Shown here: positions 1 to 64,000 of the stretch, piece after piece
Layout of the letters: the number at the start of each line of letters is the position of its first letter
Position numbering within the stretch: position 1 is the stretch's first letter
DNA from: Chloroflexota bacterium
GTDB taxonomy: Bacteria; Chloroflexota; Anaerolineae; UBA1429
Assembly (NCBI GenBank): GCA_019873625.1
Contig: JAIOAW010000006.1
Span: 13,252-77,251 of the forward strand
Direction of reading: 5' to 3'
Length of the DNA stretch: 64,000 nt
The notes under the pieces: generated by a model
What the model was told of the DNA's origin: nothing
The model's database searches: none
The model's input: the letters and a program-made list of their open reading frames with translations, nothing else
Made by a program: the position numbers and the translations under genes

Positions 1-187
1 AAACGACCGCCCGCTGGACCTCGGGCTAGCCATTCCGCTCTGTTAAAGAAAACAGGGTGTGAAAGGTGCGCTCTCGAGTACTTTCTATGGAATAGGCGTA
101 GCGACCGGCGTATGCCCCGCAAAAAGGGGCACACGGCCCGGCGGCCCGCCCTGGGTAACTATGACCTGGCGACCGCGTTTTTCAAAA

Positions 188-1267
188 TCACTCTTCGTCG
201 AGCGCCTCGGTGCTGACCTCATCGGCCACCGGAACAAACGGCTGCGGCGGCGCGCTCACAACGTAGGCCGGCTTGGGCTTCAGCCCCACGGCCAGGCGAA
301 CCTTGTTCTCGATCTCATCCGCCAAGGCGGGGTTCGCCCGCAAGAAGGCCTTAGCATTCTCGCGGCCCTGGCCAAGGCGCGTATCACCATAGGAGTAGAA
401 GGAGCCGCGCTTTTCGATGACGCCGACCTCCGTGCCTACGTCGAGGATGCTCCCCTCTTTGGAGATGCCCTGGTCGAACATAATGTCGAACTCGGCCACT
501 TTGAAGGGCGGCGCGACCTTGTTCTTTTTGACCCGCGCGCGGATGCGGTTGCCGATGACCTCCGTCTTTTGTTTGATGGCCTCCGCCTTGCGCAGGTCCA
601 GCCGGACGGCCGCATAGAACTTGAGCGCGTTGCCGCCGGTGGTCGTCTCAGGGTTCCCAAAGAGGACGCCGATCTTCATCCGCAGTTGGTTTGTAAAGAT
701 GACGGCCGTGTTGCTCCGCTTGATGGCCCCCGTCAACTTGCGCAGGGCTTGAGACATCAACCGCGCCTGCAGGCCCATATGGGCATCTCCCATTTCGCCT
801 TCGATCTCGGCCTGGGGCACGAGCGCCGCCACGGAGTCAATCACGATGACATCCACTGCGCCGCTGCGCACCAGGGCCTCGGTGATCTCCAGGCCCTGTT
901 CGCCCGTATCGGGCTGGGAGATGTACAGTTCATCAATGTTCACGCCGCACTTTTGGGCATAGGCGGGGTCCAGGGCATGCTCGACGTCAATAAACGCGGC
1001 GATGCCGCCCATCTTTTGGCACTCGGCGATGATGTGCTGGCACAGCGTCGTCTTGCCGGAGGATTCCGGCCCGTAAATCTCGGTGATGCGCCCCCGGGGA
1101 ATCCCTCCAATCCCCAAGGCGATATCCAGGGCCAGGCAGCCCGTAGGAATTGCTTCCACATCCAGGCTGGTGGCGTCTCCCAATTTCATAATTGCGCCAT
1201 CGCCATACCGTTTGCGGATTTGCGCGATGGTGGTATCGAGCGCCTTTTCTTTGCCGATTTCCGTCAT
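188..1267 (-). CDS. recA: Recombinase RecA
   Basis: ORF 188..1330(-) translates to [31 protein letters not shown]...[10 protein letters not shown] (Walker A)...; start trimmed to the internal ATG at 1267 (canonical RecA N-terminus MTEIGKEK). Confidence 0.95.
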
Positions 1268-1406
1268 GGTAAACCCCTCATCAGGCTCTGCCCACACCTC
1301 TAGTTTACAAGAAATGGTTAAAGAACGCAAGTATTTTGTTCCGCCCTATACGTTCGGTCAACTTGCGCCGGTTGACAAGCCCCCTCCTTTGGGCAAAAAT
1401 CGCGCT

Positions 1407-2264
1407 ATGCCCATTTTGGATTGTCATACGCACATCCTGCCGGCGGAGATCATCGTCCAACGGGAGCGGCTCCTCGTGCGCGAGCCGTGGTTTGGCCTCC
1501 TCTATGCCAACCCCAAGAATCGTTTGGCGATGCTTCCGGACCTCCTCGCCGCGATGGATGAGGCCGGCGTGAGCCAGGCGGTGGCCTTTGGGTTCGCCTT
1601 TGTGGATATGGGCCTGTGCCGTTTGGCCAACGAGTATGTGCTTGAGGCGGCGCGCTCGAGCGGCGGATGCCTTATCCCTTTTGCCGTGGTGAACCCCGCG
1701 GCGGGCGAGGAGGCCATCCGCGAGGCGCGGCGTTGCCTCGAGCAGGGGGCGCGGGGCCTGGGCGAGTTGATGCCGGATGGGCAGGGGTTTTCGCTCGAGG
1801 GCGACGCGCTGGATGGCCTCGCGGCCCTGGCGCGCGCCTACGGTGCGCCGATGCTCCTCCATGTGAACGAGCCGGTGGGCCACGCCTACGCGGGCAAGGG
1901 CACCCAAGGCCCCAAAGAGGCCTATGCGCTCGCCGTGCGCCACCCGGAAAATACCTTTCTCCTGGCGCATTGGGGCGGGGGCCTGCCTTTTTACGAATTG
2001 ATGCCTGAGGTCAAAGGGGCCTTATCGCGCGTCTATTATGATACGGCGGCCTCGCCGTATTTGTATGAGGATGCCATCTACCGGCACGTGGGCGGGTGGG
2101 CTGCCTCCAAAATCCTCTTTGGGAGCGACTTCCCCCTCCTCACGCCGAGCCGTTGCCTGAGGCGCGTGCGCCGGCTGGGGTTGAGCGCCGAGGTCGAGGC
2201 CCAAATCCTCTATGGGAATGCGGCGCGGCTCTTGGGTTTAGGCGATATGTCGAAAGGGAGGTGA
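1407..2264 (+). CDS. Amidohydrolase-family (TIM-barrel metal-dependent hydrolase) protein
   Basis: MPILDCHTHILPAE... N-terminal D-x-H-x-H metal-binding motif typical of the amidohydrolase_2 family; start chosen at ATG 1407 within the longer ORF 1083..2264; 6 nt upstream of thpR (operon). Confidence 0.7.
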   Translation: MPILDCHTHILPAEIIVQRERLLVREPWFGLLYANPKNRLAMLPDLLAAMDEAGVSQAVAFGFAFVDMGLCRLANEYVLEAARSSGGCLIPFAVVNPAAGEEAIREARRCLEQGARGLGELMPDGQGFSLEGDALDGLAALARAYGAPMLLHVNEPVGHAYAGKGTQGPKEAYALAVRHPENTFLLAHWGGGLPFYELMPEVKGALSRVYYDTAASPYLYEDAIYRHVGGWAASKILFGSDFPLLTPSRCLRRVRRLGLSAEVEAQILYGNAARLLGLGDMSKGR

Positions 2265-2270
2265 AGGCCT

Positions 2271-2858
2271 ATGGCAGAGGCGATGCGCACGTTTATCGCC
2301 ATCGTGTTGAGCCAAGAGGTGCACAAAGCCCTGGGCGACCTCATCGGCCGCCTGCGCGCCGGCCCTGGCGGCGAGGCGGGGCGATGGGTTCGGCCGGAGA
2401 GCATCCACCTCACGCTCAAATTCTTGGGAGATGTGCCCTCGACGAAACTCGAGGCCGTGTATGCCGCCGTTCAGCGCGCCTGCGCCACAGTGCCCCCTTT
2501 TGAGATGATGGTGGAGGGGGTGGGGTGCTTCCCCAACGCGCGGCGGCCCCGCGTGGTGTGGGCCGGCGTGCGCGAGGAAACGGGCCGCCTCGAGGCGCTC
2601 CAAAGGGCCGTGGAGCGCGAGGCGGCCAAAGAGGGCTTTGCGCCGGAGGATCGCGCTTTCACGCCCCATCTGACCCTAGCCCGCATCAAAGACCGCGCCG
2701 ATCGCGCCGAGATTGAGGCCTTGGGCAGGGCGGTCTCTCAAGAGCAGTTCGCCCTTGCGGCGCCCGTGCGGGTGGAAGAGGTGTATGTGATGAAAAGCGA
2801 CCTACGCCCCGAAGGGGCCATCTACACCCCCCTCTTTCGCGCCCCCCTGGCGGGCTAG
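2271..2858 (+). CDS. thpR: RNA 2',3'-cyclic phosphodiesterase (2H phosphoesterase, LigT/ThpR family)
   Basis: Two H-x-T-x motifs (HLTLKFLG and HLTLARI) separated by ~90 aa, ~195 aa length. Confidence 0.8.
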   Translation: MAEAMRTFIAIVLSQEVHKALGDLIGRLRAGPGGEAGRWVRPESIHLTLKFLGDVPSTKLEAVYAAVQRACATVPPFEMMVEGVGCFPNARRPRVVWAGVREETGRLEALQRAVEREAAKEGFAPEDRAFTPHLTLARIKDRADRAEIEALGRAVSQEQFALAAPVRVEEVYVMKSDLRPEGAIYTPLFRAPLAG

Positions 2859-2940
2859 GCCAGCCATAGGGCAAAACACCCTCCCGCAGGTTCAAAACCT
2901 GAGATATGGAGCGCGGATGCTGAAGCAAGGCTTCAGCACT

Positions 2941-2976
2941 CCATAAAAGAAAGGAGCGCGGGCCTCCCGGCCCGCG
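2941..2976 (-). terminator. Candidate intrinsic terminator for the rlmI-like gene
   Basis: 8-bp GC stem (gcgcgggcc tccc ggcccgcg) followed on the minus strand by a T-rich run (CTCCTTTCTTTTATGG); lies in the convergent thpR/rlmI intergenic region. Confidence 0.45.
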
Positions 2977-3053
2977 TGCGCCGAACGGCGCCTTAATTGC
3001 GATGGTGATGGGAGGCCTAACGACCTCCCCGCGAGGCAGGCGCCTCGCAACCC

Positions 3054-4241
3054 CTATTCCACGCGGCAGATGAACCCTTTGAGATACGCCCCTTCGGGGA
3101 AGGCGAGGGAGACGGGATGATCCGGCGCTTGGGTGAGCCGCTCCAGGATGCGCACCTCGCGCCCAGCATCCAGGCTCGCGCCAAAGAGGATTTTCTGAAA
3201 GAGATCCTCGCTCACCAGGCCCGAACAGGAGAAGGTGCACAGGATCCCCCCTGGGCGCAAAAGTTTCATCGCCAGGAGGTTGATATCCTTGTAACCGCGC
3301 GTGGCGGCCATAAGCTGGGCGCGGCTGAAGGCGAATTTCGGCGGATCTAGGATGATCAAATCAAACGCACGCCCCTCATCTCGCCAGGCGCGGAGGACGC
3401 GGAAGGCATCTCCCTCGACGGATTCCACCGCCTCCGCCGGCAGGCCGTTGAGGGCAATATGCTCGGCGGCGGCGCGCAGGGCCTCGGCGGAACTATCGAG
3501 GTTGACCACGCGGCGCGCCCCGTGGCGCAGGGCATACGCGGCAAAGGCCCCCGTGTAGGAAAAGGCGTTAAGCACCTCGCGCCCCGCACAATAAGGCGCC
3601 ACGCGTCGGCGGTTGACGCGCTGGTCGAGGTAGAACCCCGTCTTGTGGCCGCGATAGAGGTCCACCCAAAAGCGCAACCCGCATTCGTCAATCTCGACCC
3701 TTTCCGGCGGCGGCTCGCCCCACAGGAGGCCCGTCGCCTCCGGCAGGCCCTCTTGGGCGCGCACGTCCACATCGCTCCGCTCATAGATGCCGCGCGGCCG
3801 GAGGAGTTCCCTCAGGAGTTCGGCCAGCAAAGCCTTGCGGCGATCCATCCCCAAGGTGAGGGCCTGGAGGACGAGAAAATCGCCGTAGCGATCCACGATC
3901 AGCCCCGGCAGGCCGTCCGATTCGGCATAGACGAGCCGTTCGGCCGAATGTTCGGCCGCGTCGGGCAGGGCCTCGCGCCGCCGGAGGGAGGCCTCTAGGC
4001 GCCCGCGCCAGAAGGTGGCCTCTATTCCCTCTGAAGGGTCAAAGGTCAGGATGCGCAGGGTGATCTGCGAACGGGGATTGTAATCGGCCAGGGCAAGCGG
4101 CTGGCCAGCGTGGTCGGCCACCGCGACGACTTCGCCCGGCTGGGGAGGGCCTTCGAGGCGGCCAATGGCCCCGCTAAAGACCCAGGGGTGGCGGTTCAGC
4201 ACCGATTTTTCGCGCCCCGGCTTGAGGAGGATACGCTTCAT
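3054..4241 (-). CDS. Class I SAM-dependent rRNA methyltransferase, RlmI/RlmK-like (PUA + MTase)
   Basis: MKRILLKPGREKSVLNRHPWVFSGAIG N-terminus (PUA-like); ...FSYTGAFAAYA...ILDPPKF MTase motifs; start trimmed to the ATG at 4241, which overlaps the tilS stop by 4 nt. Confidence 0.75.
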   Translation of the reverse strand: MKRILLKPGREKSVLNRHPWVFSGAIGRLEGPPQPGEVVAVADHAGQPLALADYNPRSQITLRILTFDPSEGIEATFWRGRLEASLRRREALPDAAEHSAERLVYAESDGLPGLIVDRYGDFLVLQALTLGMDRRKALLAELLRELLRPRGIYERSDVDVRAQEGLPEATGLLWGEPPPERVEIDECGLRFWVDLYRGHKTGFYLDQRVNRRRVAPYCAGREVLNAFSYTGAFAAYALRHGARRVVNLDSSAEALRAAAEHIALNGLPAEAVESVEGDAFRVLRAWRDEGRAFDLIILDPPKFAFSRAQLMAATRGYKDINLLAMKLLRPGGILCTFSCSGLVSEDLFQKILFGASLDAGREVRILERLTQAPDHPVSLAFPEGAYLKGFICRVE

Positions 4242-5725
4242 AGGTCGTCTCCCTCGCCCTCGGGGGGCCTCCGTTCGAAGCGCACGGTGAGGATGCGGCG
4301 CGTCTCGGGCCGCACGGCAAAGCGCGCATCGAGCCGGTAGCCCACTACCCAAACGACCTCCTCTCCGCAGAGGAGGAGCGGCACGCTATCGCGCAGGGCG
4401 CGGGGGATTTTGAGGTTCGTCATCAGGTCGCCCACCTTTTGGCGGTGCCCCAGGCCCAAGGGGATAAGCCAATCTCCCTCTCGGCGGGGCCGGAGCAGGA
4501 GCGGGCCGCGCAGGGTTTCTGCATCGAAATAGCCCGTCAAGGGGTCCGCGTTGTTCGCCCAGGCCTCGGCGAGGGCCTCTCGCGGGGAAAGCACCGTGCG
4601 CACGGCCCAACCGCCCGTGGGGAGGGGCGTTTCCCCTTCGAGGGGTAGGGGCAAAGGCCCCCATACTTGCGGGTGGCGCGGGTCCACCCAGCGATGGTCG
4701 GCGGAGGAGATGGTCAGCGCGCCGTAGCCGAGGGTGAGCATCAGCCCCTGTGGCAAAGTCGCCTGGGCGCCCGTGGCCCCCTCGCAGGCCACCTGCACGG
4801 CATTTTCGATGTGCACCCAGTTGATATTGCGCAGCGACCGCCGCAAGCGGTGCACCGCCTCGCGCAAGAGCGAACGCTGCAGGGCCAGGGGCTGGGCGCG
4901 GAAGGCCGCCAAATCAAAGACGATGGCCCCAGGCGATTCCTCGCGCACCAGGCGCCCCCAAGCCTCTTCCACTATCGCCCGCAGAAGGTCATAATCGGCG
5001 GCGATGACCTCCGCGGTGCGCCAAAGGACCTGGCGGATGTTGGGGTTGTACATCTCCAAGATGGGCAAGAGTTCGTGGCGCAAACGGTTGCGGTAAAAGG
5101 TCGTATCCAAGTTCGAAAGGTCAAAGCGATATGGAAGGCTCTGTGCCTGGCAGTAGGCGAGGATCTCTTGGCGCGAGACGCCCAAGAGAGGGCGGATCAA
5201 ACGCACCTCCTTTGGCGAAATCCCCTCCCCCAGGCGGAGGTCTTCCAAGCGGCTCAAGGGGCGCATCCCCCTCAGCCCCGCCAGGCCCGACCCGCGCAAG
5301 AGGTGCATAAGCACCGTCTCCACCTGGTCATCGGCATGGTGCGCCACGGCCACGGTGCGCCCCCCGAGCGAAGCGGCCAATGCCCCCAAAAAGCGGTAAC
5401 GCGCCTGGCGCGCGGCCTCCTCTAACGCCAGGTGTTGCTGGCGCGCCAAGGCGGGCACATCGGCGCGCTCCACGGTACAGGGGAGGCCCCAATCTCGGCA
5501 GAGGGCCTCCACAAAGGCCGCATCCTCCGCCGATTCCGCGCGGATGCCGTGATCGAGGTGCCCCACGTACAGGCGGATGCCGTACTTCGGCGCCAGCCCT
5601 TTCAGGATGTGCAAAAGGCACAGCGAGTCGGCCCCGCCGGAGACGCCCACGACTACTGTATCTCCCGCCGGCAGAAGGCGCCAGCGGTCAATCGTCTCGC
5701 GCACCGTCCGTTCGAGGTCGCTCAC
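4238..5725 (-). CDS. tilS: tRNA(Ile)-lysidine synthetase
   Basis: PP-loop motif VGVSGGADSLCLLHIL near the N-terminus; 495 aa. Confidence 0.85.
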   Translation of the reverse strand: MSDLERTVRETIDRWRLLPAGDTVVVGVSGGADSLCLLHILKGLAPKYGIRLYVGHLDHGIRAESAEDAAFVEALCRDWGLPCTVERADVPALARQQHLALEEAARQARYRFLGALAASLGGRTVAVAHHADDQVETVLMHLLRGSGLAGLRGMRPLSRLEDLRLGEGISPKEVRLIRPLLGVSRQEILAYCQAQSLPYRFDLSNLDTTFYRNRLRHELLPILEMYNPNIRQVLWRTAEVIAADYDLLRAIVEEAWGRLVREESPGAIVFDLAAFRAQPLALQRSLLREAVHRLRRSLRNINWVHIENAVQVACEGATGAQATLPQGLMLTLGYGALTISSADHRWVDPRHPQVWGPLPLPLEGETPLPTGGWAVRTVLSPREALAEAWANNADPLTGYFDAETLRGPLLLRPRREGDWLIPLGLGHRQKVGDLMTNLKIPRALRDSVPLLLCGEEVVWVVGYRLDARFAVRPETRRILTVRFERRPPEGEGDDL

Positions 5726-5757
5726 TGTGCCTCATTCCCTTGGCCGCCCGTTCCCCG

Positions 5758-10385
<4,628 letters not shown>

Positions 10386-10589
10386 TCGAAAGGGCCTCCT
10401 TTCGGGTTCTCGTTCCATTCTACCCCGTTCGCGCACGTGGGGCAATTGCTATGGGCCGCGCCCTCGCGCCTGCCTCGCACGCGGGCCGGGAGGGGCACGC
10501 CGAGGTTGCGAGGGGAAGTCTATCGGCATAGAATAGGCCCGCCTGATAGCGTATCCATCACCCATCCTTAGCCAAAGCGAGGTGCCATT

Positions 10590-13064
10590 ATGGGGCAAGA
10601 TTTGCGACTCAAGCCGGAGCAATTGCGCCGCAGGTGCGATCCATCCGTCTTTTCGTTCACGTCCACGGCTGAACTCCCGCCCCTGAACCGCGTGTTAGGC
10701 CAATCTCGCGCCGTCCGCTCCATTGATTTCGGCATTGATATGCCCAACTATGGCTACAACATCTTTGCGGTGGGCTATGCCGGCTCAGGGCGCACCACCG
10801 CCGTGCGGCAATTCCTCGACCAGCGCGCCCCCAAGCGCCCTGCGCCGCCCGAGTGGTGCTATGTTTACAACTTTGAGGATCCTCGCCGCCCCAAGGCTAT
10901 CAGCCTGCCGCCGGGGAGGGCCTCCATCCTGCGGGAGCAGATGGCCGCCCTCATCCAGCGCCTGCAGCAGGAGATCCCCCGCGCCTTTGAGGGGCAACCC
11001 TTCGAACAGCGCCGCCGTGAACTCCTGATGAGCCTTCAACAAAAACAGCAGGCCCTGTTCGAAAATCTCGAGCGCTATCTGAACGAACGGGGGTTTGCCC
11101 TCATCCGCTCGCAGATGGGCCTGGGTATCGCCCCTATGCTCAACGGGGAGGTCCTTTCGCCAGAGGCCTATCAGAAGCTCGACCCCGAAATCAAGCGCCG
11201 TTTTGAGGCCTACCGCCCCGAACTCCAAGAGGAGTTCGACAAGGTGATGCGCCAGGTGCGCGAGTTGGACCGCCAAGGCCGCAACGCCATCGAGACGTTG
11301 ACGAACGAGTTGGCCGGCTTCGTGGTGGATACCCTGATGGCCGAACTCCGCGAGCAGTTTCAAGATTGCCCAAACGTCCAGCCCTATCTGGATAGCGTGC
11401 GGCGCGATATTGTCAGCAACGTCCAGCAATTCCTCCCCAGCGCCGACCAAAGCGCCGCCTTACCCTTTATGGGGGCGCTGGAGCGGGGAAGGTGGTTCTC
11501 TCGCTATGCGGTGAACGTCTTGGCCGAAACGCGAGACCGCACCTGTGCGCCCGTGGTCATCGAAGATAACCCCACTTACCACAATCTCATCGGGCGCATC
11601 GAGCATCGCGCCGAATTCGGCACGATGGTTACCGATTTCACGCAGATCCGCGCGGGGGCCTTGCACCGGGCGAACGGTGGCTACCTTGTGGTGGAGGCCA
11701 AGAACCTGCTCGTCAACCCCTTCGCTTGGGATGCCCTCAAGCGCGCCCTCCACAACCGCGAGATCAAGATCGAGGAGATGTCTCAATATTACGGCCTGGT
11801 GGCCACGTCCACCCTCGAGCCGGAACCCATCCCCCTCGATGTGAAGGTGATCCTCATCGGAGATCATCGCCTCTACCAACTCCTCTACCTCTTTGATGAG
11901 GATTTTCGCGAACTGTTCAAGGTGAAGGCCGAGTTTGGCCTGACGATGCCGCGCGATGAGGAGAGCCTGCGCGATTACGCCATCTTTGTGGGAGACCTGT
12001 GCCGCCGCGAGGGCCTGCTGCCCTTTGATGCGGGCGCCGTGGCGCGCCTGGTGGAGGAATCCTCTCGCCTGGTGGATGACCAAGAGAAACTGACCACGCA
12101 CTTTGCCTCCGTGGCCGACCTCATCCGCGAGGCCTCTTTTTGGGCAGGCCGGGCGGGCCGAGGGGTGGTGACGGCGGAGGACGTCCGCCAAGCGGTGGAG
12201 GAGCGCACGGCCCGGCTGGATTTGGCCGTGGAACGCTATGTCGAATCGGTGTTGAAGGGCGTCATCCTCATTGATACAGAGGGGAGCGTCGTCGGCCAGG
12301 TGAACGGCCTTTCGGTGGTGCAATCGGGCGAGTTTGTCTTTGGGTTGCCCTCGCGCATCACGGCGCGCACCTATCTGGGGCGCGCGGCGGTGGTGAGCAT
12401 CGAGCGCGAGGTCAGAATGAGCGGCCCCATTCATGATAAGGGGCAACTCATCCTGGCGGGGTACTTGGCCAGCCGTTTCGCCCAAAAGCACCCCTTGACG
12501 ATGTCGGCCAGTTTGACGTTTGAGCAGTTGTATTCCGGCGTAGAGGGCGATAGCGCCTCATCTACGGAACTGTATGCGCTCCTCTCTAGCCTGGCCGATG
12601 TGCCCATCAAGCAGGGGTTGGCGGTTACGGGGTCTGTGAATCAACTCGGGCAGGTGCAGGCCATCGGCGGCGTGAACGATAAAATCGAGGGGTTCTTCCG
12701 CGTGTGCAAGGCGCGGGGGTTGACGGGCGAACAGGGGGTACTCATCCCGGCGGCGAACGTACGCCACTTGATGCTGCGCGATGAGATCATCGAGGCCGTG
12801 CGCCAGGGCCAGTTTCACATCTATGCGGTCAACACGGTAGAAGAGGGTATCGAGATCCTGACGGGCATACCCGCCGGCGAGCCGGATGAAAACGGCGATT
12901 ACCCGCCCGACACGGTATATGGCCGCGTGCAGGCCAAGTTGGATCGCTATGCGGAACTTATGCGCGCGGAGGGCGAGCGCGCCGCGGAGAGGCCCAAGCC
13001 CCCGGAGGAAGCGCCCACGCCTCCTCCAGCGCCGGGCGAACCCCCCGTGCCCCAACCGAAATAA
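10590..13064 (+). CDS. Lon-related ATP-dependent protease (AAA+ domain + Lon S16 C-terminal proteolytic domain)
   Basis: FAVGYAGSGRTTAV (P-loop) in the N-terminal half; C-terminal ...EGDSASSTELYALLSSLADVPIKQGLAVTGSVNQLGQVQAIGGVNDKIEGFF, typical Lon proteolytic domain with Ser-Lys dyad region. Confidence 0.8.
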   Translation: MGQDLRLKPEQLRRRCDPSVFSFTSTAELPPLNRVLGQSRAVRSIDFGIDMPNYGYNIFAVGYAGSGRTTAVRQFLDQRAPKRPAPPEWCYVYNFEDPRRPKAISLPPGRASILREQMAALIQRLQQEIPRAFEGQPFEQRRRELLMSLQQKQQALFENLERYLNERGFALIRSQMGLGIAPMLNGEVLSPEAYQKLDPEIKRRFEAYRPELQEEFDKVMRQVRELDRQGRNAIETLTNELAGFVVDTLMAELREQFQDCPNVQPYLDSVRRDIVSNVQQFLPSADQSAALPFMGALERGRWFSRYAVNVLAETRDRTCAPVVIEDNPTYHNLIGRIEHRAEFGTMVTDFTQIRAGALHRANGGYLVVEAKNLLVNPFAWDALKRALHNREIKIEEMSQYYGLVATSTLEPEPIPLDVKVILIGDHRLYQLLYLFDEDFRELFKVKAEFGLTMPRDEESLRDYAIFVGDLCRREGLLPFDAGAVARLVEESSRLVDDQEKLTTHFASVADLIREASFWAGRAGRGVVTAEDVRQAVEERTARLDLAVERYVESVLKGVILIDTEGSVVGQVNGLSVVQSGEFVFGLPSRITARTYLGRAAVVSIEREVRMSGPIHDKGQLILAGYLASRFAQKHPLTMSASLTFEQLYSGVEGDSASSTELYALLSSLADVPIKQGLAVTGSVNQLGQVQAIGGVNDKIEGFFRVCKARGLTGEQGVLIPAANVRHLMLRDEIIEAVRQGQFHIYAVNTVEEGIEILTGIPAGEPDENGDYPPDTVYGRVQAKLDRYAELMRAEGERAAERPKPPEEAPTPPPAPGEPPVPQPK

Positions 13065-13069
13065 GACGT

Positions 13070-13101
13070 GAGGGAGCGGTTTATCCGCTCCCTCGCTCTT
13101 T
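13070..13101 (+). terminator. Bidirectional terminator hairpin between the Lon-related gene and the selenoprotein candidate
   Basis: GAGGGAGCGG tttat CCGCTCCCTC (10-bp stem) followed by GCTCTTT; convergent genes on both sides. Confidence 0.5.
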
Positions 13102-13110
13102 AGGGGAATT

Positions 13111-13470
13111 TCAGCCCATCACCGGGCCTTGAAGGGCCTGCTGGGCCTCTAAGGCTTCACGCACGGCTTGGATGACGACAAAGAATTCGAGGCTGCCGGC
13201 GCTTTTGAACTCACCATTGACGAAAAGAAGCGGGTAAACACGGTAGCCCTCTGGGACTTTGGCAAGGAGGTCTTGAAACTGCTCTTTGACCTCGCTTTGG
13301 GCCGCATCATAATAGGCCCAGGTCACCTGGCCATCGTAATAGTGCTCGAGATAGGTGCCGATGATCTCTGCGGTCTCCGCCGAAGACCGCCGCGGCCCTC
13401 AACCCATGCGGCAGCCCACTTCGCCCGCGCTGTTGCCCAAGATAAGCACGTGGACGGTGCCCTTTGCCAT
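13111..13470 (-). CDS. Candidate selenoprotein: YuzD-like (DUF1462) thioredoxin-fold protein with in-frame TGA (Sec) at 13399..13401
   Basis: Track ORFs 13399..13590(-) and 13111..13326(-) are in the same frame, separated only by TGA. Read-through translation: MAKGTVHVLILGNSAGEVGCRMG-U-GPRRSSAETAEIIGTYLEHYYDGQVTWAYYDA...YPLLFVNGEFKSAGS.... The TGA replaces the second Cys of the CxxC-type motif of YuzD-like proteins; a hairpin lies 9 nt downstream of the TGA; AGGAGG lies 6 nt upstream of the ATG at 13470. Confidence 0.6.
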
Positions 13471-13506
13471 ACCGTTCCTCCTGATGGTTTGATACCCTCT
13501 ATGGGT

Positions 13507-13542
13507 ATATGATATCATATCCTTGTAAAGGCCTCGTGTCAA
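13507..13542 (-). promoter_or_regulatory. Near-consensus sigma70 promoter (-35 TTGACA, 17 nt, -10 TATGAT) with perfect 14-bp palindrome ATATGATATCATAT overlapping the -10
   Basis: Minus-strand read: TTGACAcgaggcctttacaaggaTATGATatcatat...AGGAGGaacggtATG; palindrome at 13507..13520. Confidence 0.5.
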
Positions 13543-13595
13543 AAAAAGGCGCGGCGAGGAAAATCCGAAAATTCCCGAAAATGGCCCCAAAAAGG

Positions 13596-13624
13596 TTGTC
13601 TTTTTGTGAAGGGTGTGATATAAT
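13596..13624 (+). promoter_or_regulatory. Sigma70-like promoter for the rhomboid gene (-35 TTGTCT, 17 nt, extended -10 TGaTATAAT)
   Basis: ttgtctttttgtgaagggtgtgatataat, 30 nt upstream of ATG 13654; the region 13471..13653 is AT-rich for this genome. Confidence 0.45.
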
Positions 13625-13653
13625 CCTATTTATGGTGTAAAGAGTGCGTAAAA

Positions 13654-14325
13654 ATGATCCCTATAGCCGATGCCAACCCACGCCGCCGTGTGCCGGCCGT
13701 TACGATCTTGCTCATCTTGGCGAACGTGGCCATCTTTCTTTACCAGGTAACCCTTTCGCCCACACGGCTGAACGCGCTCTTGGCCAATCTGGCTGTTATC
13801 CCCCTGCGCATCACGCAGTTCTGGGGGCCAAAAACAGCGCGGACCCTGCTTACGGCGATGTTTCTGCACGGCAGTTGGCTGCATCTCCTCAGCAATATGC
13901 TGTACCTTTGGGTTTTTGGAGACAACGTCGAGGATATCCTCTCTCCTTTCTTCTACCTTCTCTTTTACTTGGCGTCGGGCGTGGTGGGGTCTTTGGCACA
14001 GGTGGCCGTTTCGGCCTCTTCGTCGGTGCCCGTCATCGGCGCCAGCGGGGCCGTGGCGGGGATTCTGGGGGCCTATATCGTCCTCTTTCCGCGCCATCGG
14101 GTGCGCACGTTGGTCATTCTTTTCTATTTCTTGCGCGTTATGGATGTACCGGCTGCGATCGTCTTGGGGATGTGGTTCTTTTTGCAACTTTTCAACGGCT
14201 TGGCGGCTATCGCAAGGGTTTCCTCCGGGGGCGTGGCTTGGTTCGCCCATCTGGGAGGGTTCGCTTTGGGGATTTTGGTGGGCCTTCTGGCGCGCCCGCG
14301 GAGGCGGCCCGCTATGTATGGGTGA
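13654..14325 (+). CDS. Rhomboid-family intramembrane serine protease
   Basis: Motifs FLHGSWLHLLSNMLYLWVFG, GASGAVAGILGAY (GxSG catalytic Ser), FAHLGGF (catalytic His); 6 TM segments. Confidence 0.85.
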   Translation: MIPIADANPRRRVPAVTILLILANVAIFLYQVTLSPTRLNALLANLAVIPLRITQFWGPKTARTLLTAMFLHGSWLHLLSNMLYLWVFGDNVEDILSPFFYLLFYLASGVVGSLAQVAVSASSSVPVIGASGAVAGILGAYIVLFPRHRVRTLVILFYFLRVMDVPAAIVLGMWFFLQLFNGLAAIARVSSGGVAWFAHLGGFALGILVGLLARPRRRPAMYG

Positions 14326-14372
14326 GGCCAAAAGGCGATTCATCTAGGGCACGATGAAAGGGCAGGCGAGCG

Positions 14373-17087
14373 ATGGGCTTTAGAAGGATTGGGCGAAGAT
14401 TAGGAATCGGCCTTTTTGTAGGGATGCTTTTGATGATGATCTGCTTCCCGGTGGGGGCGGCCGCGCTGCAGGCGCCGTCGATCCGCTTTGCCGACGTCGG
14501 CACGGATGCGCAGCGAAGCGGCGTTTGGGCCATCGTCGAAAATGCGGGGCCAGCCCTTCTGCCCCAAGGCCTTGGGTGGCGGCTGTGGAGGATATTGCCC
14601 CAAGGCCAAAACCTTGCCTCCGAGGGGTCTTTGCCGGCCCTCGTGCCAGGGGAGACGAGCCGCCTGGAGGTGACGGGCCTGGCGCCCAGCATATACCGCT
14701 TTTACTTGATGCCGAAGGAAGAGTTCCTGCCGGAGGGGCTTTGGTCTGAGGAGATAATCCTTTCGCCAACCGTTACGCCAACGGCAGCCGCCGAGCCGAC
14801 GGCTACCGCGACGGTAACGCCTACGGCGGCTGCACCTACGCCAACGGTCGCAGAGGCGACTCCTTACCCGGTAGCCCTTTCGCCCGCGGTTACGCCCACG
14901 CCGCGTCTCCTCGCCCTGCCGCTTATCCTTCAGCCGGCGATGGGGGCCTCTCCCACGCCGACCCCCTTGCCGACGGTAGCCCCTATGGTGCCCACGCCCT
15001 CGCGCATCCTTCCGCCGCTGGCCTTCCTCGCGCCGGTGGAGCGAGAGGCTCTCAGCGAGAACGCTATACTGACGCTGGGCGACCTCTCGGGCGGCAAGGC
15101 GCTCACCTTGCAGGGGTATGTGCCTTCGGCTGCGGTGTATTACCTCTTGGAAGAGGGCGGGAGCGCCTCCGCCGGGCGGCTCACCATCCGTTTTCGCCAT
15201 TCGGCCACCCTTCGGCCCGATTCGACGCTGACCGTCAAGGTGAACCGCATCCCTGTGGCGAGCGTGCGCCTCACCCCAGAGAACGCCGAGGGCGGTGAGA
15301 TTGCCGTCGAAATCCCCCCTGCGGCCTTGACGGGCGATACGATTGAAATCGCCTTCGCCGGATTTTTGGGCACGACGGACGATATTTGCGCCCTTTTGGA
15401 TGATGAATCGGCCTGGGTAACCATCTTGCCCGATTCGGAATTCGCCTTCACGGTGAACCGTCCGCCCTTCCAGTCGAACTTGGGCCGGCTGCCTTACCCC
15501 TTTGTGCGCGAGCGCACGCCGCAGGAGCAGGCCGTGCTCGTGGTCTTGGCGGATGATCTCGACGCCGCCGATTGGGCCGCGGCCTTGCCCTTGGCCGGTT
15601 ACCTGGGCCGCGCCTCGGCCTGGAGAGACCTGCCCATCTATGCCGTGCGCGAGGGAGAGTTCAACGCGCGCCTCGCGGTGCAGTATGACCTCATCTTTGT
15701 GGGGCGAAGCGCCTCGTTGGGCCTTCTGAACCGCACGGGGGTCGCGCTCCCCTTAGGGCGCGCGGCCGATGGGGCTATCCTTGGGCCAGATGGAACCCCC
15801 CTTGCCCCGGATACGGGCGTCATTATGGAGGCCGCCTCGCCGTGGGATGCCCACCGTGGCTTGCTCGTCATCACGGGCGGTACGGCGGAGGCCCTGCGCC
15901 GGGCGGTGCACGCTCTGATTCAGCCGGCCTTCCCCAGCGAGGCCCGTGGTGAATACGCCCTCATCTTGCAGGGGGCGGCCGAGGAACCGACCGTCATCGC
16001 CTCGGGCCGGCTGACCCATACGCTGGAGAGCCTGGGGTATGATGACCTTGTGATGCAGGGGGTGGGCCGGCAAACGCGCGATGTAACCCTGATGCTCCCC
16101 TCGACGCTCAAGGTAGAATCGGCTCGGGTGAAGGTGCGCTTTAGCCATTCGCCCTTCTTGTGGCGAGGGGTTTCGTACCTCAACGTGTATGTGAACGATG
16201 TCCCCGTCAAGGGCGTTTACCTCGATGAACGCAACGAAGATCGCGGCGAGGTGACGTTCGATATCCGGGGCGATCAGTTCGTGCCGGGCCGGAACGTCCT
16301 CCGCTTCCTCTTTGACCTGCGCCTGCAAGATTGGGATTGCCGAGATACCGAGTGGGCGCGCGCCTGGGGCACCATCCACCGCGATACACTGCTCACGTTG
16401 GACCTCGCGCCGGGCGATGGCGCGTGGGATTTGGCCGGCTTCCCAGGGCCGTATACGGGCGGGGCCTTGTGGGTCTTGCCGGATCGGCCGTCTCCTGAGA
16501 CGATGGCCGGGACTTTTCTCCTCGTGGCGCAGTTAGGCCGCGAACTGGGCGAGGACGTCTTGCGCCACACGTTCGGTGTGGCCAGCCACGTGCCGCGCGC
16601 CGAACTCGAAAAGCAGAGTATCATCGCCGTGGGCCTGCCGGCCGATAACCCCATCGTCGCGGAGGTGGCAGCGCAGTTGCCCTTCCCGTTGGGGGGCGAC
16701 TCTTCCGGGGGCATCCAGGGTGCCAAACCGGTGGGCGCCGTGGAGCAGATCGCCTCGCCGTGGAATGCCCGCTACCGGCTGCTCGTCATCAGCGGGGTTG
16801 ATGACGAATTGGTGGGGCGTGCGGCCTATCTCCTGGCCGATGCTCGCCAGCGACCGCGCCTGCGCGGCGAGGCCGCGCTCGTGGATGCCGATGGCGTCGT
16901 AACGACCATCGCCCGCCAAACGCGGCCAACGCCCGTCCCCGGCCGGGCCGTCGGCACGCGCGCCACGCCTAATTGGGTGACGATCGCCGCCCTGGGGGCC
17001 TTGGCTGTGCTCGTGATCGTCATCGGCGTGGCCGTGGTGCGCCGGTTGGCCCAACGCGGCGCAGGGCGCAAGGGGCCAGCGGCCTAA
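14373..17087 (+). CDS. Large periplasmic protein with signal peptide, Pro/Thr/Ala linker, two internal repeats and a C-terminal TM anchor; BcsB-like partner of the downstream GT2 synthase
   Basis: N-terminal signal/TM (GIGLFVGMLLMMICFPVGAAA), PT-rich low-complexity 14780..14990, duplicated ~100-aa segments (…LLVITGGTAEALRRAVHAL… / …LLVISGVDDELVGRAAYLL…), C-terminal TM LGALAVLVIVIGVAVV; function inferred from architecture and synteny only. Confidence 0.45.
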   Translation: MGFRRIGRRLGIGLFVGMLLMMICFPVGAAALQAPSIRFADVGTDAQRSGVWAIVENAGPALLPQGLGWRLWRILPQGQNLASEGSLPALVPGETSRLEVTGLAPSIYRFYLMPKEEFLPEGLWSEEIILSPTVTPTAAAEPTATATVTPTAAAPTPTVAEATPYPVALSPAVTPTPRLLALPLILQPAMGASPTPTPLPTVAPMVPTPSRILPPLAFLAPVEREALSENAILTLGDLSGGKALTLQGYVPSAAVYYLLEEGGSASAGRLTIRFRHSATLRPDSTLTVKVNRIPVASVRLTPENAEGGEIAVEIPPAALTGDTIEIAFAGFLGTTDDICALLDDESAWVTILPDSEFAFTVNRPPFQSNLGRLPYPFVRERTPQEQAVLVVLADDLDAADWAAALPLAGYLGRASAWRDLPIYAVREGEFNARLAVQYDLIFVGRSASLGLLNRTGVALPLGRAADGAILGPDGTPLAPDTGVIMEAASPWDAHRGLLVITGGTAEALRRAVHALIQPAFPSEARGEYALILQGAAEEPTVIASGRLTHTLESLGYDDLVMQGVGRQTRDVTLMLPSTLKVESARVKVRFSHSPFLWRGVSYLNVYVNDVPVKGVYLDERNEDRGEVTFDIRGDQFVPGRNVLRFLFDLRLQDWDCRDTEWARAWGTIHRDTLLTLDLAPGDGAWDLAGFPGPYTGGALWVLPDRPSPETMAGTFLLVAQLGRELGEDVLRHTFGVASHVPRAELEKQSIIAVGLPADNPIVAEVAAQLPFPLGGDSSGGIQGAKPVGAVEQIASPWNARYRLLVISGVDDELVGRAAYLLADARQRPRLRGEAALVDADGVVTTIARQTRPTPVPGRAVGTRATPNWVTIAALGALAVLVIVIGVAVVRRLAQRGAGRKGPAA

Positions 17088-17120
17088 TGGCGGAGGTCGG
17101 GCCTGAAAGACGAGGGAGAT

Positions 17121-19046
17121 ATGGCTGAGGAGGTCTCTTTCTCGGCGGCAGAGCGCACCAAGCCTCGTCCACGCTTTGGCGAGATCTTGCTTGCGGAGGG
17201 GTTGATTACCGAGGCGCAACTGCAAGAGGCGCTCGCCATCCAAGCGCGCACGGGGGCGCGGTTCGGCGCGGTGCTCGTGAGCCTGGGGCACATCAACAAA
17301 CTGGCCGTTGCCCAGGTACTGGCCAGGCAACTGGGGTTGCCCTTTCGGAATCTACTCCTCAACCCGCCCGAGGCGGAGGCCGTGCGCCTCATCCCGGAGG
17401 CTTTGGCGCGCGCGGCAGGCGCGGTGCCCACGGCCGTGGAGGCCGATGGCTCGGTGACGGTGGGGTTTGTGGACCCGCTCGATGAGGCCGCCCAGCGCAA
17501 GGTGGCGGAGGCTTTAAGGCGCCCCATCCGTCGAGAGGTGATCAGCGAGTACGACCTGCAATGGATCCTCGATCGGGTTTACCGCGAGGAGTACATCCAG
17601 CGGAGCGTGATGGAACTCTACTATCGGCGCCCCGATGAATCCGCCTACGTCACGTTCACCACGCCCCAGTTGGTCATCCTCTTGGCGTTGGGCCTTGCCG
17701 TGCTCGTCGGGGCCATCCTCAGGCCAACTTGGACGTTGGTTATCGTCAACATCCTCATCACGGCCATCTATTTCATCATCACCTCCTATCGGGCCTATCT
17801 GATGTATAAAGGCCTGCGCCTCAAGCCGCAGGAGGCCCTTTACCCCACCGAGCCGGTCGAGATTCCCGACCGGGACCTGCCTACCTACACCATCCTCGTG
17901 CCGCTCTTTCGGGAGCGCGAGGTTTTGCCCACCCTCCTCCAGGCCATCGCCAATTTGGATTACCCGCCCACCAAACTCGATGTGAAACTCCTCTTTGAGG
18001 AATCGGACCCCGAGACGCTCGCCGCTGCGAAGGCTTTGCGCCCGCCGGGGTACTTTCAGTTCGTGGTGGTGCCGAACGTCCCCCCGCAGACCAAGCCCAA
18101 GGCCTGCAACTATGGCCTCATCAGCGCGGTGGGGCAATATTGCGTCATTTATGATGCCGAGGATATCCCCGAGCGCGACCAACTGCGCAAGGCGGTGGCC
18201 GCCTTCCGCCAGGTGGACCCGGATGTGGTCTGCCTGCAAGCGCGGCTGAATTTCTATAACCGCGACCAGAATATCCTCACCCGTTGGTTCACGTCGGAAT
18301 ATTCGATGTGGTTCGACGTCTTTTTGCCGGGGCTGAACGCCACCCGGGCGCCCATCCCCTTGGGGGGCACCTCGAACCACTTTATCACCGAGCGCCTGCG
18401 CGAGTTGGGCGCGTGGGACCCCTTTAACGTGACCGAGGATGCGGACTTGGGCGTGCGCTTGCACCGCGCGGGCTACCGCACGGCTATGCTCGGCTCCACC
18501 ACCTATGAGCAGGCCGCCTCCACGACGTATGAGGAGGCCAACTCCCAACTGCGGAATTGGGTTCGCCAACGCTCGCGGTGGGTCAAGGGGTATATGCAGA
18601 CCTGGCTCGTGCATATGCGCTACCCCTGGCGCCTACTCAAAGACGTGGGGGTCAAGAATTTCTTGAGTTTTCACGTCACCGTGGGGGGCACCCCGTTCAC
18701 CCTGCTCGTGAACCCGTGGTATTGGCTCGTGTTCCTCCTCTGGATCCTCACGCGCTGGGACGTGATCTATGTCGCCTTCCCAGGGGTGCTTTATTACCTC
18801 TCGCTCATCTCGCTCGTCGTGGGGAATGCCTATTTCGTCTATTTCAATGCCGTGGCCGCCTATGCGCGGGGGTATCACAACCTCGTCTTATATGCCTTCC
18901 TTTCGCCGTTTTATTGGGTGTTGATGAGCATTGGGGCCTGGAAAGGCCTGTACCAGTTGCTTGTCAAACCCTACTATTGGGAAAAGACCATCCACGGCCT
19001 GGCCAAGACGGATGACCTCCCCCCTACAGCCCGGGTGCGGAGGTAG
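17121..19046 (+). CDS. Processive family-2 glycosyltransferase (cellulose-synthase-like) with N-terminal MshEN (T2SSE_N) c-di-GMP-binding domain
   Basis: N-terminus RFGEILLAEGLITEAQLQEALAIQ matches the 24-residue MshEN motif RLGxxLLxxGLLxxxxLxxxLxxQ; GT2 motifs DAED (DxD), TEDADLG (TED), QRSRW (QxxRW); N- and C-terminal TM helices. Confidence 0.85.
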   Translation: MAEEVSFSAAERTKPRPRFGEILLAEGLITEAQLQEALAIQARTGARFGAVLVSLGHINKLAVAQVLARQLGLPFRNLLLNPPEAEAVRLIPEALARAAGAVPTAVEADGSVTVGFVDPLDEAAQRKVAEALRRPIRREVISEYDLQWILDRVYREEYIQRSVMELYYRRPDESAYVTFTTPQLVILLALGLAVLVGAILRPTWTLVIVNILITAIYFIITSYRAYLMYKGLRLKPQEALYPTEPVEIPDRDLPTYTILVPLFREREVLPTLLQAIANLDYPPTKLDVKLLFEESDPETLAAAKALRPPGYFQFVVVPNVPPQTKPKACNYGLISAVGQYCVIYDAEDIPERDQLRKAVAAFRQVDPDVVCLQARLNFYNRDQNILTRWFTSEYSMWFDVFLPGLNATRAPIPLGGTSNHFITERLRELGAWDPFNVTEDADLGVRLHRAGYRTAMLGSTTYEQAASTTYEEANSQLRNWVRQRSRWVKGYMQTWLVHMRYPWRLLKDVGVKNFLSFHVTVGGTPFTLLVNPWYWLVFLLWILTRWDVIYVAFPGVLYYLSLISLVVGNAYFVYFNAVAAYARGYHNLVLYAFLSPFYWVLMSIGAWKGLYQLLVKPYYWEKTIHGLAKTDDLPPTARVRR

Positions 19047-19052
19047 CGTGAG

Positions 19053-20651
19053 ATGACTCGTCGGCATTGGGATTGGGAAGCCACCGTCGTTTACGGCGTT
19101 TGTCTCGCGCTCAACCTGATGGGGGTGTGGTATGTGGTCTTTCACATCCGCCTCTTTCAGATTGACGCGATAGCCCGCACCCTGAACGCCTGGATGGTCT
19201 TTTTCAGTACCGAACCGAAACTCTCGAATATGGGGTTCGTCTGGCTGCCTCTGCCCACGCTTTTGCAATTGCCCCTCATCCTCATCCCCCCTCTGCGAAC
19301 CTATGGTTTGGCGGGGAATGTGTTGACGGCCCTTGTGGGCGCGGGTGCGGCCACCATCCTTTACGCCCTGATGCGCCATTATGGCTTCCCCCGCTGGCAA
19401 AGGATCCTTTGGCTTGGGGTTTGGGTGCTGAACCCGATGGTCTGGCTCTATTCGGCCAACGCGATGAGCGAGATCATCGCCATCTTTTGCCTCTTATTGG
19501 GTTGGTACCATTGGGATCGTTGGGTGAGCACCGAAGACACCTTCAACCTGGTGGGGATGAGCCTGGCTATGGCGATGTGGTTCCTCACCCGCTACGAGAG
19601 CCTGCTTTTTGCGGGGGCGCTGCTCGTGCTCATCGCCCTGCACCTATGGCGCAAGGGGGCGCCGTGGGGGCAAGTTTGGTCTTCGGCGCTCCTGTATGGG
19701 GTGCCCGTGGCGGGCACGGTCGCCCTCTGGCTCGTGGTGAACTGGGCCATTATGGGCCACCCGCTCTATTTCGCCATGGGGTCATATAGCCCCGGCACCG
19801 AGGCGCCTCTCCTCGTGGCCGGGGACCCCGCGCTTGTGCCCCTGCGTTCCAATGTGCTCGCCGTAATTCGGACCATTATGGTGCGCTCGTGGAAACTTTA
19901 TCCCGGCGCGGGTTTGGGGGCGGCCTTTCTCATCATCGTGGCCGTCTGGCGGCGGTCTTGGGCGTTGGCGGGCTATCTCCTCTTCCCCTTGGCCTTTTTG
20001 GCGAGCGCCGTGTACAACGATCTGTTTGGCTTCCCCTTGCTCTCGCTGCGCTATTTCATCTTGGTCATCCCCCTAGGGGCGCTTTTGTGGGTGGAGGGCG
20101 TGCGCGGCCTCAAACCTCGGAATACCTGGGCGGCGCTTTTAGGGGCGGCCGTTTTGGCGGGGTCCATCCCTTTCACGGCGCAGGCTATGCTGGAATCTCA
20201 AAAGGGGATTGAGGAAAACTATGCCATAAATGCCCTCTTGGGCAGGCCCGTGCCCGACTTGTGGGCGAACGACCGTTTGATGGCCCGATATATCCTCGAA
20301 CACGCCGGCTACCGCGAGGTGCTCGCCGACCCACGTGAGGGGTCGAACGTCATCTTTTTCGCCGGCCGGCTGGATCGCTTCGTCCTCCCTGCCGATAGCG
20401 ATTTCAAGCGCATCCTCCAGGCCCCATATGGCCAGGTGCGCTACATCCTCGCCATCGAAAAAAACCCCGAACTCCTGCTCGACCAGATCGCCGAGACCTA
20501 CCCCGAACTATCCTATCAGGATGACGTCGGCTGGGCTAGGCTCGTCTTACGGGCCTATCCCTTCCGCCTGTATGAGGTCTTGGGCGACCCTTACCGCCTG
20601 CCGGAGACCCCGCCCAGCCAACTGCTCAAGCCTTCGGCGCCTGGGGGGTGA
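19053..20651 (+). CDS. Polytopic membrane protein (GT-C-like/DUF2079-like), third gene of the synthase operon
   Basis: ~10 predicted TM helices followed by a ~170-aa soluble C-terminal domain; GGAGG upstream of the ATG, 7 nt after the GT2 stop. Confidence 0.5.
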   Translation: MTRRHWDWEATVVYGVCLALNLMGVWYVVFHIRLFQIDAIARTLNAWMVFFSTEPKLSNMGFVWLPLPTLLQLPLILIPPLRTYGLAGNVLTALVGAGAATILYALMRHYGFPRWQRILWLGVWVLNPMVWLYSANAMSEIIAIFCLLLGWYHWDRWVSTEDTFNLVGMSLAMAMWFLTRYESLLFAGALLVLIALHLWRKGAPWGQVWSSALLYGVPVAGTVALWLVVNWAIMGHPLYFAMGSYSPGTEAPLLVAGDPALVPLRSNVLAVIRTIMVRSWKLYPGAGLGAAFLIIVAVWRRSWALAGYLLFPLAFLASAVYNDLFGFPLLSLRYFILVIPLGALLWVEGVRGLKPRNTWAALLGAAVLAGSIPFTAQAMLESQKGIEENYAINALLGRPVPDLWANDRLMARYILEHAGYREVLADPREGSNVIFFAGRLDRFVLPADSDFKRILQAPYGQVRYILAIEKNPELLLDQIAETYPELSYQDDVGWARLVLRAYPFRLYEVLGDPYRLPETPPSQLLKPSAPGG

Positions 20652-21416
20652 GGGCAGGCTCTTGGGCGGGGCTGTAAAAAGGCGTCTCTAAGCCATGCCG
20701 CTCGAGGAGGGCGGCATCCTGCAAGAGGTGGGAGGTGGGGCCATCGGCCACCAGGCGCCCGCCGTCGAGGATGAGGGTGCGGGGGCACAATTCCCACACC
20801 AGGCGCATATCGTGCGTAGCCACGAGCATCGTCCGCGGCAGGCCCCTAAGGAGCGCGATGAGTTCCCGCCGAGCGCGGGGGTCAAGGCCGGCCGTCGGTT
20901 CATCCAAGGCCAAAATGGGCGGTTCCATAGCGAGGATTGTCGCGAGGGCCGCCCGTTTGCGTTCGCCCAAACTCAAATGGTGCGGCATCCGCGCCTCAAA
21001 TCCTTCCAACCCTACGAAAGCCAGGGCCTCGTACACCCGGCGCGCGACCTCCTCGGCGTTCAGGCCCGCGTATAAAGGGCCGTAGGCCACATCGTCGAAC
21101 ACGGTGAGCGAAAAGAGTTGATCATCCGGGTTTTGGAAGAGGAGGCCCACCTGGGCGCGGATGGCGCGCAGCGTAGCCCGCGAAACCTCTTGCCCCGCGA
21201 TGAGGATGCGGCCTCTCCTCCCCTCGGTGAGGATGCCATTCAGCAAAAGGAGGAGGGTGGATTTCCCCGCGCCGTTCGGCCCCACGAGGGCGACTTTTTC
21301 CCCCGCCTCGACGGTAAAATGGATGCCCTCCAGGGCCTGGCGGCCATCGGGGTAGGCAAAGGATAGGTTTTCGACCACGATATAGGGTTGAGCCAAGGGG
21401 TGCTCCTCTAAAAAAG
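20626..21416 (-). CDS. cbiO: ECF-type Ni/Co transporter ATPase (CbiO/EcfA)
   Basis: GPNGAGKSTLLLLL (Walker A), LSLGERKRAALA (signature), ILALDEPTAGLD (Walker B); start set at TTG 21416, preceded by GAGGAG. Confidence 0.8.
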
Positions 21417-22190
21417 GATTCGCAGCGCAGCGGCCAGCGAGAGCATAGCGCCCCACAGGAGGGCGGCTTGGGTATCGGCTTTGCTCCAAGTGAAGCGGCC
21501 CAGCGCGCGCAGCCGGCCATCATAGCCGCGAGCGGTCATCGCCGCATAGATACGTTCGGCGCGCTCCAGGCTGCGCACCCACAGCGAGCCAACCATCCCG
21601 CCGAGGACGCGCGCCCGCCAGAGGATATTTCTCCCTGGCCCGACGGAACGCGCCTCGCGCGCGGCCTGCAAGCGCAGGGCCTCCTCTCCCAGAACAAAGA
21701 GGTAGCGGAGCATCAGGCCGATGGTGGAAGAGAGGAGGGTCGGCATCCCCAAGGCGTCCAGCGCCTGCTGGAGGGCCGGCAGAGGGGTCGAGGCCACCAG
21801 GAGGACGCTCATCCAAATGGAAAGCCACCCTTTGGCGAGGATCGTCCCCAGCGCCTCCAGCCCCTCGCGCGTAACCTGGAGGGTGATCGGCCCCCAGTGC
21901 GCGGCCCAAAGGGTGTGCCCGGCCCGCACAAAGGGCACCGAAAGGGCGGCCAGGGCGATGAAGGGCATCGCCGGGGCAACCCTCGCCCAAAGGAGGCGAA
22001 AGGGCAAGCGGGCTGCGCCGTGCACGGCGCCCGCTACCAGGGCCAATAAGCCAAGGGACTTCCAGGCGGGCGCGGGCAGCGCCGCGGTGAGCGCGATAAA
22101 GGCGACGGTGCCGATCACTTTGAGGCGAGGGTCAAGCCGGTGAAGCGGGCTTGACCCTCGCACATACGGCTCGCGGATGGCGAACGTCAT
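21408..22190 (-). CDS. cbiQ: ECF transporter T component (CbiQ)
   Basis: MTFAIREPYVRGSSPLHRLDPRLKVIG... typical CbiQ N-terminus, 5 TM segments; start overlaps the cbiN-like stop. Confidence 0.8.
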   Translation of the reverse strand: MTFAIREPYVRGSSPLHRLDPRLKVIGTVAFIALTAALPAPAWKSLGLLALVAGAVHGAARLPFRLLWARVAPAMPFIALAALSVPFVRAGHTLWAAHWGPITLQVTREGLEALGTILAKGWLSIWMSVLLVASTPLPALQQALDALGMPTLLSSTIGLMLRYLFVLGEEALRLQAAREARSVGPGRNILWRARVLGGMVGSLWVRSLERAERIYAAMTARGYDGRLRALGRFTWSKADTQAALLWGAMLSLAAALRILF

Positions 22191-22492
22191 ACGCGTTTCT
22201 GAGCGCCCTCCCGGCGCCGCAAGGCCGCCGCCAGCCCCCAGGTGATGCCAAAGACGAGGAGCGTGCCCACGATTCCGGCGAGGATGGTGGCCGCGGCTTC
22301 GTTGGAGATGCCGGGGAAGACGTAATCGGCAATGAGATGATAAGGGGCATCCAGAGCGCGTTGGATAAAGCCCTGATCCTCCGCCACGCGCTCTAGGCCG
22401 TCAGGATGGGGCGAGGCCAAGGGCGAAAGGAGGGCGACGATCAGCGCAAGGCATAACCCAGCGATCCATATGCGGCGCGAAGGGGCCTTCAT
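22187..22492 (-). CDS. PDGLE-domain small membrane protein (CbiN-like component)
   Basis: MKAPSRRIWIAGLCLALIVALLSPLASPHPDGLERVAEDQGF... contains a literal PDGLE motif and two TM helices; ATGA start/stop overlap with cbiM. Confidence 0.6.
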   Translation of the reverse strand: MKAPSRRIWIAGLCLALIVALLSPLASPHPDGLERVAEDQGFIQRALDAPYHLIADYVFPGISNEAAATILAGIVGTLLVFGITWGLAAALRRREGAQKRV

Positions 22493-23148
22493 AGAGCACC
22501 TCCCACATCGGATGTGCGCCGGCGCAGGAGCAAATCTGGCCGGACGGCGCGCACCAGGGCCAACGTGGCCAGGGTGATGATCCCCTCGCCGATGCCGATG
22601 AGGGCATGCACGCCCCCCATCGCGGGCAGCACCACCCGCCACGGCGAGGCGCCCGATAGGGCGAGTTCCACAGAGGCCATCAACGAGGCGACGAACACCG
22701 AGGTCCACGCGGCGAGGAAGGCGGCCAACGCTTGGCCCCACGTCTTTTGCCCCCACAGGCGCGCCAAAGCCCGATAGACGGCCCAAGCCACGAGGACGCC
22801 CACGACAGCCATATTCCAGATGTTCGCGCCCAGGGCGAGCAAACCCCCATCCTGAAAGACGAGCGCTTGCACCGCCAAGACGCTCGTCAGGGCGAGCATC
22901 GCCGCCCATGGGCCGAGAAGGATGGCGGCCAACGCCCCGCCGAGCAAATGCCCCGATGTGCCGCCGGCCACGGTAAAGTTCATCATCTGCGCGGCAAAGA
23001 TGAAGGCAGCCGTCACGCCCATCAAGGGCACCTGGCGCTCATCCAGTTCGCGCCGCAGGCGATGAACCCCGTATCCTACGCTGCCGCTGGAGGCGACCCA
23101 CGTGGCGGCAAGGGTCGCCGGGTTGAGAAACCCATCCGGAATGTGCAT
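22489..23148 (-). CDS. cbiM: ECF transporter substrate-specific component CbiM/NikM
   Basis: MHIPDGFLNPATLAATWV... canonical CbiM N-terminus (N-terminal Met-His metal ligand), 6 TM segments. Confidence 0.85.
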   Translation of the reverse strand: MHIPDGFLNPATLAATWVASSGSVGYGVHRLRRELDERQVPLMGVTAAFIFAAQMMNFTVAGGTSGHLLGGALAAILLGPWAAMLALTSVLAVQALVFQDGGLLALGANIWNMAVVGVLVAWAVYRALARLWGQKTWGQALAAFLAAWTSVFVASLMASVELALSGASPWRVVLPAMGGVHALIGIGEGIITLATLALVRAVRPDLLLRRRTSDVGGAL

Positions 23149-23178
23149 AGAGGCCTCCTTTTCTTTGTTTTCGCGGTC

Positions 23179-23622
23179 TCATCGCGCACTGGGCGATGAA
23201 CCGCGGCAGTTTTCGCAAAGGCCGTAGAGGGTTACGTCATCCAAGTCCGCCTCAAAGCCGTAGCGGGCGCGCAGGGCTTGGAGGAGCGGCTCCACCTCGT
23301 GAATGGGCACGCCGACGATGCGCCCGCACCCTTGGCAAACCAGGTGCACGTGTGGCTCTTGCAGGGCCGTGAGCGCGAAACGCGCTTGGCCATCCCCTGC
23401 ATCCACCGAGGCCACGAACCCCATATGGTGCAAGAGATCGAGCGTGCGGTAAATGGTGGAGATATCCACCGAGGCCGAAAGGCGCCGCACGCGTTCGTAA
23501 ATCTCCTCGGCCGTCTCAAACCCTTTGGCCTCATGCAAGGCCGAAAGCACCATCTCCCGCTGGGGGGTAAGGCGCAGGCCCCGCTGGTGCAACTCGCGGA
23601 TAAAGATCTTTTCGCACGCCAT
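23179..23622 (-). CDS. Fur-family metalloregulator (possibly Nur/nickel-responsive)
   Basis: …LTPQREMVLSAL…HHMGF…HVHLVCQGCGRIVGV…YGLCENC: winged-helix DNA-binding domain, HHxH and C-x2-C…C-x2-C zinc sites; sits 30 nt upstream of cbiM; start at MACEK (23622), preceded by AAAGGAG. Confidence 0.8.
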   Translation of the reverse strand: MACEKIFIRELHQRGLRLTPQREMVLSALHEAKGFETAEEIYERVRRLSASVDISTIYRTLDLLHHMGFVASVDAGDGQARFALTALQEPHVHLVCQGCGRIVGVPIHEVEPLLQALRARYGFEADLDDVTLYGLCENCRGSSPSAR

Positions 23623-23640
23623 TGTTGCGGCTCCTTTTTG

Positions 23641-23683
23641 TTGCAACTGGTTGCAAGATACCACATCTGCCCCGATGATGCAA
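23641..23683 (-). promoter_or_regulatory. Candidate promoter (-35 TTGCAT, 17 nt, -10 TGgTATCTT) with palindrome TTGCAAC-NN-GTTGCAA overlapping the -10/+1; putative autoregulatory operator
   Basis: Minus-strand read: TTGCATcatcggggcagatgtggTATCTTGCAACCAGTTGCAAcaaaaAGGAGccgcaacaATG. Confidence 0.45.
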
Positions 23684-23695
23684 AAAGGGCTTCGC

Positions 23696-24685
23696 CTATG
23701 CGCGGCGCTTGCCCACCGCCACCATATAGAGCGCCTTTTCGCGGCGCCCATCCACCCCCAAGAAGGCGTTGAGGGCCTCATCGTCAAAGGCGCCCACCGC
23801 GCAGGCCCCCAGGCCATATCCCTCGGCGGCGAGATAGACGTTCTGGGCGGCGTGGCCGGCCTCGAGGAGGATGTAGCGTTCGGCGCGCCCGCCGTAGCGC
23901 CGCTCGGTGCGCGCGGGCACGGCGCTCAGGATGATCACGACGCCCGCTTGTGCCAACATCCCCTGGCCAATGCCGATTTGCATAATGTGCCGTTCGAAAC
24001 GCCCCTCGCGGAGGAGTTCCAAGGCGTGCTCGGCCGGCCGATAGCGGTACAGCCCCGCTGCGAGCGCCTCCACGCGATGCACGAGGGCATACGTCTCGAG
24101 GGGATAGGTGGCCCCCGCTGAGGGCGCGGCGCGGAAGGCGCGAAGGGGGTCGGTTATCCCCTGGGCGGCGAAGAGAAGGCCGGCCAGTTCCCCCTGGCTG
24201 AGGGGGAGGGAGGCATAATCGCGCCGCGAGCGCCGCCGGCGGAGGGCTTCATCGAGCATAAGGGTACTCGGCAAAGGGGGCGGCAGGGGGATCGCCGCGC
24301 CGGAGGGGGTGGGCTGGGGGGGAGGAGAGGCGCCTCCCCGATCGGTTGGCGCGGGGCGGCCTTCCCTGGGCGCGGCCTTGCCTACCCAAAAGCCTATCAC
24401 CCCGCCCGCAAGCATCGCCAGGGCGCCCTGCAAAAAGTCGCGCCGCCCTCGCACGGGGCGGTAGGAGGGCGCCGGGCGATGCCAGCGATGGGCGTAGGAG
24501 CGGATGAGGGGCGCATTCAAGGCAAGGTGCAGGGCGCCCAGGGCGGCGCAGGCGTAGCCCATCTCCGCGTGGAGGATGAACGTGGGCAAGCCCCGCACGT
24601 CCATCAGGATGCCGCTCCACATGGTGTAGAGGGCGCACAGGCCCAAAAGGAGGATCACGAGGTAACTCATATCGCGTTGGCGCAT
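23696..24685 (-). CDS. Membrane-anchored SagB/ThcOx-type nitroreductase-family dehydrogenase
   Basis: N-terminal TM helices; C-terminal …RRSRRDYASLPLS…LEAGHAAQNVYLAAEGYGLGACAVGAFDD…, typical nitroreductase fold motifs. Confidence 0.7.
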   Translation of the reverse strand: MRQRDMSYLVILLLGLCALYTMWSGILMDVRGLPTFILHAEMGYACAALGALHLALNAPLIRSYAHRWHRPAPSYRPVRGRRDFLQGALAMLAGGVIGFWVGKAAPREGRPAPTDRGGASPPPQPTPSGAAIPLPPPLPSTLMLDEALRRRRSRRDYASLPLSQGELAGLLFAAQGITDPLRAFRAAPSAGATYPLETYALVHRVEALAAGLYRYRPAEHALELLREGRFERHIMQIGIGQGMLAQAGVVIILSAVPARTERRYGGRAERYILLEAGHAAQNVYLAAEGYGLGACAVGAFDDEALNAFLGVDGRREKALYMVAVGKRRA

Positions 24686-24808
24686 CGGTCTTTCTCCTCA
24701 TCGTTGTGGGGGCAGGGGCGGGCATTACGGTTTGCCAACCCCGCCGCACGGAGGATTCCGCCGATCGTATTATAATCCATAGCGCGAGTGCTTTCGTGGG
24801 GAGGAAGG

Positions 24809-25480
24809 ATGGAACGCGAGGCGGTGAGGGCGTTTTTGGAAAGGCACCTCTATTTTCGCCATCTGCCCCCGCAGGATCGGGAACGCCTCTTGCGGCAGGC
24901 GCAGTTGCGCACCCTTGAGGCGGGGGAGGTCTTGGCCCTGGAGGGCGAACCCTGCACGATGGTGTATGTGGTGCTCCGGGGGCGCCTTTATGCCCTTAAA
25001 ACCTCACCCGAGGGGCGCGAGCAGATCGTGAACAGCCTCCTAGCCGGCCAGGTGCTTTATGCCGTGCCGGCCCTCGACGGCCTCCCCTTGCCCGCCACAA
25101 CCCAAGCGGCCAGCCGTGCGGTGGTGCTCTCCATCCCCAAGGGGGCCTTTTTGGAGGCCCTGCGCACCTGCCCCGATATGGCCATGGCCGTCTTGCGAGA
25201 TTTCGCTGGCCGCTTGCGCCGCTTGACCGCTTTGGTGGAAGATTTGGCCCTGCGCTCCGTGGCCGAAAGGCTCGCTCGGCTCCTCTATGAGCGGGCCTTG
25301 CAGCCCGGCTCGCCGAGGATGACCCAACGGGAAATGGCCGCGCACCTGGGCACCGTGCGCGAGGTGGTGGCGAGGGCGCTGGCCCAATTCGAAAGGCAGG
25401 GGTGGATCCGCCTAGGGCGCGGGGTAATCGAAATCTTGGACGTCGAGGCCCTGCGCCAGGCCGCCGGCCTGGGAATGTAA
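24809..25480 (+). CDS. Crp/Fnr-family transcriptional regulator
   Basis: cNMP-binding-like domain plus C-terminal HTH (…MTQREMAAHLGTVREVVARALAQFERQGWI…); GGAGG upstream of ATG 24809; no N-terminal Cys cluster, so Crp-like rather than Fnr. Confidence 0.8.
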   Translation: MEREAVRAFLERHLYFRHLPPQDRERLLRQAQLRTLEAGEVLALEGEPCTMVYVVLRGRLYALKTSPEGREQIVNSLLAGQVLYAVPALDGLPLPATTQAASRAVVLSIPKGAFLEALRTCPDMAMAVLRDFAGRLRRLTALVEDLALRSVAERLARLLYERALQPGSPRMTQREMAAHLGTVREVVARALAQFERQGWIRLGRGVIEILDVEALRQAAGLGM

Positions 25481-25546
25481 CTTGGGTTACAGCCCTAGCC
25501 GGGGTTTGATGGCATACTGAGGAAAAGACGAGGGAGTAAAGGCCCG

Positions 25547-25807
25547 ATGGGCGAGACGGTTATGCCGGAGATAGATGCGTCTCTTTGCCTCCTCTGTGGG
25601 TACTGTGTGGCGGCCTGCCCGGCGGGCGCCTTGAGCCTTTCGGAAGGGGGCGTTCACCTCGACGAGAGCCTCTGCGCCTACTGTGGAGATTGCGAGGCCG
25701 TGTGCCCCAACGGGGCAATCTCTTTGCCCTATGAGGTGCGCGTGCAAAACGCCAAGACGGCCGGCCCTCTTGGCGAACCGCCGGCCGTTCCGCACGGCCC
25801 AACGTGA
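25547..25807 (+). CDS. 2x[4Fe-4S] ferredoxin
   Basis: CLLCGYCVAACP and CAYCGDCEAVCP motifs. Confidence 0.85.
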   Translation: MGETVMPEIDASLCLLCGYCVAACPAGALSLSEGGVHLDESLCAYCGDCEAVCPNGAISLPYEVRVQNAKTAGPLGEPPAVPHGPT

Positions 25808-25826
25808 TAGAAATGGGAGGGGCGAG

Positions 25827-26024
25827 TTAGCGGGCTTCCCAATCCTCGCAGGTCATCTCGTCAGGGCAGCGGGGGCACTGCCGCCGAATGGCCTCCTGCG
25901 AGAGAAGGCGAATATTGATGTGGGAAGGCAGAGATTTGGCGCAGTAGCCGTGCCCCTCCACCATAGTGTAATAGCGGCAATCGGTGCAACGGCGATTGGT
26001 AGACTTGCGGCCAAATAACCTCAT
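25827..26024 (-). CDS. Small Cys-rich (zinc-ribbon-like) hypothetical protein
   Basis: 65 aa with CxxC…C…CxxC…C; GGAGGG upstream of the ATG. Confidence 0.4.
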   Translation of the reverse strand: MRLFGRKSTNRRCTDCRYYTMVEGHGYCAKSLPSHINIRLLSQEAIRRQCPRCPDEMTCEDWEAR

Positions 26025-26198
26025 AGCGCATCCCTCCGAAGAAGATCCCTCGCAAGCCGGTTACGGCCTTGCCTGTGGGTGCAAGTATAGGGGAGAAGGG
26101 GGCCTTGTCAAAAACGGAATAACCCTTTGGCACGTAAGATATCCCTCTCCGGCAGGGTTGTGGTATAATGAGCCGCGTCATTTTACGGAGGCAAAAGG

Positions 26199-27404
26199 TT
26201 GACCATCACCCGCAGGCTGTTTTGGGAAGATCCTTACCGGCGCGAGTTTGAGGCCACCGTCATCGAGAGCACCGACTATGCGGGGCAGCCCGCCGTCGTG
26301 CTCGATGTGACCTGTTTTTACCCTACCTCGGGCGGCCAGCCCCACGATGTGGGCACCCTGAACGGCATCGCCGTCTGTGAGGTGCTGGAAGAGGGTGGGC
26401 GGATCCTGCACATCCTCGAGAGGCCCCTGGCGGAAGGAACTGCCGTCCACGGCGCGATTGACTGGCCCCGGCGGTTTGACCATATGCAGCAGCACAGCGG
26501 CCAACACCTTCTTTCCCAGGCTTTTGAACGCCTGTTTGATGCCGAGACGGTCTCCTTTCATCTGGGCGAGGAGGCCTGCACCATTGACGTAACGATGGCC
26601 GATCTCGACCTTGCCCAGGTGAGCCAGGTGGAGGCCTTGGTGAACGGTGTCATCTTTGAGAACCGCCCCATCTCGGCCCGCGAGTATGCCGAAGAGGAGA
26701 TCGGCGCGCTTGGCCTGCGCAAAGCGCCCACTGTGCACGGGCGCATCCGCATCGTCGAGGTGGAGGGGTTTGACCGTTGTGCGTGCGGCGGCACCCACGT
26801 GCGCACCACGGGGGAAATCGGCCTGGTGCACATCCGCCGGTGGGAAAAGCGCCGCAGCCAAACACGGGTCGAGTTCCTGTGCGGGGGGCGTGCCCAGAGA
26901 GATTACCTCCGGCTGGAGGCCCTCTGCCGCGAGGCGGCCAACCGCTTGAGCGTGGGCGTGGGCGAACTGCCTGAGGCTATTGTGCGGCTCCAAGAGGCCT
27001 TGCAGCAATCGGGCCGAGAGGCGCAGGCCCTGCGCAAACAACTCCTCGAAAGGGAAGTGGCCCTCCTCGCCCTAGAGGCGGAGCCGATCCCCGGCGGACG
27101 TTTGCTCTGCCGCCTGCTGGCCGATTACGATGCGGCCGCTATGCGCTATATCGCCCAAGGCCTGGCCGCCCAGGGGGGCATCGTGGCCTTGCTCGCCGTG
27201 CGAGAACCCTCTGCCCAGGTGTGCTTCGTGCGTTCTGCCGATTTCGAGGCGGATATGGTGGCCCTCTTTCGGGAGGCGGCCGGCCCATATGGGGGGCGCG
27301 GCGGGGGCCAGCCGCACGCCGCGCAGGGGGGCGGTATGCGTGCGGATGATTTGCCCGCCATCCTTGCGCGTGCCCGCGCGCTTCTTCTGGGCGAGACGGG
27401 GTGA
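26199..27404 (+). CDS. alaX: AlaX-type aminoacyl-tRNA editing protein (alanyl-tRNA synthetase second additional domain)
   Basis: HSGQHLL (HxxxH) and CGGTHV zinc motifs; TTG start with GGAGG 7 nt upstream; extended -10 TGgTATAAT at ~26143..26151. Confidence 0.8.
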   Translation: MTITRRLFWEDPYRREFEATVIESTDYAGQPAVVLDVTCFYPTSGGQPHDVGTLNGIAVCEVLEEGGRILHILERPLAEGTAVHGAIDWPRRFDHMQQHSGQHLLSQAFERLFDAETVSFHLGEEACTIDVTMADLDLAQVSQVEALVNGVIFENRPISAREYAEEEIGALGLRKAPTVHGRIRIVEVEGFDRCACGGTHVRTTGEIGLVHIRRWEKRRSQTRVEFLCGGRAQRDYLRLEALCREAANRLSVGVGELPEAIVRLQEALQQSGREAQALRKQLLEREVALLALEAEPIPGGRLLCRLLADYDAAAMRYIAQGLAAQGGIVALLAVREPSAQVCFVRSADFEADMVALFREAAGPYGGRGGGQPHAAQGGGMRADDLPAILARARALLLGETG

Positions 27405-27413
27405 AAAAGGGGG

Positions 27414-28271
27414 ATGATGGTGAAGGAAATCGGCCAAGGCGTGTATATCGAAACGCGCTTTGAGGGGGGGAACGTAGGCGCCGTGAGCACGGCGCGCGGC
27501 GGGCTGCTCGTCAATGCCCCGATGCTCCCCAACGAGGCCCGCGAGTGGCAGTTGGCCCTTCGGCAAATCGGCATTCACAGCCTGTACGGCATCGTCAATA
27601 CGGATTATCTCCCCGAACACGCCTTGGGGAACTCTTTCTTCAGGCCGGTTCGTACCTTCGGCCATGAGGCGGCGTTTCGATTCATCGCCAAATCTGAGGC
27701 CGCCGTGCTGGAGGAGTTGAGCGCGCGCTATCGGGAGGTGTATCCCTCGCTGGCGCAAGAGATTTTGGCGATGCGGTTCACCCCCCCAGAGGTCGCCGTG
27801 GGCGACCGGCTCACCCTGTATTTTGAAGATCGCGTGGCAGAAATCCTGCTCCTCGAGGGTTATACGCCAGGATCGTTGGGGCTGTACCTCCCGCAAGACC
27901 GCATCCTTTTTGCCGGCGATAATGTAACGAACGGCGAGCACCCCGCGCTGGCCCAGGCGGATTCTCTGGCCTGGCTCAAAACGCTCGAGCGCATCGAGGC
28001 CATGGAGGTGGACCTCATCGTGCCGGGCAAGGGCGAGCCGTGTGGCAAGGAGGTCATCCGCCCCCTGTACACCTACATCGAAGAGATGCGCAACCGCGTG
28101 ACCGAGTTATTCCAAAAAGGCGTCAGCCGCCGCGAATGCGTGGAGCGAGTGGACCTGTTCAACTTTTTCCCGGTGCTGCCAGCGCAAGAGGCGCTCCTGC
28201 GCAAGCGCTACCGCGAGAGCATCGAACGCGTCTATACCGAGGTGCGCCTTGCCTTGCGCAAGCGTTCGTGA
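27414..28271 (+). CDS. MBL-fold-like protein with degenerate metal-binding motif
   Basis: N-terminal beta-lactamase-like pattern (GVYIETRFEGGNVGAV…GLLVNAP) but the HxHxDH position reads NTDYLPEH. Confidence 0.5.
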   Translation: MMVKEIGQGVYIETRFEGGNVGAVSTARGGLLVNAPMLPNEAREWQLALRQIGIHSLYGIVNTDYLPEHALGNSFFRPVRTFGHEAAFRFIAKSEAAVLEELSARYREVYPSLAQEILAMRFTPPEVAVGDRLTLYFEDRVAEILLLEGYTPGSLGLYLPQDRILFAGDNVTNGEHPALAQADSLAWLKTLERIEAMEVDLIVPGKGEPCGKEVIRPLYTYIEEMRNRVTELFQKGVSRRECVERVDLFNFFPVLPAQEALLRKRYRESIERVYTEVRLALRKRS

Positions 28272-28294
28272 GCGGCTCCTTGGCGAGTATCCCT

Positions 28295-29227
28295 ATGTCC
28301 TCCAAAGCGCCCTTTGAGATCATCGAGACCAACCGACGCACCGTGATAGATATCCTCATCGCCTCTTCGGTGAACGAGGCCCTGGGGTATTTGACCTCTC
28401 ACCACCGGGAGGCCCAGGTGATGGGCGGGGGCACCTGCCTGATGCCCCAAGTGCAGCGAGGAGAGATTCGCCCCATCCGCCTGGTGGATGTCTCGCACAT
28501 CGGCGCGATGAAGCGCATTGCCCGCGAGGGAGAGATGCTTCTCATCGGCGGGGCAGTTACCTTTGCGCGTTTGGCCAAATGCGAGGCCGTTCAAGAGGCC
28601 GCTCCGCTCCTTTGGGAGGCGGCCTCCGCGATGGGCACGCCGGCCATCCGCCGCTTGGCCACTTTGGCGGGGAATGTCGTGGCATCGGTGGGCAATGCCG
28701 ATGGCGCCGTGGCTTTGGTGGCGCTCGGCGCCGAGGCCGAGGTTACGAACCTTACCGGGTCGCAGTGGCTACCCATCCTTTCTCTCTTTATGAGGCAGGG
28801 CGTCTCGCGCATCAACCCGAGTTCGGAGATCATCACGGCTTTTCGCCTTTCGGCCTTGGGCACGGGGCAGGGGTGTGCCTTTGTGCGGGCTAAACCCGCC
28901 GCCCCGTGGCAACGCGCCCCCTTTGTGCTCGGCCTGGTGCTCTCTTTGGATGAGGCCAAAGAGAGGGTGGCGAGGGCCGCGGTGGCGGTGGGCTGGGCGG
29001 GCGGCATCCCCCTGCGGCTAACTGAGGTTGAACGCGAGATGGCCGGTTGGTCCGCCTCCAGCGAAGATACATGGGGCGCCTTCGGCGCCATGGTGCGCGA
29101 GGCCCTCTTTGGCGGCAGGGCCGAGATTCCCCCCGCCCTCGAGATGGATATCGCACGGCTGGCGCCGCGTGCCTTCCGGCGGGCCGTGGAGCAGGCGCGC
29201 CGGGGGCCGAACGCGGCGCACCCGTGA
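28295..29227 (+). CDS. FAD-binding subunit of a molybdopterin dehydrogenase (CoxM/XdhB-like), orphan in this window
   Basis: GGGTCLMPQVQRGEIRPIRLVDVSHI…LIGGAVTFARL…AIRRLATLAGNV parallels the CoxM FAD-binding domain. Confidence 0.7.
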   Translation: MSSKAPFEIIETNRRTVIDILIASSVNEALGYLTSHHREAQVMGGGTCLMPQVQRGEIRPIRLVDVSHIGAMKRIAREGEMLLIGGAVTFARLAKCEAVQEAAPLLWEAASAMGTPAIRRLATLAGNVVASVGNADGAVALVALGAEAEVTNLTGSQWLPILSLFMRQGVSRINPSSEIITAFRLSALGTGQGCAFVRAKPAAPWQRAPFVLGLVLSLDEAKERVARAAVAVGWAGGIPLRLTEVEREMAGWSASSEDTWGAFGAMVREALFGGRAEIPPALEMDIARLAPRAFRRAVEQARRGPNAAHP

Positions 29228-29242
29228 GGGGCGAATCGGGCG

Positions 29243-30409
29243 ATGGTGCCGGCTGGCCTTTACGTGCATATCCCCTTTTGCCTGGCCAAGTGCGCGTATT
29301 GCGATTTCGTCTCCTTTGCGGGCCTCGAACCCCTTTATGAGGCCTATGTCGAGGCGCTCTTGCGAGAGGCGGCCCTCGTCGCGCCTCGTTGGGCAGAGTT
29401 TTCCTTCGACACCCTTTTTATCGGGGGCGGCACGCCCACCGTGCTCCCTGTGGCCTGGTTAGAGGCGGTTATCACCGCCTGCCGCGAGGTGCTTCACCTG
29501 GCGGAAGGGGCCGAAATCACCGTGGAAGCCAACCCGGGCACGGTGGATTTCCCCAGCCTCCGCGCCCTACGCGAGGCCGGCGTCACCCGGCTGAGCCTTG
29601 GCATCCAGAGCCTGCGCGATGCCGACCTGGCCCTCTTGGGGCGCCTGCATAACTGCCAAACGGCGCGCGAGGCCTATACCCTCGCGCGCCAGGCGGGGTT
29701 TGAGAACATCAACCTCGATTTCATCTTCGGCTTGCCCGGCCAAACCGTGCCCCAATGGCAGGGGGTGCTCGAAGAGGCCTTGAGCCTCCGGCCGGAACAC
29801 CTTTCCCTGTACGCTTTGACCTTGGAAGAGGGCACCCCTCTTGAGGCGCGCATCCGCCGGGGCGATCTCCCCGCGCCCGATGAGGAGGCCTCTGCCGCGA
29901 TGTACGAACTCGCCGAGGCCCTTTTGGGCAGGTCAGGCTACGCCCATTACGAAATCTCCAACTGGGCGCGGCGCACGCCTGCCGATCCGCCCTATGGCCC
30001 GCCGGCCTTGGCTTGCCGCCACAACCTCAAATATTGGCGGAACGAACCCTACTTGGGCCTAGGGGCCGCCGCCCACAGTTACGATGGCACGGCGCGCTAT
30101 GCGAACGTGAGCGACCCGGCGGCCTACATCGCGCGAATAGGCCAAGGCCAAGAGGCCGTCGCCGAACGAGAGGTGCTAACCCCTGCGCAGGCGATGGGCG
30201 AGACGATGATGCTGGGCCTGCGCCTCATCGAGGGGGTAGAGTATGCTGCCTTTGAGGCGCGCTTCGGCGTGCCGATGAGGGCCGTCTATGCCCGCGAGAT
30301 GGAGGAACTCATCCAAGAAGGCTTATTGGAGGCCGACGAGTGCGGCGTGCGCCTCACCCCGCGCGGGAGGCTCTTGGGGAACCGGGTGTTTGCGGCGTTT
30401 TTGCCCTAG
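29243..30409 (+). CDS. hemW: Radical SAM heme chaperone HemW (coproporphyrinogen III oxidase-like)
   Basis: YVHIPFCLAKCAYCDF (CxxxCxxC) and …FIGGGTP…. Confidence 0.85.
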   Translation: MVPAGLYVHIPFCLAKCAYCDFVSFAGLEPLYEAYVEALLREAALVAPRWAEFSFDTLFIGGGTPTVLPVAWLEAVITACREVLHLAEGAEITVEANPGTVDFPSLRALREAGVTRLSLGIQSLRDADLALLGRLHNCQTAREAYTLARQAGFENINLDFIFGLPGQTVPQWQGVLEEALSLRPEHLSLYALTLEEGTPLEARIRRGDLPAPDEEASAAMYELAEALLGRSGYAHYEISNWARRTPADPPYGPPALACRHNLKYWRNEPYLGLGAAAHSYDGTARYANVSDPAAYIARIGQGQEAVAEREVLTPAQAMGETMMLGLRLIEGVEYAAFEARFGVPMRAVYAREMEELIQEGLLEADECGVRLTPRGRLLGNRVFAAFLP

Positions 30410-32217
30410 TGTTGGGCCCATTTCGCCAAAAAGGGGATGTAAATCGAAAACCGCGGCCGGGGCAGGACGGAAAGGGTAGGCCCCAGCCGCAGCGCATTTT
30501 CTTGGCCCCCTTCGAGGGGAAGGCGCTCGCCGGTGGCCCAATTGTACACCCACACCTCGATAGCGTATGTGCCGCTGACCATCTCCCTAGGGGTGAAGAG
30601 GAGGTGCTCATCCACGATCACGTCCCCTCGGCGCCAGTGCGTGGGGGGATAGTTCGCCGCCGCTCCCGGCGCGTGGTCGCTCTGGGCTACGAGGCGCCCC
30701 TCTGCATCCACCACGTGGATAAAGACCGAATAGTCGAAATCGGGCGGGCGGAGCGCCTGCCAATACAGCCTAAACGTAACCTTGCCGCTGACTCCCTCGA
30801 GGAGCGGCCCCGGGCGTAGTTCATAGCCTCGCAGGGCGATCATCTCACCGAACCGAACATTCATCTTGTTCGGCGCAAAGAGAAGGCTGGCGCGCGGCGC
30901 GGGGGCCACGTTCGGGTTGACGACCTGGATTCCTCGGAGGAAGGGCACATCTTTCCAATCCCACAGGCGTTGGGGCGCCAGATCCACGTTCACTGGGGTG
31001 CCGCTCCAAGAGATTACATCCCAATTCGTGGCGCAGCGCCATTGGATCCATCCTGAGATGAGCGTCAAGATGCCCAAAGAAGTGTAAACCCCAACGCGAT
31101 AGGGGATTTTCACCCCCAAGGGCCGCTCGAAAAAGGGAATGAGATAGAAGATGAAAAAAGAGTTCAAATCAGCAAAATAGCGCGGCCCCACCGAATGCCC
31201 AGCCCACCAAGCGGCTGCGAAAAGCGAGATGGATATCCAATGGAGGCCGATCGTCGCGAGAATTACGAGGTCAATCCCGCGCATTTGCCCGCGGCGCGCT
31301 TTGAGCCAGCCTCCCGCAAGGGCGAAGAGCAAAGCAGGGCTGTAGATGAATAGCCCTCGGCCAGGGCTGAACAGAGTGCCGGGCAGGCCATCCCAACGGG
31401 GGCGCGAATGAGTGCTCGCGAAGAGATAGTATTGGTCGAGCACTCGGCCCGATTTCGCGTAGCAATCCGCAAAAAGCGGGATGAGTGAGATGAGGCCAAG
31501 GCCGGCGAACAGGGGGAAGCGCTTGCGATAGCGCCAGAGCACATAGAGGCTAAAAAGGCCCACGGGGACAAGGTTCGTGGGGCGAATGGCATATGAAAAA
31601 AAGAGGGGTATGGCAGCGGCATAGATCCAACGATCGTCCTGCTCGGCGCGGAGCAAGCAATAGAGCGCAAAGGTCAGCGTCAACAGCGAAGGGCCATGTT
31701 GCCAAAGAGATTGGCTGATGATGGCCCAGGTGTTTGTGGCGTAGGCAAAGATCAAAGCGAGGAGTAGAGCGCGCCAAGCATCCACGTAGAGGCGGCAGAG
31801 AAAATACACCATGATGGTCGCCAGCCCCGTGAGGCATACCGCCACGGCCGCTTCGAGCCTCCCTGGGTAGGTTTGTTGAGCTTTGGCGTACAGGTCCAAG
31901 CCGAACACGTGGGCAGCCACTGTGTCGAAGGCATATACGATGGGCAGGGCCATAATTGTCGGGCCGATGGGGTACCAGTTATAGAGGTGCCCATTATGGC
32001 GGCGCACGCCATAATCGCGGGGGGTGATCATCCCGCGATATTCGTCGAGGTCGGTGTTCCCCTCGTGGATGAGGCTGAGGGCGGTAGGGATGTACCAGCG
32101 CGTGTCGCCCGAGTGGGCCGCTCTGCCGTTGAACTGGGTGAGGACGATGAGGACGAAAAGGCACAGCGCGATCCACCGATCACGCCGATCCTTTTTGCCT
32201 GGTTCGGGATGTATCAT
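30406..32217 (-). CDS. GT-C-like polytopic membrane protein with soluble C-terminal domain (paralog 1)
   Basis: ~11 TM helices; loop motif NTDLDEYR resembling the DE-containing loop of ArnT/PMT-type glycosyltransferases; ~65-70% identical to the upstream paralog. Confidence 0.5.
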   Translation of the reverse strand: MIHPEPGKKDRRDRWIALCLFVLIVLTQFNGRAAHSGDTRWYIPTALSLIHEGNTDLDEYRGMITPRDYGVRRHNGHLYNWYPIGPTIMALPIVYAFDTVAAHVFGLDLYAKAQQTYPGRLEAAVAVCLTGLATIMVYFLCRLYVDAWRALLLALIFAYATNTWAIISQSLWQHGPSLLTLTFALYCLLRAEQDDRWIYAAAIPLFFSYAIRPTNLVPVGLFSLYVLWRYRKRFPLFAGLGLISLIPLFADCYAKSGRVLDQYYLFASTHSRPRWDGLPGTLFSPGRGLFIYSPALLFALAGGWLKARRGQMRGIDLVILATIGLHWISISLFAAAWWAGHSVGPRYFADLNSFFIFYLIPFFERPLGVKIPYRVGVYTSLGILTLISGWIQWRCATNWDVISWSGTPVNVDLAPQRLWDWKDVPFLRGIQVVNPNVAPAPRASLLFAPNKMNVRFGEMIALRGYELRPGPLLEGVSGKVTFRLYWQALRPPDFDYSVFIHVVDAEGRLVAQSDHAPGAAANYPPTHWRRGDVIVDEHLLFTPREMVSGTYAIEVWVYNWATGERLPLEGGQENALRLGPTLSVLPRPRFSIYIPFLAKWAQH

Positions 32218-32282
32218 AGGGCGTCCTCCGGCCTACAGGGCATCATACCCCAAGCGAAATGGAACTCCATCGAAAGCCCTTT

Positions 32283-34214
32283 TTAGCCGGGGCCAAGCAA
32301 GGCTTTACGGACCTCCGTGCCCATACTGAGGGAATGGCTTGTATGGGCCTCCAGCGATGGATAGATAGGGTGCTCTAAAAAAAGGGATGAGGATGGCGGA
32401 GGCGAAATCGTCATCGCACCCTCCAGCCGCACCGCATTGTTCTGGCTTTCCCTTAAAGTTAAACGCTCTCCCGTAGCCCCATTGTACACGCCGATTTCGA
32501 TGGCGTAAGAGCCGTTTGGCCACGCTGCTGAGATGGGTATGAGATGATCGTCTATCACCACCTGGCCACGGCACCAGGTGGTGGGCGGGTATCCTGCGGC
32601 GCTGCCAGGCGCGTGATCGCTTTGGGTGACGAGATGCCCTTCGGCATCCACAACGTGAACAAAAACGGAATAATCAAAATCAGGCGGGCGGATCGCTTGC
32701 CAATAAAGGCGTAAAAGCGCCTCGCTACCCGTTCCCCCAACAGGGGTATTTACCTTTATATCATACCCTTTTAGAGCGATCATTTCGCCAAAGCGATGGT
32801 TTACCTTGTTCGGTGCAAAGAGGAGGCTGGCGCGCGGTGCGGGGGCTACGTCAATATTGGGGTTGATATACTGGATGCCCCGCAAAAAGGGAATGTCCCC
32901 CCAATCCCATAAGCGGTTTGGATTCGTATCCACATTGGCCGGGTAACTGCTCCACAACAACACATTTCGACTCGTGGCGCATCGCCATTGAATCCATCCC
33001 GAAGCAACGGCGGTGAGGCCGAGGGCCACATAAAGGCCCATTCGGTAAGGCACTTTCAACCTCAAAGGACCCTCGAATAAAGGTATGAGATAGAAGGCGA
33101 AAAAAGGGTTCAGATCGGCAAAAAAGCGAGGTCCAGGAGAGTGCCCACCCCACCAACCCGCCGAAAAAACCGAGATAGATACCCAATGAATCACGATAAT
33201 CGCCAGGAGGATTATGTCAATTTTTTTGAGTTGCTTACGATGTATCTTGAGCCATAATCCTACCAAAAAAAAGAGCAAAACAGGGCTGTAGATAAATAGT
33301 CCACGCCCTGGGCTGATGAGAGTACCCGGTAGGCCATCCCAGCGAGGATGGGTTCGCACGGTGCCACTTCCACCGGAAAACGAATAGTAGGGATCAAGCA
33401 ACCTTCCTGATTTGATATAACTATCGGCGAAGACGGGCAAGATCGTTACCAGGCCAAGGCCTACGAAAAGGGGAAAGCGCTTCCGATGCCGAACCAGCAC
33501 GAACAGGCTAAAAAGCGCTATGGGAAGGGCGTTTGTGGGGCGGATAACGTAAGAGAAAAAAAGCGGCAAAGCCGCAGCGTAAACCCAACGGTCATCTTGC
33601 TCGGCGCGGAGTAAAAAATACAGGGTAAGCGAGAGGACGAGCATCGAAGGCCCATGCTGCCAGAGAGATTGGCTGGCGATAGGCCAGGTGTTCATCCCAT
33701 AGGCAAAGAGGAACGACGGGAGGAGAGATCGCCAACGATCCAAATAGAGGCGGCATAAAAAATAGATGACCACCGTCGCTAACGCGGCGATAATCGCCGA
33801 AACGGCCGATTCCAACCTCCCCAAGTACTCTTTTTGAGATTGGGCATAGAGATCCAGATTGAATACGTGCAGGGCTAGCCTATCAAAAAAGTACACAAAA
33901 GGTAAGGCAGTGAGGGTAGGGCCGATAGGATATTGATTATAGATGTGCCCCTGGTACGACCTCGTTGCATATGCATCGCGCCAAGTGATCATATCGCGGT
34001 ATTCGTCGAGGTCAGTGTTCCTTTCGTGGATGAGACTGAGGGCCGTGGGGATGTACCAGCGGGTGTCGCCAAAGTGAACCGCGTGGCCGTTGAATTGAGT
34101 TACAACCATCACGGCAAAAAGGAGAATGGCGATCCAAATGTCTCGCTGGCCCAACCCGCTCGATTTGGAATGCCCCACGACGGTACTCCCATTGGCCTGC
34201 CGAGTGCGGGCCAT
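32283..34214 (-). CDS. GT-C-like polytopic membrane protein (paralog 2, lower GC)
   Basis: Collinear with paralog 1 (…WYIPTALSLIHE.NTDLDEYR…SQSLWQHGPS…LLRAEQDDRW…); sampled 60-nt windows have 38–57% GC versus ~66% for the window. Confidence 0.5.
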   Translation of the reverse strand: MARTRQANGSTVVGHSKSSGLGQRDIWIAILLFAVMVVTQFNGHAVHFGDTRWYIPTALSLIHERNTDLDEYRDMITWRDAYATRSYQGHIYNQYPIGPTLTALPFVYFFDRLALHVFNLDLYAQSQKEYLGRLESAVSAIIAALATVVIYFLCRLYLDRWRSLLPSFLFAYGMNTWPIASQSLWQHGPSMLVLSLTLYFLLRAEQDDRWVYAAALPLFFSYVIRPTNALPIALFSLFVLVRHRKRFPLFVGLGLVTILPVFADSYIKSGRLLDPYYSFSGGSGTVRTHPRWDGLPGTLISPGRGLFIYSPVLLFFLVGLWLKIHRKQLKKIDIILLAIIVIHWVSISVFSAGWWGGHSPGPRFFADLNPFFAFYLIPLFEGPLRLKVPYRMGLYVALGLTAVASGWIQWRCATSRNVLLWSSYPANVDTNPNRLWDWGDIPFLRGIQYINPNIDVAPAPRASLLFAPNKVNHRFGEMIALKGYDIKVNTPVGGTGSEALLRLYWQAIRPPDFDYSVFVHVVDAEGHLVTQSDHAPGSAAGYPPTTWCRGQVVIDDHLIPISAAWPNGSYAIEIGVYNGATGERLTLRESQNNAVRLEGAMTISPPPSSSLFLEHPIYPSLEAHTSHSLSMGTEVRKALLGPG

Positions 34215-34215
34215 A

Positions 34216-35541
34216 CTAGGCGCGCTGAATCGTCATCTTGGCGACGATCTGCCCCCGAAGGTCTTGGAGTTTCTGGCTGAGCGCCGCATCGCCCGCTTTG
34301 GCGTACTGGGCCGCATAGGCATCGAACAGTTTGAGGAACTCGTCGTTTAACAGGCCGCGGTGCTCTTCGAGGATTTTGCCCGTCTCGCCGGGATAGTCGG
34401 CGCGCAAAAGGCGGCCGATGAGCCGCATCGCGGGCGGCAGATCCTCCTCCAGCACCTCTTGGGCCACGCGCGAGAGGCGCTCGAACTGCTCCATACGCCG
34501 CGTGTCGTTGCGGGCCGAGGCGCGCCCATACAGGCGGCTGAGGACGATGAAAAAGATCTCGTCAATCTCCTCGCGGTGGGCACGCACCGCCGCCGGCAAA
34601 TCCTCCGCCTCGAGGAGTTCCATAATGAGCAGGCTGGCCTCGTCCTCCGCCTCGCGCAAGCGATTGCGCTGGGCGTCTATCTCTGCGAGGATGCTCTCTC
34701 GCAGGGCGCTCAAGGCCTTGGCCTTTTCGGCATCTCCCTGGCGTTCGGCCTCTTCGATGCGCGCCGTGAGGGTTTGGAAGAAGGCGTAGTCCAGCCGCGG
34801 CAGGTTGAGGGCGATCGTCTGGCTCCAGGTAGGCCCGCCCCGGGCCTTCTGGAGCATTTCGATGAACTCGTCAAAGGTCGTGGCCTGTTGAGCAGGGGTC
34901 GCCGTAGGCGAGACGCGCTCCAGCAGCCGATCGCGCAGCGCTTCCAGTTTTTCGGCGCTCTCTCGAGACCCCCTCTGGGCCTCCATCTCGATGAACTCGC
35001 TCAGCGTCAGGAAAAAGGCGTAATCCAGCCGCTCGCGGTTTTCGGAGACGAGTTTTTCGAAGGTAACCTCATCCTCTAGGGCGGCTACGAGATCATCTAT
35101 CAAGCGGATGAGGGCGCGTTGGGCCTCGAGCGCCTCTTTGCTGATGCCGTCGGCCTCTAGAATGGCGTCATAGAGGCCCTCGAGGGTGAGCGCCGTCTTG
35201 GGGTGGAGGAAATAGGCCTTGCGCCCTTCGGGGGGCAGGCTGTTCATCACGGTGTTCACCAGGCTGCCGATGAGGCGCTCCTGTTCCTCCGCCGGCAGGC
35301 CCATCTCAGGCGGCACGAAAGCGATGAGCAACTCTTTAGCCGGGTCATGATACAAGAGGGGGGTGCTCAAAAGGCCGTTGCTCCCGCAGTGCGGGCACTG
35401 AGCGCGGTTGACCTCCCCCGCGAGGAAGCGCTCTTTGAGTTCCGGCTCTTGGCCTACATCTATGATAGTGCGCAGTTGCACGATAAAGGGTTGTTTGCAG
35501 CGTGGGCATACCACGCGCGAGGGAATCGCAGGGAATGCCAT
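34216..35541 (-). CDS. CpXC-domain protein with four internal ~42-aa repeats
   Basis: N-terminal CPRC…CPHC zinc-ribbon (CpXC); C-terminal repeats RERLDYAFFLTLSEFIE… / LPRLDYAFFQTLTARIE… / REEIDEIFFIVLSRLYG… / RGLLNDEFLKLFDAYAA…. Confidence 0.55.
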   Translation of the reverse strand: MAFPAIPSRVVCPRCKQPFIVQLRTIIDVGQEPELKERFLAGEVNRAQCPHCGSNGLLSTPLLYHDPAKELLIAFVPPEMGLPAEEQERLIGSLVNTVMNSLPPEGRKAYFLHPKTALTLEGLYDAILEADGISKEALEAQRALIRLIDDLVAALEDEVTFEKLVSENRERLDYAFFLTLSEFIEMEAQRGSRESAEKLEALRDRLLERVSPTATPAQQATTFDEFIEMLQKARGGPTWSQTIALNLPRLDYAFFQTLTARIEEAERQGDAEKAKALSALRESILAEIDAQRNRLREAEDEASLLIMELLEAEDLPAAVRAHREEIDEIFFIVLSRLYGRASARNDTRRMEQFERLSRVAQEVLEEDLPPAMRLIGRLLRADYPGETGKILEEHRGLLNDEFLKLFDAYAAQYAKAGDAALSQKLQDLRGQIVAKMTIQRA

Positions 35542-35577
35542 ATCCCTTAGGCCTCCTCCATCAGGTTAAGACGGCGC

Positions 35578-36273
35578 TCACACCCACCGTAAGGGGCGCC
35601 TTCTGGCAAGGATGCGCTCCACCAAGGCGTGCGGGTTCGTTACCGTCGCGGCGAGCACCTCCTCCTCCGTCAGGCCCGCGCCGGCAGCGACGCGTTGGGC
35701 GAACTCCAGGGTGATGAGGTCGGAGGGGTCGTGCGCATCGGTATCGAGCACCATCGGCGCGCCGGCCTCGCGGCAGAGGCGGGCCACGTAGCCGTTGGTG
35801 AGCGAATGCCCTTGCCGGGCCGTGATCTCGATAAGGCAGCCGCGCTCGGCGGCCAGGCGCGCCTCTTCGAGGGTGAGGAACCCCGGATGGGCCAGCACGT
35901 CTACCGCCAGCGAGGAAACGGCCGCCCGATTCGTGCCCGGCGCCACCGGCTCTACGATCGTCTCCCCGTGGACGACGACGATTTCCGCGCCGATTGCCTT
36001 GGCGCGGCGCGCGAGGCGGTCAATGCTCATCGGGGCCACATGGGTGAGTTCCACCCCCACGAGGAGGTGCAGGCCGAAATCCTCCGCCTGGTCCTCGGCC
36101 ACGCGGCGCAAGGCGCGGATGATCTCCGCCATATTCGAGGCGTCGACATGGTCGGTGATGGCCACGGCCCCGTGCCCCAAGACGCTCGCCCGGCGCAATA
36201 ACTCGGAGGGCAAGAGCGATCCGTCGCTCAGAATCGAATGGGTATGCAAGTCTATTCGCTGTGCGCGTTCCAT
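35578..36273 (-). CDS. PHP-domain metal-dependent phosphoesterase
   Basis: IDLHTHSILSDG (HxH), AITDH, …DTDAHD… motifs. Confidence 0.8.
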   Translation of the reverse strand: MERAQRIDLHTHSILSDGSLLPSELLRRASVLGHGAVAITDHVDASNMAEIIRALRRVAEDQAEDFGLHLLVGVELTHVAPMSIDRLARRAKAIGAEIVVVHGETIVEPVAPGTNRAAVSSLAVDVLAHPGFLTLEEARLAAERGCLIEITARQGHSLTNGYVARLCREAGAPMVLDTDAHDPSDLITLEFAQRVAAGAGLTEEEVLAATVTNPHALVERILARRRPLRWV

Positions 36274-36283
36274 GGTAGGGTTT

Positions 36284-36311
36284 AGTATATCTTTCCGTTT
36301 GGCTCTGTCAA
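36284..36311 (-). promoter_or_regulatory. Candidate sigma70 promoter for the PHP gene (-35 TTGACA, 16 nt, -10 TATACT), near-leaderless
   Basis: Minus-strand read: TTGACAgagccaaacggaaagaTATACTaaaccctaccATG. Confidence 0.4.
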
Positions 36312-36330
36312 CGGGTCGTGCTCCAGATAG

Positions 36331-36512
36331 GGCGCGCGAGGCGGGAGCCCCGCGCGCGGGCCAGAAGCCCGCGTTCCCTTTTCCGCCCTCGCCCTAGCCC
36401 TCTCCCGCCCCAACGCGGGAGAGGGAACCGGAGCGCGAGGCTCCCGCCTCGCGTGCGGGCCAGAGGCCCGCGCTCCATATTTTCCCCTCTCCCACCTAAC
36501 GTGGGAGAGGGT
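36331..36512 (-). repeat. Two tandem degenerate copies of a ~90-nt GC-rich multi-stem-loop unit
   Basis: Each unit (minus strand): CCCTCTCCCRC-GTTRG-GYGGGAGAGGG hairpin, then GCGGGCYTCTGGCCCGC hairpin, then CGCGAGGC…GCCTCGCG hairpin; immediately after the lhr stop (36533) and before the PHP promoter. Confidence 0.6.
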
Positions 36513-36532
36513 TAGGGTGAGGGTGGAGCGCT

Positions 36533-39500
36533 TCACAGCCCATCCCACACCATAGCCGGCGGCTCGCGGCGGAACCCCAGCCGTTCCAAGAGCCACCGCG
36601 CCTCCCCTTCCAAGGGCGAAGCGCCGTTCCAGGTGCGCACCCAAACGCGCCGAGGTTGGGCGCAAAGGCCCCCCTCTCGGGTGAGGTGGTCGCGGCAGAG
36701 ACGCACGGCCTCCAGCAGGCGGTTCGCATCGGAGGAGCGGCCCGTCCACCGCGCGGAGCCATGCTCGTAGGAAAGGATGGGCCTCCCCTGCCAGAGGACG
36801 ACGTAATTGGAGGGCAAACGGCTGAGGTGAAAGCCCGATCCACCGCTAGCGCCGGCTGAGGAGAGGTCCTCTTCCGCGCCGCGCCCGTAGACAAATGCCG
36901 GGTCGCAGGCGTTGAGGAGGGTGAGGGTCTCCTCTTCGGCAACCTCTCGCGCGCAGGTGCGCAGTTCTTCCACCGCTTCCGGCAGGGCGAATTGCAGGCC
37001 CGCCAACCCTTGGACGAAATAACCCCTGCGTACTTGGCCGCGCATCTCCATCAAAGCGAGTTGGCGGTAGAGGGAAGGCCAATCTGCCAACCCCGTTTCG
37101 CGCTCCAAGAGGTCGCGCGCCACCACGCCATAGCGCAAGAGGAGTTGCCGAGCCTGGAGTTCGGCCCGTTCTTCTTCCGCAACGCCGCGGCCCCAAATGC
37201 CCACCCTATGCACCAGCGACCAGCGCCCCGGCCAGCGCGTGGGCGGCGCGAGGCGCGGCTCGATGCGCTGGCGGGCCTCACGCCGCCGAGAAGCGGAGGG
37301 GCGCACCCCCGCGAGAGGGGCATATTGGGCGCGCCAGCGGCGCAAATCGGCATCGAGGGCGCTCAAAGCGGGGCGCTCGGCATCGGCCGGCGCGTAATCA
37401 AGGGCCTGGCGCAGCGCGCCAAAGTGGTCGTTCGTCACCAAAGCCGCAAGGAGGAGTTCGACGAGCGCGCCGTCCAAGGTCGCCGCACTGAGGCCCAAGG
37501 CGCGCTGAATATCCGAGGCGTAGCAAGCCCCTTCCTGGCGCAAGAAGGCCCACACGGCGCGCGCCGCCTCGCTGAGCGAGGCCTCTTCTTCGGCGATTTC
37601 GGGGGGAAGCAGCCAGGCCCCCTCCCCACGGAAGAGAAATCTGAGCGCCGTGCGGCGCGCATCCCCCCCAGAGGCGACCCAAACCAAATCCCCTTGCGTC
37701 GAGAGCGTGTCGAGCATCGCGGGGCGGTAGTCGCTCACGCGCAAAGCCAAGAGGTCGCGTTCCCACACGATGGCGGGCGCGGCATAGCCGCGCAGTTGCT
37801 GGAGGGCGCGCAAAAGGCCGGCCTCGCCGGCCAGGCGGTGGGCCGGGTGGGCGTGCTGCCAGCGCAAGGTGAACTCCGCATAGGCCGCCCAAGGGACGGG
37901 CTTCACCTCTTGGCGCAGGAGGTTGAGGGTGCGCCGGTGGATGCGCTCGAGCACACGGCGGTCGCACCACTCGGTTTGTGCGGCGCCTGGGCTGAGCCGC
38001 CCCGTGGCGACTCGCCCCGTCTCGACCATCTCGTTCAAGGTTTGGTCGAGCCAATCCTCCGGGAAAGCATACCGTGCGAGGATTTGTTCCTTGGTGAGCG
38101 GCCCGTGCGAGCGCAAAAGGACGCGCAAGAGCACCTCACGGGCGGCCTCGGGCGTGTGCCGGGGGACGAGATCCGGGGGCGGCGGGAAGGGCAATTCGCC
38201 CTCGCACAGGAGCGCGTCGCGGTAGCGCCAGTAATCTTCGGCGGCGATCCACGCTATGCGCGGCCCTTGGCTCGTAGGGATGGTCATCCGCAGGGCCAGC
38301 CCCTCGGCGGCGAGCCGCAACAGCCAGGCCTCGGCCTCGCCGCCCGCGCGCTCGCGCACCTCCTCGATGCTGAGATCGCCCAATTCGTGCAAGAGGGTGA
38401 GCAACTCTTCTGCGCTGCGCGCTCGGTAACCCTCGGCCAGGTGCTGAAGTTCCTGCTCCACCTGGGCGATGGCCTCCGGCCGCAGGAGATCGGGCAGGGC
38501 GCCCTCCTCGAGGAGTTGGGCCAAGAGTTCGCGGTTGATGGAAAGGGCCTGCATCTGGCGCTCGAGGTGGGGCGCATCCGTATCGTAGAGGTGCACGGCC
38601 ATAAACTCAAAGAGCAGCCCCGCCGCTACGGGCGAGGGAACGAGCGTTTCCGCCTCGACGATGCGAATCTCCCCGTTGCGGATTTGCCCCAGCACCTCCA
38701 AAAGGTGCTCCAGGTCCAACACGTCGCGCAGGCAATCCCGGTAGGTCTCGACGAGGATGGGGAAATCCTCATATCCCCGCACAGAGGCCAAAAGTTCTTT
38801 GGCTCGGAGCCGTTGGAGCCAGAAGGGCGTTCGCCGTTTGGCGCCGCTGAGGCCCGGCAGGAGGAGGGCACGGGCCGCGTTCATACGGAACTGGGCACCA
38901 AACAGCGCCGAGTTGGGCAGTTCGGCCAGGATGCGCTCCCGCGCCTCCTCTGGCCCGAGGGAGCGCACGAGGTCAAGCGGCAGTTCGCGCTCGGCATCCA
39001 GAAAGCGGAAGAGGAGGCCATCGTCGTTGACCTGCACCTCCACTTGCAGGCCCCTTTCCTCGCGCATCGCGTGGGCCAGGGCCAGCGCCCAGGCGCTATT
39101 GACGCGCCCGCCGAAGCAGGAATGGATGACCATACGCTGGTCGCCTAGGGCATCGGTAAAGGTCTCGACGACGATGGTGCGGTCAGAAGAGATCGCCCCC
39201 ACCACATCGAATTGCTGGCGCACGTAATGGGCCGCGTTGCGCGCCGAGTTCTCGTCGAGGGCGTATTCCTGCATCAGCCATTGGAGCACGGGTTGGGTTT
39301 CGGGAGGCCATTCGCCGATGGGCGTTTCGGGGATGGGGAGGTCCCTTACACGCTCGGCCAGAGCGCGGCGGAAGCGCCCCAACCTCAGGCCCATATGGTA
39401 ATCTCGCTTGGGGAGTTCGCCGTGCCAAAAGGGCATACGGGGCAGGCTACCGGCCGCATCGGTTACGATGAGTTTATCCTCGTCTATATCTATGACGCGC

Positions 39501-41245
39501 CAGGTGTTCGAGCCGAGGGCAAAGACGTCGCCTTTTTGCGTTTCGAACACAAACTCTTCGTCCAGGGTGCCGATGGAGGTCTTGCGATCGGGTAGGTAGA
39601 CGCGAAACTCGCCCCGGTCGGCGATGGTGCCCCCATTGCGGATGGCCAAGAGGCGGCTGCCCGGCAGGGGGAGGAGCATATGATGCACCCGATCCCACAC
39701 CAGGCGGGGGCGCAATTCGCGGAAGGCCTCCGTAGGGTAGCCGCCGCTGAGCATCTTGAGCACAGCCTCCAGGGCGGGGCGGGAGAGGTCTTGGTAACCG
39801 TAGGCCTGGCGCACCAGGCGATGGAGCGCCTCGACGCTCCAAGGTTCGCAGGCCACCATGGCCACGATCTGTTGGGCCAAGACGTCTAGGCAGTTCTTGG
39901 GGGTGTAGGTCGGTTCGATATCGCCGTGGAGCATACCGTGGGCCACGGCGGCGGCATCCAACAGGTCTTCCCGGTGGGTGGCATAGATGCGCCCCACACT
40001 CGTTTGCCCCACCAGGTGGCCCGATCGCCCCACGCGCTGCAGGCCGCGCGCGATGCTCCGAGGCGATTGCAATTGCAGGACGATATCCACCGAGCCGATA
40101 TCAATGCCCAACTCGAGCGAACTCGTGGCCACTAGCGCAGGCAGCGCCCCGGCCTTGAGCCGCCGCTCCAGGTCCAGCCGCACCTCGCGCGATACGCTGC
40201 CGTGGTGTGCGCGGAACGGCCCCCCGACGCGCCCTGTGCCGAACATCCCCTCGCCCTTGGGGGCGCCATCTGCCAAGAGGGCAGCGGGCGAGCCGGGGGG
40301 CACCTCTTCGCTTTCCTCCATGGCATACTGCTCGTTAAGGCGATCGGCGGCCCGTTCGGCACCACGGCGCCCATTCGTAAAGATGAGCGTGGTGCGGTGC
40401 CGGCGCACTTCTTCCAGCACATGGGGGATGAGGCTTGGCCAAATGCTGCCCCCGATGACCTGCCGCAAATCGGGCACCACGGTCACCACGCGCAGGTCCA
40501 TCTTTTTTTGCGCGCCGGCGTTGATAATCGTTACCGGCCGAGAGACGAGGCGCTCGCTGCCTTGCTCATCTACCTCCCACGTTTGCCCCACCAGGAAGCG
40601 CCCCACCTCCTCCAACGGGCGCTGGGTGGCCGAAAGGCCAATGCGCTGGAACTCCCGCCCCGTGAGGTGGACGAGCCGCTCTAGGCTCAGGGCCAGGTGC
40701 ACCCCGCGTTTGGTGCCAGAGAGCGTATGGATTTCATCCACGATGACCGTCTGCACGGCGCGCAGGATCTCCCGCGCTTGGGGGCTGGTGAGGATGAGGT
40801 ACAGCGATTCGGGCGTGGTGATGAGGATATGGGGCGGCTGTTTGGCCATCCGCTGGCGTTCGGAGGGAGGCGTATCGCCCGTGCGCACGGCGATATGCAG
40901 GGGCGGCAAATCTATCCCCTCTCGCTTGGCCGTGTAGCGGATGCCCGCCAGCGGTTCCCGCAAGTTGCGGGCGATATCGTTATTCAGGGCCTTGAGGGGC
41001 GAAATGTACAAGAGGCACACCCCTCGCAGCGACGGATCGTGCAAGAGGCCCTCGAAAAGGCGTTGAATGCCCCAGAGGAAGGCGGCCAAGGTCTTGCCCG
41101 AACCGGTGGGCGAAAAGATGAGGGTATTTTCGCCGCGTTGGATGGCCGGCCAGCCCAAGGCCTGCGGAGGCGTCGGCTCGCCGTACGTGGCGCGGAACCA
41201 ATCTCGGATGGGCGGCAAGAAGGATTCAAGCGGCGTGGACATCAT
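36533..41245 (-). CDS. lhr: Lhr-family large ATP-dependent helicase (Lhr-Core + C-terminal domains)
   Basis: MMSTPLESFLPPIRDWFRATYGEPTPPQALGWPAIQRGENTLIFSPTGSGKTLAAF (motif I), DEIH, helicase C motifs; ~1570 aa; start trimmed to MMSTPLE. Confidence 0.85.
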   Translation of the reverse strand: MMSTPLESFLPPIRDWFRATYGEPTPPQALGWPAIQRGENTLIFSPTGSGKTLAAFLWGIQRLFEGLLHDPSLRGVCLLYISPLKALNNDIARNLREPLAGIRYTAKREGIDLPPLHIAVRTGDTPPSERQRMAKQPPHILITTPESLYLILTSPQAREILRAVQTVIVDEIHTLSGTKRGVHLALSLERLVHLTGREFQRIGLSATQRPLEEVGRFLVGQTWEVDEQGSERLVSRPVTIINAGAQKKMDLRVVTVVPDLRQVIGGSIWPSLIPHVLEEVRRHRTTLIFTNGRRGAERAADRLNEQYAMEESEEVPPGSPAALLADGAPKGEGMFGTGRVGGPFRAHHGSVSREVRLDLERRLKAGALPALVATSSLELGIDIGSVDIVLQLQSPRSIARGLQRVGRSGHLVGQTSVGRIYATHREDLLDAAAVAHGMLHGDIEPTYTPKNCLDVLAQQIVAMVACEPWSVEALHRLVRQAYGYQDLSRPALEAVLKMLSGGYPTEAFRELRPRLVWDRVHHMLLPLPGSRLLAIRNGGTIADRGEFRVYLPDRKTSIGTLDEEFVFETQKGDVFALGSNTWRVIDIDEDKLIVTDAAGSLPRMPFWHGELPKRDYHMGLRLGRFRRALAERVRDLPIPETPIGEWPPETQPVLQWLMQEYALDENSARNAAHYVRQQFDVVGAISSDRTIVVETFTDALGDQRMVIHSCFGGRVNSAWALALAHAMREERGLQVEVQVNDDGLLFRFLDAERELPLDLVRSLGPEEARERILAELPNSALFGAQFRMNAARALLLPGLSGAKRRTPFWLQRLRAKELLASVRGYEDFPILVETYRDCLRDVLDLEHLLEVLGQIRNGEIRIVEAETLVPSPVAAGLLFEFMAVHLYDTDAPHLERQMQALSINRELLAQLLEEGALPDLLRPEAIAQVEQELQHLAEGYRARSAEELLTLLHELGDLSIEEVRERAGGEAEAWLLRLAAEGLALRMTIPTSQGPRIAWIAAEDYWRYRDALLCEGELPFPPPPDLVPRHTPEAAREVLLRVLLRSHGPLTKEQILARYAFPEDWLDQTLNEMVETGRVATGRLSPGAAQTEWCDRRVLERIHRRTLNLLRQEVKPVPWAAYAEFTLRWQHAHPAHRLAGEAGLLRALQQLRGYAAPAIVWERDLLALRVSDYRPAMLDTLSTQGDLVWVASGGDARRTALRFLFRGEGAWLLPPEIAEEEASLSEAARAVWAFLRQEGACYASDIQRALGLSAATLDGALVELLLAALVTNDHFGALRQALDYAPADAERPALSALDADLRRWRAQYAPLAGVRPSASRRREARQRIEPRLAPPTRWPGRWSLVHRVGIWGRGVAEEERAELQARQLLLRYGVVARDLLERETGLADWPSLYRQLALMEMRGQVRRGYFVQGLAGLQFALPEAVEELRTCAREVAEEETLTLLNACDPAFVYGRGAEEDLSSAGASGGSGFHLSRLPSNYVVLWQGRPILSYEHGSARWTGRSSDANRLLEAVRLCRDHLTREGGLCAQPRRVWVRTWNGASPLEGEARWLLERLGFRREPPAMVWDGL

Positions 41246-41413
41246 CCGTCCTTTCTGGGGGCATCTTATAGCATACCCCAGAATAACCGCGCTGCAAACA
41301 AAGGGTGAGGGCGTTCTATCCCACCCGTTTGACCAGCCCCCCATTCGGGGGCACAATAAAAAGGAAGAATCCCTCGGCGCCCCAAGGCGTGCTTACTCTT
41401 GAGGAGGGTTCCT

Positions 41414-42325
41414 ATGGACGAACTGGTCAGAATATGGGAATGGCCCGTGCACCCGGAAAACTATATGATCGCGGGCTGGCAACAATGGGCCGACGCGGGC
41501 GAGGTATCCTCCGGCCTGCCGCGATACCTCATCGAACACCTGGGTGCGCGCCGCATCGGCGAGATCAAGCCCGACGGGTTTTATCTATTTCAAATTCCGG
41601 GGGCGCACCACTTGATGCGGCCCCACGTGCGCCTGAAAGATGGCTATTGCCAGGCTATGTCTTCACACCGCAACGACCTGTATTACGTGCCCATCAAAGG
41701 CAAGGGGCTGTTCATCTTTATTGGCGAGGAGCCGAACCAAAACGAAGAACGCTATGCAGGGGCGCTGCTCGATCTCGTTCAAGCGCTGAACATCAAGCGC
41801 GTGGTCGCCGTAGGGGGCGTGTATGGGGCTATGCCCTTCGAGAAAGATCGCGAGATTTCGTGCGTGTACAGCCTACCCCGGCTGCGTGCGGAGTTGAACA
41901 ATTACGCGGTGCGCTTTTCCGATTACGAAGGGGGCACGACCATCACCACCTATCTCGCCTACCACGCCGAAAGGCGGCAAATCGAGTTCATCGCAATGTA
42001 TGCCTTCGCGCCGGCCTACGAGTTCACGCAACTTGGCCTGACGGTGCAGGCGATGCGCGTGGAAGAGGATTGGAAGGCCTGGCTCGACCTGATGCGGCGC
42101 ATTGACTATATGTTCAAGTTGGACCTGGATTTGAGCGATCTCGAGGAGCGCAGCCGCGACCTGACCGAGGCTTGGCAACGCAAGGTGGATGAATTAGAAC
42201 AGCGCCACCCCGAACTGCACATCAAGAGTTACCTGGAGAGAATCTCCAAAGATTTCGAAGAGCGCCCCTTTATCCCCCTCGATAAGGCCTGGGACGAACT
42301 CAGCGACCTCTTGGATAAGGTGTGA
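41414..42325 (+). CDS. PAC2 (proteasome assembly chaperone 2)-family protein
   Basis: ~300 aa; …MIAGWQQWADAGEVSSGLPRYLIEHLGA…VVAVGGVYGA…; GAGGAGG upstream of ATG 41414. Confidence 0.7.
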   Translation: MDELVRIWEWPVHPENYMIAGWQQWADAGEVSSGLPRYLIEHLGARRIGEIKPDGFYLFQIPGAHHLMRPHVRLKDGYCQAMSSHRNDLYYVPIKGKGLFIFIGEEPNQNEERYAGALLDLVQALNIKRVVAVGGVYGAMPFEKDREISCVYSLPRLRAELNNYAVRFSDYEGGTTITTYLAYHAERRQIEFIAMYAFAPAYEFTQLGLTVQAMRVEEDWKAWLDLMRRIDYMFKLDLDLSDLEERSRDLTEAWQRKVDELEQRHPELHIKSYLERISKDFEERPFIPLDKAWDELSDLLDKV

Positions 42326-42353
42326 CCGATTGGGGCCTGGCCGGCGGGGCGCC

Positions 42354-44078
42354 TCACCGGGCGGGGCCGCGCAGGCGCCGCCACGTGCGGTAGAGGAGCC
42401 AGCCCGTGCCGGCCAAGCCGATCGCGTTCCCAATGAGGGCGGGGATCGGGAACGAGGCACGTCCTTGGGCGAGCACCTCAAAGGCATCTACCAGACAGGC
42501 CGTTCCGGTGGAGGCCGGATTGTGGTCGTTGGCTACGGTGAGGCGAAGGATATGTTCCCCTGGGCTGACGCCCTGCACAAGCGGGATGGACGCGCGCCGC
42601 TCGATCATCGGGCGGTAGAGGTCTACATAACTCAGGCCCTGTTCATCGGTGGGCAGGCCCGGCACGGTGTGGCCATCCAAAGAGACGTTCAACCGCCCCC
42701 CGCCGGGCCAGCGTTGGGCGATGAGGTTGACCCCTGCCCCATTGAAGGTGAAGGTGAGGCTTTCGCCCGGCGTTTCGGAGAGATAGTAGGCCCCGCCTAG
42801 GGCGCCCTCATCGCGGACGGGTCGCCAGCGGCCGTACGGCTTGACGGCGGGGTTCGTCTCTTGATACAGCCCCGGGCCGGCCATATCCTGCCGGGCGGCC
42901 ACGTCTTGCACGGCAAAGTAGAGTTGGCGCGGCGTGAAATCCTCATCCACCATGCGAAAATAGTATTCGGCGCTATCGGGCGGGATGTTGCCCACCTGCC
43001 GAAAGTACCAAATCATAAACACACCGGCCCAGGGCCATGCGCGGCGCGCGTATTCGATGCCTTGAATCGTATACTCGGCCTGCTCCTTTTCGCTGACGCG
43101 CTTCCAGATGAGGCGGTCGGCGGGCATATCCTCCGGCGCGGCGTTCCAGCCATACTCGTTGAACCAGACGGCCTTGTTGGCATCTCCATAGCGCTCCATA
43201 ATCTGCCGCTGCAGGAGCACCCGCTGAAAGTTGAGCACGTTCGGGTCGGGCGGGTCTTGCGGGGGGCGATCCATCCCAAAGGCGTTGGCCGAAAGGATGT
43301 CAAAATACTCGCGTGCGCCGGCCTGGTACATCCTCTCCAGAAAGGTCAAGTCGCTCATCGCGATCCATTGCCCGGGTTCTGGGTGGGGCTGGCCGAGGGT
43401 AATGGCCAAGGGCGCGCTGAGCACGTACACGTTGGGGTCCGCCTCTTTGGCGCGGCGATAGGCGATCTTCAAGAGTTCGACGTACGCCTCGGGGTTGACG
43501 GGCTGGTTCCCCCACTCAGGGAAGATGTTCGGCTCGTTCCAGATTTGGATGTAGTGGATGCGCCCCTTATACCGGCTGACGAAGGTGTAGACGAAATCGC
43601 CGTAATCCTCAAAATTGTCGGGGGGGCGCTGTTTGTAGGTGTTATCCTGGCGGGTCCAATCGGGGGGGCGATCCAGCCGAGCGACGATCTCCAAGCCGTA
43701 GCGCTCGCAGGCCTCGACGATACGGTCATACTTGGCCCAGGTATCAGCCTTGGTGACGGGGTCAAGGTATTCCCCTTTGCGCAGGGGTTCGATCTCTTCC
43801 CAAGAGAACTGCTGTTTCACCCAGCGGATGCCCGCACTCGCGGCCATTTGCAGGGTGCGCTCGAGTTTCCAGGGTTCTACCTCGCGCGCCAGGAAAAAGT
43901 TAGCGCCAAAGGGGTCCACATCGGTATTGGGGATGGTGCGGGCGGGCGTGGGCGCAGGGCTGGGGCCTCGCCCCACCCCACGGTAAAGGAGGTAGCCAAA
44001 GGTGCCCAGGAGCGCGAGAAAGACTCCCGCCAAAGCGATGAACCGTGCCCACCAAACCTTGCGCCGGTTTGCGAACAT
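42354..44078 (-). CDS. Clan GH-A (GH5-like) glycoside hydrolase with N-terminal signal anchor and C-terminal TM helix
   Basis: TIM-barrel hallmark IQIWNEPN (NEP acid/base); N-terminal hydrophobic segment; C-terminal putative CBM-like domain and TM helix. Confidence 0.65.
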   Translation of the reverse strand: MFANRRKVWWARFIALAGVFLALLGTFGYLLYRGVGRGPSPAPTPARTIPNTDVDPFGANFFLAREVEPWKLERTLQMAASAGIRWVKQQFSWEEIEPLRKGEYLDPVTKADTWAKYDRIVEACERYGLEIVARLDRPPDWTRQDNTYKQRPPDNFEDYGDFVYTFVSRYKGRIHYIQIWNEPNIFPEWGNQPVNPEAYVELLKIAYRRAKEADPNVYVLSAPLAITLGQPHPEPGQWIAMSDLTFLERMYQAGAREYFDILSANAFGMDRPPQDPPDPNVLNFQRVLLQRQIMERYGDANKAVWFNEYGWNAAPEDMPADRLIWKRVSEKEQAEYTIQGIEYARRAWPWAGVFMIWYFRQVGNIPPDSAEYYFRMVDEDFTPRQLYFAVQDVAARQDMAGPGLYQETNPAVKPYGRWRPVRDEGALGGAYYLSETPGESLTFTFNGAGVNLIAQRWPGGGRLNVSLDGHTVPGLPTDEQGLSYVDLYRPMIERRASIPLVQGVSPGEHILRLTVANDHNPASTGTACLVDAFEVLAQGRASFPIPALIGNAIGLAGTGWLLYRTWRRLRGPAR

Positions 44079-44130
44079 CCAGCCCCCTCAAGGCGCAACG
44101 TGCGCAGATTATAGGCGGCCGGCGGGGTTC

Positions 44131-44158
44131 TTGTCAATCCGTTATGGGGCGGTATAAT
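44131..44158 (+). promoter_or_regulatory. Sigma70-like promoter (-35 TTGTCA, 16 nt, -10 TATAAT) for the DHH-CBS-CCA gene
   Basis: ttgtcaatccgttatggggcggtataat, ~40 nt upstream of ATG 44198. Confidence 0.5.
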
Positions 44159-44197
44159 CGGCTCAAGGGAACGCTCCGGCCAAAGATAGGTGCCAGG

Positions 44198-46855
44198 ATG
44201 AAGATCATCACCAGCCACGAGCGGGCCGATATGGATGCGTTGGCCTCCATTTATGCGGCCTCGCTCCTTTACCCAGATTTCATTGCGCTCCTCCCGCAAA
44301 AGATCAACCGTAACCTGCGGGATTTCGTGGCGCTGTATCGAGAGGCCCTGCCCTTTGTGGAGCGCCGCCACCTACCGCACCGGCGCATCAGCGAGGTCAT
44401 CTTGGTGGATACGCAGACCATCGCCCCCCTGCGAGGGATGGACGCCCACACGAGGATCCATATCATTGATCATCACCCTCTTGAGGTGCCCCTGGGCGAA
44501 AACATCACCTTCGAGGGAGACGCCGTGGGCGCCACCACTACCCTGCTCACCGAAAAGATCCGCGCCCAAGGGATCGCGCTGAATTCCGTGGGGGCCAGCC
44601 TCCTCTTGATGGGCATTTATGAAGATACGGGGTCCCTTTCGTACCTGACGACCACCGCGCGAGATGCCCAGGCGGCGGCGTGGCTCTTGGAAAAGGGCGC
44701 CGACCTGCGTTTGGTGGGCGAATATCTGCACCACCCCCTTTCCAGTGAGCAGCGCCAGGTTTTGACGCAACTCCTCAACCAAAGCACCCTGCACACCATC
44801 CGCGGGCGGAACATCTGCCTCTCGGCCGTGGTGCTTGACCAGTATGTGGACGAACTCTCCTCGCTCATCCACCAAATTATGGATATCTATGAGCCGGAGG
44901 CGTGTTTTATGCTGGCCCAACATGGGGAGAGCGTGCAGATCATCGCCCGCAGCGAGACGGACGCCATTGATGTGGCCGCGATCTTGCGGGAGTTCGGCGG
45001 CGGGGGGCACAGCAAGGCCGCCGCCGCGCATTGCGAAGGGGCCTCCATCGAGACCCTGAGCGCCGACCTCTTGCGCGCGCTAGAAAGGCACGTGGTGCCG
45101 CCGGTGCTCGTGCGCGAGATTATGTCCACCAACGTCCACACCCTGCCGGTGGATATGTCTATCCGCGAGGCGGCGCAACTGATGCGCCGCTACGGGCATG
45201 AGGGCTTCCCGGTGGTGGAGGGCGACCGCCTGGTGGGCGTCCTCACGCGGAGCGATGTGGACCGCGCCTTGCACCACCGTCGCGGTGAGACGCCCATCCG
45301 CAGCATCCTTTACACGGGGCCGGTATACGTCAGCCCGACGGCTCCGGTGGATGAGGTCCAGCGGGTGATGCTGGAATCTGGCCTGGGCCAGGTGCCCGTG
45401 GTGGAGGATGGGCGCTTTGTGGGGTTGGTAACGCGCACCGACCTCATCAAACTGTGGTCGGCGCCGCTTTACCCTTCTCGCCGGCCGGAAATTCGCCGGA
45501 TGATGGAGGAAGTCCTCCCGCCGGCCCTGCGGGACCTGCTTCTCACCGCGCGCGATGTAGCCAATGATATGGGTTATTCGCTCTATATCGTCGGTGGGTT
45601 CGTGCGAGACTTGCTCCTTGGCTCGCCGACGCTTGACCTGGACCTGGTAGTGGAGGGCGACGCCATCCGTATGGCGGAGGAACTGGGCCGCCGCTTGGGG
45701 GCGCGGGTGCGCAGCCATGCCCGCTTCGGCACGGCCAAGGTCATCCTCGATGGCGACCGCGCCACGGGCGTGCCCCCCTCGCTCGATTTTGTTACGGCGC
45801 GTACCGAGTTCTACGAGCGGCCCAGCGTCCTCCCGCAGGTGGAACGCAGTTCCATCAAGCAAGACCTCTACCGGCGCGATTTCACCATCAACACGTTGGC
45901 CATCTGCCTGGATCGTGGCCGCTATGGCGAATTGCTCGATTATTACGGCGGAGAACGGGATATTCGCGAGAAGCGCATCCAGGTTCTGCACAACCTGAGT
46001 TTCGTCGAGGACCCCACGCGCATCTTGCGGGCGGTGCGCTTCGAACAGCGCCTGGGCTTTACCATCGAGGCGCGCACCGAGGAACTAATCGGCGAGGCGC
46101 TGGACTTGCTCGACGATGTGAGCGGCGAACGGCTGCGGCACGAGTTGTACCTCATCCTCGCCGAGGATGAGCCAGAGAAGGCCCTCGATCGCCTATACCG
46201 CCTTGGGGTGCTCCAGCATCTTCACCCGGCCTTGCGCTTTGGCCGGGAGGTGGCGCAACTCTTTGTGCGGCTGCGCGAGCGCTTTTCGGCTTGGCCCCAA
46301 CCCGAGGGGCCTGGTGTGGATGCGGCAGACCTCGCCGAACGCCAGGCCGCCGCGATGAGGCTCTGCTATCTGGCGATCCTCACCAGCACCCTTACCCCCA
46401 AAGAGTTGGAGGAACTCGCCAACCGCCTGCGCTTTTCGGGGCGAGACAGCCGCTTCCTCCAAGAGGTGCGACGCCTGCGCGAGATGCTCAGCCAACTGCA
46501 ATCTACGGTGATGCTCCGAAGCACCATCTACCGCCTGCTCAGTCAATTCTCGCGCGAGGCGCGGTTCGTCATCACCGTGTTGACGGATTCTGAACTCGTC
46601 CGCGAGCGGCTCGACCTCTATGAGCGCACCCTTTCCACCGTCTCACCGCGCATTGACGGGCACTATCTCAGGGCGCTGGGCGTGCCGCCGGGGCCGATTT
46701 ACGGGGAAATCCTCGAACGCGTGCGCGATGCCGTGCTAGATGGCCAAGTGCAGACGCTTGAGGAAGAACAGGCCCTCGTGCGCCGCCTGGTGGGCGCGGC
46801 GCACAACGGCCGTTCCATCGGAGATAAAGTCAACGGGGCTAAAACACCCGCGTGA
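44198..46855 (+). CDS. tRNA nucleotidyltransferase (CCA-adding/poly(A) polymerase family) fused to N-terminal DHH-DHHA1 and tandem CBS domains
   Basis: N-terminal MKIITSHERADMDALAS (DHH), …GGGHSKAAA (DHHA1 GGGH), two CBS domains, then LYIVGGFVRDLLLG…DLDLVVEG…RRDFTINTLA (class II NTase head). Confidence 0.8.
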   Translation: MKIITSHERADMDALASIYAASLLYPDFIALLPQKINRNLRDFVALYREALPFVERRHLPHRRISEVILVDTQTIAPLRGMDAHTRIHIIDHHPLEVPLGENITFEGDAVGATTTLLTEKIRAQGIALNSVGASLLLMGIYEDTGSLSYLTTTARDAQAAAWLLEKGADLRLVGEYLHHPLSSEQRQVLTQLLNQSTLHTIRGRNICLSAVVLDQYVDELSSLIHQIMDIYEPEACFMLAQHGESVQIIARSETDAIDVAAILREFGGGGHSKAAAAHCEGASIETLSADLLRALERHVVPPVLVREIMSTNVHTLPVDMSIREAAQLMRRYGHEGFPVVEGDRLVGVLTRSDVDRALHHRRGETPIRSILYTGPVYVSPTAPVDEVQRVMLESGLGQVPVVEDGRFVGLVTRTDLIKLWSAPLYPSRRPEIRRMMEEVLPPALRDLLLTARDVANDMGYSLYIVGGFVRDLLLGSPTLDLDLVVEGDAIRMAEELGRRLGARVRSHARFGTAKVILDGDRATGVPPSLDFVTARTEFYERPSVLPQVERSSIKQDLYRRDFTINTLAICLDRGRYGELLDYYGGERDIREKRIQVLHNLSFVEDPTRILRAVRFEQRLGFTIEARTEELIGEALDLLDDVSGERLRHELYLILAEDEPEKALDRLYRLGVLQHLHPALRFGREVAQLFVRLRERFSAWPQPEGPGVDAADLAERQAAAMRLCYLAILTSTLTPKELEELANRLRFSGRDSRFLQEVRRLREMLSQLQSTVMLRSTIYRLLSQFSREARFVITVLTDSELVRERLDLYERTLSTVSPRIDGHYLRALGVPPGPIYGEILERVRDAVLDGQVQTLEEEQALVRRLVGAAHNGRSIGDKVNGAKTPA

Positions 46856-47858
46856 TCTCGTCCACATCGAAGCGGGGCAGGGCCTGCTCTTTAGCCCCGC
46901 GCACCATCACGCGCTGGTTGGGGTCCGGCAAGAGTTCGCCGATCTCGACGCAGGGGATGTTCTCTTGCCGATAGCGCGCGATGAGGTCGGCAGCCCGCTC
47001 GGCCTCCACGGCGATGAGCAGCGCGCCCGAGGCGATGACGCCGAGGGGGTCGAGGCCGAATTCGGCGCATAGGCGTGCGCCCTCTTCCAAGATGGGCACG
47101 ACGTCGGCGTTCAGGCGAACCCCCACGTTCGCGGCGGAGGCCATCTCGTGCAGGCCCGTGGCCAAGCCGCCTTCCGTTGGGTCATGCATCGCGTGCACGC
47201 CCGGCATATCGGCGGCCAACCGCGCCGCTTGCACCACGCTGATGCCGGGGTCATAGAGATACCCCTGCGCCTTGCGGAGAAAGGCCTCCGTATAGCCCCG
47301 GCGGCGCAAGGCCTCGGCCTTTTCGCGCGCGATGAGGGCCGTGCCCTCGATGGGGATGCCCTTGACGAGGAGGATGCGGTCTCCGACGCGGGCGCCCGCC
47401 GTGGTGAGCAGCCTTTCGCGGGGCACCTCGCCGATCATCACCCCCACCACGATGGGCCGATCCAGCCCCCAAGTAACCTCCGTATGCCCTCCCACGAGGA
47501 GGATGCCCAGTTCGTCGCAAGCCTCGCGCAGTTGGCGAAAAATGGTGTGCACCACATCGAGGTTCGTCTTGCCCTCTGGCAAAAGGACGGTGTTCAGCAT
47601 CCACAGGGGGCGGGCGCCGCTCGTGGCGATATCGTTCGCGTTGACGTGCACGGCATACCAGCCGATTTGGTCGCTGGCAAAGGTGATGGGGTCCGTTTTG
47701 ACGACGATGTAGCGGTCGCCCATATCAATCACGGCCACATCTTCGCCCACAGCCGGCCCGGCGATAAGGCGCGGATCGGCCCTGCGGCAGTGCTCCAAAA
47801 GGCTTTGGAGGACCTCCATCGGCAGTTTGCCCACGGGGAAGATGCCATCCTCAGGCAT
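46839..47858 (-). CDS. AIR-synthase-related (PurM superfamily; HypE/ThiL-like) protein
   Basis: …GEDVAVIDMGDRYIVVKTDPITFASD…ANDIATSGARP…; lacks the C-terminal Cys of true HypE; GGAGGTG upstream of ATG 47858. Confidence 0.6.
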   Translation of the reverse strand: MPEDGIFPVGKLPMEVLQSLLEHCRRADPRLIAGPAVGEDVAVIDMGDRYIVVKTDPITFASDQIGWYAVHVNANDIATSGARPLWMLNTVLLPEGKTNLDVVHTIFRQLREACDELGILLVGGHTEVTWGLDRPIVVGVMIGEVPRERLLTTAGARVGDRILLVKGIPIEGTALIAREKAEALRRRGYTEAFLRKAQGYLYDPGISVVQAARLAADMPGVHAMHDPTEGGLATGLHEMASAANVGVRLNADVVPILEEGARLCAEFGLDPLGVIASGALLIAVEAERAADLIARYRQENIPCVEIGELLPDPNQRVMVRGAKEQALPRFDVDEITRVF

Positions 47859-47885
47859 AGGCGGTTCCACCTCCCGCAAGGGTTA

Positions 47886-47923
47886 GGATAATCGGATTAT
47901 CCTTTGCGGGGCGCGTTTGTCAA
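47886..47923 (-). promoter_or_regulatory. Sigma70-like promoter (-35 TTGACA, 17 nt, -10 ATAATC) with perfect 17-bp palindrome GGATAATC-G-GATTATCC overlapping the -10
   Basis: Minus-strand read: TTGACAaacgcgccccgcaaaggATAATCCGATTATCCtaaccc…GGAGGTGgaaccgcctATG. Confidence 0.45.
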
Positions 47924-47964
47924 AAGGCGCGGCGTGGGGAACCCTCATGCCGCGCCTAGACGCC

Positions 47965-49287
47965 TTACACCTTTTCGGCCTTGGCCTTTTTGGGCGGCAA
48001 GAACTCGAAAATGGCGTTCAAGAGGATGCCCACGACGGCCGAGGTGGCGATGGCCGGCAGCCCCGAAGGGAAGGCCGCCTTGAGGAAGGGGATGTTGATG
48101 GGCAGGTTGCCCCCTTCAAAGGCCGAGCCGCCGATGCCGATGACCAAGATCACCGCGCCCACAGCGAGTTGGCGCGGGTCAAACAGGTTGACCTTTTCGG
48201 ATTGGATGAGCGCCACGCCTTGCAGGCCGATGACGCCAAAGAGAAAGATGGCTAGCCCCCCGGTAACGGGGACGGGGAGCGTCTCGACGATGGCGGCCAA
48301 CTTGCCGATGAAGCCGAGCAGGATGGCAATGACGCCCGCTGCGATGAGCACGGGGCAGGAATAGTTCCGCGTGATGGCCATCAGCGAGTTATTTTCGCCA
48401 TAGTTCGTGCCGGCGCACCCGCCTAAAAAGCCGTTGATAGCGTCTCCGATGCCATCCAAGATGAGGTTGAGGCCGATGAGGTTTTTGATCTGCAAGGGCT
48501 TGCGCTTCATCTCTTCGGCGAGTTCATCCACATAAAGGCTGATCTGATAGAGGTGCGCGGTGGATTCCGGAATGGTGGCGATGGCGATGGGCGCGATGGC
48601 GACGATGGCCCCCCACTTGAAAACGGGCAAACTGAAGGCGGGGACGCGCAGCCATTTGGCCTCCATCACCGGGGTAAAGTCCACCAGGCCCAAGGCCCAC
48701 GAGAGGAGATACCCAGCGAGCGCCCCCAAAAGGACAGGGATCATCGAGACGAACCCCCTCCCCCGCAAATACACGGAAAAGAGCACCGTGGCCAGGAGCG
48801 TAAAGAAGGCGATGCCCCAGTGGGCGCTGGCCATATCGAGCGCGGCCTTGGCGAGGGAAATGCCGATGACGATGGCCACCGAGCCGGTGACGATGGGCGG
48901 GAGCACGCGATCGAGCGAGTTCTTGCCCGTCCAGCGGATGAGCAAGCCCGCTAGAATGGAGACGAGCGCCGTAGCCACGATGCCCCCTTGGGCCACGCGC
49001 ACACCGCCCCACTCGGCCCCGACCACAGCGGCCACGGCGGCGATGTAACTGAAACTCGAGCCGTAATAGAGGGGGATGCGCATCCCCGAGCCGAGCAAGG
49101 CCACGATGGTGGCTAGGCCGCTGGCAAAAAGGGTCACCCCCACGTCGAACCCCGTGAGGATGGCCACCAAGACGGTCGCCGGGAACATCGTGAGGACGTG
49201 CTGAAAGCCCAGGGCGACGAGCGCTGGCAGGGGCGGGCGATCCTGCGGCAGGTAACCGATTGGCTGCGTATTCGTTTGGGCAGACAC
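47965..49287 (-). CDS. NCS2-family nucleobase permease (uracil/xanthine permease-like)
   Basis: …FQHVLTMFPATVLV… and multiple TM segments characteristic of NCS2; start set at GTG 49287, preceded by AAGGAGG. Confidence 0.8.
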   Translation of the reverse strand: MSAQTNTQPIGYLPQDRPPLPALVALGFQHVLTMFPATVLVAILTGFDVGVTLFASGLATIVALLGSGMRIPLYYGSSFSYIAAVAAVVGAEWGGVRVAQGGIVATALVSILAGLLIRWTGKNSLDRVLPPIVTGSVAIVIGISLAKAALDMASAHWGIAFFTLLATVLFSVYLRGRGFVSMIPVLLGALAGYLLSWALGLVDFTPVMEAKWLRVPAFSLPVFKWGAIVAIAPIAIATIPESTAHLYQISLYVDELAEEMKRKPLQIKNLIGLNLILDGIGDAINGFLGGCAGTNYGENNSLMAITRNYSCPVLIAAGVIAILLGFIGKLAAIVETLPVPVTGGLAIFLFGVIGLQGVALIQSEKVNLFDPRQLAVGAVILVIGIGGSAFEGGNLPINIPFLKAAFPSGLPAIATSAVVGILLNAIFEFLPPKKAKAEKV

Positions 49288-49380
49288 AGGGCCTCCTTTG
49301 GAAAGAATGTATTTGGAACCCCACATCTCTTCGCCCTAAAGGGCGGTGGCTCCCGAAGGGCAGGCGCGCTTGCGCGGCAC

Positions 49381-49408
49381 AAAAAAAGAGGGACTCTCAG
49401 AGTCCCTC
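49381..49408 (-). terminator. Canonical rho-independent terminator (minus strand)
   Basis: GAGGGACTC-TCA-GAGTCCCTC 9-bp stem followed on the minus strand by a run of 7 T. Confidence 0.7.
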
Positions 49409-49547
49409 AAAAGCCCCCAAGCCCCTTAGCGGGGCGCGATCGAGCGGCCAGGGTCGGGGTTGAAAGGGCATTCGCTTTACCCAAAATTCCGGATGTTGCC
49501 AGGCTGGCGCGGCATTTTATGCAAAGGCGCCCAAATCGCCAAAAAGG

Positions 49548-49934
49548 CTAATTCCCGCCTTTGGCTTGCTGGTAGGCCGTGCGGATATTCCACAGGTAGC
49601 CGGCCATCGTCTGGGCGGTCCACTCGTCGCCCCGCAGTTTGAGGTAGCCGTACATATAGGCAGATTCGCCATCCAGTTTGCCGCTAAAGAGTTTGTCGAG
49701 CGTATCGCCGCTCAGCGTGATGGCGATGGTGGCCTTATCGGCCCCGCCCTCGGCGCCTCTGAGGGAGCCTTTTTCAAAATAGAGCGTGTATTCGGCGCCC
49801 AACTCGGGCACGATGATGCCCATCGAAGCGTTGGCACTGGCGATGCGCTTCTTGAAGGCCTCATCCGCCTCCAGCGTGGCCACCATCTTCCCCAATACCT
49901 CGTACAACTGCTCCTTGGATTCGAACGCGGCCAT
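49548..49934 (-). CDS. SCP2 sterol-binding-domain-like small protein
   Basis: ~128 aa, …GIIVPELGAEYTLYFEKG…ATIAITLSGDTLDKLFSGKLDGESAYMYGYLKLRGD… resembles an SCP-2 fold; GAGGAGG upstream of ATG 49934. Confidence 0.5.
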   Translation of the reverse strand: MAAFESKEQLYEVLGKMVATLEADEAFKKRIASANASMGIIVPELGAEYTLYFEKGSLRGAEGGADKATIAITLSGDTLDKLFSGKLDGESAYMYGYLKLRGDEWTAQTMAGYLWNIRTAYQQAKGGN

Positions 49935-50139
49935 CGTAACCTCCTCGTTCAAGATGGTGCTCGACCTGATCGCCGATACAATACTATAAGGCCTTGATGT
50001 TTGTCAAGCGTAAATCTCGGGGGTCTCGCGCGCCCCCGAGCCGCCACGTGGCAAAACCCTATGAGGCGCCAAGGGCTTTTGGCCCGGCGCCGTTTGGCCT
50101 ATAATGGGTTGCCACTCCGGCCTTTGCCGAAGGAGAAGG

Positions 50140-51126
50140 ATGCCCCAAATCGAGGTCGAAAACCTGGTCAAGACCTTCCGCGTGGCCGAGCGCCAGGCGG
50201 GCACGTGGGGCGCGCTGAAAGGCCTCCTTCAGCGGCGCAGCCGCACCGTGCGCGCCCTAGACGGCATTTCCTTCACGATGGAGGTGGGCGAACTCGTCGG
50301 CTACATCGGCCCCAATGGGGCGGGCAAATCCACCACGGTCAAGATCCTCTCGGGCATCCTCATCCCAGATAGCGGCCGTTGCGTGGTGATGGGGCGCATC
50401 CCCTGGAAGGCGCGCACCGCCCATGTGGCCGAAATCGGCGTGGTGTTTGGCCAGCGCACCCAACTCTGGTGGGACCTGCCGGTCATCGAATCCTTCGATC
50501 TCCTGCGGGAGATTTACCGCATCCCCCCGCGCGAATACCTGAGGACGCGCGATGAACTCGTGGCGATGATGCGCCTCGAACCGCTTTTGGATACGCCCGT
50601 GCGCCAACTCAGCCTGGGCCAACGGATGCGCTGCGACCTGGCCGCCGCCTTTTTGCACCGCCCCAAACTCCTCTTTTTGGATGAGCCGACCATCGGGCTG
50701 GACGCGGCCTCGAAACTCGCCGTGCGCGATTACATCAAGCGCCTCAACCGCCAAGGGGTGAGCGTCATCCTCACCACGCACGATATGGACGACATCGAGG
50801 CCCTTTGCCGGCGCATCCTGCTTATCAACCGGGGGCGCATCCTGTTTGATGGGGCGCTCGAGGCCCTCCGCGCCCAAGTAAGCCGAGATCGGCAATTGGT
50901 CATCGTCCTCGCCCACGAAGAGACCTGGGTGGAGGACCCCGATGCCCAGGTGATCCGCCGCAACGGCCACCACCTCACCCTGCGGTTTGATCCGGAGCGC
51001 ATCTCGGCGGCGGATCTCATCGCCCGCATCACGGCGCGCTATGAGATCCGCGACCTCTATGTGGAAAACCCGCCCATCGAGGAGATCGTCGCTCAGATTT
51101 ATTATGAGGAGGGAACCGCCCTATGA
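50140..51126 (+). CDS. ABC transporter ATP-binding protein (ABC-2 exporter type)
   Basis: GPNGAGKSTTV (Walker A), LSLGQRMRCDLA (signature), LLFLDEPTIGLD (Walker B). Confidence 0.85.
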   Translation: MPQIEVENLVKTFRVAERQAGTWGALKGLLQRRSRTVRALDGISFTMEVGELVGYIGPNGAGKSTTVKILSGILIPDSGRCVVMGRIPWKARTAHVAEIGVVFGQRTQLWWDLPVIESFDLLREIYRIPPREYLRTRDELVAMMRLEPLLDTPVRQLSLGQRMRCDLAAAFLHRPKLLFLDEPTIGLDAASKLAVRDYIKRLNRQGVSVILTTHDMDDIEALCRRILLINRGRILFDGALEALRAQVSRDRQLVIVLAHEETWVEDPDAQVIRRNGHHLTLRFDPERISAADLIARITARYEIRDLYVENPPIEEIVAQIYYEEGTAL

Positions 51127-51914
51127 GCGCCTATGTGGCCCTCTTTAAGGCGCGTTTGCAGATGGGCCTGCAATACCGCGCGGCGGCCCTGGCGGGGTTG
51201 GGGACCCAGTTGTTCTGGGGGATCATCCGCCTGATGATCTTTGAAGCCTTTTTTCGCTCTTCGGCGGCGCCCCAGCCCATCACCTACCAGCAGACGGTGG
51301 ACTATTTGTGGCTCACGCAGGCGCTCCTCCTCATCTTGCCGATGCGGTTGGAGGGGGAAATCCAACAGATGATCCGCACGGGTGCGGTGGCCTATGAGTT
51401 GGCGCGCCCCACCGACTTGTATTGGTTCTGGTTCTTTCGCAGTGGGGCTGGGCGCACGGCGGCCCTGGCCCTGCGCGCGGCGCCGCTCTATCTTCTCGCT
51501 TGGCTCTTTTTGGGGCTAAAGGCGCCGCCCTCTTGGGCCTCGGCAGGGGCCTTTCTCCTTTCGCTCGCCTGCGCCAGTGCCTTGGGGTGCGCCCTGGCCA
51601 CGTTGATGACCATCAGCCTCCTATGGACCGTCTCCGGCGAGGGGATTAGCCGCCTTTTGAACCTCTTGGCCTATGTTTTCTCCGGCTCGGTCGTGCCGCT
51701 CCCCTTTTACCCAGCGTGGGCGCAGCGCGCCTTGGCTTTCTTGCCCTTTGGCGGGCTGATGGATACGCCCTTTCGCATCTACTCGGGGCACATCCCACCG
51801 GAGGAGGCCCTGGGGGCCATCGGCCATCAAATCGTTTGGACGGTGGCCCTCATCCTGTTGGGGCGCTGGATCCTCGGGCGTGGCCTGCGCCGCCTCACGG
51901 TGCAAGGGGGGTGA
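51123..51914 (+). CDS. ABC-2 family transporter permease
   Basis: 6 TM segments; start overlaps the ATPase stop (ATGA). Confidence 0.7.
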   Translation: MSAYVALFKARLQMGLQYRAAALAGLGTQLFWGIIRLMIFEAFFRSSAAPQPITYQQTVDYLWLTQALLLILPMRLEGEIQQMIRTGAVAYELARPTDLYWFWFFRSGAGRTAALALRAAPLYLLAWLFLGLKAPPSWASAGAFLLSLACASALGCALATLMTISLLWTVSGEGISRLLNLLAYVFSGSVVPLPFYPAWAQRALAFLPFGGLMDTPFRIYSGHIPPEEALGAIGHQIVWTVALILLGRWILGRGLRRLTVQGG

Positions 51915-51919
51915 GCGCG

Positions 51920-52780
51920 ATGCGCCGGGGGTTGGGGCAGAGGGGCCTTCGAAGGGTCGCCGCGCTCTTGGCCGATATCGGCGATGGGGCGCGCCTTTAT
52001 GGGCGCTATATCGCCCTCTCCATCCGCGCGCAGATGCAGTATCGCGCCTCGTTCATTATGCTCGCCGTGGGGCATTTTCTCTCCACGGGCATCGAGTTCT
52101 TGGGGATTTGGGCGCTCTTTGCCCGGTTTGGGGACCTCAAAGGGTGGTCTCTCCCGGAGGTGAGCCTGTTCTACGGCCTCGTGAACGTCTCGTTTGCCCT
52201 GGCCGAGGCCGCTGCCCGTGGGTTCGATACGTTTGACGGCCTCATCCGCAGCGGCGATTTCGACCGCCTGCTCCTGCGCCCACGGAGCATCGCCCTGCAA
52301 ATGGCCGGGCGCGAACTCCAGTTGATGCGCATCGGGCGCTTCTTCCAGGGGCTGGTGGTGCTCGCCTGGGGCGCGGCGGCCCTGGGCCTCCCTTGGACGG
52401 TTGACCGCATCGCCATCGCCCTAGGCGCCATCGTAGGGGGCGCCTTTGTCTTCGCGGGCCTCTTTGTGCTCCAGGCTACCCTCTGTTTTTGGACGGTGGA
52501 ATCCATCGAGATCATCAATACGACGACCTACGGCGGCGTGGAGACGGCGCAATTCCCCTTGACCATCTACCGCGATTGGTTCCGGCGCTTTTTCACCTAC
52601 CTCGTGCCCTTGGCGAGCGTAACCTACTTTCCCATCCTCGCCATTTTGGGCCGCGATGATCCTTTGGGCACCCCGCACCTCTTTCAGGCCCTTGCGCCCC
52701 TCGCAGGGCCGCTCTTTTTCGCGGCCACGCTCCAGGCTTGGCGTTTCGGCGTGCGCCACTATCACTCCACGGGGAGTTGA
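51920..52780 (+). CDS. ABC-2 family transporter permease (second)
   Basis: 6 TM segments; alternative GTG start at 51911 overlaps the upstream stop. Confidence 0.65.
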   Translation: MRRGLGQRGLRRVAALLADIGDGARLYGRYIALSIRAQMQYRASFIMLAVGHFLSTGIEFLGIWALFARFGDLKGWSLPEVSLFYGLVNVSFALAEAAARGFDTFDGLIRSGDFDRLLLRPRSIALQMAGRELQLMRIGRFFQGLVVLAWGAAALGLPWTVDRIAIALGAIVGGAFVFAGLFVLQATLCFWTVESIEIINTTTYGGVETAQFPLTIYRDWFRRFFTYLVPLASVTYFPILAILGRDDPLGTPHLFQALAPLAGPLFFAATLQAWRFGVRHYHSTGS

Positions 52781-52782
52781 AA

Positions 52783-52808
52783 GGGCGCTGGCCCTAAGGC
52801 CAGCGCCC
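52783..52808 (+). terminator. Bidirectional terminator hairpin
   Basis: GGGCGCTGGCC-CTAA-GGCCAGCGCCC perfect 11-bp stem between convergent genes. Confidence 0.5.
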
Positions 52809-52832
52809 GATCGGTGCCCCTATGAGGCGGGG

Positions 52833-53762
52833 TCAGCGCAAGGCGCCCCCTTCGGTGAACCACTCGCGCGCAGCATAGTCGAGCGCGCGGCAGACCTCCG
52901 GCGTGAGGGGCGAAGGCCCCTCGCGCCCATAGGCCGCCATGGGCACGCCCCGCTTGGCAAGGAGGTACTTGCTCCCTTGGGGGTGCACCTGCCGTTGGGC
53001 GAGGTGGATGGCGCACAGCCGCGCCTGGAGCGCCTCGGCGCGCGCAGCGTCCTCCGGTGCCTTGCTCTGGCCCAGGCGGATGACCTCCGCCACCAACTCG
53101 GGCACGATGATGGAGGCCACGCTCATCGTGCCCGGTGCGCCCAGGCGCGTCGCCTCCAGGAGGTAGGAGACGTTGGCCTGCAGGAGCGCGAGGGGTGTGC
53201 CGCGCACCGCCTCCAACAGGGCGGCGATTTTGTGGATGTCGCAACTCGTCTCTTTATAAGCCACAAAGCGCCCCGTGCGGGCCAGTTTGCGCACCAAATC
53301 CACGCCGAGGTGGTACGGCCGAGGCACAGGGCACTCGTACAGGCCCAAGGGCACATCGGGCAGGGCCTCGGCTAGGGTGAGATAGTAGCGTTCGAGAGCG
53401 GCGTCATCCTCCAGGAAGGGCGGCACCACGAGCATCACCACGTCGGCGCCGGCCTCGGCGATGCGCCGGCAGAGGCGGAGATGCGCCGCTTGGTCTTCCC
53501 CCAGGTTCCCGGTGGCCACGATGGGAACGCGCCCCTTTGCCACGTCGGCGGCCTCTCGCACCAAGGTGACGCGCTCGTCGTCATCGAGGGCGTACATCTC
53601 GCTGGAAAGGCAGTTGGCGTACAGGCCCCCCACGCCGTGTTCGAGATACCAGGCAATCATCTCGCGGTATGCGCCCAAGTCGAGCGCGAGGCGCTCGGTA
53701 AAGGGTGTCACCATCACGGGCCAGGAGCCGGCCAAAGTGCGCAAGGGCATATCGCTCGTCAT
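52833..53762 (-). CDS. DapA-family (dihydrodipicolinate synthase/N-acetylneuraminate lyase family) aldolase
   Basis: …PVMVTPFTERLALDLGAYREMIAWYLEHGVGGLYANCLSSEMYAL… class I aldolase family pattern. Confidence 0.7.
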   Translation of the reverse strand: MTSDMPLRTLAGSWPVMVTPFTERLALDLGAYREMIAWYLEHGVGGLYANCLSSEMYALDDDERVTLVREAADVAKGRVPIVATGNLGEDQAAHLRLCRRIAEAGADVVMLVVPPFLEDDAALERYYLTLAEALPDVPLGLYECPVPRPYHLGVDLVRKLARTGRFVAYKETSCDIHKIAALLEAVRGTPLALLQANVSYLLEATRLGAPGTMSVASIIVPELVAEVIRLGQSKAPEDAARAEALQARLCAIHLAQRQVHPQGSKYLLAKRGVPMAAYGREGPSPLTPEVCRALDYAAREWFTEGGALR

Positions 53763-53772
53763 CCTCCTTTCT

Positions 53773-56646
53773 TTATTTACCCGGCGTACGCTCCGGCGTG
53801 GGCGTGCGCGTCGCGGTGGGCGTACGGGTGGGTGTCGGTGTGCGCGTCAAAGTCGGCGTACGCGTGAGCGTAGGGGTGTACGTCCGCGTCGGCGTGCGCG
53901 TCAAAGTCGGCGTGCGCGTGAGCGTGGGCGTGCGCGAGGGCGTGGCCGTGAGCGGCGGCCCGGCCTGCACGCTCAACGTGTAGGGCTGCATCGAGGTTTG
54001 AGAACGGCTGGAGGGGCTTACGCGGATGTAAAACACCTTGCCGCCTTGGGCCGGCACGTTCAGCGTCACACTCTGGCCGGCAGAGGCAGAGTAATCAGAG
54101 GCCACGGTGTAGCCACCTTGGTCGTAAACGACCAAGTTCGGTTCGACATTGGGCGCCACATCGGTTAGAGAAATCGTCAGAAGGGTCGGGGCGAGAGGTG
54201 TAGGCACAAGGATTTTGTAGTAATCCGCCTCGCCCGTCACGCGTTCCCAGAAGTAGCCATGCATCGGCCCGGCTTGCCAATCCCACGGGGTGGCCTCGGC
54301 CCGCGAATCGTTCGGCTCATTGGGGTCGGGCACGGTTTGGATGGTCAGCCGATAGGGCTGGAGCGACGTCTGAGAACGGCTGGAGGGGCTTACGCCGATG
54401 TAGAACATCTGGCCCGCGTTCGCGTCTATGGTGAGCGAGACGCTCTGCCCAGACCCCGCGGAATAGTCCGCGACCACCACATAGCCCCCCACATCCAAGA
54501 TGATCACATTCGGCTCGACGTTCGAGGGCACCTCATCCAATGTGGCCGTGAAGAGCACGCTCCCCAGGCTCGTGGGGATGGTTACGGTATAGTAATCCAC
54601 ATCGCCCGTCACGCGTTCCCAGAAGTAGCCGTAGGCCGGGCCGGCCTGCCAATCCCAATAGTTCGCCTGGGCCTTGGTGTCGTTCGGCTCGCCGGGGTCC
54701 GGCACCCACGAGAGGGAGAGATGATAGTACGCCGAGGATGTTTGCGACGCTCTGCTCGCGCATACGCGCGCCGTAAAGACCTCACCGGCGTTCGCGTCAA
54801 TCGTCAACGAGACGGGTTCGCCTGCCCTGGCCGTGTAATATGAGGCGATGATGTAGCCGTTGGCGTTAAAGAGGATGAGATCCGCCTCGATATTCGCCGG
54901 CACGTTCGTCAAGGCCACCGTGTAGATGCCCGACTCGGGCGCCTGCCACCGGAAAAAGTCCTTATCTCCTTGGGTGGCGATTTGCCCGCGCATCTCCGTC
55001 GTAGCCGGCCACAAATCCGCCGTAGAGAGCGAATCGTTCGGCTCAGATTCGGTCTCGCCCGTCCACGGGATGGGCGTGGGAGTCGGAGTCCACGTGGGGC
55101 GAGGGGTGGGCGTGATAGCCGGCGTGGGCGTGGTGCGGAGGAACTCCACACCCAGGGTATAATTCCCGCTCCCCGTGTAGCGCTTCACCCAAATGTAATA
55201 GGTGCCCGCCTGAGGCGAGGAGAGGTAAATTTCCTCGTCCAGGTTGCTGCCCCGCTCCGAGTAGGCCAATTCGCCGCACTGCTGAGGGGGGCAATCTTTT
55301 TGGACCAAGAGGTCGAAATCCGCGCCGGGGGAGATATTCGTCAACGTGAGGCGCAGGGCCACTAACCCCGCAGGCACCTGTAGGCGGAAGGTCTCGCCCC
55401 CTATGCCCTCTTGAAGGGCGCTCGAGGTCGTGCCAGGGCCGATATCTCGATATCCCGCTGGCGTGGCCGTGGGCTGCTGGCCGGGCGGGGGCGGTGGCGG
55501 CGGAGGGTTGAAGAGGTCGAGCGAGCAGGTGGCCGAGTTATCCGCCGTATCCTTATCGTGTGCGATGGGCGCCTCGGCGGTGAGGGTGTACGTGCCCTCT
55601 AGGAAGCACTGGCTTGGCCCCTCTGTTACAAAGACATAGGTGTCTCGATCCACCCTGTTCCAGTAAATCGGTAGGTTCGATTCGCTGTTGCGGATGGTAT
55701 AGTCGCCGCTATAAGCGTCCCAATGGGTTACCGTATCGCTCCAGTCGCTCCAATCGGCAAACCACCCGCTCTTGGTGCGCTCGCGCACCCACATCCAGCC
55801 GGAGACCGTCCCCTGAGAGAAGGTGACGCTATCCCCATCGCTGTTGAGGAGCACCCAGCCCTGGCTGGCCTGGCCATCCATCCCACTGCTCGAGGAGATG
55901 AGGGAAGTCATATCGTAGAGGCCATTCCCCCAAGAGATGTCAACCGTCTGGTCTGAGGGCTGGTCAAAGAGGGCGAGCAACTCGCACGCGTGGCCCAGGT
56001 TCTCTTGCAGGCATTGATTGTACCCGTAGGAGATGACCCAGTTCGGGTAACTGAGAGTGGGCACATCTTCTTTGTGCACCAAGAGGCGCTGGCCATCCTC
56101 CCTTTGGAGCCACACGTAGGTTTTGAACTCGCGGCTGTAGGCATCCGGTTCGTAATCGGGGAGCAATCCGGTGCGCGAGTTATCTACTCTCACGCTCAGG
56201 TTCCCCTGCGAGCAGTCGGTGATCGTCGTCCGCACGTTAGGGGCGTAGCGGCAGGGGTTGCTCTCGCACTGGTTGACGCACACACTATACTGCCCCAGCA
56301 CCATACTGCGGCAGTCGAGGGTGTACCCCCCCGGCGCCCCCACGATTTCGGAGGCGATGGAGAGAAGGAAGGTAAAGTTCTGCCACCAATCCGGGTCGTT
56401 GCAGCCGGTCAATTCGACGGCCGTATTGTACCAACGGATATATGTGTCGAGGTTCTGCATCCCCAGGACGTACTGATAGTCGAGGCAGTTGGCGGCGCAG
56501 GCGTTCACGCGGCAGGCTGCCTGCGGTCCCTGGGCGCGGGCCTTGTGCAGCCCGGCCCCCCAGATGGCCCCGCCCGATACGATCGTTAGGCCCAAAAGGA
56601 GGCCCACAATGCACCGCATTACCCCACGTTGGCGGGACAGGCCCAT
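53773..56646 (-). CDS. Large secreted protein: signal peptide, Cys-rich N-terminal domain, four PPC (pre-peptidase C-terminal-type) domains, C-terminal Thr/Pro repeat tail
   Basis: Signal peptide MRCIVGLLLGLTIVSGGAIWGAG; poly-Pro hinge (PPPPPPPP); repeated EPNDSxxxA…DxDYYxx… modules (x3) plus one more PPC-like domain; C-terminal TPTLTRTPTLTRTPTRTYTPTLTRTP… encoded by tandem DNA repeats at 53790..53990. Confidence 0.65.
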   Translation of the reverse strand: MGLSRQRGVMRCIVGLLLGLTIVSGGAIWGAGLHKARAQGPQAACRVNACAANCLDYQYVLGMQNLDTYIRWYNTAVELTGCNDPDWWQNFTFLLSIASEIVGAPGGYTLDCRSMVLGQYSVCVNQCESNPCRYAPNVRTTITDCSQGNLSVRVDNSRTGLLPDYEPDAYSREFKTYVWLQREDGQRLLVHKEDVPTLSYPNWVISYGYNQCLQENLGHACELLALFDQPSDQTVDISWGNGLYDMTSLISSSSGMDGQASQGWVLLNSDGDSVTFSQGTVSGWMWVRERTKSGWFADWSDWSDTVTHWDAYSGDYTIRNSESNLPIYWNRVDRDTYVFVTEGPSQCFLEGTYTLTAEAPIAHDKDTADNSATCSLDLFNPPPPPPPPGQQPTATPAGYRDIGPGTTSSALQEGIGGETFRLQVPAGLVALRLTLTNISPGADFDLLVQKDCPPQQCGELAYSERGSNLDEEIYLSSPQAGTYYIWVKRYTGSGNYTLGVEFLRTTPTPAITPTPRPTWTPTPTPIPWTGETESEPNDSLSTADLWPATTEMRGQIATQGDKDFFRWQAPESGIYTVALTNVPANIEADLILFNANGYIIASYYTARAGEPVSLTIDANAGEVFTARVCASRASQTSSAYYHLSLSWVPDPGEPNDTKAQANYWDWQAGPAYGYFWERVTGDVDYYTVTIPTSLGSVLFTATLDEVPSNVEPNVIILDVGGYVVVADYSAGSGQSVSLTIDANAGQMFYIGVSPSSRSQTSLQPYRLTIQTVPDPNEPNDSRAEATPWDWQAGPMHGYFWERVTGEADYYKILVPTPLAPTLLTISLTDVAPNVEPNLVVYDQGGYTVASDYSASAGQSVTLNVPAQGGKVFYIRVSPSSRSQTSMQPYTLSVQAGPPLTATPSRTPTLTRTPTLTRTPTRTYTPTLTRTPTLTRTPTPTRTPTATRTPTPERTPGK
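53790..53990 (-). repeat. Coding tandem repeats (gcgtgcgcgtcaaagtcggcgt-like units) encoding the TPTxTRTP tail
   Basis: Direct repeats visible in the sequence. Confidence 0.6.
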
Positions 56647-56760
56647 AATGCCATCCCCTCCTTTTGCTCAGCGGGCGAACACCCAAAGGTACCGGAAAGG
56701 CCAATCTGTATACAAAAAGTATAATCCCGCCGGGCCAGTGTGTCTACCCCAAGAGGCGGG

Positions 56761-56788
56761 TTGACGCATCGCCCGGCGCCAATACAAT
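56761..56788 (+). promoter_or_regulatory. Sigma70-like promoter for the ZIP gene (-35 TTGACG, 16 nt, -10 TACAAT)
   Basis: ttgacgcatcgcccggcgccaatacaat, ~32 nt upstream of ATG 56821; inverted repeat TATAC-N5-GTATA at 56709..56723 just upstream. Confidence 0.4.
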
Positions 56789-56820
56789 CCGCGTCAAAAG
56801 GGCGCGTTTGGGAGGGGGAG

Positions 56821-57621
56821 ATGACCGGATGGCTTGAACAGTTCCCACCCGTTTTGCAGGCCCTGCTGGCCACGCTTTTTACCTGGTTCGTTACGGCGCT
56901 GGGGGCTATGCCCGTCTTTTTCACCTCGCGCGTCAACCGGCGCCTGCTGGATGGTATGCTCGGTGCGGCCTCGGGGGTGATGATTGCGGCGAGTTTTTGG
57001 TCGCTCTTGGCGCCGGCCATCGAGATGTCTCACGGGTCTTGGGTGCCGGCGGGGGTAGGGTTTTTGTTGGGGGGCGCGGTGCTGCGCCTCATCGATTTTC
57101 TCTTGCCGCACCTGCACCCCTCGTTGGCCGGAGGTGCACCAGAAGGTTTGAGCACCTCTTGGCGGCGGAGCGTGCTCCTCGTGCTCGCCGTAACCCTGCA
57201 TAACATCCCGGAGGGGTTGGCGGTGGGCGTGGCCTTTGGCGCGGCTGCGGCGGGCATCGAAGGGGCGACGTTGGGGGGCGCCCTGGCCCTTGCCTTCGGC
57301 ATTGGCCTGCAAAACTTTCCGGAGGGCACGGCGGTGGCTATGCCCTTGCGGCGCGAGGGCCTTTCGCAGTTCAAGGCCTTTTGGTTCGGCCAACTTTCGG
57401 GTTTTGTAGAACCTATGGGGGGTGTGTTGGGGGCCTGGGCCGTCCTTGCGGTGCGTGGCCTTTTGCCCTATGCCCTGGCCTTTGCCGCGGGCGCGATGAT
57501 CTTCGTGGTCATCGAGGAGTTGGTGCCGGAAGCGCAATCGGCGGGGAACGGGCACCTCGCCACGGCGGGGGCGATGCTAGGGTTCGCCGTGATGATGATC
57601 CTCGACGTGGCCTTGGGCTAA
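56821..57621 (+). CDS. ZIP-family metal (zinc) transporter, ZupT-like
   Basis: …[18 protein letters not shown]… and …[14 protein letters not shown]… ZIP signature helices with HNxPEG/QNxPEG. Confidence 0.85.
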
Positions 57622-58931
57622 GGGGTGGGGGCGCTCTCGCGCGGCGGGCGGCGCGTACTCACCAGCGTGAGCGAGAGGAGGAATGACAAGATGGCGATGC
57701 CCAGCGCCCCCGCGAACACGGCGATATAAGAGACCGACCGCGCCACCCACCCCGCCAAAGCAGGGGCGACCATCACGACGGCGGTCAGGGTATTCATCAG
57801 GCCGATGTATAGTGGGCGGCGCGCCTCGCCGGCGTATTCCATAATCCAATTGAAAAAAGGCCAACTGAGGCCGCTCATATAGATGCCCAAAAAGAAATAG
57901 ATGGCTGGGAAGATATACTGCAACGCCCCCGGCACGGCCGGCGCAAGGAGGGTGGCCAAGAGGGCCAAGGCCGGCGGCAGGCCGGCCAAGGCGATGATCA
58001 AACGGATGTGCACGAGCGGCCCCCACTTGGCTTGCACCAGCCCCAACAAGAATCCCGCCGTCATCGAGCCGATGACCTGGGCGGAGATAAAGAGGCCCGC
58101 GTCGCGCACGCTGAACCCCAGGTTGCGCGTGGCGTGGAGCACGTAAAAGGCGCCAGCGCCCCCCACATACCCCACGATGACCTTGACGAGCACCAAGCGG
58201 CGGAAAGGGCGATCCTCTTTGAGGATGCGCGGCAAAGAGGCGAATACCTGCCGGAGGGGTGGGGCATCCTGCGTGGCCTGCGAAGGTGGCTCATAGACGA
58301 AAAAGAGCGCGGCCCCGCCCAAGAGAAAGGTAATGCCCCCGATGAGAAAGAGGATGGCAAAGTTGGCCGGGTAGGTCCAAGGGCTGGTTTCGCCCAGGGC
58401 ATAGCGCACAAAGAGGCCCACGGCCACACCCCCAAGGCTCCCCAACACCTGGCCGATGCCGACCACGGTGCCGCGCCGCCGGTGCGGCAGGGCGCGCGCG
58501 ATGACATCGAACCAAGGGATGCTGGCCATCGCATCCCCCATAAAAAAGAATACGATGCTAAAAAGGGTAAAAGCCAAAGTCGCCGTAGGGGCCACCGTGG
58601 TGTAACGCCATACCACCCAAGCCAAGACGAGGATGATGGGGCGCGTCAGCCAGACGGCGCGTAGGATGGCCGGCTTTTTGCGCGGCAGGCGCGCCACGAG
58701 GCTCGCTACGATGAGTTGGGGGAGCAGCCAGGCCGCGCTGATAAGGCCGCTCGCCAGGCCGACGATGACCTCCGAGCGCGTCAAAGACCCGATGAAGGCG
58801 GGCATCACCGTGGTCGAGCTGATAAAGGTTACCGCGATATAAAAAAGGCATACATCCGCGCAAAAGGCGCAGGCGTTGCGCAAGAAGTATTGGGGGCGCG
58901 CCTCTCGCTCCAAAAGGGCAGTCTGGCTCAC
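57618..58931 (-). CDS. MFS transporter
   Basis: 12 TM-like segments; start set at GTG 58931 (GAGGAG 9 nt upstream) to avoid overlap with the adjacent oxidoreductase gene. Confidence 0.7.
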
Positions 58932-59097
58932 GGGATCGTTCCTCTCCTCAGGGTGCAAACACCCCCATACTCTAGGGAGAAGCGCCAGAGCGTCAAATAA
59001 GGGGGCCAGGGGCAAGGCCTCCTGCCTGTGGAGCCTTGCCAGGGGCCGGCCCCTTTCACCCCCGAGCGCTTCGGGGCGGGGGCTGGCCCCGCTTGGC

Positions 59098-60354
59098 TCA
59101 GCCCAAATAGACCCCCTGCCTTTGCAGGGCTTGCCGCAGGAGGCCGCTGGGCACGGCGCGGGGAGCGCAGCCCAGTTCAACGGCTAACGCGGCGGCCACC
59201 CCGGCCGCTTGGCCTGTGCAGAAACAGGGCACGATGAGGCGCAGGGTATTGCAGGCCCGGTAGTCGCTGGAGACGGAGCGCCCGGCCACGAGGAGGCCAT
59301 CTACCCCTTTGGGCACCATACAGCGATAGGGGATGTCATAGTTCAGGCCGCGGAGGCGATAGGTCGGCCCCCAATCGGGAAAGTAAACGCCTAGCCGGGC
59401 GATGCCATCTTCAAAGTGGCGGCTGGCGCGCAGGTCCTCATCGGTGAGGCGATATTCGCCGTGGATGCGCCGCCCTTGGCGCACGCCCAATTGCGGGTAC
59501 GTCTCCACAATGCGCGCGGCCTCCCAGCCGGGCAGATGCTCGCGCAGATAGAGGAGCGCCGCAAAGGCCTCTCGGCGGAAGATGATCTCGGCGCGGGTCA
59601 ACGCCTCGGCGTTTGCGATATCCAAGCCCGGCAGGCGGCGCGACGCGCCGGGCAAAACGCCGCCGTTCAGGCGCTTGGCCTCGGCGATGAGGGCGTCATA
59701 GGCGGCGGGCTGCTCGCGGCGAAAGGCCTCGACCCGCGCAGTATCTACGCCGCTGACCGTCATCCCCAGGGTCACCTCGTGCGGCTCGTTATCATAAGGC
59801 ACCCCGGCCCGCGCGGCCAGGTCGGCATCGGCGGAGGCATCCACCGTAACCGCCGCCAGAATCGCCTCGCGGCCGCTCTTGCTCTCCACGGTGACACCGA
59901 TGACCCGCCCCTCGCGAAGGATGGGGTCGCAGGCCAAGGTATGGAGCCGCAGGCGGACCCCCGCCTCGAGGAGCATTTCGGCGGCCTGCCATTTGAACAG
60001 TTCGGCATCCACGCGGTAGTCGCCCGAGCGGCGAAACTCGGCGGTCTCTTCATCTTCGGTATCTACGACGCCGTGGACGCCCCCCAGTTTGGCGAGCCGC
60101 TGGCGGATTTCCTCCGTAATCCCCTTGGCGATGGGGCGGTTCCCGTCGCCCACGCCGAGGATGGCCACGACGCGGGCGCCCGTGATCATCCCGCCGAGGT
60201 AGCCGTAGCGCTCCACAAGCAGGGTGCGGGCGCCCTCGCGCGCTGCCGCAAGCGCCGCTGCGATGCCCGCAGGGCCGCCGCCGGCGACGAGGACGTCCAC
60301 CTGGGCGATGACCGGCGTGCGCCGAGGGGGTTCTTCAATCCATGATGTCGTCAT
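59098..60354 (-). CDS. FAD-dependent oxidoreductase (GlcNAc/halogenase-like FAD_oxidored family)
   Basis: VLVAGGGPAGIAAALAAAREGARTLLVER (dinucleotide-binding GxGxxG); AGGAGAA upstream of ATG 60354. Confidence 0.7.
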   Translation of the reverse strand: MTTSWIEEPPRRTPVIAQVDVLVAGGGPAGIAAALAAAREGARTLLVERYGYLGGMITGARVVAILGVGDGNRPIAKGITEEIRQRLAKLGGVHGVVDTEDEETAEFRRSGDYRVDAELFKWQAAEMLLEAGVRLRLHTLACDPILREGRVIGVTVESKSGREAILAAVTVDASADADLAARAGVPYDNEPHEVTLGMTVSGVDTARVEAFRREQPAAYDALIAEAKRLNGGVLPGASRRLPGLDIANAEALTRAEIIFRREAFAALLYLREHLPGWEAARIVETYPQLGVRQGRRIHGEYRLTDEDLRASRHFEDGIARLGVYFPDWGPTYRLRGLNYDIPYRCMVPKGVDGLLVAGRSVSSDYRACNTLRLIVPCFCTGQAAGVAAALAVELGCAPRAVPSGLLRQALQRQGVYLG

Positions 60355-60519
60355 CGTGATTCTCCTAGAAAGGGTTGAACGCAAACGCCCCCATCATAGC
60401 GCACGAAGGGGCTGGCTGGCAACCCGTTGGGGGAGCGGGGTTCCCTGCGCGTTCAAAAAAAGGCGCCCAACGCCCTCGCGCACTGGACACATCCCCCCAA
60501 GCGCGCTATATTGAAAGGG

Positions 60520-61596
60520 ATGAAAGCCCAGTTGATCTACAACCCAGTGGCGGGCCTGCGCGATGCCGAACAGGACCTCCAGCAAGCCATCGCCTTCTTA
60601 GAAGGGCAGGGCTGGGAGGTGCGTATGCGGCGCACCTTGGGCCGGGGAGACGCCATCACCTATGCCCGAGAGGCCGCGGCCAGCGGCTGCGATATCGTCA
60701 TCGCCGCGGGCGGCGATGGGACCTTGGGCGAGGTAGCCACGGGGTTGGTGGGCACCGAATGTCTGCTCGGCGTGCTGCCCGTGGGCACGGGGAACGTATG
60801 GGCGCATATGGTGCGGCTGCCCGTTTGGTCGCCCACCTACCGCACGGCCCTTCTCGATGCGGCGCGCATCTTGGTGAGCGGCCAACAGCGCCTGGTGGAT
60901 GTGGGCAAGGCCGGCGAACGGTACTTTGTGCTATGGTGCGGCATCGGGTTCGACGCCGCCGTGGCGCGCACCGTCGAGCCGCACCGCGAGATTCGCCGCA
61001 GTTTGGGGAACATTACCTATGTGGTGGTGGCCCTGGCCCAAAGTCTGAGTATGCGCGGCATCCGCGCTACGGTGGCAGTGGATGGCAAGGCCGTGCGCGA
61101 GCGTGTCTTGATGATCGTGGTTAGCAACGCGCGGCTGTACGGCCCTTCTTGGCCGCTGGCGCCGCTGGCCCAATTGGATGACGGCCTGCTCGAGGTGTAC
61201 ATCTTTCGAGGCGGGAGCACGCTTGACCTGTTCCGCCATTTTGTCACGCTCCTCTTGGGCAGGCACCATCAGAACCCGCGCGTCGAGTGGCATCGGGCGC
61301 GCACCATCGAGGTGCGCGGCGAGAGGCCCCTCCCCGTGCATCTGGATGGCGACCCCGCCGGCTATACGCCGGTGGCCATCAGCGTGGTGCCCAGGGCGCT
61401 CCGCGTGATCCTCCCCGAGGAGACGGCCCCGTCTCTCTTTCAAGGGGAACTCGCGGTGGAGGAGGAGGCCCCTTCCTTGGGCGCGCGGCTGGCGCAGTAC
61501 CTCGCCCACCAGCGCGAATATTGGCGCGGCGAGGGCGAGCGGCTGCGCGCGGATTTGAAACGCCTGGGCTTCCCCCATGGGGAAGACGAAGCGTAG
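60520..61596 (+). CDS. Diacylglycerol-kinase-family lipid kinase (YegS/BmrU-like)
   Basis: MKAQLIYNPVAG…DIVIAAGGDGTLGEV… DAGK catalytic-domain motifs. Confidence 0.8.
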   Translation: MKAQLIYNPVAGLRDAEQDLQQAIAFLEGQGWEVRMRRTLGRGDAITYAREAAASGCDIVIAAGGDGTLGEVATGLVGTECLLGVLPVGTGNVWAHMVRLPVWSPTYRTALLDAARILVSGQQRLVDVGKAGERYFVLWCGIGFDAAVARTVEPHREIRRSLGNITYVVVALAQSLSMRGIRATVAVDGKAVRERVLMIVVSNARLYGPSWPLAPLAQLDDGLLEVYIFRGGSTLDLFRHFVTLLLGRHHQNPRVEWHRARTIEVRGERPLPVHLDGDPAGYTPVAISVVPRALRVILPEETAPSLFQGELAVEEEAPSLGARLAQYLAHQREYWRGEGERLRADLKRLGFPHGEDEA

Positions 61597-61631
61597 GCGG
61601 AGATTGCATACGGCGATAGGAGTTCGGCGGC

Positions 61632-64000
61632 GTGAGCGAATTCGTCCATCTGCATGTGCACAGCGAATATTCCCTGTTGGACGGGCTGGCCAAGTTGCCC
61701 GACCTCTGCCAGCGGGCCGTGGAATATGGGATGCCGGCCCTGGCGCTCACCGACCACGGCCAGATGTACGGCACCATCAAATTCGCGCGGGCGGCGGCGA
61801 ACGCCGGCCTCAAACCCATCTTCGGCTGCGAGGTCTATCAGGCCCCCCGTTCCCGGCACGATCGCGACCCTCGGCTGGATAGCAAGGCCTATCACCTGAT
61901 CCTCCTTGCCCAGAATATGACGGGGTACAAAAACCTCCTGTGGCTGGTAACCCAAGGGAACCTCGAGGGCTTTTACTATCGCCCGCGGATTGATAAGGAT
62001 CTCCTGGCCCAGCGCGCCGAGGGCCTCATCGCCCTGAGCGCTTGCCTCTCAGGCGAGATCCCCTCGCTCATCGCCGAAGGGCGCCTGGAAGAGGCGCGCC
62101 GCGCGGTGGCGTGGTTCAAAGACGTGTTCGGCGCCGAGAGGTTTTATCTCGAATTGCAGCGCCACGAGGGCCTGCCCGAATTGGACCAGGTGAATCGCCA
62201 TCTCTTGGAGATGGCGCGCGCCTTCGGCCTCAAATGCGTGGCCACGAATGACGTCCACTATGTGCGCCGCGAACAGGCCGCCGCGCAAGAGTTGCTCTTG
62301 GCGATGCAAACGAACACGACCATCTCCGATCCCTCGCGTATGCGTATGGGGAGCGATGACTATCACTTTGCCTCGCCCGAGGAGATGGCTCTCTCGATGG
62401 CCGAATGCCCCGAGGCCTTGACGAATACCCTGCGCATCGCCGAGATGTGCGAGGTGGACCTGAGTTTTCAGGGCTACCGCCTGCCCAAATTCCCTGTGCC
62501 ACCGCCCTATGACGCCCAGAGTTACCTGCGTATGTTGTGCGAAGAGGGCCTCAAGCGCCGCTACGAGCGCATCACGCCCGAAATCCAGGCCCGGTTGGAT
62601 CACGAACTGGCCGTCATCCACGATATGGGGTTCGACGACTATTTCCTCATCACCGAAGACCTGGTGCGCTGGGCCAAGCACGAGGCCAAGATGCTCGTCG
62701 GCCCTGGCCGTGGCTCGGGCGCAAGCAGCCTGGTGGCCTATGCCCTGGGCATTACGGATATCGAGCCGCTGGGGTTGGGGCTTATCTTTGAGCGCTTTCT
62801 CAACCCTGGCCGCGTTACGATGCCCGATATTGACCTCGATTACCCCGAAGATCGTCGCCAAGAGGTGATCGATTACCTCACCCGCCGCTACGGCGAGGAT
62901 CGTACGGCGCAGATCGCCACCTTCGGCACGATGGCGGCGCGGGGGGCCATCCGCGATGTGGGGCGGGCCTTGGGCATCCCTTTGCAGGATGTAGATTACA
63001 TCGCCAAACTCATCCCCGGCGGCCCCAAAAAGCGCATCGAAGATGGCCTCAACGAAGTGGCGGAACTCAAACAGGCCTATGAAACGCAGCCCTGGGTGAA
63101 AAAACTCATTGACTGTTCGCTCAGCGTCGAGGGGGTGTCTAAGCACCTCTCCACCCATGCGGCGGGCGTCATCATCTCGGATAGGCCGCTCATCGAATAC
63201 ACGCCCCTCCAACGCGCCCCCCGCGGCGAGGGGATCATCTCGCAGTTCTGTATGGAGGATATCGAGGCCATCGGCCTCCTGAAACTGGACGTCTTAGGCC
63301 TTTCGACCCTGACGGTGATTGACCGCGCGCTCCGCTGGGTGGAGCGCACGACAGGGCGCACCCTGAGGCCAGAAGATATCCCTATGGATGACCCCGAGAC
63401 CTATGCCCTCCTTTCATCCGGCGAGGTGACGGGCGTCTTCCAGGTGGAAAGCGCGGGGATGCGGCGCGTCCTGCGGGATATGCAACCCACCGAATTCACG
63501 GATATCGTGGCCATTTTGGGGCTATACCGCCCTGGGCCGATGGCCTACATCCCCAGTTACATTGACCGCAAGTTCGGCCGCGAGCCGATTACGTATGCCC
63601 ACCCCAAGTTGGAACCGATCCTCGCCGAGACCTATGGCATCATCGTCTATCAAGAGCAGGTGATCCAAATCGCGATGCAACTGGCCGGCTTCACGCCCGC
63701 CGAGGCCGACCTGATGCGCCGCGCGATGGGCAAAAAGAAGCGCAAGGCGCTCGACCAACAGCGCGCCAAGTTCATCCAAGGCGCAGCGGCCAACGGCATC
63801 CCCCAGGAGGTGGCCGAGGCCATCTTTGCGGATATCGAGGCCTTTGCGGATTACGGGTTTAACAAATCCCACGGGGCGGCCTACGCCGTCATCACCTTGC
63901 AGACGGCTTATCTCAAGTGCCACTATCCCGTCGAGTTTATGGCGGCGCTCCTCTCGGTGGAGCGCGGCAACTTGGAGAAGGTGGCCTTTTTCATCGGCGA
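61632..64000 (+). CDS. dnaE: DNA polymerase III alpha subunit (N-terminal ~790 aa; continues beyond the window)
   Basis: GTG start, then FVHLHVHSEYSLLDG (PHP domain), …PDIDLDY…, …LKLDVLGLSTL…, FNKSHGAAYA polymerase motifs; no stop before the window end. Confidence 0.9.
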   Translation, partial: MSEFVHLHVHSEYSLLDGLAKLPDLCQRAVEYGMPALALTDHGQMYGTIKFARAAANAGLKPIFGCEVYQAPRSRHDRDPRLDSKAYHLILLAQNMTGYKNLLWLVTQGNLEGFYYRPRIDKDLLAQRAEGLIALSACLSGEIPSLIAEGRLEEARRAVAWFKDVFGAERFYLELQRHEGLPELDQVNRHLLEMARAFGLKCVATNDVHYVRREQAAAQELLLAMQTNTTISDPSRMRMGSDDYHFASPEEMALSMAECPEALTNTLRIAEMCEVDLSFQGYRLPKFPVPPPYDAQSYLRMLCEEGLKRRYERITPEIQARLDHELAVIHDMGFDDYFLITEDLVRWAKHEAKMLVGPGRGSGASSLVAYALGITDIEPLGLGLIFERFLNPGRVTMPDIDLDYPEDRRQEVIDYLTRRYGEDRTAQIATFGTMAARGAIRDVGRALGIPLQDVDYIAKLIPGGPKKRIEDGLNEVAELKQAYETQPWVKKLIDCSLSVEGVSKHLSTHAAGVIISDRPLIEYTPLQRAPRGEGIISQFCMEDIEAIGLLKLDVLGLSTLTVIDRALRWVERTTGRTLRPEDIPMDDPETYALLSSGEVTGVFQVESAGMRRVLRDMQPTEFTDIVAILGLYRPGPMAYIPSYIDRKFGREPITYAHPKLEPILAETYGIIVYQEQVIQIAMQLAGFTPAEADLMRRAMGKKKRKALDQQRAKFIQGAAANGIPQEVAEAIFADIEAFADYGFNKSHGAAYAVITLQTAYLKCHYPVEFMAALLSVERGNLEKVAFFIG

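Follow-up and report, generated by a model that had tools for sequence, protein, structure and literature searches.

A probable thioredoxin-fold selenoprotein related to DUF1462/YuzD, with a conserved in-frame UGA and a SECIS-like hairpin, in Anaerolineae

Does a TGA that interrupts a small minus-strand reading frame in a Chloroflexota genome end a gene, or does it encode selenocysteine (Sec)? We addressed this question in a 64-kb stretch of DNA (63% G+C), which we refer to as the window. A sequence-only reading had joined two minus-strand open reading frames, 13399..13590 and 13111..13326, into one interrupted gene. The sequence confirms that both lie in one frame with the single TGA at 13401-13399 between them, and translation from the ATG at 13470 reproduces exactly the 119-codon read-through product quoted in that reading, which comprises 118 sense codons and the presumed Sec codon. 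On the evidence set out below, we regard it as highly likely that the locus is a single gene, whose product is a thioredoxin-fold selenoprotein of ~13 kDa related to DUF1462/YuzD and very probably uncatalogued until now. The gene and its expression signals are arranged as follows.

13111..13470, minus strand: complete coding sequence of the YuzD-like candidate selenoprotein gene (ATG 13470-13468, terminal stop TGA 13113-13111), defined by sequence and translation, with the full-length frame kept in relatives.
13399..13401, minus strand: in-frame UGA, codon 24, the putative Sec codon, placed by the TGA column in relatives and by alignment with 1XG8.
13411..13413, minus strand: Cys20 codon (TGC), a near-invariant alignment column; Cys20 probably serves Sec as its resolving partner (C-x3-U).
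13477..13482, minus strand: Shine–Dalgarno (SD) sequence AGGAGG, 6 nt 5′ of the ATG, seen in the sequence; GGAG-type sites precede the upstream start codon in nearly all relatives.
13514..13542, minus strand: motif match to a sigma-70-type promoter, TTGACA-17 nt-TATGAT, at 11 of 12 positions.
13070..13094, minus strand: terminator-like hairpin with a T-rich tail, seen in the sequence 3′ of the stop codon.

The strong SD sequence and near-consensus promoter claimed from the sequence are both present, and many relatives have a like TTGACA..TATAnT arrangement. The terminator-like hairpin overlaps the last few codons of a convergent Lon-like gene, whose stop lies at 13064.

To follow the TGA through relatives of the gene, we retrieved these with codon-neutral IUPAC DNA patterns that allowed any TGN at the UGA column. 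At this column TGA occupies 34 of 34 species-level genomes (all Chloroflexota, mostly Anaerolineae) and 106 of 106 unique metagenome sequences, as well as all four DNA loci derived from protein hits that reach far enough upstream; in L004, a relative that lies at a contig end, the UGA context is absent. The roughly 140 relatives are divergent, at 27-50% protein identity, and their coding conservation extends to both flanks of the UGA: upstream in the protein alignment, E17 never varies and G12, C20 and G23 hardly vary, and GP-RSS-ET is invariant downstream. An SD-like site and a start codon lie 17-27 codons 5′ of the TGA. The expectation that a Sec codon at this position would be conserved as TGA is therefore borne out.

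These data bear directly on the possibility that the TGA is a true stop, either within a split, truncated or decaying gene or ahead of a downstream product with an internal start (a 71-aa ORF from GTG 13326). Such a stop would agree with the public gene calls, all of which are of the downstream-ORF kind, and with our failure to find Sec machinery in the window. Against it, a pseudogene would not be maintained in this way, because the same TGA and a conserved, SD-preceded upstream frame are kept across the ~140 divergent sequences. Furthermore, the first in-frame start lies 25 codons past the TGA, so that its use would delete helix α1, and the invariant G-P-x-R-S-S-x-E-T falls between the TGA and that start. 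We consider a true stop extremely improbable and read the two frames as one gene.

The public calls themselves follow a uniform pattern. Nearly every database homologue is annotated as an ORF that lacks its N terminus and starts just after the UGA column, and the NCBI, JGI, ENA and Logan-derived calls that we examined are either cut to 57-92 residues or mistranslated with Trp. In the few homologues called with ‘W’ at the UGA column, the one that we checked in DNA has TGA. A word-index protein search with the read-through protein returned only the window’s own 71-aa fragment; homologues were obtained by an exhaustive phmmer search.

Structural and profile comparisons support the proposed relationship to the YuzD/DUF1462 thioredoxin-like family. 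With U replaced by C, the window protein matches Pfam DUF1462 (PF07315) at 24.3 bits (E = 3.9e-5), 0.7 bits short of the gathering threshold of 25 bits. DUF1462 is matched by all 33 family members tested (E <= 0.01, best 2.2e-10), and many database fragments carry precomputed PF07315 matches. The AF2 model (pLDDT 87.2, pTM 0.82) is thioredoxin-like, with the order β-α-β-α-β-β-α, and a Foldseek search of the PDB places 1XG8 first (E = 3e-4, TM 0.61), followed by thioredoxins. A profile of the family also finds 1XG8 (E = 2.7e-7) and aligns U to the second Cys of its CxxC. This alignment agrees with the earlier suggestion that the UGA replaces the second Cys of a CxxC. The same column holds Cys in P0104, a distant Cys form that reads ...GCGCGP.... 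P0104 is the one Cys form among 82 clusters, and on these sequences the clade appears to be almost exclusively Sec-containing.

The clade shares its size and thioredoxin-like fold with DUF1462/YuzD (PF07315; B. subtilis YuzD; S. aureus SA0798, which is 1XG8), together with a C-terminal YPL(V/L)xxNG motif, and differs from it in several respects. First, YuzD has a CxxC before helix α1, whereas the Anaerolineae clade has C-x(0-5)-U. The spacing is variable, from C-U to Cx5U, and is mostly Cx3U, the form noted in the window gene, or Cx4U: among 103 sequences we counted 45 Cx3U, 40 Cx4U, 10 CxU, 3 CU and only 4 CxxU. Second, a clade-specific U-G-P-x-R-S-S-x-E-T motif, which doubles as an RNA hairpin, sets the clade apart. 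Third, the genome search found the Sec clade only in Chloroflexota/Anaerolineae, unlike YuzD itself, which is found in Firmicutes. The arrangement is otherwise familiar from bacterial thioredoxin-fold selenoproteins (Trx-like, glutaredoxin-like, peroxiredoxin, DsbA-like, SelW-like and similar families of the Zhang and Gladyshev surveys), in which, as here, Sec stands for the redox-motif Cys at the start of helix α1, Cys homologues exist and a stem-loop lies in the coding region directly 3′ of the UGA. Genes of this kind are routinely misannotated as truncated.

Neither the searched literature nor NCBIfam contains a description of a Sec form of DUF1462/YuzD/COG4837; no NCBIfam model matches the family, and DUF1462/YuzD is not named among bacterial selenoprotein families in the searched literature. 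The suggestion that a Sec-containing YuzD-like protein may be uncatalogued agrees with these searches, and the searched selenoprotein surveys barely cover Chloroflexota/Anaerolineae. Sec-containing DUF1462/YuzD-like proteins would represent a well-supported new family in the bacterial selenoproteome, for which a dedicated model would correct the truncated or Trp-mistranslated entries. The position of Sec would also mark the catalytic residue in a family with a solved structure and no known function.

A SECIS-like hairpin with a 7-nt loop had been proposed just 3′ of the UGA. We find that the hairpin is present and that its nucleotide sequence has resisted synonymous drift, but that its conserved form is a GGUCUUC/GGAGACC stem with a 3-nt, G-first loop.

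13372..13388, minus strand: core of the SECIS-like hairpin, GGUCUUC-GGC-GGAGACC, identified from fixed synonymous sites in 106 unique sequences and from RNAalifold.

The conserved 17 nt, GGUCUUCGNNGGAGACC, fold into a stem of 7 bp capped by a G-first triloop (GNN) that starts about 17-18 nt 3′ of the UGA, and the RNAalifold consensus structure likewise has 7 bp and a G-first triloop. In the minimum free energy fold of the window sequence the stem is lengthened by two G-C pairs (GCGGUCUUC-GGC-GGAGACCGC, 13390-13370); among relatives only the inner stem and the GNN triloop (13388-13372) are kept, and a search of the relatives for a conserved or co-varying lower stem found none. The codons of the hairpin encode R-S-S-x-E-T. 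Across the 106 unique sequences, Arg is encoded only by NGG, the two Ser codons are TCT and TCG, x is always NNG, Glu is GAG and Thr is ACC, with a single ACT exception that converts one pair to G-U. The neighbouring invariant residues G1, P2, V25, Y29 and D31 use all their codons, and only 13% of the Ser codons in this genome are TCT. For the fixed synonymous codons the joint probability is ~0.003 per independent lineage, and the comparative signal as a whole, combining these sites with the TGA counts given above, is far beyond chance. The stability of the hairpin in a single sequence, by itself, is not beyond chance at the G+C content of the window: the fold z-score is -1.7, and ~10% of synonymous recodings give an equally good or better fold. 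Consensus folding of the relatives revealed no covariation in the hairpin, because it never varies, and a scan of the window at Rfam gathering thresholds gave no match.

The bacterial SECIS consensus of Zhang and Gladyshev (2005) reportedly has a G-first loop at a UGA-loop distance of 16-37 nt. The bSECIS model calls for four or more base pairs in the stem, a G among the first loop positions and a loop 16-37 nt from the UGA, and the hairpin agrees on each count. Like the SECIS elements of E. coli fdhF and Moorella thermoacetica fdhA, which SelB recognises, it is located inside the ORF and directly 3′ of the UGA; it has G at the first loop position, as do bacterial SECIS elements, and the GGUCU string of its stem is also present in the apical regions of fdhF and fdhA. 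In contrast to these two elements, it combines a 7-bp stem with a 3-nt loop, shows no evident bulged U, and is invariant over its whole 17 nt rather than co-varying.

A neighbouring gene provides a second instance of the same features. At many related loci, the YuzD-like gene adjoins a second thioredoxin-like gene that has a conserved TGA of its own (UxxC), located exactly at the first Cys of the thioredoxin CxxC. This gene carries a hairpin of its own, also with a G-first triloop, and here compensatory changes are seen, among 19 distinct sequence variants (~15 after closely similar contigs are merged). In some relatives the operon also includes trxB and trxA. Judged by its sequence features, the thioredoxin-like TGA gene, which is of a known selenoprotein type, points independently to Sec decoding in this lineage.

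The 17-nt motif could in principle be something other than a SECIS, with coding constraint, a regulatory RNA or protein site, or translational pausing keeping it in place and UGA decoding depending on something else. The absence of covariation would suit such an origin, as would the 3-nt loop, which differs from the SECIS loop of E. coli fdhF, and the overlap with RSSxET; as the invariant RNA overlaps this invariant peptide, the conservation of the hairpin is indeed partly at the protein level. Protein constraint is nevertheless insufficient, because it cannot fix third-codon positions, and these are fixed in the Arg codon, in both Ser codons and in x. Moreover, the spacing between the UGA and the motif 3′ of it is constant, and the motif is missing from the Cys form P0104 and has a counterpart in the analogous stem, G-first triloop and compensatory changes of the neighbouring thioredoxin-like TGA gene. 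We therefore judge a non-SECIS origin to be highly improbable and treat the hairpin as a putative SECIS. Its invariant 17 nt, doubling as the code for R-S-S-x-E-T, would clearly exemplify a constraint that acts jointly on RNA and protein, and could help to locate other selenoprotein genes in the Anaerolineae lineage.

The same evidence weighs on whether the UGA might be recoded as something other than Sec, by hairpin-stimulated near-cognate read-through (to Trp, Cys or Arg) or in a lineage in which UGA means Trp or Gly. Some metagenome pipelines did assign W under an alternative code. However, TGA serves as a normal stop, terminating 7 of the window’s 19 long ORFs as well as 36 of 101 genes of the YuzD-like family, the window gene included, and the genetic code is accordingly the standard one. 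The UGA aligns with the redox Cys of CxxC, the classic Sec/Cys pair; the TGA of the neighbouring gene likewise falls on a CxxC Cys; and the geometry of the hairpin, with its G-first loop at about 17-18 nt, fits the bacterial SECIS consensus. Recoding to another amino acid has, in our estimate, a small chance of being correct, and we retain Sec as the preferred reading.

Searches of the 64-kb window and of ~0.8 Mb of fetched flanks (ARAGORN; tblastn with E. coli SelA, SelB and SelD) found no selA, selB, selD or tRNA-Sec, and for this reason we infer Sec decoding in this genome from the comparative evidence. The sole tblastn match to the three E. coli proteins is an AIR-synthase-family ORF at 46842-47879. 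We rejected it as SelD: it scores 95 with the NCBIfam selD model, for which the cut-off is 125, scores higher with hypE and is without the Gly-rich, Cys/Sec-containing N-terminal loop. A 91-nt ‘tRNA-Lys’ called by ARAGORN in the relative L021 appears to be spurious and lies within a coding region. A crude scan of the window for other in-frame-TGA candidates gave 84 matches, nearly all of them shadow ORFs of high-G+C DNA.

We propose that translation from the ATG at 13470 would read the UGA as Sec because of the SECIS-type mRNA hairpin directly downstream, which, by analogy with known bacterial SECIS elements, would recruit SelB and Sec-tRNA(Sec) to the ribosome. Sec24 would then lie in the loop between β1 and α1, where YuzD has the second Cys of its CxxC motif, and with a Cys close by (Cys20 here) would probably form a selenenylsulfide/selenol-thiol redox centre or a soft-metal-binding centre.

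The promoter region may indicate when such a protein is made.

13492..13508, minus strand: operator-like palindrome of the CsoR/CstR-family type, ATACCC-N5-GGGTAT (TAC-N9-GTA), identified by motif search and likeness to published operators.

The palindrome starts 6 nt 3′ of the -10 box, is the single match in the window (0.05 expected) and occurs in 47 of 120 unique loci, 93-131 nt 5′ of the TGA. It resembles the Streptomyces CsoR consensus ATATACCCCTNAGGGGTATAT and the S. mitis cst operator ATATACCCTTATGGGGTATAT. The window contains no CsoR-like (PF02583) gene; PF02583 repressor genes lie near the YuzD-like gene in seven relatives (L017, L021, L031, L096, L131, L140 and L150). In an alignment to B. 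subtilis CsoR, the regulator next to the L031 operon carries Gln in place of the Cu-ligand His, and therefore looks CstR-like, and the L017 regulator keeps the His. Known targets are the copper-efflux genes copZA for the copper sensor CsoR and the sulfide-oxidation genes cst for the persulfide sensor CstR, unlike the putative targets here, which are the Sec YuzD-like protein, joined in some genomes by trxB, trxA and the Sec thioredoxin-like gene.

A CsoR/CstR-family repressor probably binds the palindrome, over the transcription start. Repression of this type would place the protein in a copper or reactive-sulfur thiol-stress response, which in some relatives would also include trxB, trxA and the second, Sec-containing thioredoxin-like protein; the operator and the trxB-trxA operon context together point to a role in copper or persulfide stress. 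More speculatively, and with considerable doubt, we suggest that Anaerolineae may have a selenium-dependent stress regulon of the CsoR/CstR type, comprising an obligately Sec-containing YuzD-like protein, often accompanied by a Sec-containing membrane thioredoxin-like protein and TrxB/TrxA, and derepressed by copper or reactive sulfur species, in which C-x(n)-U would act as a selenol-based depersulfidase, a disulfide reductase or a Cu(I)/metalloid-handling site. If true, this would be the first functional assignment for the uncharacterised DUF1462/YuzD family, and would present a SECIS sequence welded to an invariant peptide motif.

A likeness to ArsD (PF06953) bears on the metal-binding option. 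ArsD, an arsenic metallochaperone, is likewise small, adopts a thioredoxin fold and has soft-ligand residues clustered in its β1-α1 loop. At E <= 0.01 no member of the YuzD-like family matched Pfam ArsD significantly, and we take the likeness as a lead for a possible metal- or metalloid-binding role, not as a sign of membership. The lead has a genomic counterpart: P0104, the sole Cys-form relative found, adjoins arsD and arsA.

The window gene is a single minus-strand frame split by one TGA, and reading through this codon gives a 119-codon product; the same sequence and translation were obtained as in the sequence-only reading, and the strong Shine–Dalgarno sequence and near-consensus promoter that it had claimed were recovered as well.

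Features of the window gene
13542-13514, minus strand: promoter match TTGACA-17-TATGAT, 11/12 positions (consensus scan)
13482-13477, minus strand: Shine–Dalgarno AGGAGG, 5′ of the ATG (sequence)
13470-13468, minus strand: start codon ATG (sequence)
13401-13399, minus strand: in-frame TGA, with the frame unchanged beyond it (sequence)
13113-13111, minus strand: terminal stop TGA (sequence)
13094-13070, minus strand: terminator-like hairpin (consensus scan)

The genetic code is standard, because UGA ends 7 of the 19 long ORFs in this genome stretch as an ordinary stop and TGA is the terminal stop of 36/101 family genes, the window gene included. We consider it very probable that the window gene is a genuine selenocysteine (Sec)-encoding gene, classical in mechanism among bacterial selenoprotein genes, and we infer selenium incorporation into its product. 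The gene is solitary and convergent with a Lon-like protease gene, an arrangement common to 12/27 loci; this LonC-like AAA protease gene (10590-13064, plus strand) shares the terminator region with it, and a functional link is not evident.

A word-index protein search retrieved nothing but the downstream fragment of the window gene itself. When the 95 residues that follow the TGA were used as the query of an exhaustive phmmer search, 25 proteins matched, nearly all of 57-92 residues and starting a few residues past the TGA column, which is the usual gene-caller output for a selenoprotein gene. The sole full-length match, the database protein P0004, has 'W' at this column, but its DNA has TGA, and under translation table 11 the gene does not yield the P0004 protein. 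The first locus set consisted of the window and five loci that are unbiased for upstream DNA because they were reached through protein matches; in 5/6 of these loci an in-frame TGA follows the conserved N-terminus V-x-V-L-G-N-S-x-G-E-x-C-x-x-G. The sixth, L004, has a different context, and its contig starts just 25 nt upstream of the gene. This family outlier at a contig end (L004:1-304) contains the GGTCTTCGGAGGAGACC motif and RSSEET, lacks the TGA-GGN-CCN context and has a TAA eight codons upstream; it may represent a deletion variant, have become a pseudogene or reflect an assembly error.

Scanning a genome collection with the hairpin core fixed and the codon left free as TGN matched 34 species-representative genomes; all are MAGs from Chloroflexota, and most belong to Anaerolineae. 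TGA was present in 34/34, the reading frame is complete on either side of it, and GGAG-type ribosome-binding sites precede a start codon located 17-27 codons upstream. A codon-neutral metagenome scan (TGN GGN CCN NNN MGN WSN WSN NNN GAR ACN plus three distal residues) gave at least 120 matches, and all of the matches listed, 106 of them unique, carry TGA. The sequence-only observation holds, and the comparisons favour its interpretation of the UGA as a Sec codon. In one MAG locus, L033 (minus strand, gene start near 2918 of the reverse complement), the family gene has no stop codon and runs ~120 codons further, probably owing to a frameshift or assembly error; the start of the extension is similar to the N-terminal part of a two-domain glutaredoxin/thioredoxin-like gene, the next gene after the family gene in L013, L014, L023 and L026.

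The assignment to the thioredoxin-like YuzD/DUF1462 family held. Pfam DUF1462 matches 33/33 aligned members (best 2.2e-10), the window protein itself lying 0.7 bits under the threshold, and no NCBIfam model matches the family. A search with the family profile recovers PDB 1XG8 (S. aureus SA0798) with E = 2.7e-7, aligning the recoded residue to a Cys of the 1XG8 CxxC motif, in agreement with the proposal that UGA replaces such a Cys. P0004 was modelled with AlphaFold, W replacing U (pLDDT 87); the model shows the thioredoxin order β-α-β-α-β-β-α with the C...U loop between β1 and α1, and a structural search with it returned 1XG8 as the best PDB match, followed by thioredoxins. The partner Cys is nearly always there at variable spacing (Cx3U 45, Cx4U 40, CxU 10, CxxU 4, CU 3). 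The window family is very probably a Sec-containing offshoot of DUF1462/YuzD. The sole Cys-containing relative found, P0104 (L163:3644-4021; …SGCGCGPGCCGSGDET…), is encoded just upstream of genes for a universal stress protein, a CMD-domain protein, ArsD and ArsA, which suggests a possible role of the wider family in handling metalloids or soft metals.

RNA folding of the window sequence places a hairpin shortly after the UGA.

13390-13370, minus strand: hairpin fold GCGGUCUUC-GGC-GGAGACCGC

As a single sequence the hairpin is unremarkable for DNA of 63% G+C: relative to shuffled sequences the z-score is −1.7, and a fold at least as stable arises in ~10% of the sequences that encode the same peptide with other synonymous codons. 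Codon choice was tallied across the family, with residues numbered after the UGA.

Codons after the UGA in the 106 unique metagenome sequences among the matches listed
Arg4: CGG or AGG, no others
Ser5: TCT invariably
Ser6: TCG invariably
x7 (A, E, L, S or W): third base G invariably
Glu8: GAG invariably
Thr9: ACC, with a single ACT (G-C pair to G-U)

Gly1, Pro2, Val25, Tyr29 and Asp31 are equally invariant residues in these sequences, yet use the full range of synonymous codons. Of the Ser codons in the window just 13% are TCT, and the joint codon probability is ~0.003 per independent lineage. For 32 diverse members, RNAalifold predicts a 7-bp stem (GGUCUUC/GGAGACC) with a GNN triloop and nothing further; with no variation to draw on, it detects no covariation, and the direct evidence for an RNA signal is sequence invariance rather than compensatory change. 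P0104 lacks the motif and forms no hairpin behind its Cys codon. From these comparisons we take the motif to be a signal that acts at the RNA level and goes with the UGA; SelB would bind it. A stem-loop after the UGA with G in its loop had been proposed and stands; the loop, however, is 3 nt starting 18 nt after the UGA, not 7 nt from 16 nt. Its first base is G, and this geometry fits the bacterial SECIS consensus.

A second candidate selenoprotein adjoins the YuzD-like gene in the related locus L031 (2832-3236, plus strand). It is a membrane-anchored thioredoxin-like protein, annotated merely as a 71-aa thioredoxin fragment, whose in-frame TGA stands at the position of the first Cys of CxxC (VEFYSNT-U-SxC-LVAKPIVDG). 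It is absent from the window and also occurs in L027, L040, L050, L056, L060, L085, L094, L101, L113, L118, L120, L121, L131, L137, L143, L149 and L156, the TGA being kept in 19 distinct sequence variants (~15 once closely similar contigs are merged). Downstream lies a hairpin, CCCAUC-GNG-GAUGGG, in which G-C replaces A-U by compensatory change in L027 and L085. Since selenoproteins of the thioredoxin-like type are well established, this gene provides independent evidence of UGA as Sec in these Anaerolineae. Neither tRNA-Sec nor selA, selB or selD was found in the 64-kb window or fetched flanks. An AIR-synthase-family ORF (46842-47879, minus strand; 28% identity to E. coli SelD over 343 residues) scores under both NCBIfam cut-offs, for SelD and for HypE, and has no N-terminal Cys/Sec loop of the SelD type, so it was rejected as SelD and is no evidence of Sec machinery; it adjoins a xanthine/uracil permease gene (47968-49326). 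A 91-nt ARAGORN 'tRNA-Lys(ctt)' (L021:7707-7797) lies inside an apparent coding sequence and is probably a false positive, not tRNA-Sec. A Sec-containing FdhA has been reported from the Chloroflexi single-cell genome SAG An-B22 (PMC5736913).

In public databases the family members examined are either cut short or translated wrongly. The ENA metagenome gene calls P0004 and P0027-P0029 render the TGA as Trp, apparently through an alternative genetic code used on short contigs, and P0001 and ~77 other calls cover only the part after the TGA, under the JGI name 'disulfide oxidoreductase YuzD'. No paper linking DUF1462, YuzD or COG4837 with selenocysteine was found in the searched literature, surveys and the recent deep-Sep study (nine new families) included; with NCBIfam also lacking such a family, this bears out the suggestion that it is uncatalogued.

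The promoter region also holds a candidate operator.

13492-13508, minus strand: palindrome ATACCC-N5-GGGTAT (TAC-N9-GTA), starting 6 nt after the −10 box; single copy in the window

The palindrome matches published CsoR and CstR operators (PMC3902906, PMC8643695), and TAC-N9-GTA recurs at a conserved distance, 93-131 nt 5′ of the TGA, in 47/120 unique loci among the matches listed (L007, L010, L012, L015-L018, L022, L024, L025, L028-L030, L035, L038, L039 and others). The window gene may thus belong to a CsoR/CstR-type regulon, its regulator being presumed. Near-exclusive Sec, an invariant SECIS-like hairpin fused to an invariant peptide motif, and this putative regulon membership would be three unusual traits of the family. 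For the role of the C...U centre we offer a tentative hypothesis, possible rather than probable: it would carry out selenol/thiol redox chemistry or bind a soft metal, with copper or reactive-sulfur stress as the inducer. PF02583 (CsoR-family) genes occur near the family gene in several loci. In operon-type loci the operator lies ~1.9 kb upstream, within the csoR-like/trxB intergenic region, as in L031, where the operon order is trxB, trxA, the membrane thioredoxin-like gene and the YuzD-like gene. There (L031:1110-2832) the PF02583 gene is divergent from trxB (thioredoxin reductase) and trxA, upstream of both TGA-containing genes. Its product looks CstR-like, with Gln at the Cu-ligand His position; the L017 regulator keeps the His.

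What the first reader, a model, noticed from the sequence alone, without database searches (positions are those of the whole stretch)
14373..20651. Exopolysaccharide synthase operon whose GT2 catalytic subunit carries an MshEN-type c-di-GMP receptor instead of a PilZ domain
Three co-directional genes with 33-nt and 7-nt spacers, possibly joined by the upstream rhomboid gene. (i) A ~900-aa secreted/periplasmic protein with signal peptide, PT linker, two internal repeats and a C-terminal TM anchor (BcsB-like architecture). (ii) A processive GT2 with DxD/TED/QxxRW motifs flanked by TM helices, whose N-terminal 150 aa match the MshEN/T2SSE_N domain, including an exact fit to the 24-residue c-di-GMP-binding motif RLGxxLLxxGLLxxxxLxxxLxxQ (RFGEILLAEGLITEAQLQEALAIQ). 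(iii) A 10-TM membrane protein with a soluble C-terminal domain. In canonical cellulose synthase BcsA, c-di-GMP is sensed by a C-terminal PilZ domain; here the sensor is MshEN at the N-terminus. The polymer identity is unknown.
Basis: partly seen in the sequence, partly recalled or inferred. Interest (0 to 1): 0.6.

Follow-up and report, generated by a model that had tools for sequence, protein, structure and literature searches.

The report
c-di-GMP-sensing Xag-type polysaccharide synthase operon
This is a real operon for a membrane polysaccharide synthase that should be switched on by the bacterial signal c-di-GMP through an N-terminal MshEN domain, but the gene family is widespread and already catalogued (the xag/sfz clusters), so it is a new member of a known kind.

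Summary
Window 14373-20651 carries three co-directional genes.

- **BcsB-family protein, 904 aa.** It matches PF03170 at 1.7e-56. It has a signal anchor, a PT linker, two internal repeats and a C-terminal TM helix.
- **Processive GT2 synthase, 641 aa.** Its first 157 residues are a complete MshEN c-di-GMP receptor domain. Both 24-residue motifs are present with a 5-residue spacer. There is no PilZ domain.
- **Membrane protein, 532 aa.** It is a GT-C-fold glycosyltransferase of the PMT/ArnT/STT3 kind.

- Wang et al. 2016 listed the architecture 'MshEN - Glyco_trans_2_3'.
- The synthase is 42% identical, end to end, to a Xanthomonas-type XagB.
- The order BcsB, then T2SSE_N-GT2, then a ~500-aa protein is the published bcsB-xagBC / sfz1-3 cluster.
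- MshEN activation of a GT2 by c-di-GMP has been shown for E. coli NfrB.

Across 81 genomic loci the GT-C gene is the constant partner (76 loci). BcsB is optional (35 loci).

It is not a BcsA orthologue, and the polymer is unknown. Linked ManC and small GT2 genes elsewhere hint at mannose.

Verdict: new member of a known kind, of modest interest.

The parts
13596..13624 (+). Sigma-70-like promoter candidate (TTGTCT-17-TATAAT with extended TG), 30 nt upstream of the rhomboid start. It is the likely start of a four-gene transcript.
   Evidence: All 5 promoter-like sites in 13000-21000 lie upstream of 13625, and none lies between the four genes. A terminator-like hairpin at 13070-13094 closes the preceding LonC-like gene. 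This is a consensus match only.
13654..14325 (+). Rhomboid-family intramembrane serine protease (223 aa). It is linked to the operon in this lineage only.
   Evidence: PF01694 1.1e-33. It is not a rhombosortase: TIGR03902 scores 31 bits against a cut-off of 84. It is present upstream in the 92%-identical relative L086 and absent from 80 other loci.
14373..17087 (+). BcsB-family extracytoplasmic partner (904 aa). Its parts are a signal anchor, an N-terminal extra region, a PT linker, two BcsB-type repeats and a C-terminal TM anchor.
   Evidence: PF03170 1.7e-56. Hydropathy gives anchors at aa 14-32 and 871-889. Internal repeat: 29% identity over 280 aa, E 7e-14. E. coli BcsB 6yg8, E 4e-4. The NCBIfam BcsB equivalogs score far below their cut-offs: 110 bits against 750.
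17121..19046 (+). XagB-type processive GT2 synthase (641 aa). Order of parts: MshEN, 2 TM helices, GT-A catalytic domain, about 3-4 TM/interface helices, and a C-terminal WEKTxHG tail. There is no PilZ domain.
   Evidence: The AF2 model has pLDDT 89 and pTM 0.89. Foldseek top hits are hyaluronan synthase and BcsA (4p00, 19% identity). It is 42% identical over aa 9-632 to the Xanthomonas-type xagB locus L090.
17160..17591 (+). MshEN c-di-GMP receptor domain (aa 14-157). The 53-residue binding site is at aa 18-70 (window 17172-17330).
   Evidence: NF053729 63.5 bits, cut-off 38; PF05157 8.5e-14. V. cholerae MshE 5htl: E 1.8e-15 by sequence; TM 0.81, rmsd 2.6 A, 34% identity by fold. It keeps 12 of 12 key motif positions.
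17880..18590 (+). GT2 catalytic domain (aa 254-490), with DAED 345-348, TED 438-440 (18432-18440) and QRSRW 483-487 (18567-18581).
   Evidence: PF13641 5.6e-23 and PF13632 3.7e-21. The motifs were located and are invariant in 68 homologues.
18495..18542 (+). Lineage-specific 8-residue tandem duplication, STTYEQAA|STTYEEAN, between TED and QxxRW.
   Evidence: The two 24-nt copies differ at 5 positions. The duplication is shared only with the 92%-identical P0002. The region has lower pLDDT (71-76) in the model.
19053..20651 (+). GT-C-fold membrane glycosyltransferase (532 aa), XagC/Sfz3-like. It has about 10-11 TM helices plus a C-terminal alpha/beta domain, and a conserved acidic residue (D38) in the first outer loop.
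   Evidence: AF2 model pLDDT 77.6, pTM 0.80. The Foldseek PDB top 33 hits are all GT-C enzymes: STT3, PglB, ArnT, DPY19, PMT, ALG12, AftB and Emb. 7 of 12 close homologues hit PF13231 PMT_2. NF047440 3.3e-14, below its cut-off. It is present in 76 of 81 loci. Position 38 is D or E in 47 of 59 aligned members.

Best explanation
The locus encodes a synthase-dependent extracellular polysaccharide machine of the Xag/Sfz type, gated by c-di-GMP.

**Shown by sequence and fold**
- The 641-aa protein is a membrane-embedded processive GT2 of the same structural class as BcsA, hyaluronan synthase and chitin synthase.
- It has a complete cytoplasmic MshEN domain at its N-terminus.
- The 904-aa protein is a BcsB-family protein. 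It faces outward and is held by a C-terminal TM helix.
- The 532-aa protein is a GT-C-fold glycosyltransferase.
- The three genes recur together in many phyla.

**Inferred**
1. c-di-GMP binds the two tandem 24-residue motifs (aa 18-70) and relieves auto-inhibition of the GT domain. This is demonstrated genetically and by binding assays for E. coli NfrB, where the MshEN domain is C-terminal.
2. The synthase polymerises a nucleotide sugar and threads the chain through its own TM channel.
3. The BcsB-like protein docks through its TM anchor and guides the emerging chain outside the membrane.
4. The GT-C enzyme uses a polyprenyl-phosphate sugar on the outer face to decorate or prime the polymer. 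That sugar is probably mannose, because ManC and small Ppm/GtrB-like GT2 genes sit in related loci.
5. No outer-membrane porin gene is present, which fits a Chloroflexota-type envelope.
6. The four genes from the rhomboid onward are probably one transcript.

The polymer is unknown, and nothing tested here marks it as cellulose.
For: - **Domain assignments.**
- **MshEN domain.** It aligns to the c-di-GMP-bound V. cholerae MshE crystal structure at E 1.8e-15, and by fold at TM 0.81. All 12 key motif positions are kept.
- **Synthase class.** D / DAED / TED / QRSRW are invariant in 68 homologues. The model matches HAS, BcsA and Chs1.
- **GT-C assignment.**
- **Synteny.** The GT-C gene is in 76 of 81 loci and the BcsB gene in 35 of 81, in Chloroflexota, Bacillota, Bacteroidota, Pseudomonadota, Thermotogota and others. 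The same module sits on a conjugative Geobacillus plasmid as ManC-BcsB-GT2-GT39.
- **Mannose hint.** A ManC gene is in 10 loci, a small PF00535 GT2 in 11 loci, and a GtrA gene in L085.
- **Kinship with XagB.** Identity to a Xanthomonas-type xagB is 42% over the full length.
- **Literature.**
  - Deleting xagA or xagB reduces the elevated biofilm of a Xanthomonas oryzae rpfG mutant (PMC3609779).
  - NfrB needs both its MshEN c-di-GMP site and its GT active site (PMC8669469 and PMC8669472).
  - The Chloroflexi genomes tabulated in PMC5013675 have many GGDEF proteins, no PilZ, and MshEN as the only known receptor.
- **Expression signals.** Spacers are tight, SD-like sequences precede each gene, and the single promoter-like cluster lies upstream of the rhomboid gene.
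Against: - Nothing here measures c-di-GMP binding, enzyme activity or transcription.
- Motif II has H57 where the consensus wants a hydrophobic residue.
- The MshEN domain is N-terminal here and C-terminal in NfrB. The allosteric route need not be the same.
- No diguanylate cyclase motif is found in the 64-kb window.
- BcsB is absent from 57% of related loci, including close Chloroflexota relatives (L083 and L088). It is therefore not essential to the synthase family.
- The window has no ManC, no small Ppm-like GT2 and no GtrA next to the operon. The donor for the GT-C enzyme is inferred only from other genomes.
- An 8-residue insertion sits near the active site. Its effect is unknown.
Confidence: 0.7

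Rival explanations
1. It is a true cellulose synthase (BcsA-BcsB) that has merely swapped its PilZ domain for MshEN. The product would be beta-1,4-glucan.
For: - The partner is a BcsB-family protein.
- BcsA is the best non-MshEN sequence match in the PDB: 7lby, E 8.8e-9.
- BcsA is among the top fold matches.
- There is a partial TIGR03030 CelA hit.
Against: - The CelA equivalog scores 67.6 bits against a cut-off of 699, and NF008558 scores 42 against 992.
- The FFCGS and FxVTxK motifs are absent. The sequence reads LGGTSNHF and WEKTIHG instead.
- Hyaluronan synthase matches the fold as well as BcsA does.
- The family travels with a GT-C enzyme, and in some phyla with ManC. The classical bcs operons as I know them do not.
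- BcsB homologues also accompany non-cellulose systems, for example the Achromobacter nfr cluster (PMC8669472).
Confidence: 0.12
2. The GT2 is not a polymer synthase. It would charge a polyprenyl phosphate with one sugar, as ArnC, GtrB and Ppm1 do. The GT-C partner would then transfer that sugar to a protein, lipid or wall polymer. c-di-GMP would control a surface glycosylation step, not an exopolysaccharide.
For: - The GT2 and GT-C genes pair almost universally: 76 of 81 loci by local HMM search and 75 of 80 by blastp clustering.
- This mirrors the known two-step GT2 plus GT-C glycosylation systems (established knowledge).
- The GT-C gene is the invariant partner and BcsB is not.
Against: - The TED and QxxRW motifs and a multi-helix TM bundle are present. 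The fold matches HAS, BcsA and Chs1, which are hallmarks of processive, translocating synthases.
- Separate small PF00535 GT2 genes occur in 11 loci and are better candidates for charging the lipid carrier.
- A BcsB partner in 35 loci has no role in this scheme.
Confidence: 0.1
3. The MshEN domain here is a structural or protein-docking module that no longer binds c-di-GMP, as in XpsE. The operon would then be regulated some other way.
For: - Some MshEN domains have lost binding (PMC5013675).
- Within this GT2 family, the Bacteroidota and Ignavibacteria members have degenerate motifs, keeping 5 of 12 key positions.
- No diguanylate cyclase motif is found in the window.
Against: - The window protein keeps 12 of 12 key positions. 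These include R18, G20, L23, L34, L38, Q41, R47, G49, L52, L67 and Q70.
- None of the substitutions listed as inactivating in XpsE is present.
- NF053729 scores 63.5 bits against a cut-off of 38.
Confidence: 0.08

Closest known systems
Xanthomonas xagABCD cluster (XagB = XCC0678) and the bcsB-xagBCD / sfz1-sfz4 clusters of stalk-forming Fe(II)-oxidisers
   Same: - The synthase has the same architecture: N-terminal MshEN/T2SSE_N, then TM helices, then a GT2 with TED and QxxRW.
- It is 42% identical over aa 9-632 to a Xanthomonas-type xagB locus.
- JGI names many homologues with 47-52% identity 'glycosyltransferase XagB'.
- The gene order matches bcsB-xagB-xagC and sfz1-sfz2-sfz3: BcsB-like, then synthase, then a ~500-aa membrane protein (PMC4643136 and PMC8250860).
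- The ORF after xagB in L090 hits the gene-3 family profile at E 6e-6.
   Different: - The window has no XagD/Sfz4-type hydrolase gene.
- It has no counterpart of the 344-aa XagA-position ORF.
- A rhomboid gene is present instead.
- The host is Chloroflexota-like, not a proteobacterium.
- Neither the Kato et al. 2015 passages read here nor Koeksoy et al. 2021 presents the N-terminal domain as a c-di-GMP receptor. Koeksoy et al. describe it as an EpsE-like T2SS domain. Sfz3 was left without a function.
E. coli NfrB (NfrBA-YbcH, N4 glycan receptor synthase)
   Same: It is a processive GT2 fused to an MshEN domain. c-di-GMP binding to MshEN is required for polysaccharide output (PMC8669469 and PMC8669472). 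It is the only experimentally characterised MshEN-GT2 that I found.
   Different: - The domain order is reversed. NfrB is GT2-TM-MshEN, and this protein is MshEN-TM-GT2.
- The NfrB equivalog NF008411 scores 42.9 bits against a cut-off of 1170, and only over the MshEN part.
[quoted passage not shown] It does not work with a GT-C enzyme.
Bacterial cellulose synthase BcsA-BcsB
   Same: - The catalytic subunit is a membrane-embedded processive GT2.
- The partner is a BcsB-family protein with two repeats and a C-terminal TM anchor.
- c-di-GMP is the expected activator.
   Different: - The sensor is N-terminal MshEN, not C-terminal PilZ.
- The synthase has about 6 TM helices where BcsA has 8.
- The FFCGS and FxVTxK motifs are absent.
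- All BcsA and BcsB equivalog models score far below their cut-offs.
- A GT-C partner is present.
GT-C glycosyltransferases that use polyprenyl-phosphate sugars (ArnT, PMT, PglB/STT3, AftB/Emb)
   Same: Gene 3 shares their fold. It has a conserved acidic residue in the first outer loop and marginal PMT_2 sequence similarity.
   Different: - The window protein itself has no significant Pfam hit.
- A profile of the family finds no PDB match by sequence.
- The family has at least 1019 representatives of 50%-identity clusters at E<=1e-30 and no Pfam model of its own.
- Donor and acceptor are unknown.

Membership tests
MshEN c-di-GMP receptor domain (PF05157 / NF053729) | Profile match above the curated cut-off | tested here: met
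   NF053729 scores 63.5 bits (cut-off 38) over aa 18-70. PF05157 scores 51.8 bits (cut-off 23.1) over aa 71-157.
MshEN c-di-GMP receptor domain (PF05157 / NF053729) | Two tandem 24-residue motifs, RLGxxLLxxGLLxxxxLxxxLxxQ, joined by 5 residues | tested here: met
   Motif I (aa 18-41) fits the strict pattern. The spacer is ARTGA. Motif II (aa 47-70) fits except for H57. 12 of 12 key positions are kept.
MshEN c-di-GMP receptor domain (PF05157 / NF053729) | Fold of MshE N-terminal domain | tested here: met
   Against 5htl (MshE with c-di-GMP): TM 0.81, rmsd 2.6 A, 34% identity. PilF GSPII domains give TM 0.73-0.75.
MshEN c-di-GMP receptor domain (PF05157 / NF053729) | Binds c-di-GMP | not testable with these tools
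   This needs ITC, DRaCALA or MST on the purified domain.
Processive membrane-embedded GT2 synthases (BcsA/HAS/CHS/PgaC/NfrB class) | D, DxD-type, TED and QxxRW motifs | tested here: met
   D296, DAED 345-348, TED 438-440 and QRSRW 483-487 are present. All are invariant in 68 homologues.
Processive membrane-embedded GT2 synthases (BcsA/HAS/CHS/PgaC/NfrB class) | GT-A domain flanked by TM helices that form a channel; fold similarity to solved synthases | tested here: met
   TM helices lie at about aa 181-233 and 511-615. Foldseek hits: HAS 7sp7 at 2e-12, BcsA 4p00 at 1e-11, Chs1 at 5e-7.
Cellulose synthase catalytic subunit BcsA | Score at or above the equivalog cut-off (TIGR03030, NF008558) | tested here: not met
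   TIGR03030 scores 67.6 bits against 699.1. NF008558 scores 42.1 against 992.
Cellulose synthase catalytic subunit BcsA | C-terminal PilZ domain | tested here: not met
   There is no PilZ Pfam hit at E<=0.1. The protein ends 26 residues after the last TM helix. No DxSxxG motif is present.
Cellulose synthase catalytic subunit BcsA | FFCGS acceptor motif and FxVTxK gating loop | tested here: not met
   Neither pattern is present. The sequence has LGGTSNHF (aa 414-421) and WEKTIHG (aa 620-626). Which positions these correspond to in BcsA is my inference.
BcsB family (PF03170) | Pfam match above the cut-off | tested here: met
   192.3 bits against a cut-off of 21, E 1.7e-56, in 3 stretches.
BcsB family (PF03170) | Secreted, two tandem repeats, C-terminal TM anchor | tested here: met
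   Hydropathy gives anchors at aa 14-32 and 871-889. The internal repeat scores E 7e-14.
BcsB family (PF03170) | Orthology to the cellulose BcsB (NCBIfam equivalogs) | tested here: not met
   The best score is 110 bits against a cut-off of 750. The PDB BcsB match is only E 4e-4.
NfrB | GT2 at the N-terminus and MshEN at the C-terminus; equivalog score | tested here: not met
   The domain order is reversed. NF008411 scores 42.9 bits against 1170, over the MshEN region only.
Xag/Sfz-type cluster | XagB-type synthase (N-terminal MshEN/T2SSE_N plus GT2), full-length homology | tested here: met
   It is 42% identical over aa 9-632, E 2.8e-151, to L090. The N-terminal peptide of L090 is 97% identical to the published XCC0678 fragment.
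Xag/Sfz-type cluster | XagC/Sfz3-type membrane protein downstream | tested here: inconclusive
   The truncated ORF after xagB in L090 hits the gene-3 family profile at E 6e-6 over profile positions 95-226. Sfz3 matches in position and length only. No full-length XagC sequence was available.
Xag/Sfz-type cluster | XagD/Sfz4 glycoside hydrolase and XagA | tested here: not met
   The window has no such gene next to the operon. The downstream genes are a convergent ECF cobalt/nickel-type transporter.
GT-C glycosyltransferase superfamily | GT-C fold | tested here: met
   The top 33 Foldseek PDB hits are all GT-C enzymes, with E down to 4e-7. The model has pLDDT 77.6.
GT-C glycosyltransferase superfamily | Conserved acidic catalytic residue in the first extracytoplasmic loop | tested here: met
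   D38 is invariant in the 12 close homologues. Position 38 is D or E in 47 of 59 aligned family members.
GT-C glycosyltransferase superfamily | Uses a polyprenyl-phosphate-linked sugar donor | not testable with these tools
   The only evidence is indirect. Small PF00535 GT2, GtrA and ManC genes lie in related loci.

The most novel reading that the evidence does not exclude
The invariant core of this widespread family would be the pair of an MshEN-GT2 synthase and a dedicated GT-C transferase, not synthase plus BcsB. That would make it a c-di-GMP-gated hybrid pathway. A synthase-dependent polymer would be obligatorily primed, branched or anchored outside the membrane by a lipid-carrier-dependent GT-C enzyme, probably with mannose. 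I know of no biochemically described exopolysaccharide system with this mode. Chloroflexota lack PilZ, so in that phylum this would be a main route from c-di-GMP to matrix production.
Probability: 0.35. Interest if true: 0.55.

Novelty: new member of a known kind. Interest (0 to 1): 0.3.

Why it matters
- **For this genome.** The analysis gives a firm annotation: a c-di-GMP-responsive exopolysaccharide operon in a Chloroflexota-like organism. [quoted passage not shown]
- **Linking separate literatures.** The comparison connects three sets of papers that do not cite the link.
  - The xag biofilm genes of Xanthomonas.
  - The sfz/sfb stalk genes of iron oxidisers, where the N-terminal domain was read as a secretion-ATPase piece.
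  - The MshEN receptor work.
- **A new lead.** The unannotated third gene (XagC/Sfz3-like) is a GT-C glycosyltransferase and is the constant partner of the synthase. This gives experimenters a concrete handle on what the unknown polymer is and how it is modified.
- **Limits.** None of this overturns current understanding. The fusion itself has been known since 2016.

Tried and rejected
- **Cellulose synthase orthology.** Rejected on equivalog scores and missing motifs.
- **Rhomboid gene as a conserved part of the module.** Rejected. There is no rhomboid hit in 80 other loci, only in the 92%-identical relative. The rhombosortase model scores below its cut-off.
- **Apparent GT2-GT-C fusion ORF in L011 (9397-13515).** This is an artefact of my ORF caller in high-GC DNA. 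The GT2 match is in another reading frame, by arithmetic on the coordinates.
- **c-di-GMP riboswitch or other RNA element upstream.** Rfam at gathering thresholds finds nothing in the whole window, and there are no tRNAs.
- **Diguanylate cyclase nearby.** There is no GG[DE]EF motif in any ORF of at least 200 aa. The EAL pattern was too loose to be informative.
- **Sequence searches for gene 3.** Pfam gives no hit for the window protein. The profile against PDB sequences gives 0 hits. The word-indexed homologue search gives only 12 hits. Only fold comparison and the exhaustive HMMER search were informative.
- **Retrieving full-length Xanthomonas XagB.** I searched with the peptide printed in the Wang et al. 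supplement. Only fragments came back. The contig L090 had to stand in.
- **First local iterated HMM run.** It timed out on MAFFT and was redone with faster settings. The first gene-3 profile picked up some ORFs overlapping the GT2 gene, so a cleaner profile was rebuilt.
- **Cluster look-up for source names.** It gave no annotation.

Full report
**1. What is in the sequence**

Four co-directional ORFs lie on the + strand:
- 13654-14325, 223 aa
- 14373-17087, 904 aa
- 17121-19046, 641 aa
- 19053-20651, 532 aa

The spacers are 47, 33 and 6 nt. SD-like purine runs precede each of the last three starts. All five promoter-like sites in 13000-21000 lie upstream of 13625. The best is TTGTCT-17-TATAAT at 13596-13624, just before the rhomboid gene. 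A hairpin terminator at 13070-13094 follows the preceding LonC-like gene. Downstream, a convergent ABC/CbiQ/PDGLE transporter operon overlaps the end of the last gene. One four-gene transcript is plausible but not shown.

**2. The three proteins of the finding**

*Gene 1, BcsB family.* It matches PF03170 at 1.7e-56. It has an N-terminal hydrophobic anchor (aa 14-32), a PT-rich linker and a C-terminal TM helix at aa 871-889. Its two halves are 29% identical over 280 aa, E 7e-14. It is a distant family member. NCBIfam BcsB equivalogs reach 110 bits against cut-offs of at least 750. E. coli BcsB in the PDB matches at only E 4e-4.

*Gene 2, the synthase.* The profile hits are:
- NF053729 'c-di-GMP_motif', aa 18-70, 63.5 bits (cut-off 38)
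- PF05157 MshEN, aa 71-157
- GT2 models, aa 254-541

The N-terminus aligns residue by residue with V. cholerae MshE, whose structure was solved with c-di-GMP (5htl, E 1.8e-15), and with the Thermus PilF c-di-GMP-binding domains. Motif I fits the strict 24-residue pattern. A 5-residue spacer and motif II follow, with one deviation at H57. All twelve key positions that I scored are retained.

The catalytic part has D296, DAED 345-348, TED 438-440 and QRSRW 483-487. All are invariant in 68 homologues.

The AlphaFold model is confident (pLDDT 89, pTM 0.89). Its best PDB fold matches are hyaluronan synthases, BcsA (19-20% identity) and chitin synthase. The N-terminal domain matches MshE at TM 0.81.

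There is no PilZ domain, no FFCGS motif and no FxVTxK motif. The protein ends in an invariant WEKTxHG tail. I suspect, without proof, that this tail is the counterpart of the WGTR/FxVTxK gating loops.

*Gene 3, a GT-C enzyme.* It has no Pfam hit of its own. However, 7 of 12 close homologues touch PF13231 PMT_2. Its model (pLDDT 77.6, pTM 0.80) gives 33 consecutive top Foldseek hits that are all GT-C glycosyltransferases: STT3, PglB, AglB, ArnT, DPY19, PMT, ALG12, AftB and Emb. D38, in the first outer loop, is invariant among the close homologues. Position 38 is acidic in 47 of 59 aligned family members. This is where GT-C enzymes carry their catalytic acid, by established knowledge. The family has at least 1019 representatives of 50%-identity clusters at E<=1e-30.

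**3. Relatives and synteny**

The synthase family is very large. The homologue search listed 120 full-length hits, all with MshEN plus GT2 Pfam domains. Many are named 'glycosyltransferase XagB' by JGI. A scan of one genome per species found at least 599 loci. They span Chloroflexota, Actinomycetota, Bacillota, Bacteroidota, Pseudomonadota, Thermotogota, Synergistota, Cyanobacteria and others. The closest named relatives are Chloroflexota MAGs at 56-59% identity.

In the 81 loci held, locally iterated profiles gave these counts:

| Partner gene | Loci with it | Typical position |
|---|---|---|
| Gene-3 family (GT-C) | 76 of 81 | Usually directly downstream, same strand |
| BcsB family | 35 of 81 | Varies, see below |

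An independent blastp clustering gave 75 and 31 loci out of 80.

BcsB is upstream in the window, Bacteroidota, Pseudomonadota and Thermotogota. It is downstream in Clostridia, in Paenibacillus-type loci and in some Chloroflexia. It was not detected in most Actinomycetota loci (Nocardioides, Solirubrobacterales, Gaiellales and relatives), nor in two close Chloroflexota relatives. The GT-C gene is therefore the core partner, and BcsB is a frequent accessory.

The rhomboid gene accompanies the module only in the window and its 92%-identical relative.

Other recurrent neighbours:
- A ManC-type GDP-mannose pyrophosphorylase in 10 loci.
- A small PF00535 GT2 in 11 loci.
- A GtrA gene in L085.
- On the conjugative Geobacillus plasmid pEF60063-1, the annotated row 'sugar phosphate nucleotidyltransferase - BcsB - glycosyltransferase - GT39 family protein'.

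**4. What is already known**

- Wang et al. 2016 (PMC5013675) defined MshEN as a c-di-GMP receptor. Their Supplementary Table 4 lists both 'Glyco_trans_2_3 - MshEN' (NfrB) and 'MshEN - Glyco_trans_2_3' (Rsph17029_0522). Their supplementary motif alignment for Xanthomonas campestris and the organism table both list XCC0678.
- A contig whose product is 97% identical to that published XCC0678 peptide carries a gene 42% identical to the window synthase over aa 9-632.
- In Xanthomonas oryzae pv. oryzicola, deleting xagA or xagB reduces the elevated biofilm of an rpfG mutant. The xag genes are up-regulated when that HD-GYP phosphodiesterase is deleted (PMC3609779).
- Kato et al. 2015 and Koeksoy et al. 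2021 described bcsB-xagB-xagC-xagD and sfz1-sfz4 in stalk-forming iron oxidisers. Sfz1 has two BcsB domains with a signal peptide and a TM anchor. Sfz2 is 'EpsE-like T2SS domain + GT2'. Sfz3 is about 500 aa with no assigned function. This is the same arrangement as the window operon. Koeksoy et al. did not read the N-terminal domain as a c-di-GMP receptor.
- For NfrB, two 2021 studies showed that c-di-GMP binds MshEN and that both the binding site and the GT active site are needed.
- In the library searched, I found no paper that tests an N-terminal MshEN-GT2 biochemically, and none that assigns XagC/Sfz3 to the GT-C superfamily. RefSeq already labels the Geobacillus homologue 'GT39 family'.

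**5. Mechanism**

*Shown here:* the domain identities, the folds, the conserved motifs and the conserved gene linkage.

*Inferred:*
- c-di-GMP binding to aa 18-70 activates the synthase, by analogy with NfrB and, functionally, with BcsA-PilZ.
- The chain passes through the synthase's own TM channel.
- The BcsB-like protein, held by its C-terminal helix, receives the chain outside.
- The GT-C enzyme modifies or primes the polymer with a polyprenyl-phosphate sugar. The ManC, small-GT2 and GtrA neighbours in other genomes, and the PMT_2 similarity, point to mannose.
- The absence of an outer-membrane porin gene fits a Chloroflexota-type envelope.
- The Chloroflexi genomes tabulated by Wang et al. 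have many GGDEF proteins, no PilZ and only MshEN as a receptor. This gives a simple reason why this synthase type, and not a PilZ-bearing one, is found here.

**6. Rivals**

- *True cellulose synthase.* Rejected as a membership claim on equivalog scores and motifs. The polymer itself remains untested.
- *A monosaccharide-lipid GT2 feeding the GT-C enzyme.* Unlikely, given TED, QxxRW and the synthase fold.
- *A non-binding MshEN domain.* Unlikely here. It is true of the Bacteroidota and Ignavibacteria branch, which keeps only 5 of 12 key positions and carries a histidine kinase gene instead.

**7. Verdict**

This is a new member of a known, widespread but biochemically uncharacterised family. 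Interest is modest, at 0.3. The most interesting open point is the obligatory coupling of the synthase to a GT-C enzyme.

Noticed in passing
window 18495-18542 (synthase aa 459-474): There is a 24-nt tandem duplication giving STTYEQAA|STTYEEAN, between the TED and QxxRW motifs. The copies differ at 5 nt. It is shared only with the 92%-identical relative, so it is a real lineage-specific insertion and not an assembly artefact. It falls in a lower-confidence loop of the model. Its effect on catalysis is unknown.
   Followed up: partly
L046, L054, L059, L062, L064-L066, L068, L074, L075 (GT2 gene at about 10001-11850 in most): The Bacteroidota and Ignavibacteria members of the same synthase family keep the MshEN fold region but have lost the RxG and other key c-di-GMP positions, keeping 5-6 of 12. 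Most of them carry a HisKA/HATPase histidine kinase gene just upstream of the BcsB gene. This looks like a regulatory rewiring in phyla that, as far as I know, have little c-di-GMP signalling.
   Followed up: partly
L021, L028, L029, L033, L034, L038, L048, L052, L053, L077; L082:4630-6012: A ManC-type mannose-1-phosphate guanylyltransferase/isomerase gene sits in the module in Bacillota, Synergistota and one alphaproteobacterium, and on the conjugative Geobacillus plasmid pEF60063-1. A small PF00535 GT2 is often present with it. This is a lead to a mannose-containing product.
   Followed up: partly
window 30406-32217 (-) and 32283-34214 (-): Two further large membrane proteins have marginal PMT_2 (GT-C) matches. 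They are adjacent to each other in the lowest-GC stretch of the window (0.54-0.61, against about 0.64 elsewhere). They may have been acquired horizontally, and they are unrelated in position to the operon.
   Followed up: no
L090:856-1890 and L089:4262-5296: In the Xanthomonas-type xag contigs, the 344-aa ORF in the XagA position has no Pfam hit and is not a BcsB relative. The proteobacterial xag cluster therefore uses a different, uncharacterised first gene.
   Followed up: no
window 10590-13064 (+) and 13115-13470 (-): A LonC-type Lon-like protease (LonC_helical, AAA_32, Lon_C domains) lies directly upstream, followed by a bidirectional-looking terminator hairpin. A short ORF on the opposite strand lies between it and the rhomboid promoter region. 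Neither is linked to the module in other genomes.
   Followed up: no
L069:14392-15219 and 10 other loci (e.g. L021:9101-9988, L054:9136-9963, L077:14348-15175): A roughly 270-aa ORF family with no Pfam hit recurs next to the module in 11 loci of Pseudomonadota, Bacteroidota, Synergistota and Aquificota. By position it may be the XagD/Sfz4-like component. It is absent from the window.
   Followed up: no
window 14373-15020 (BcsB-like aa 1-215): The BcsB-like protein has an extra N-terminal region of about 90 residues and a PT-rich linker of about 85 residues ahead of the BcsB repeats. No profile matches this part.
   Followed up: no
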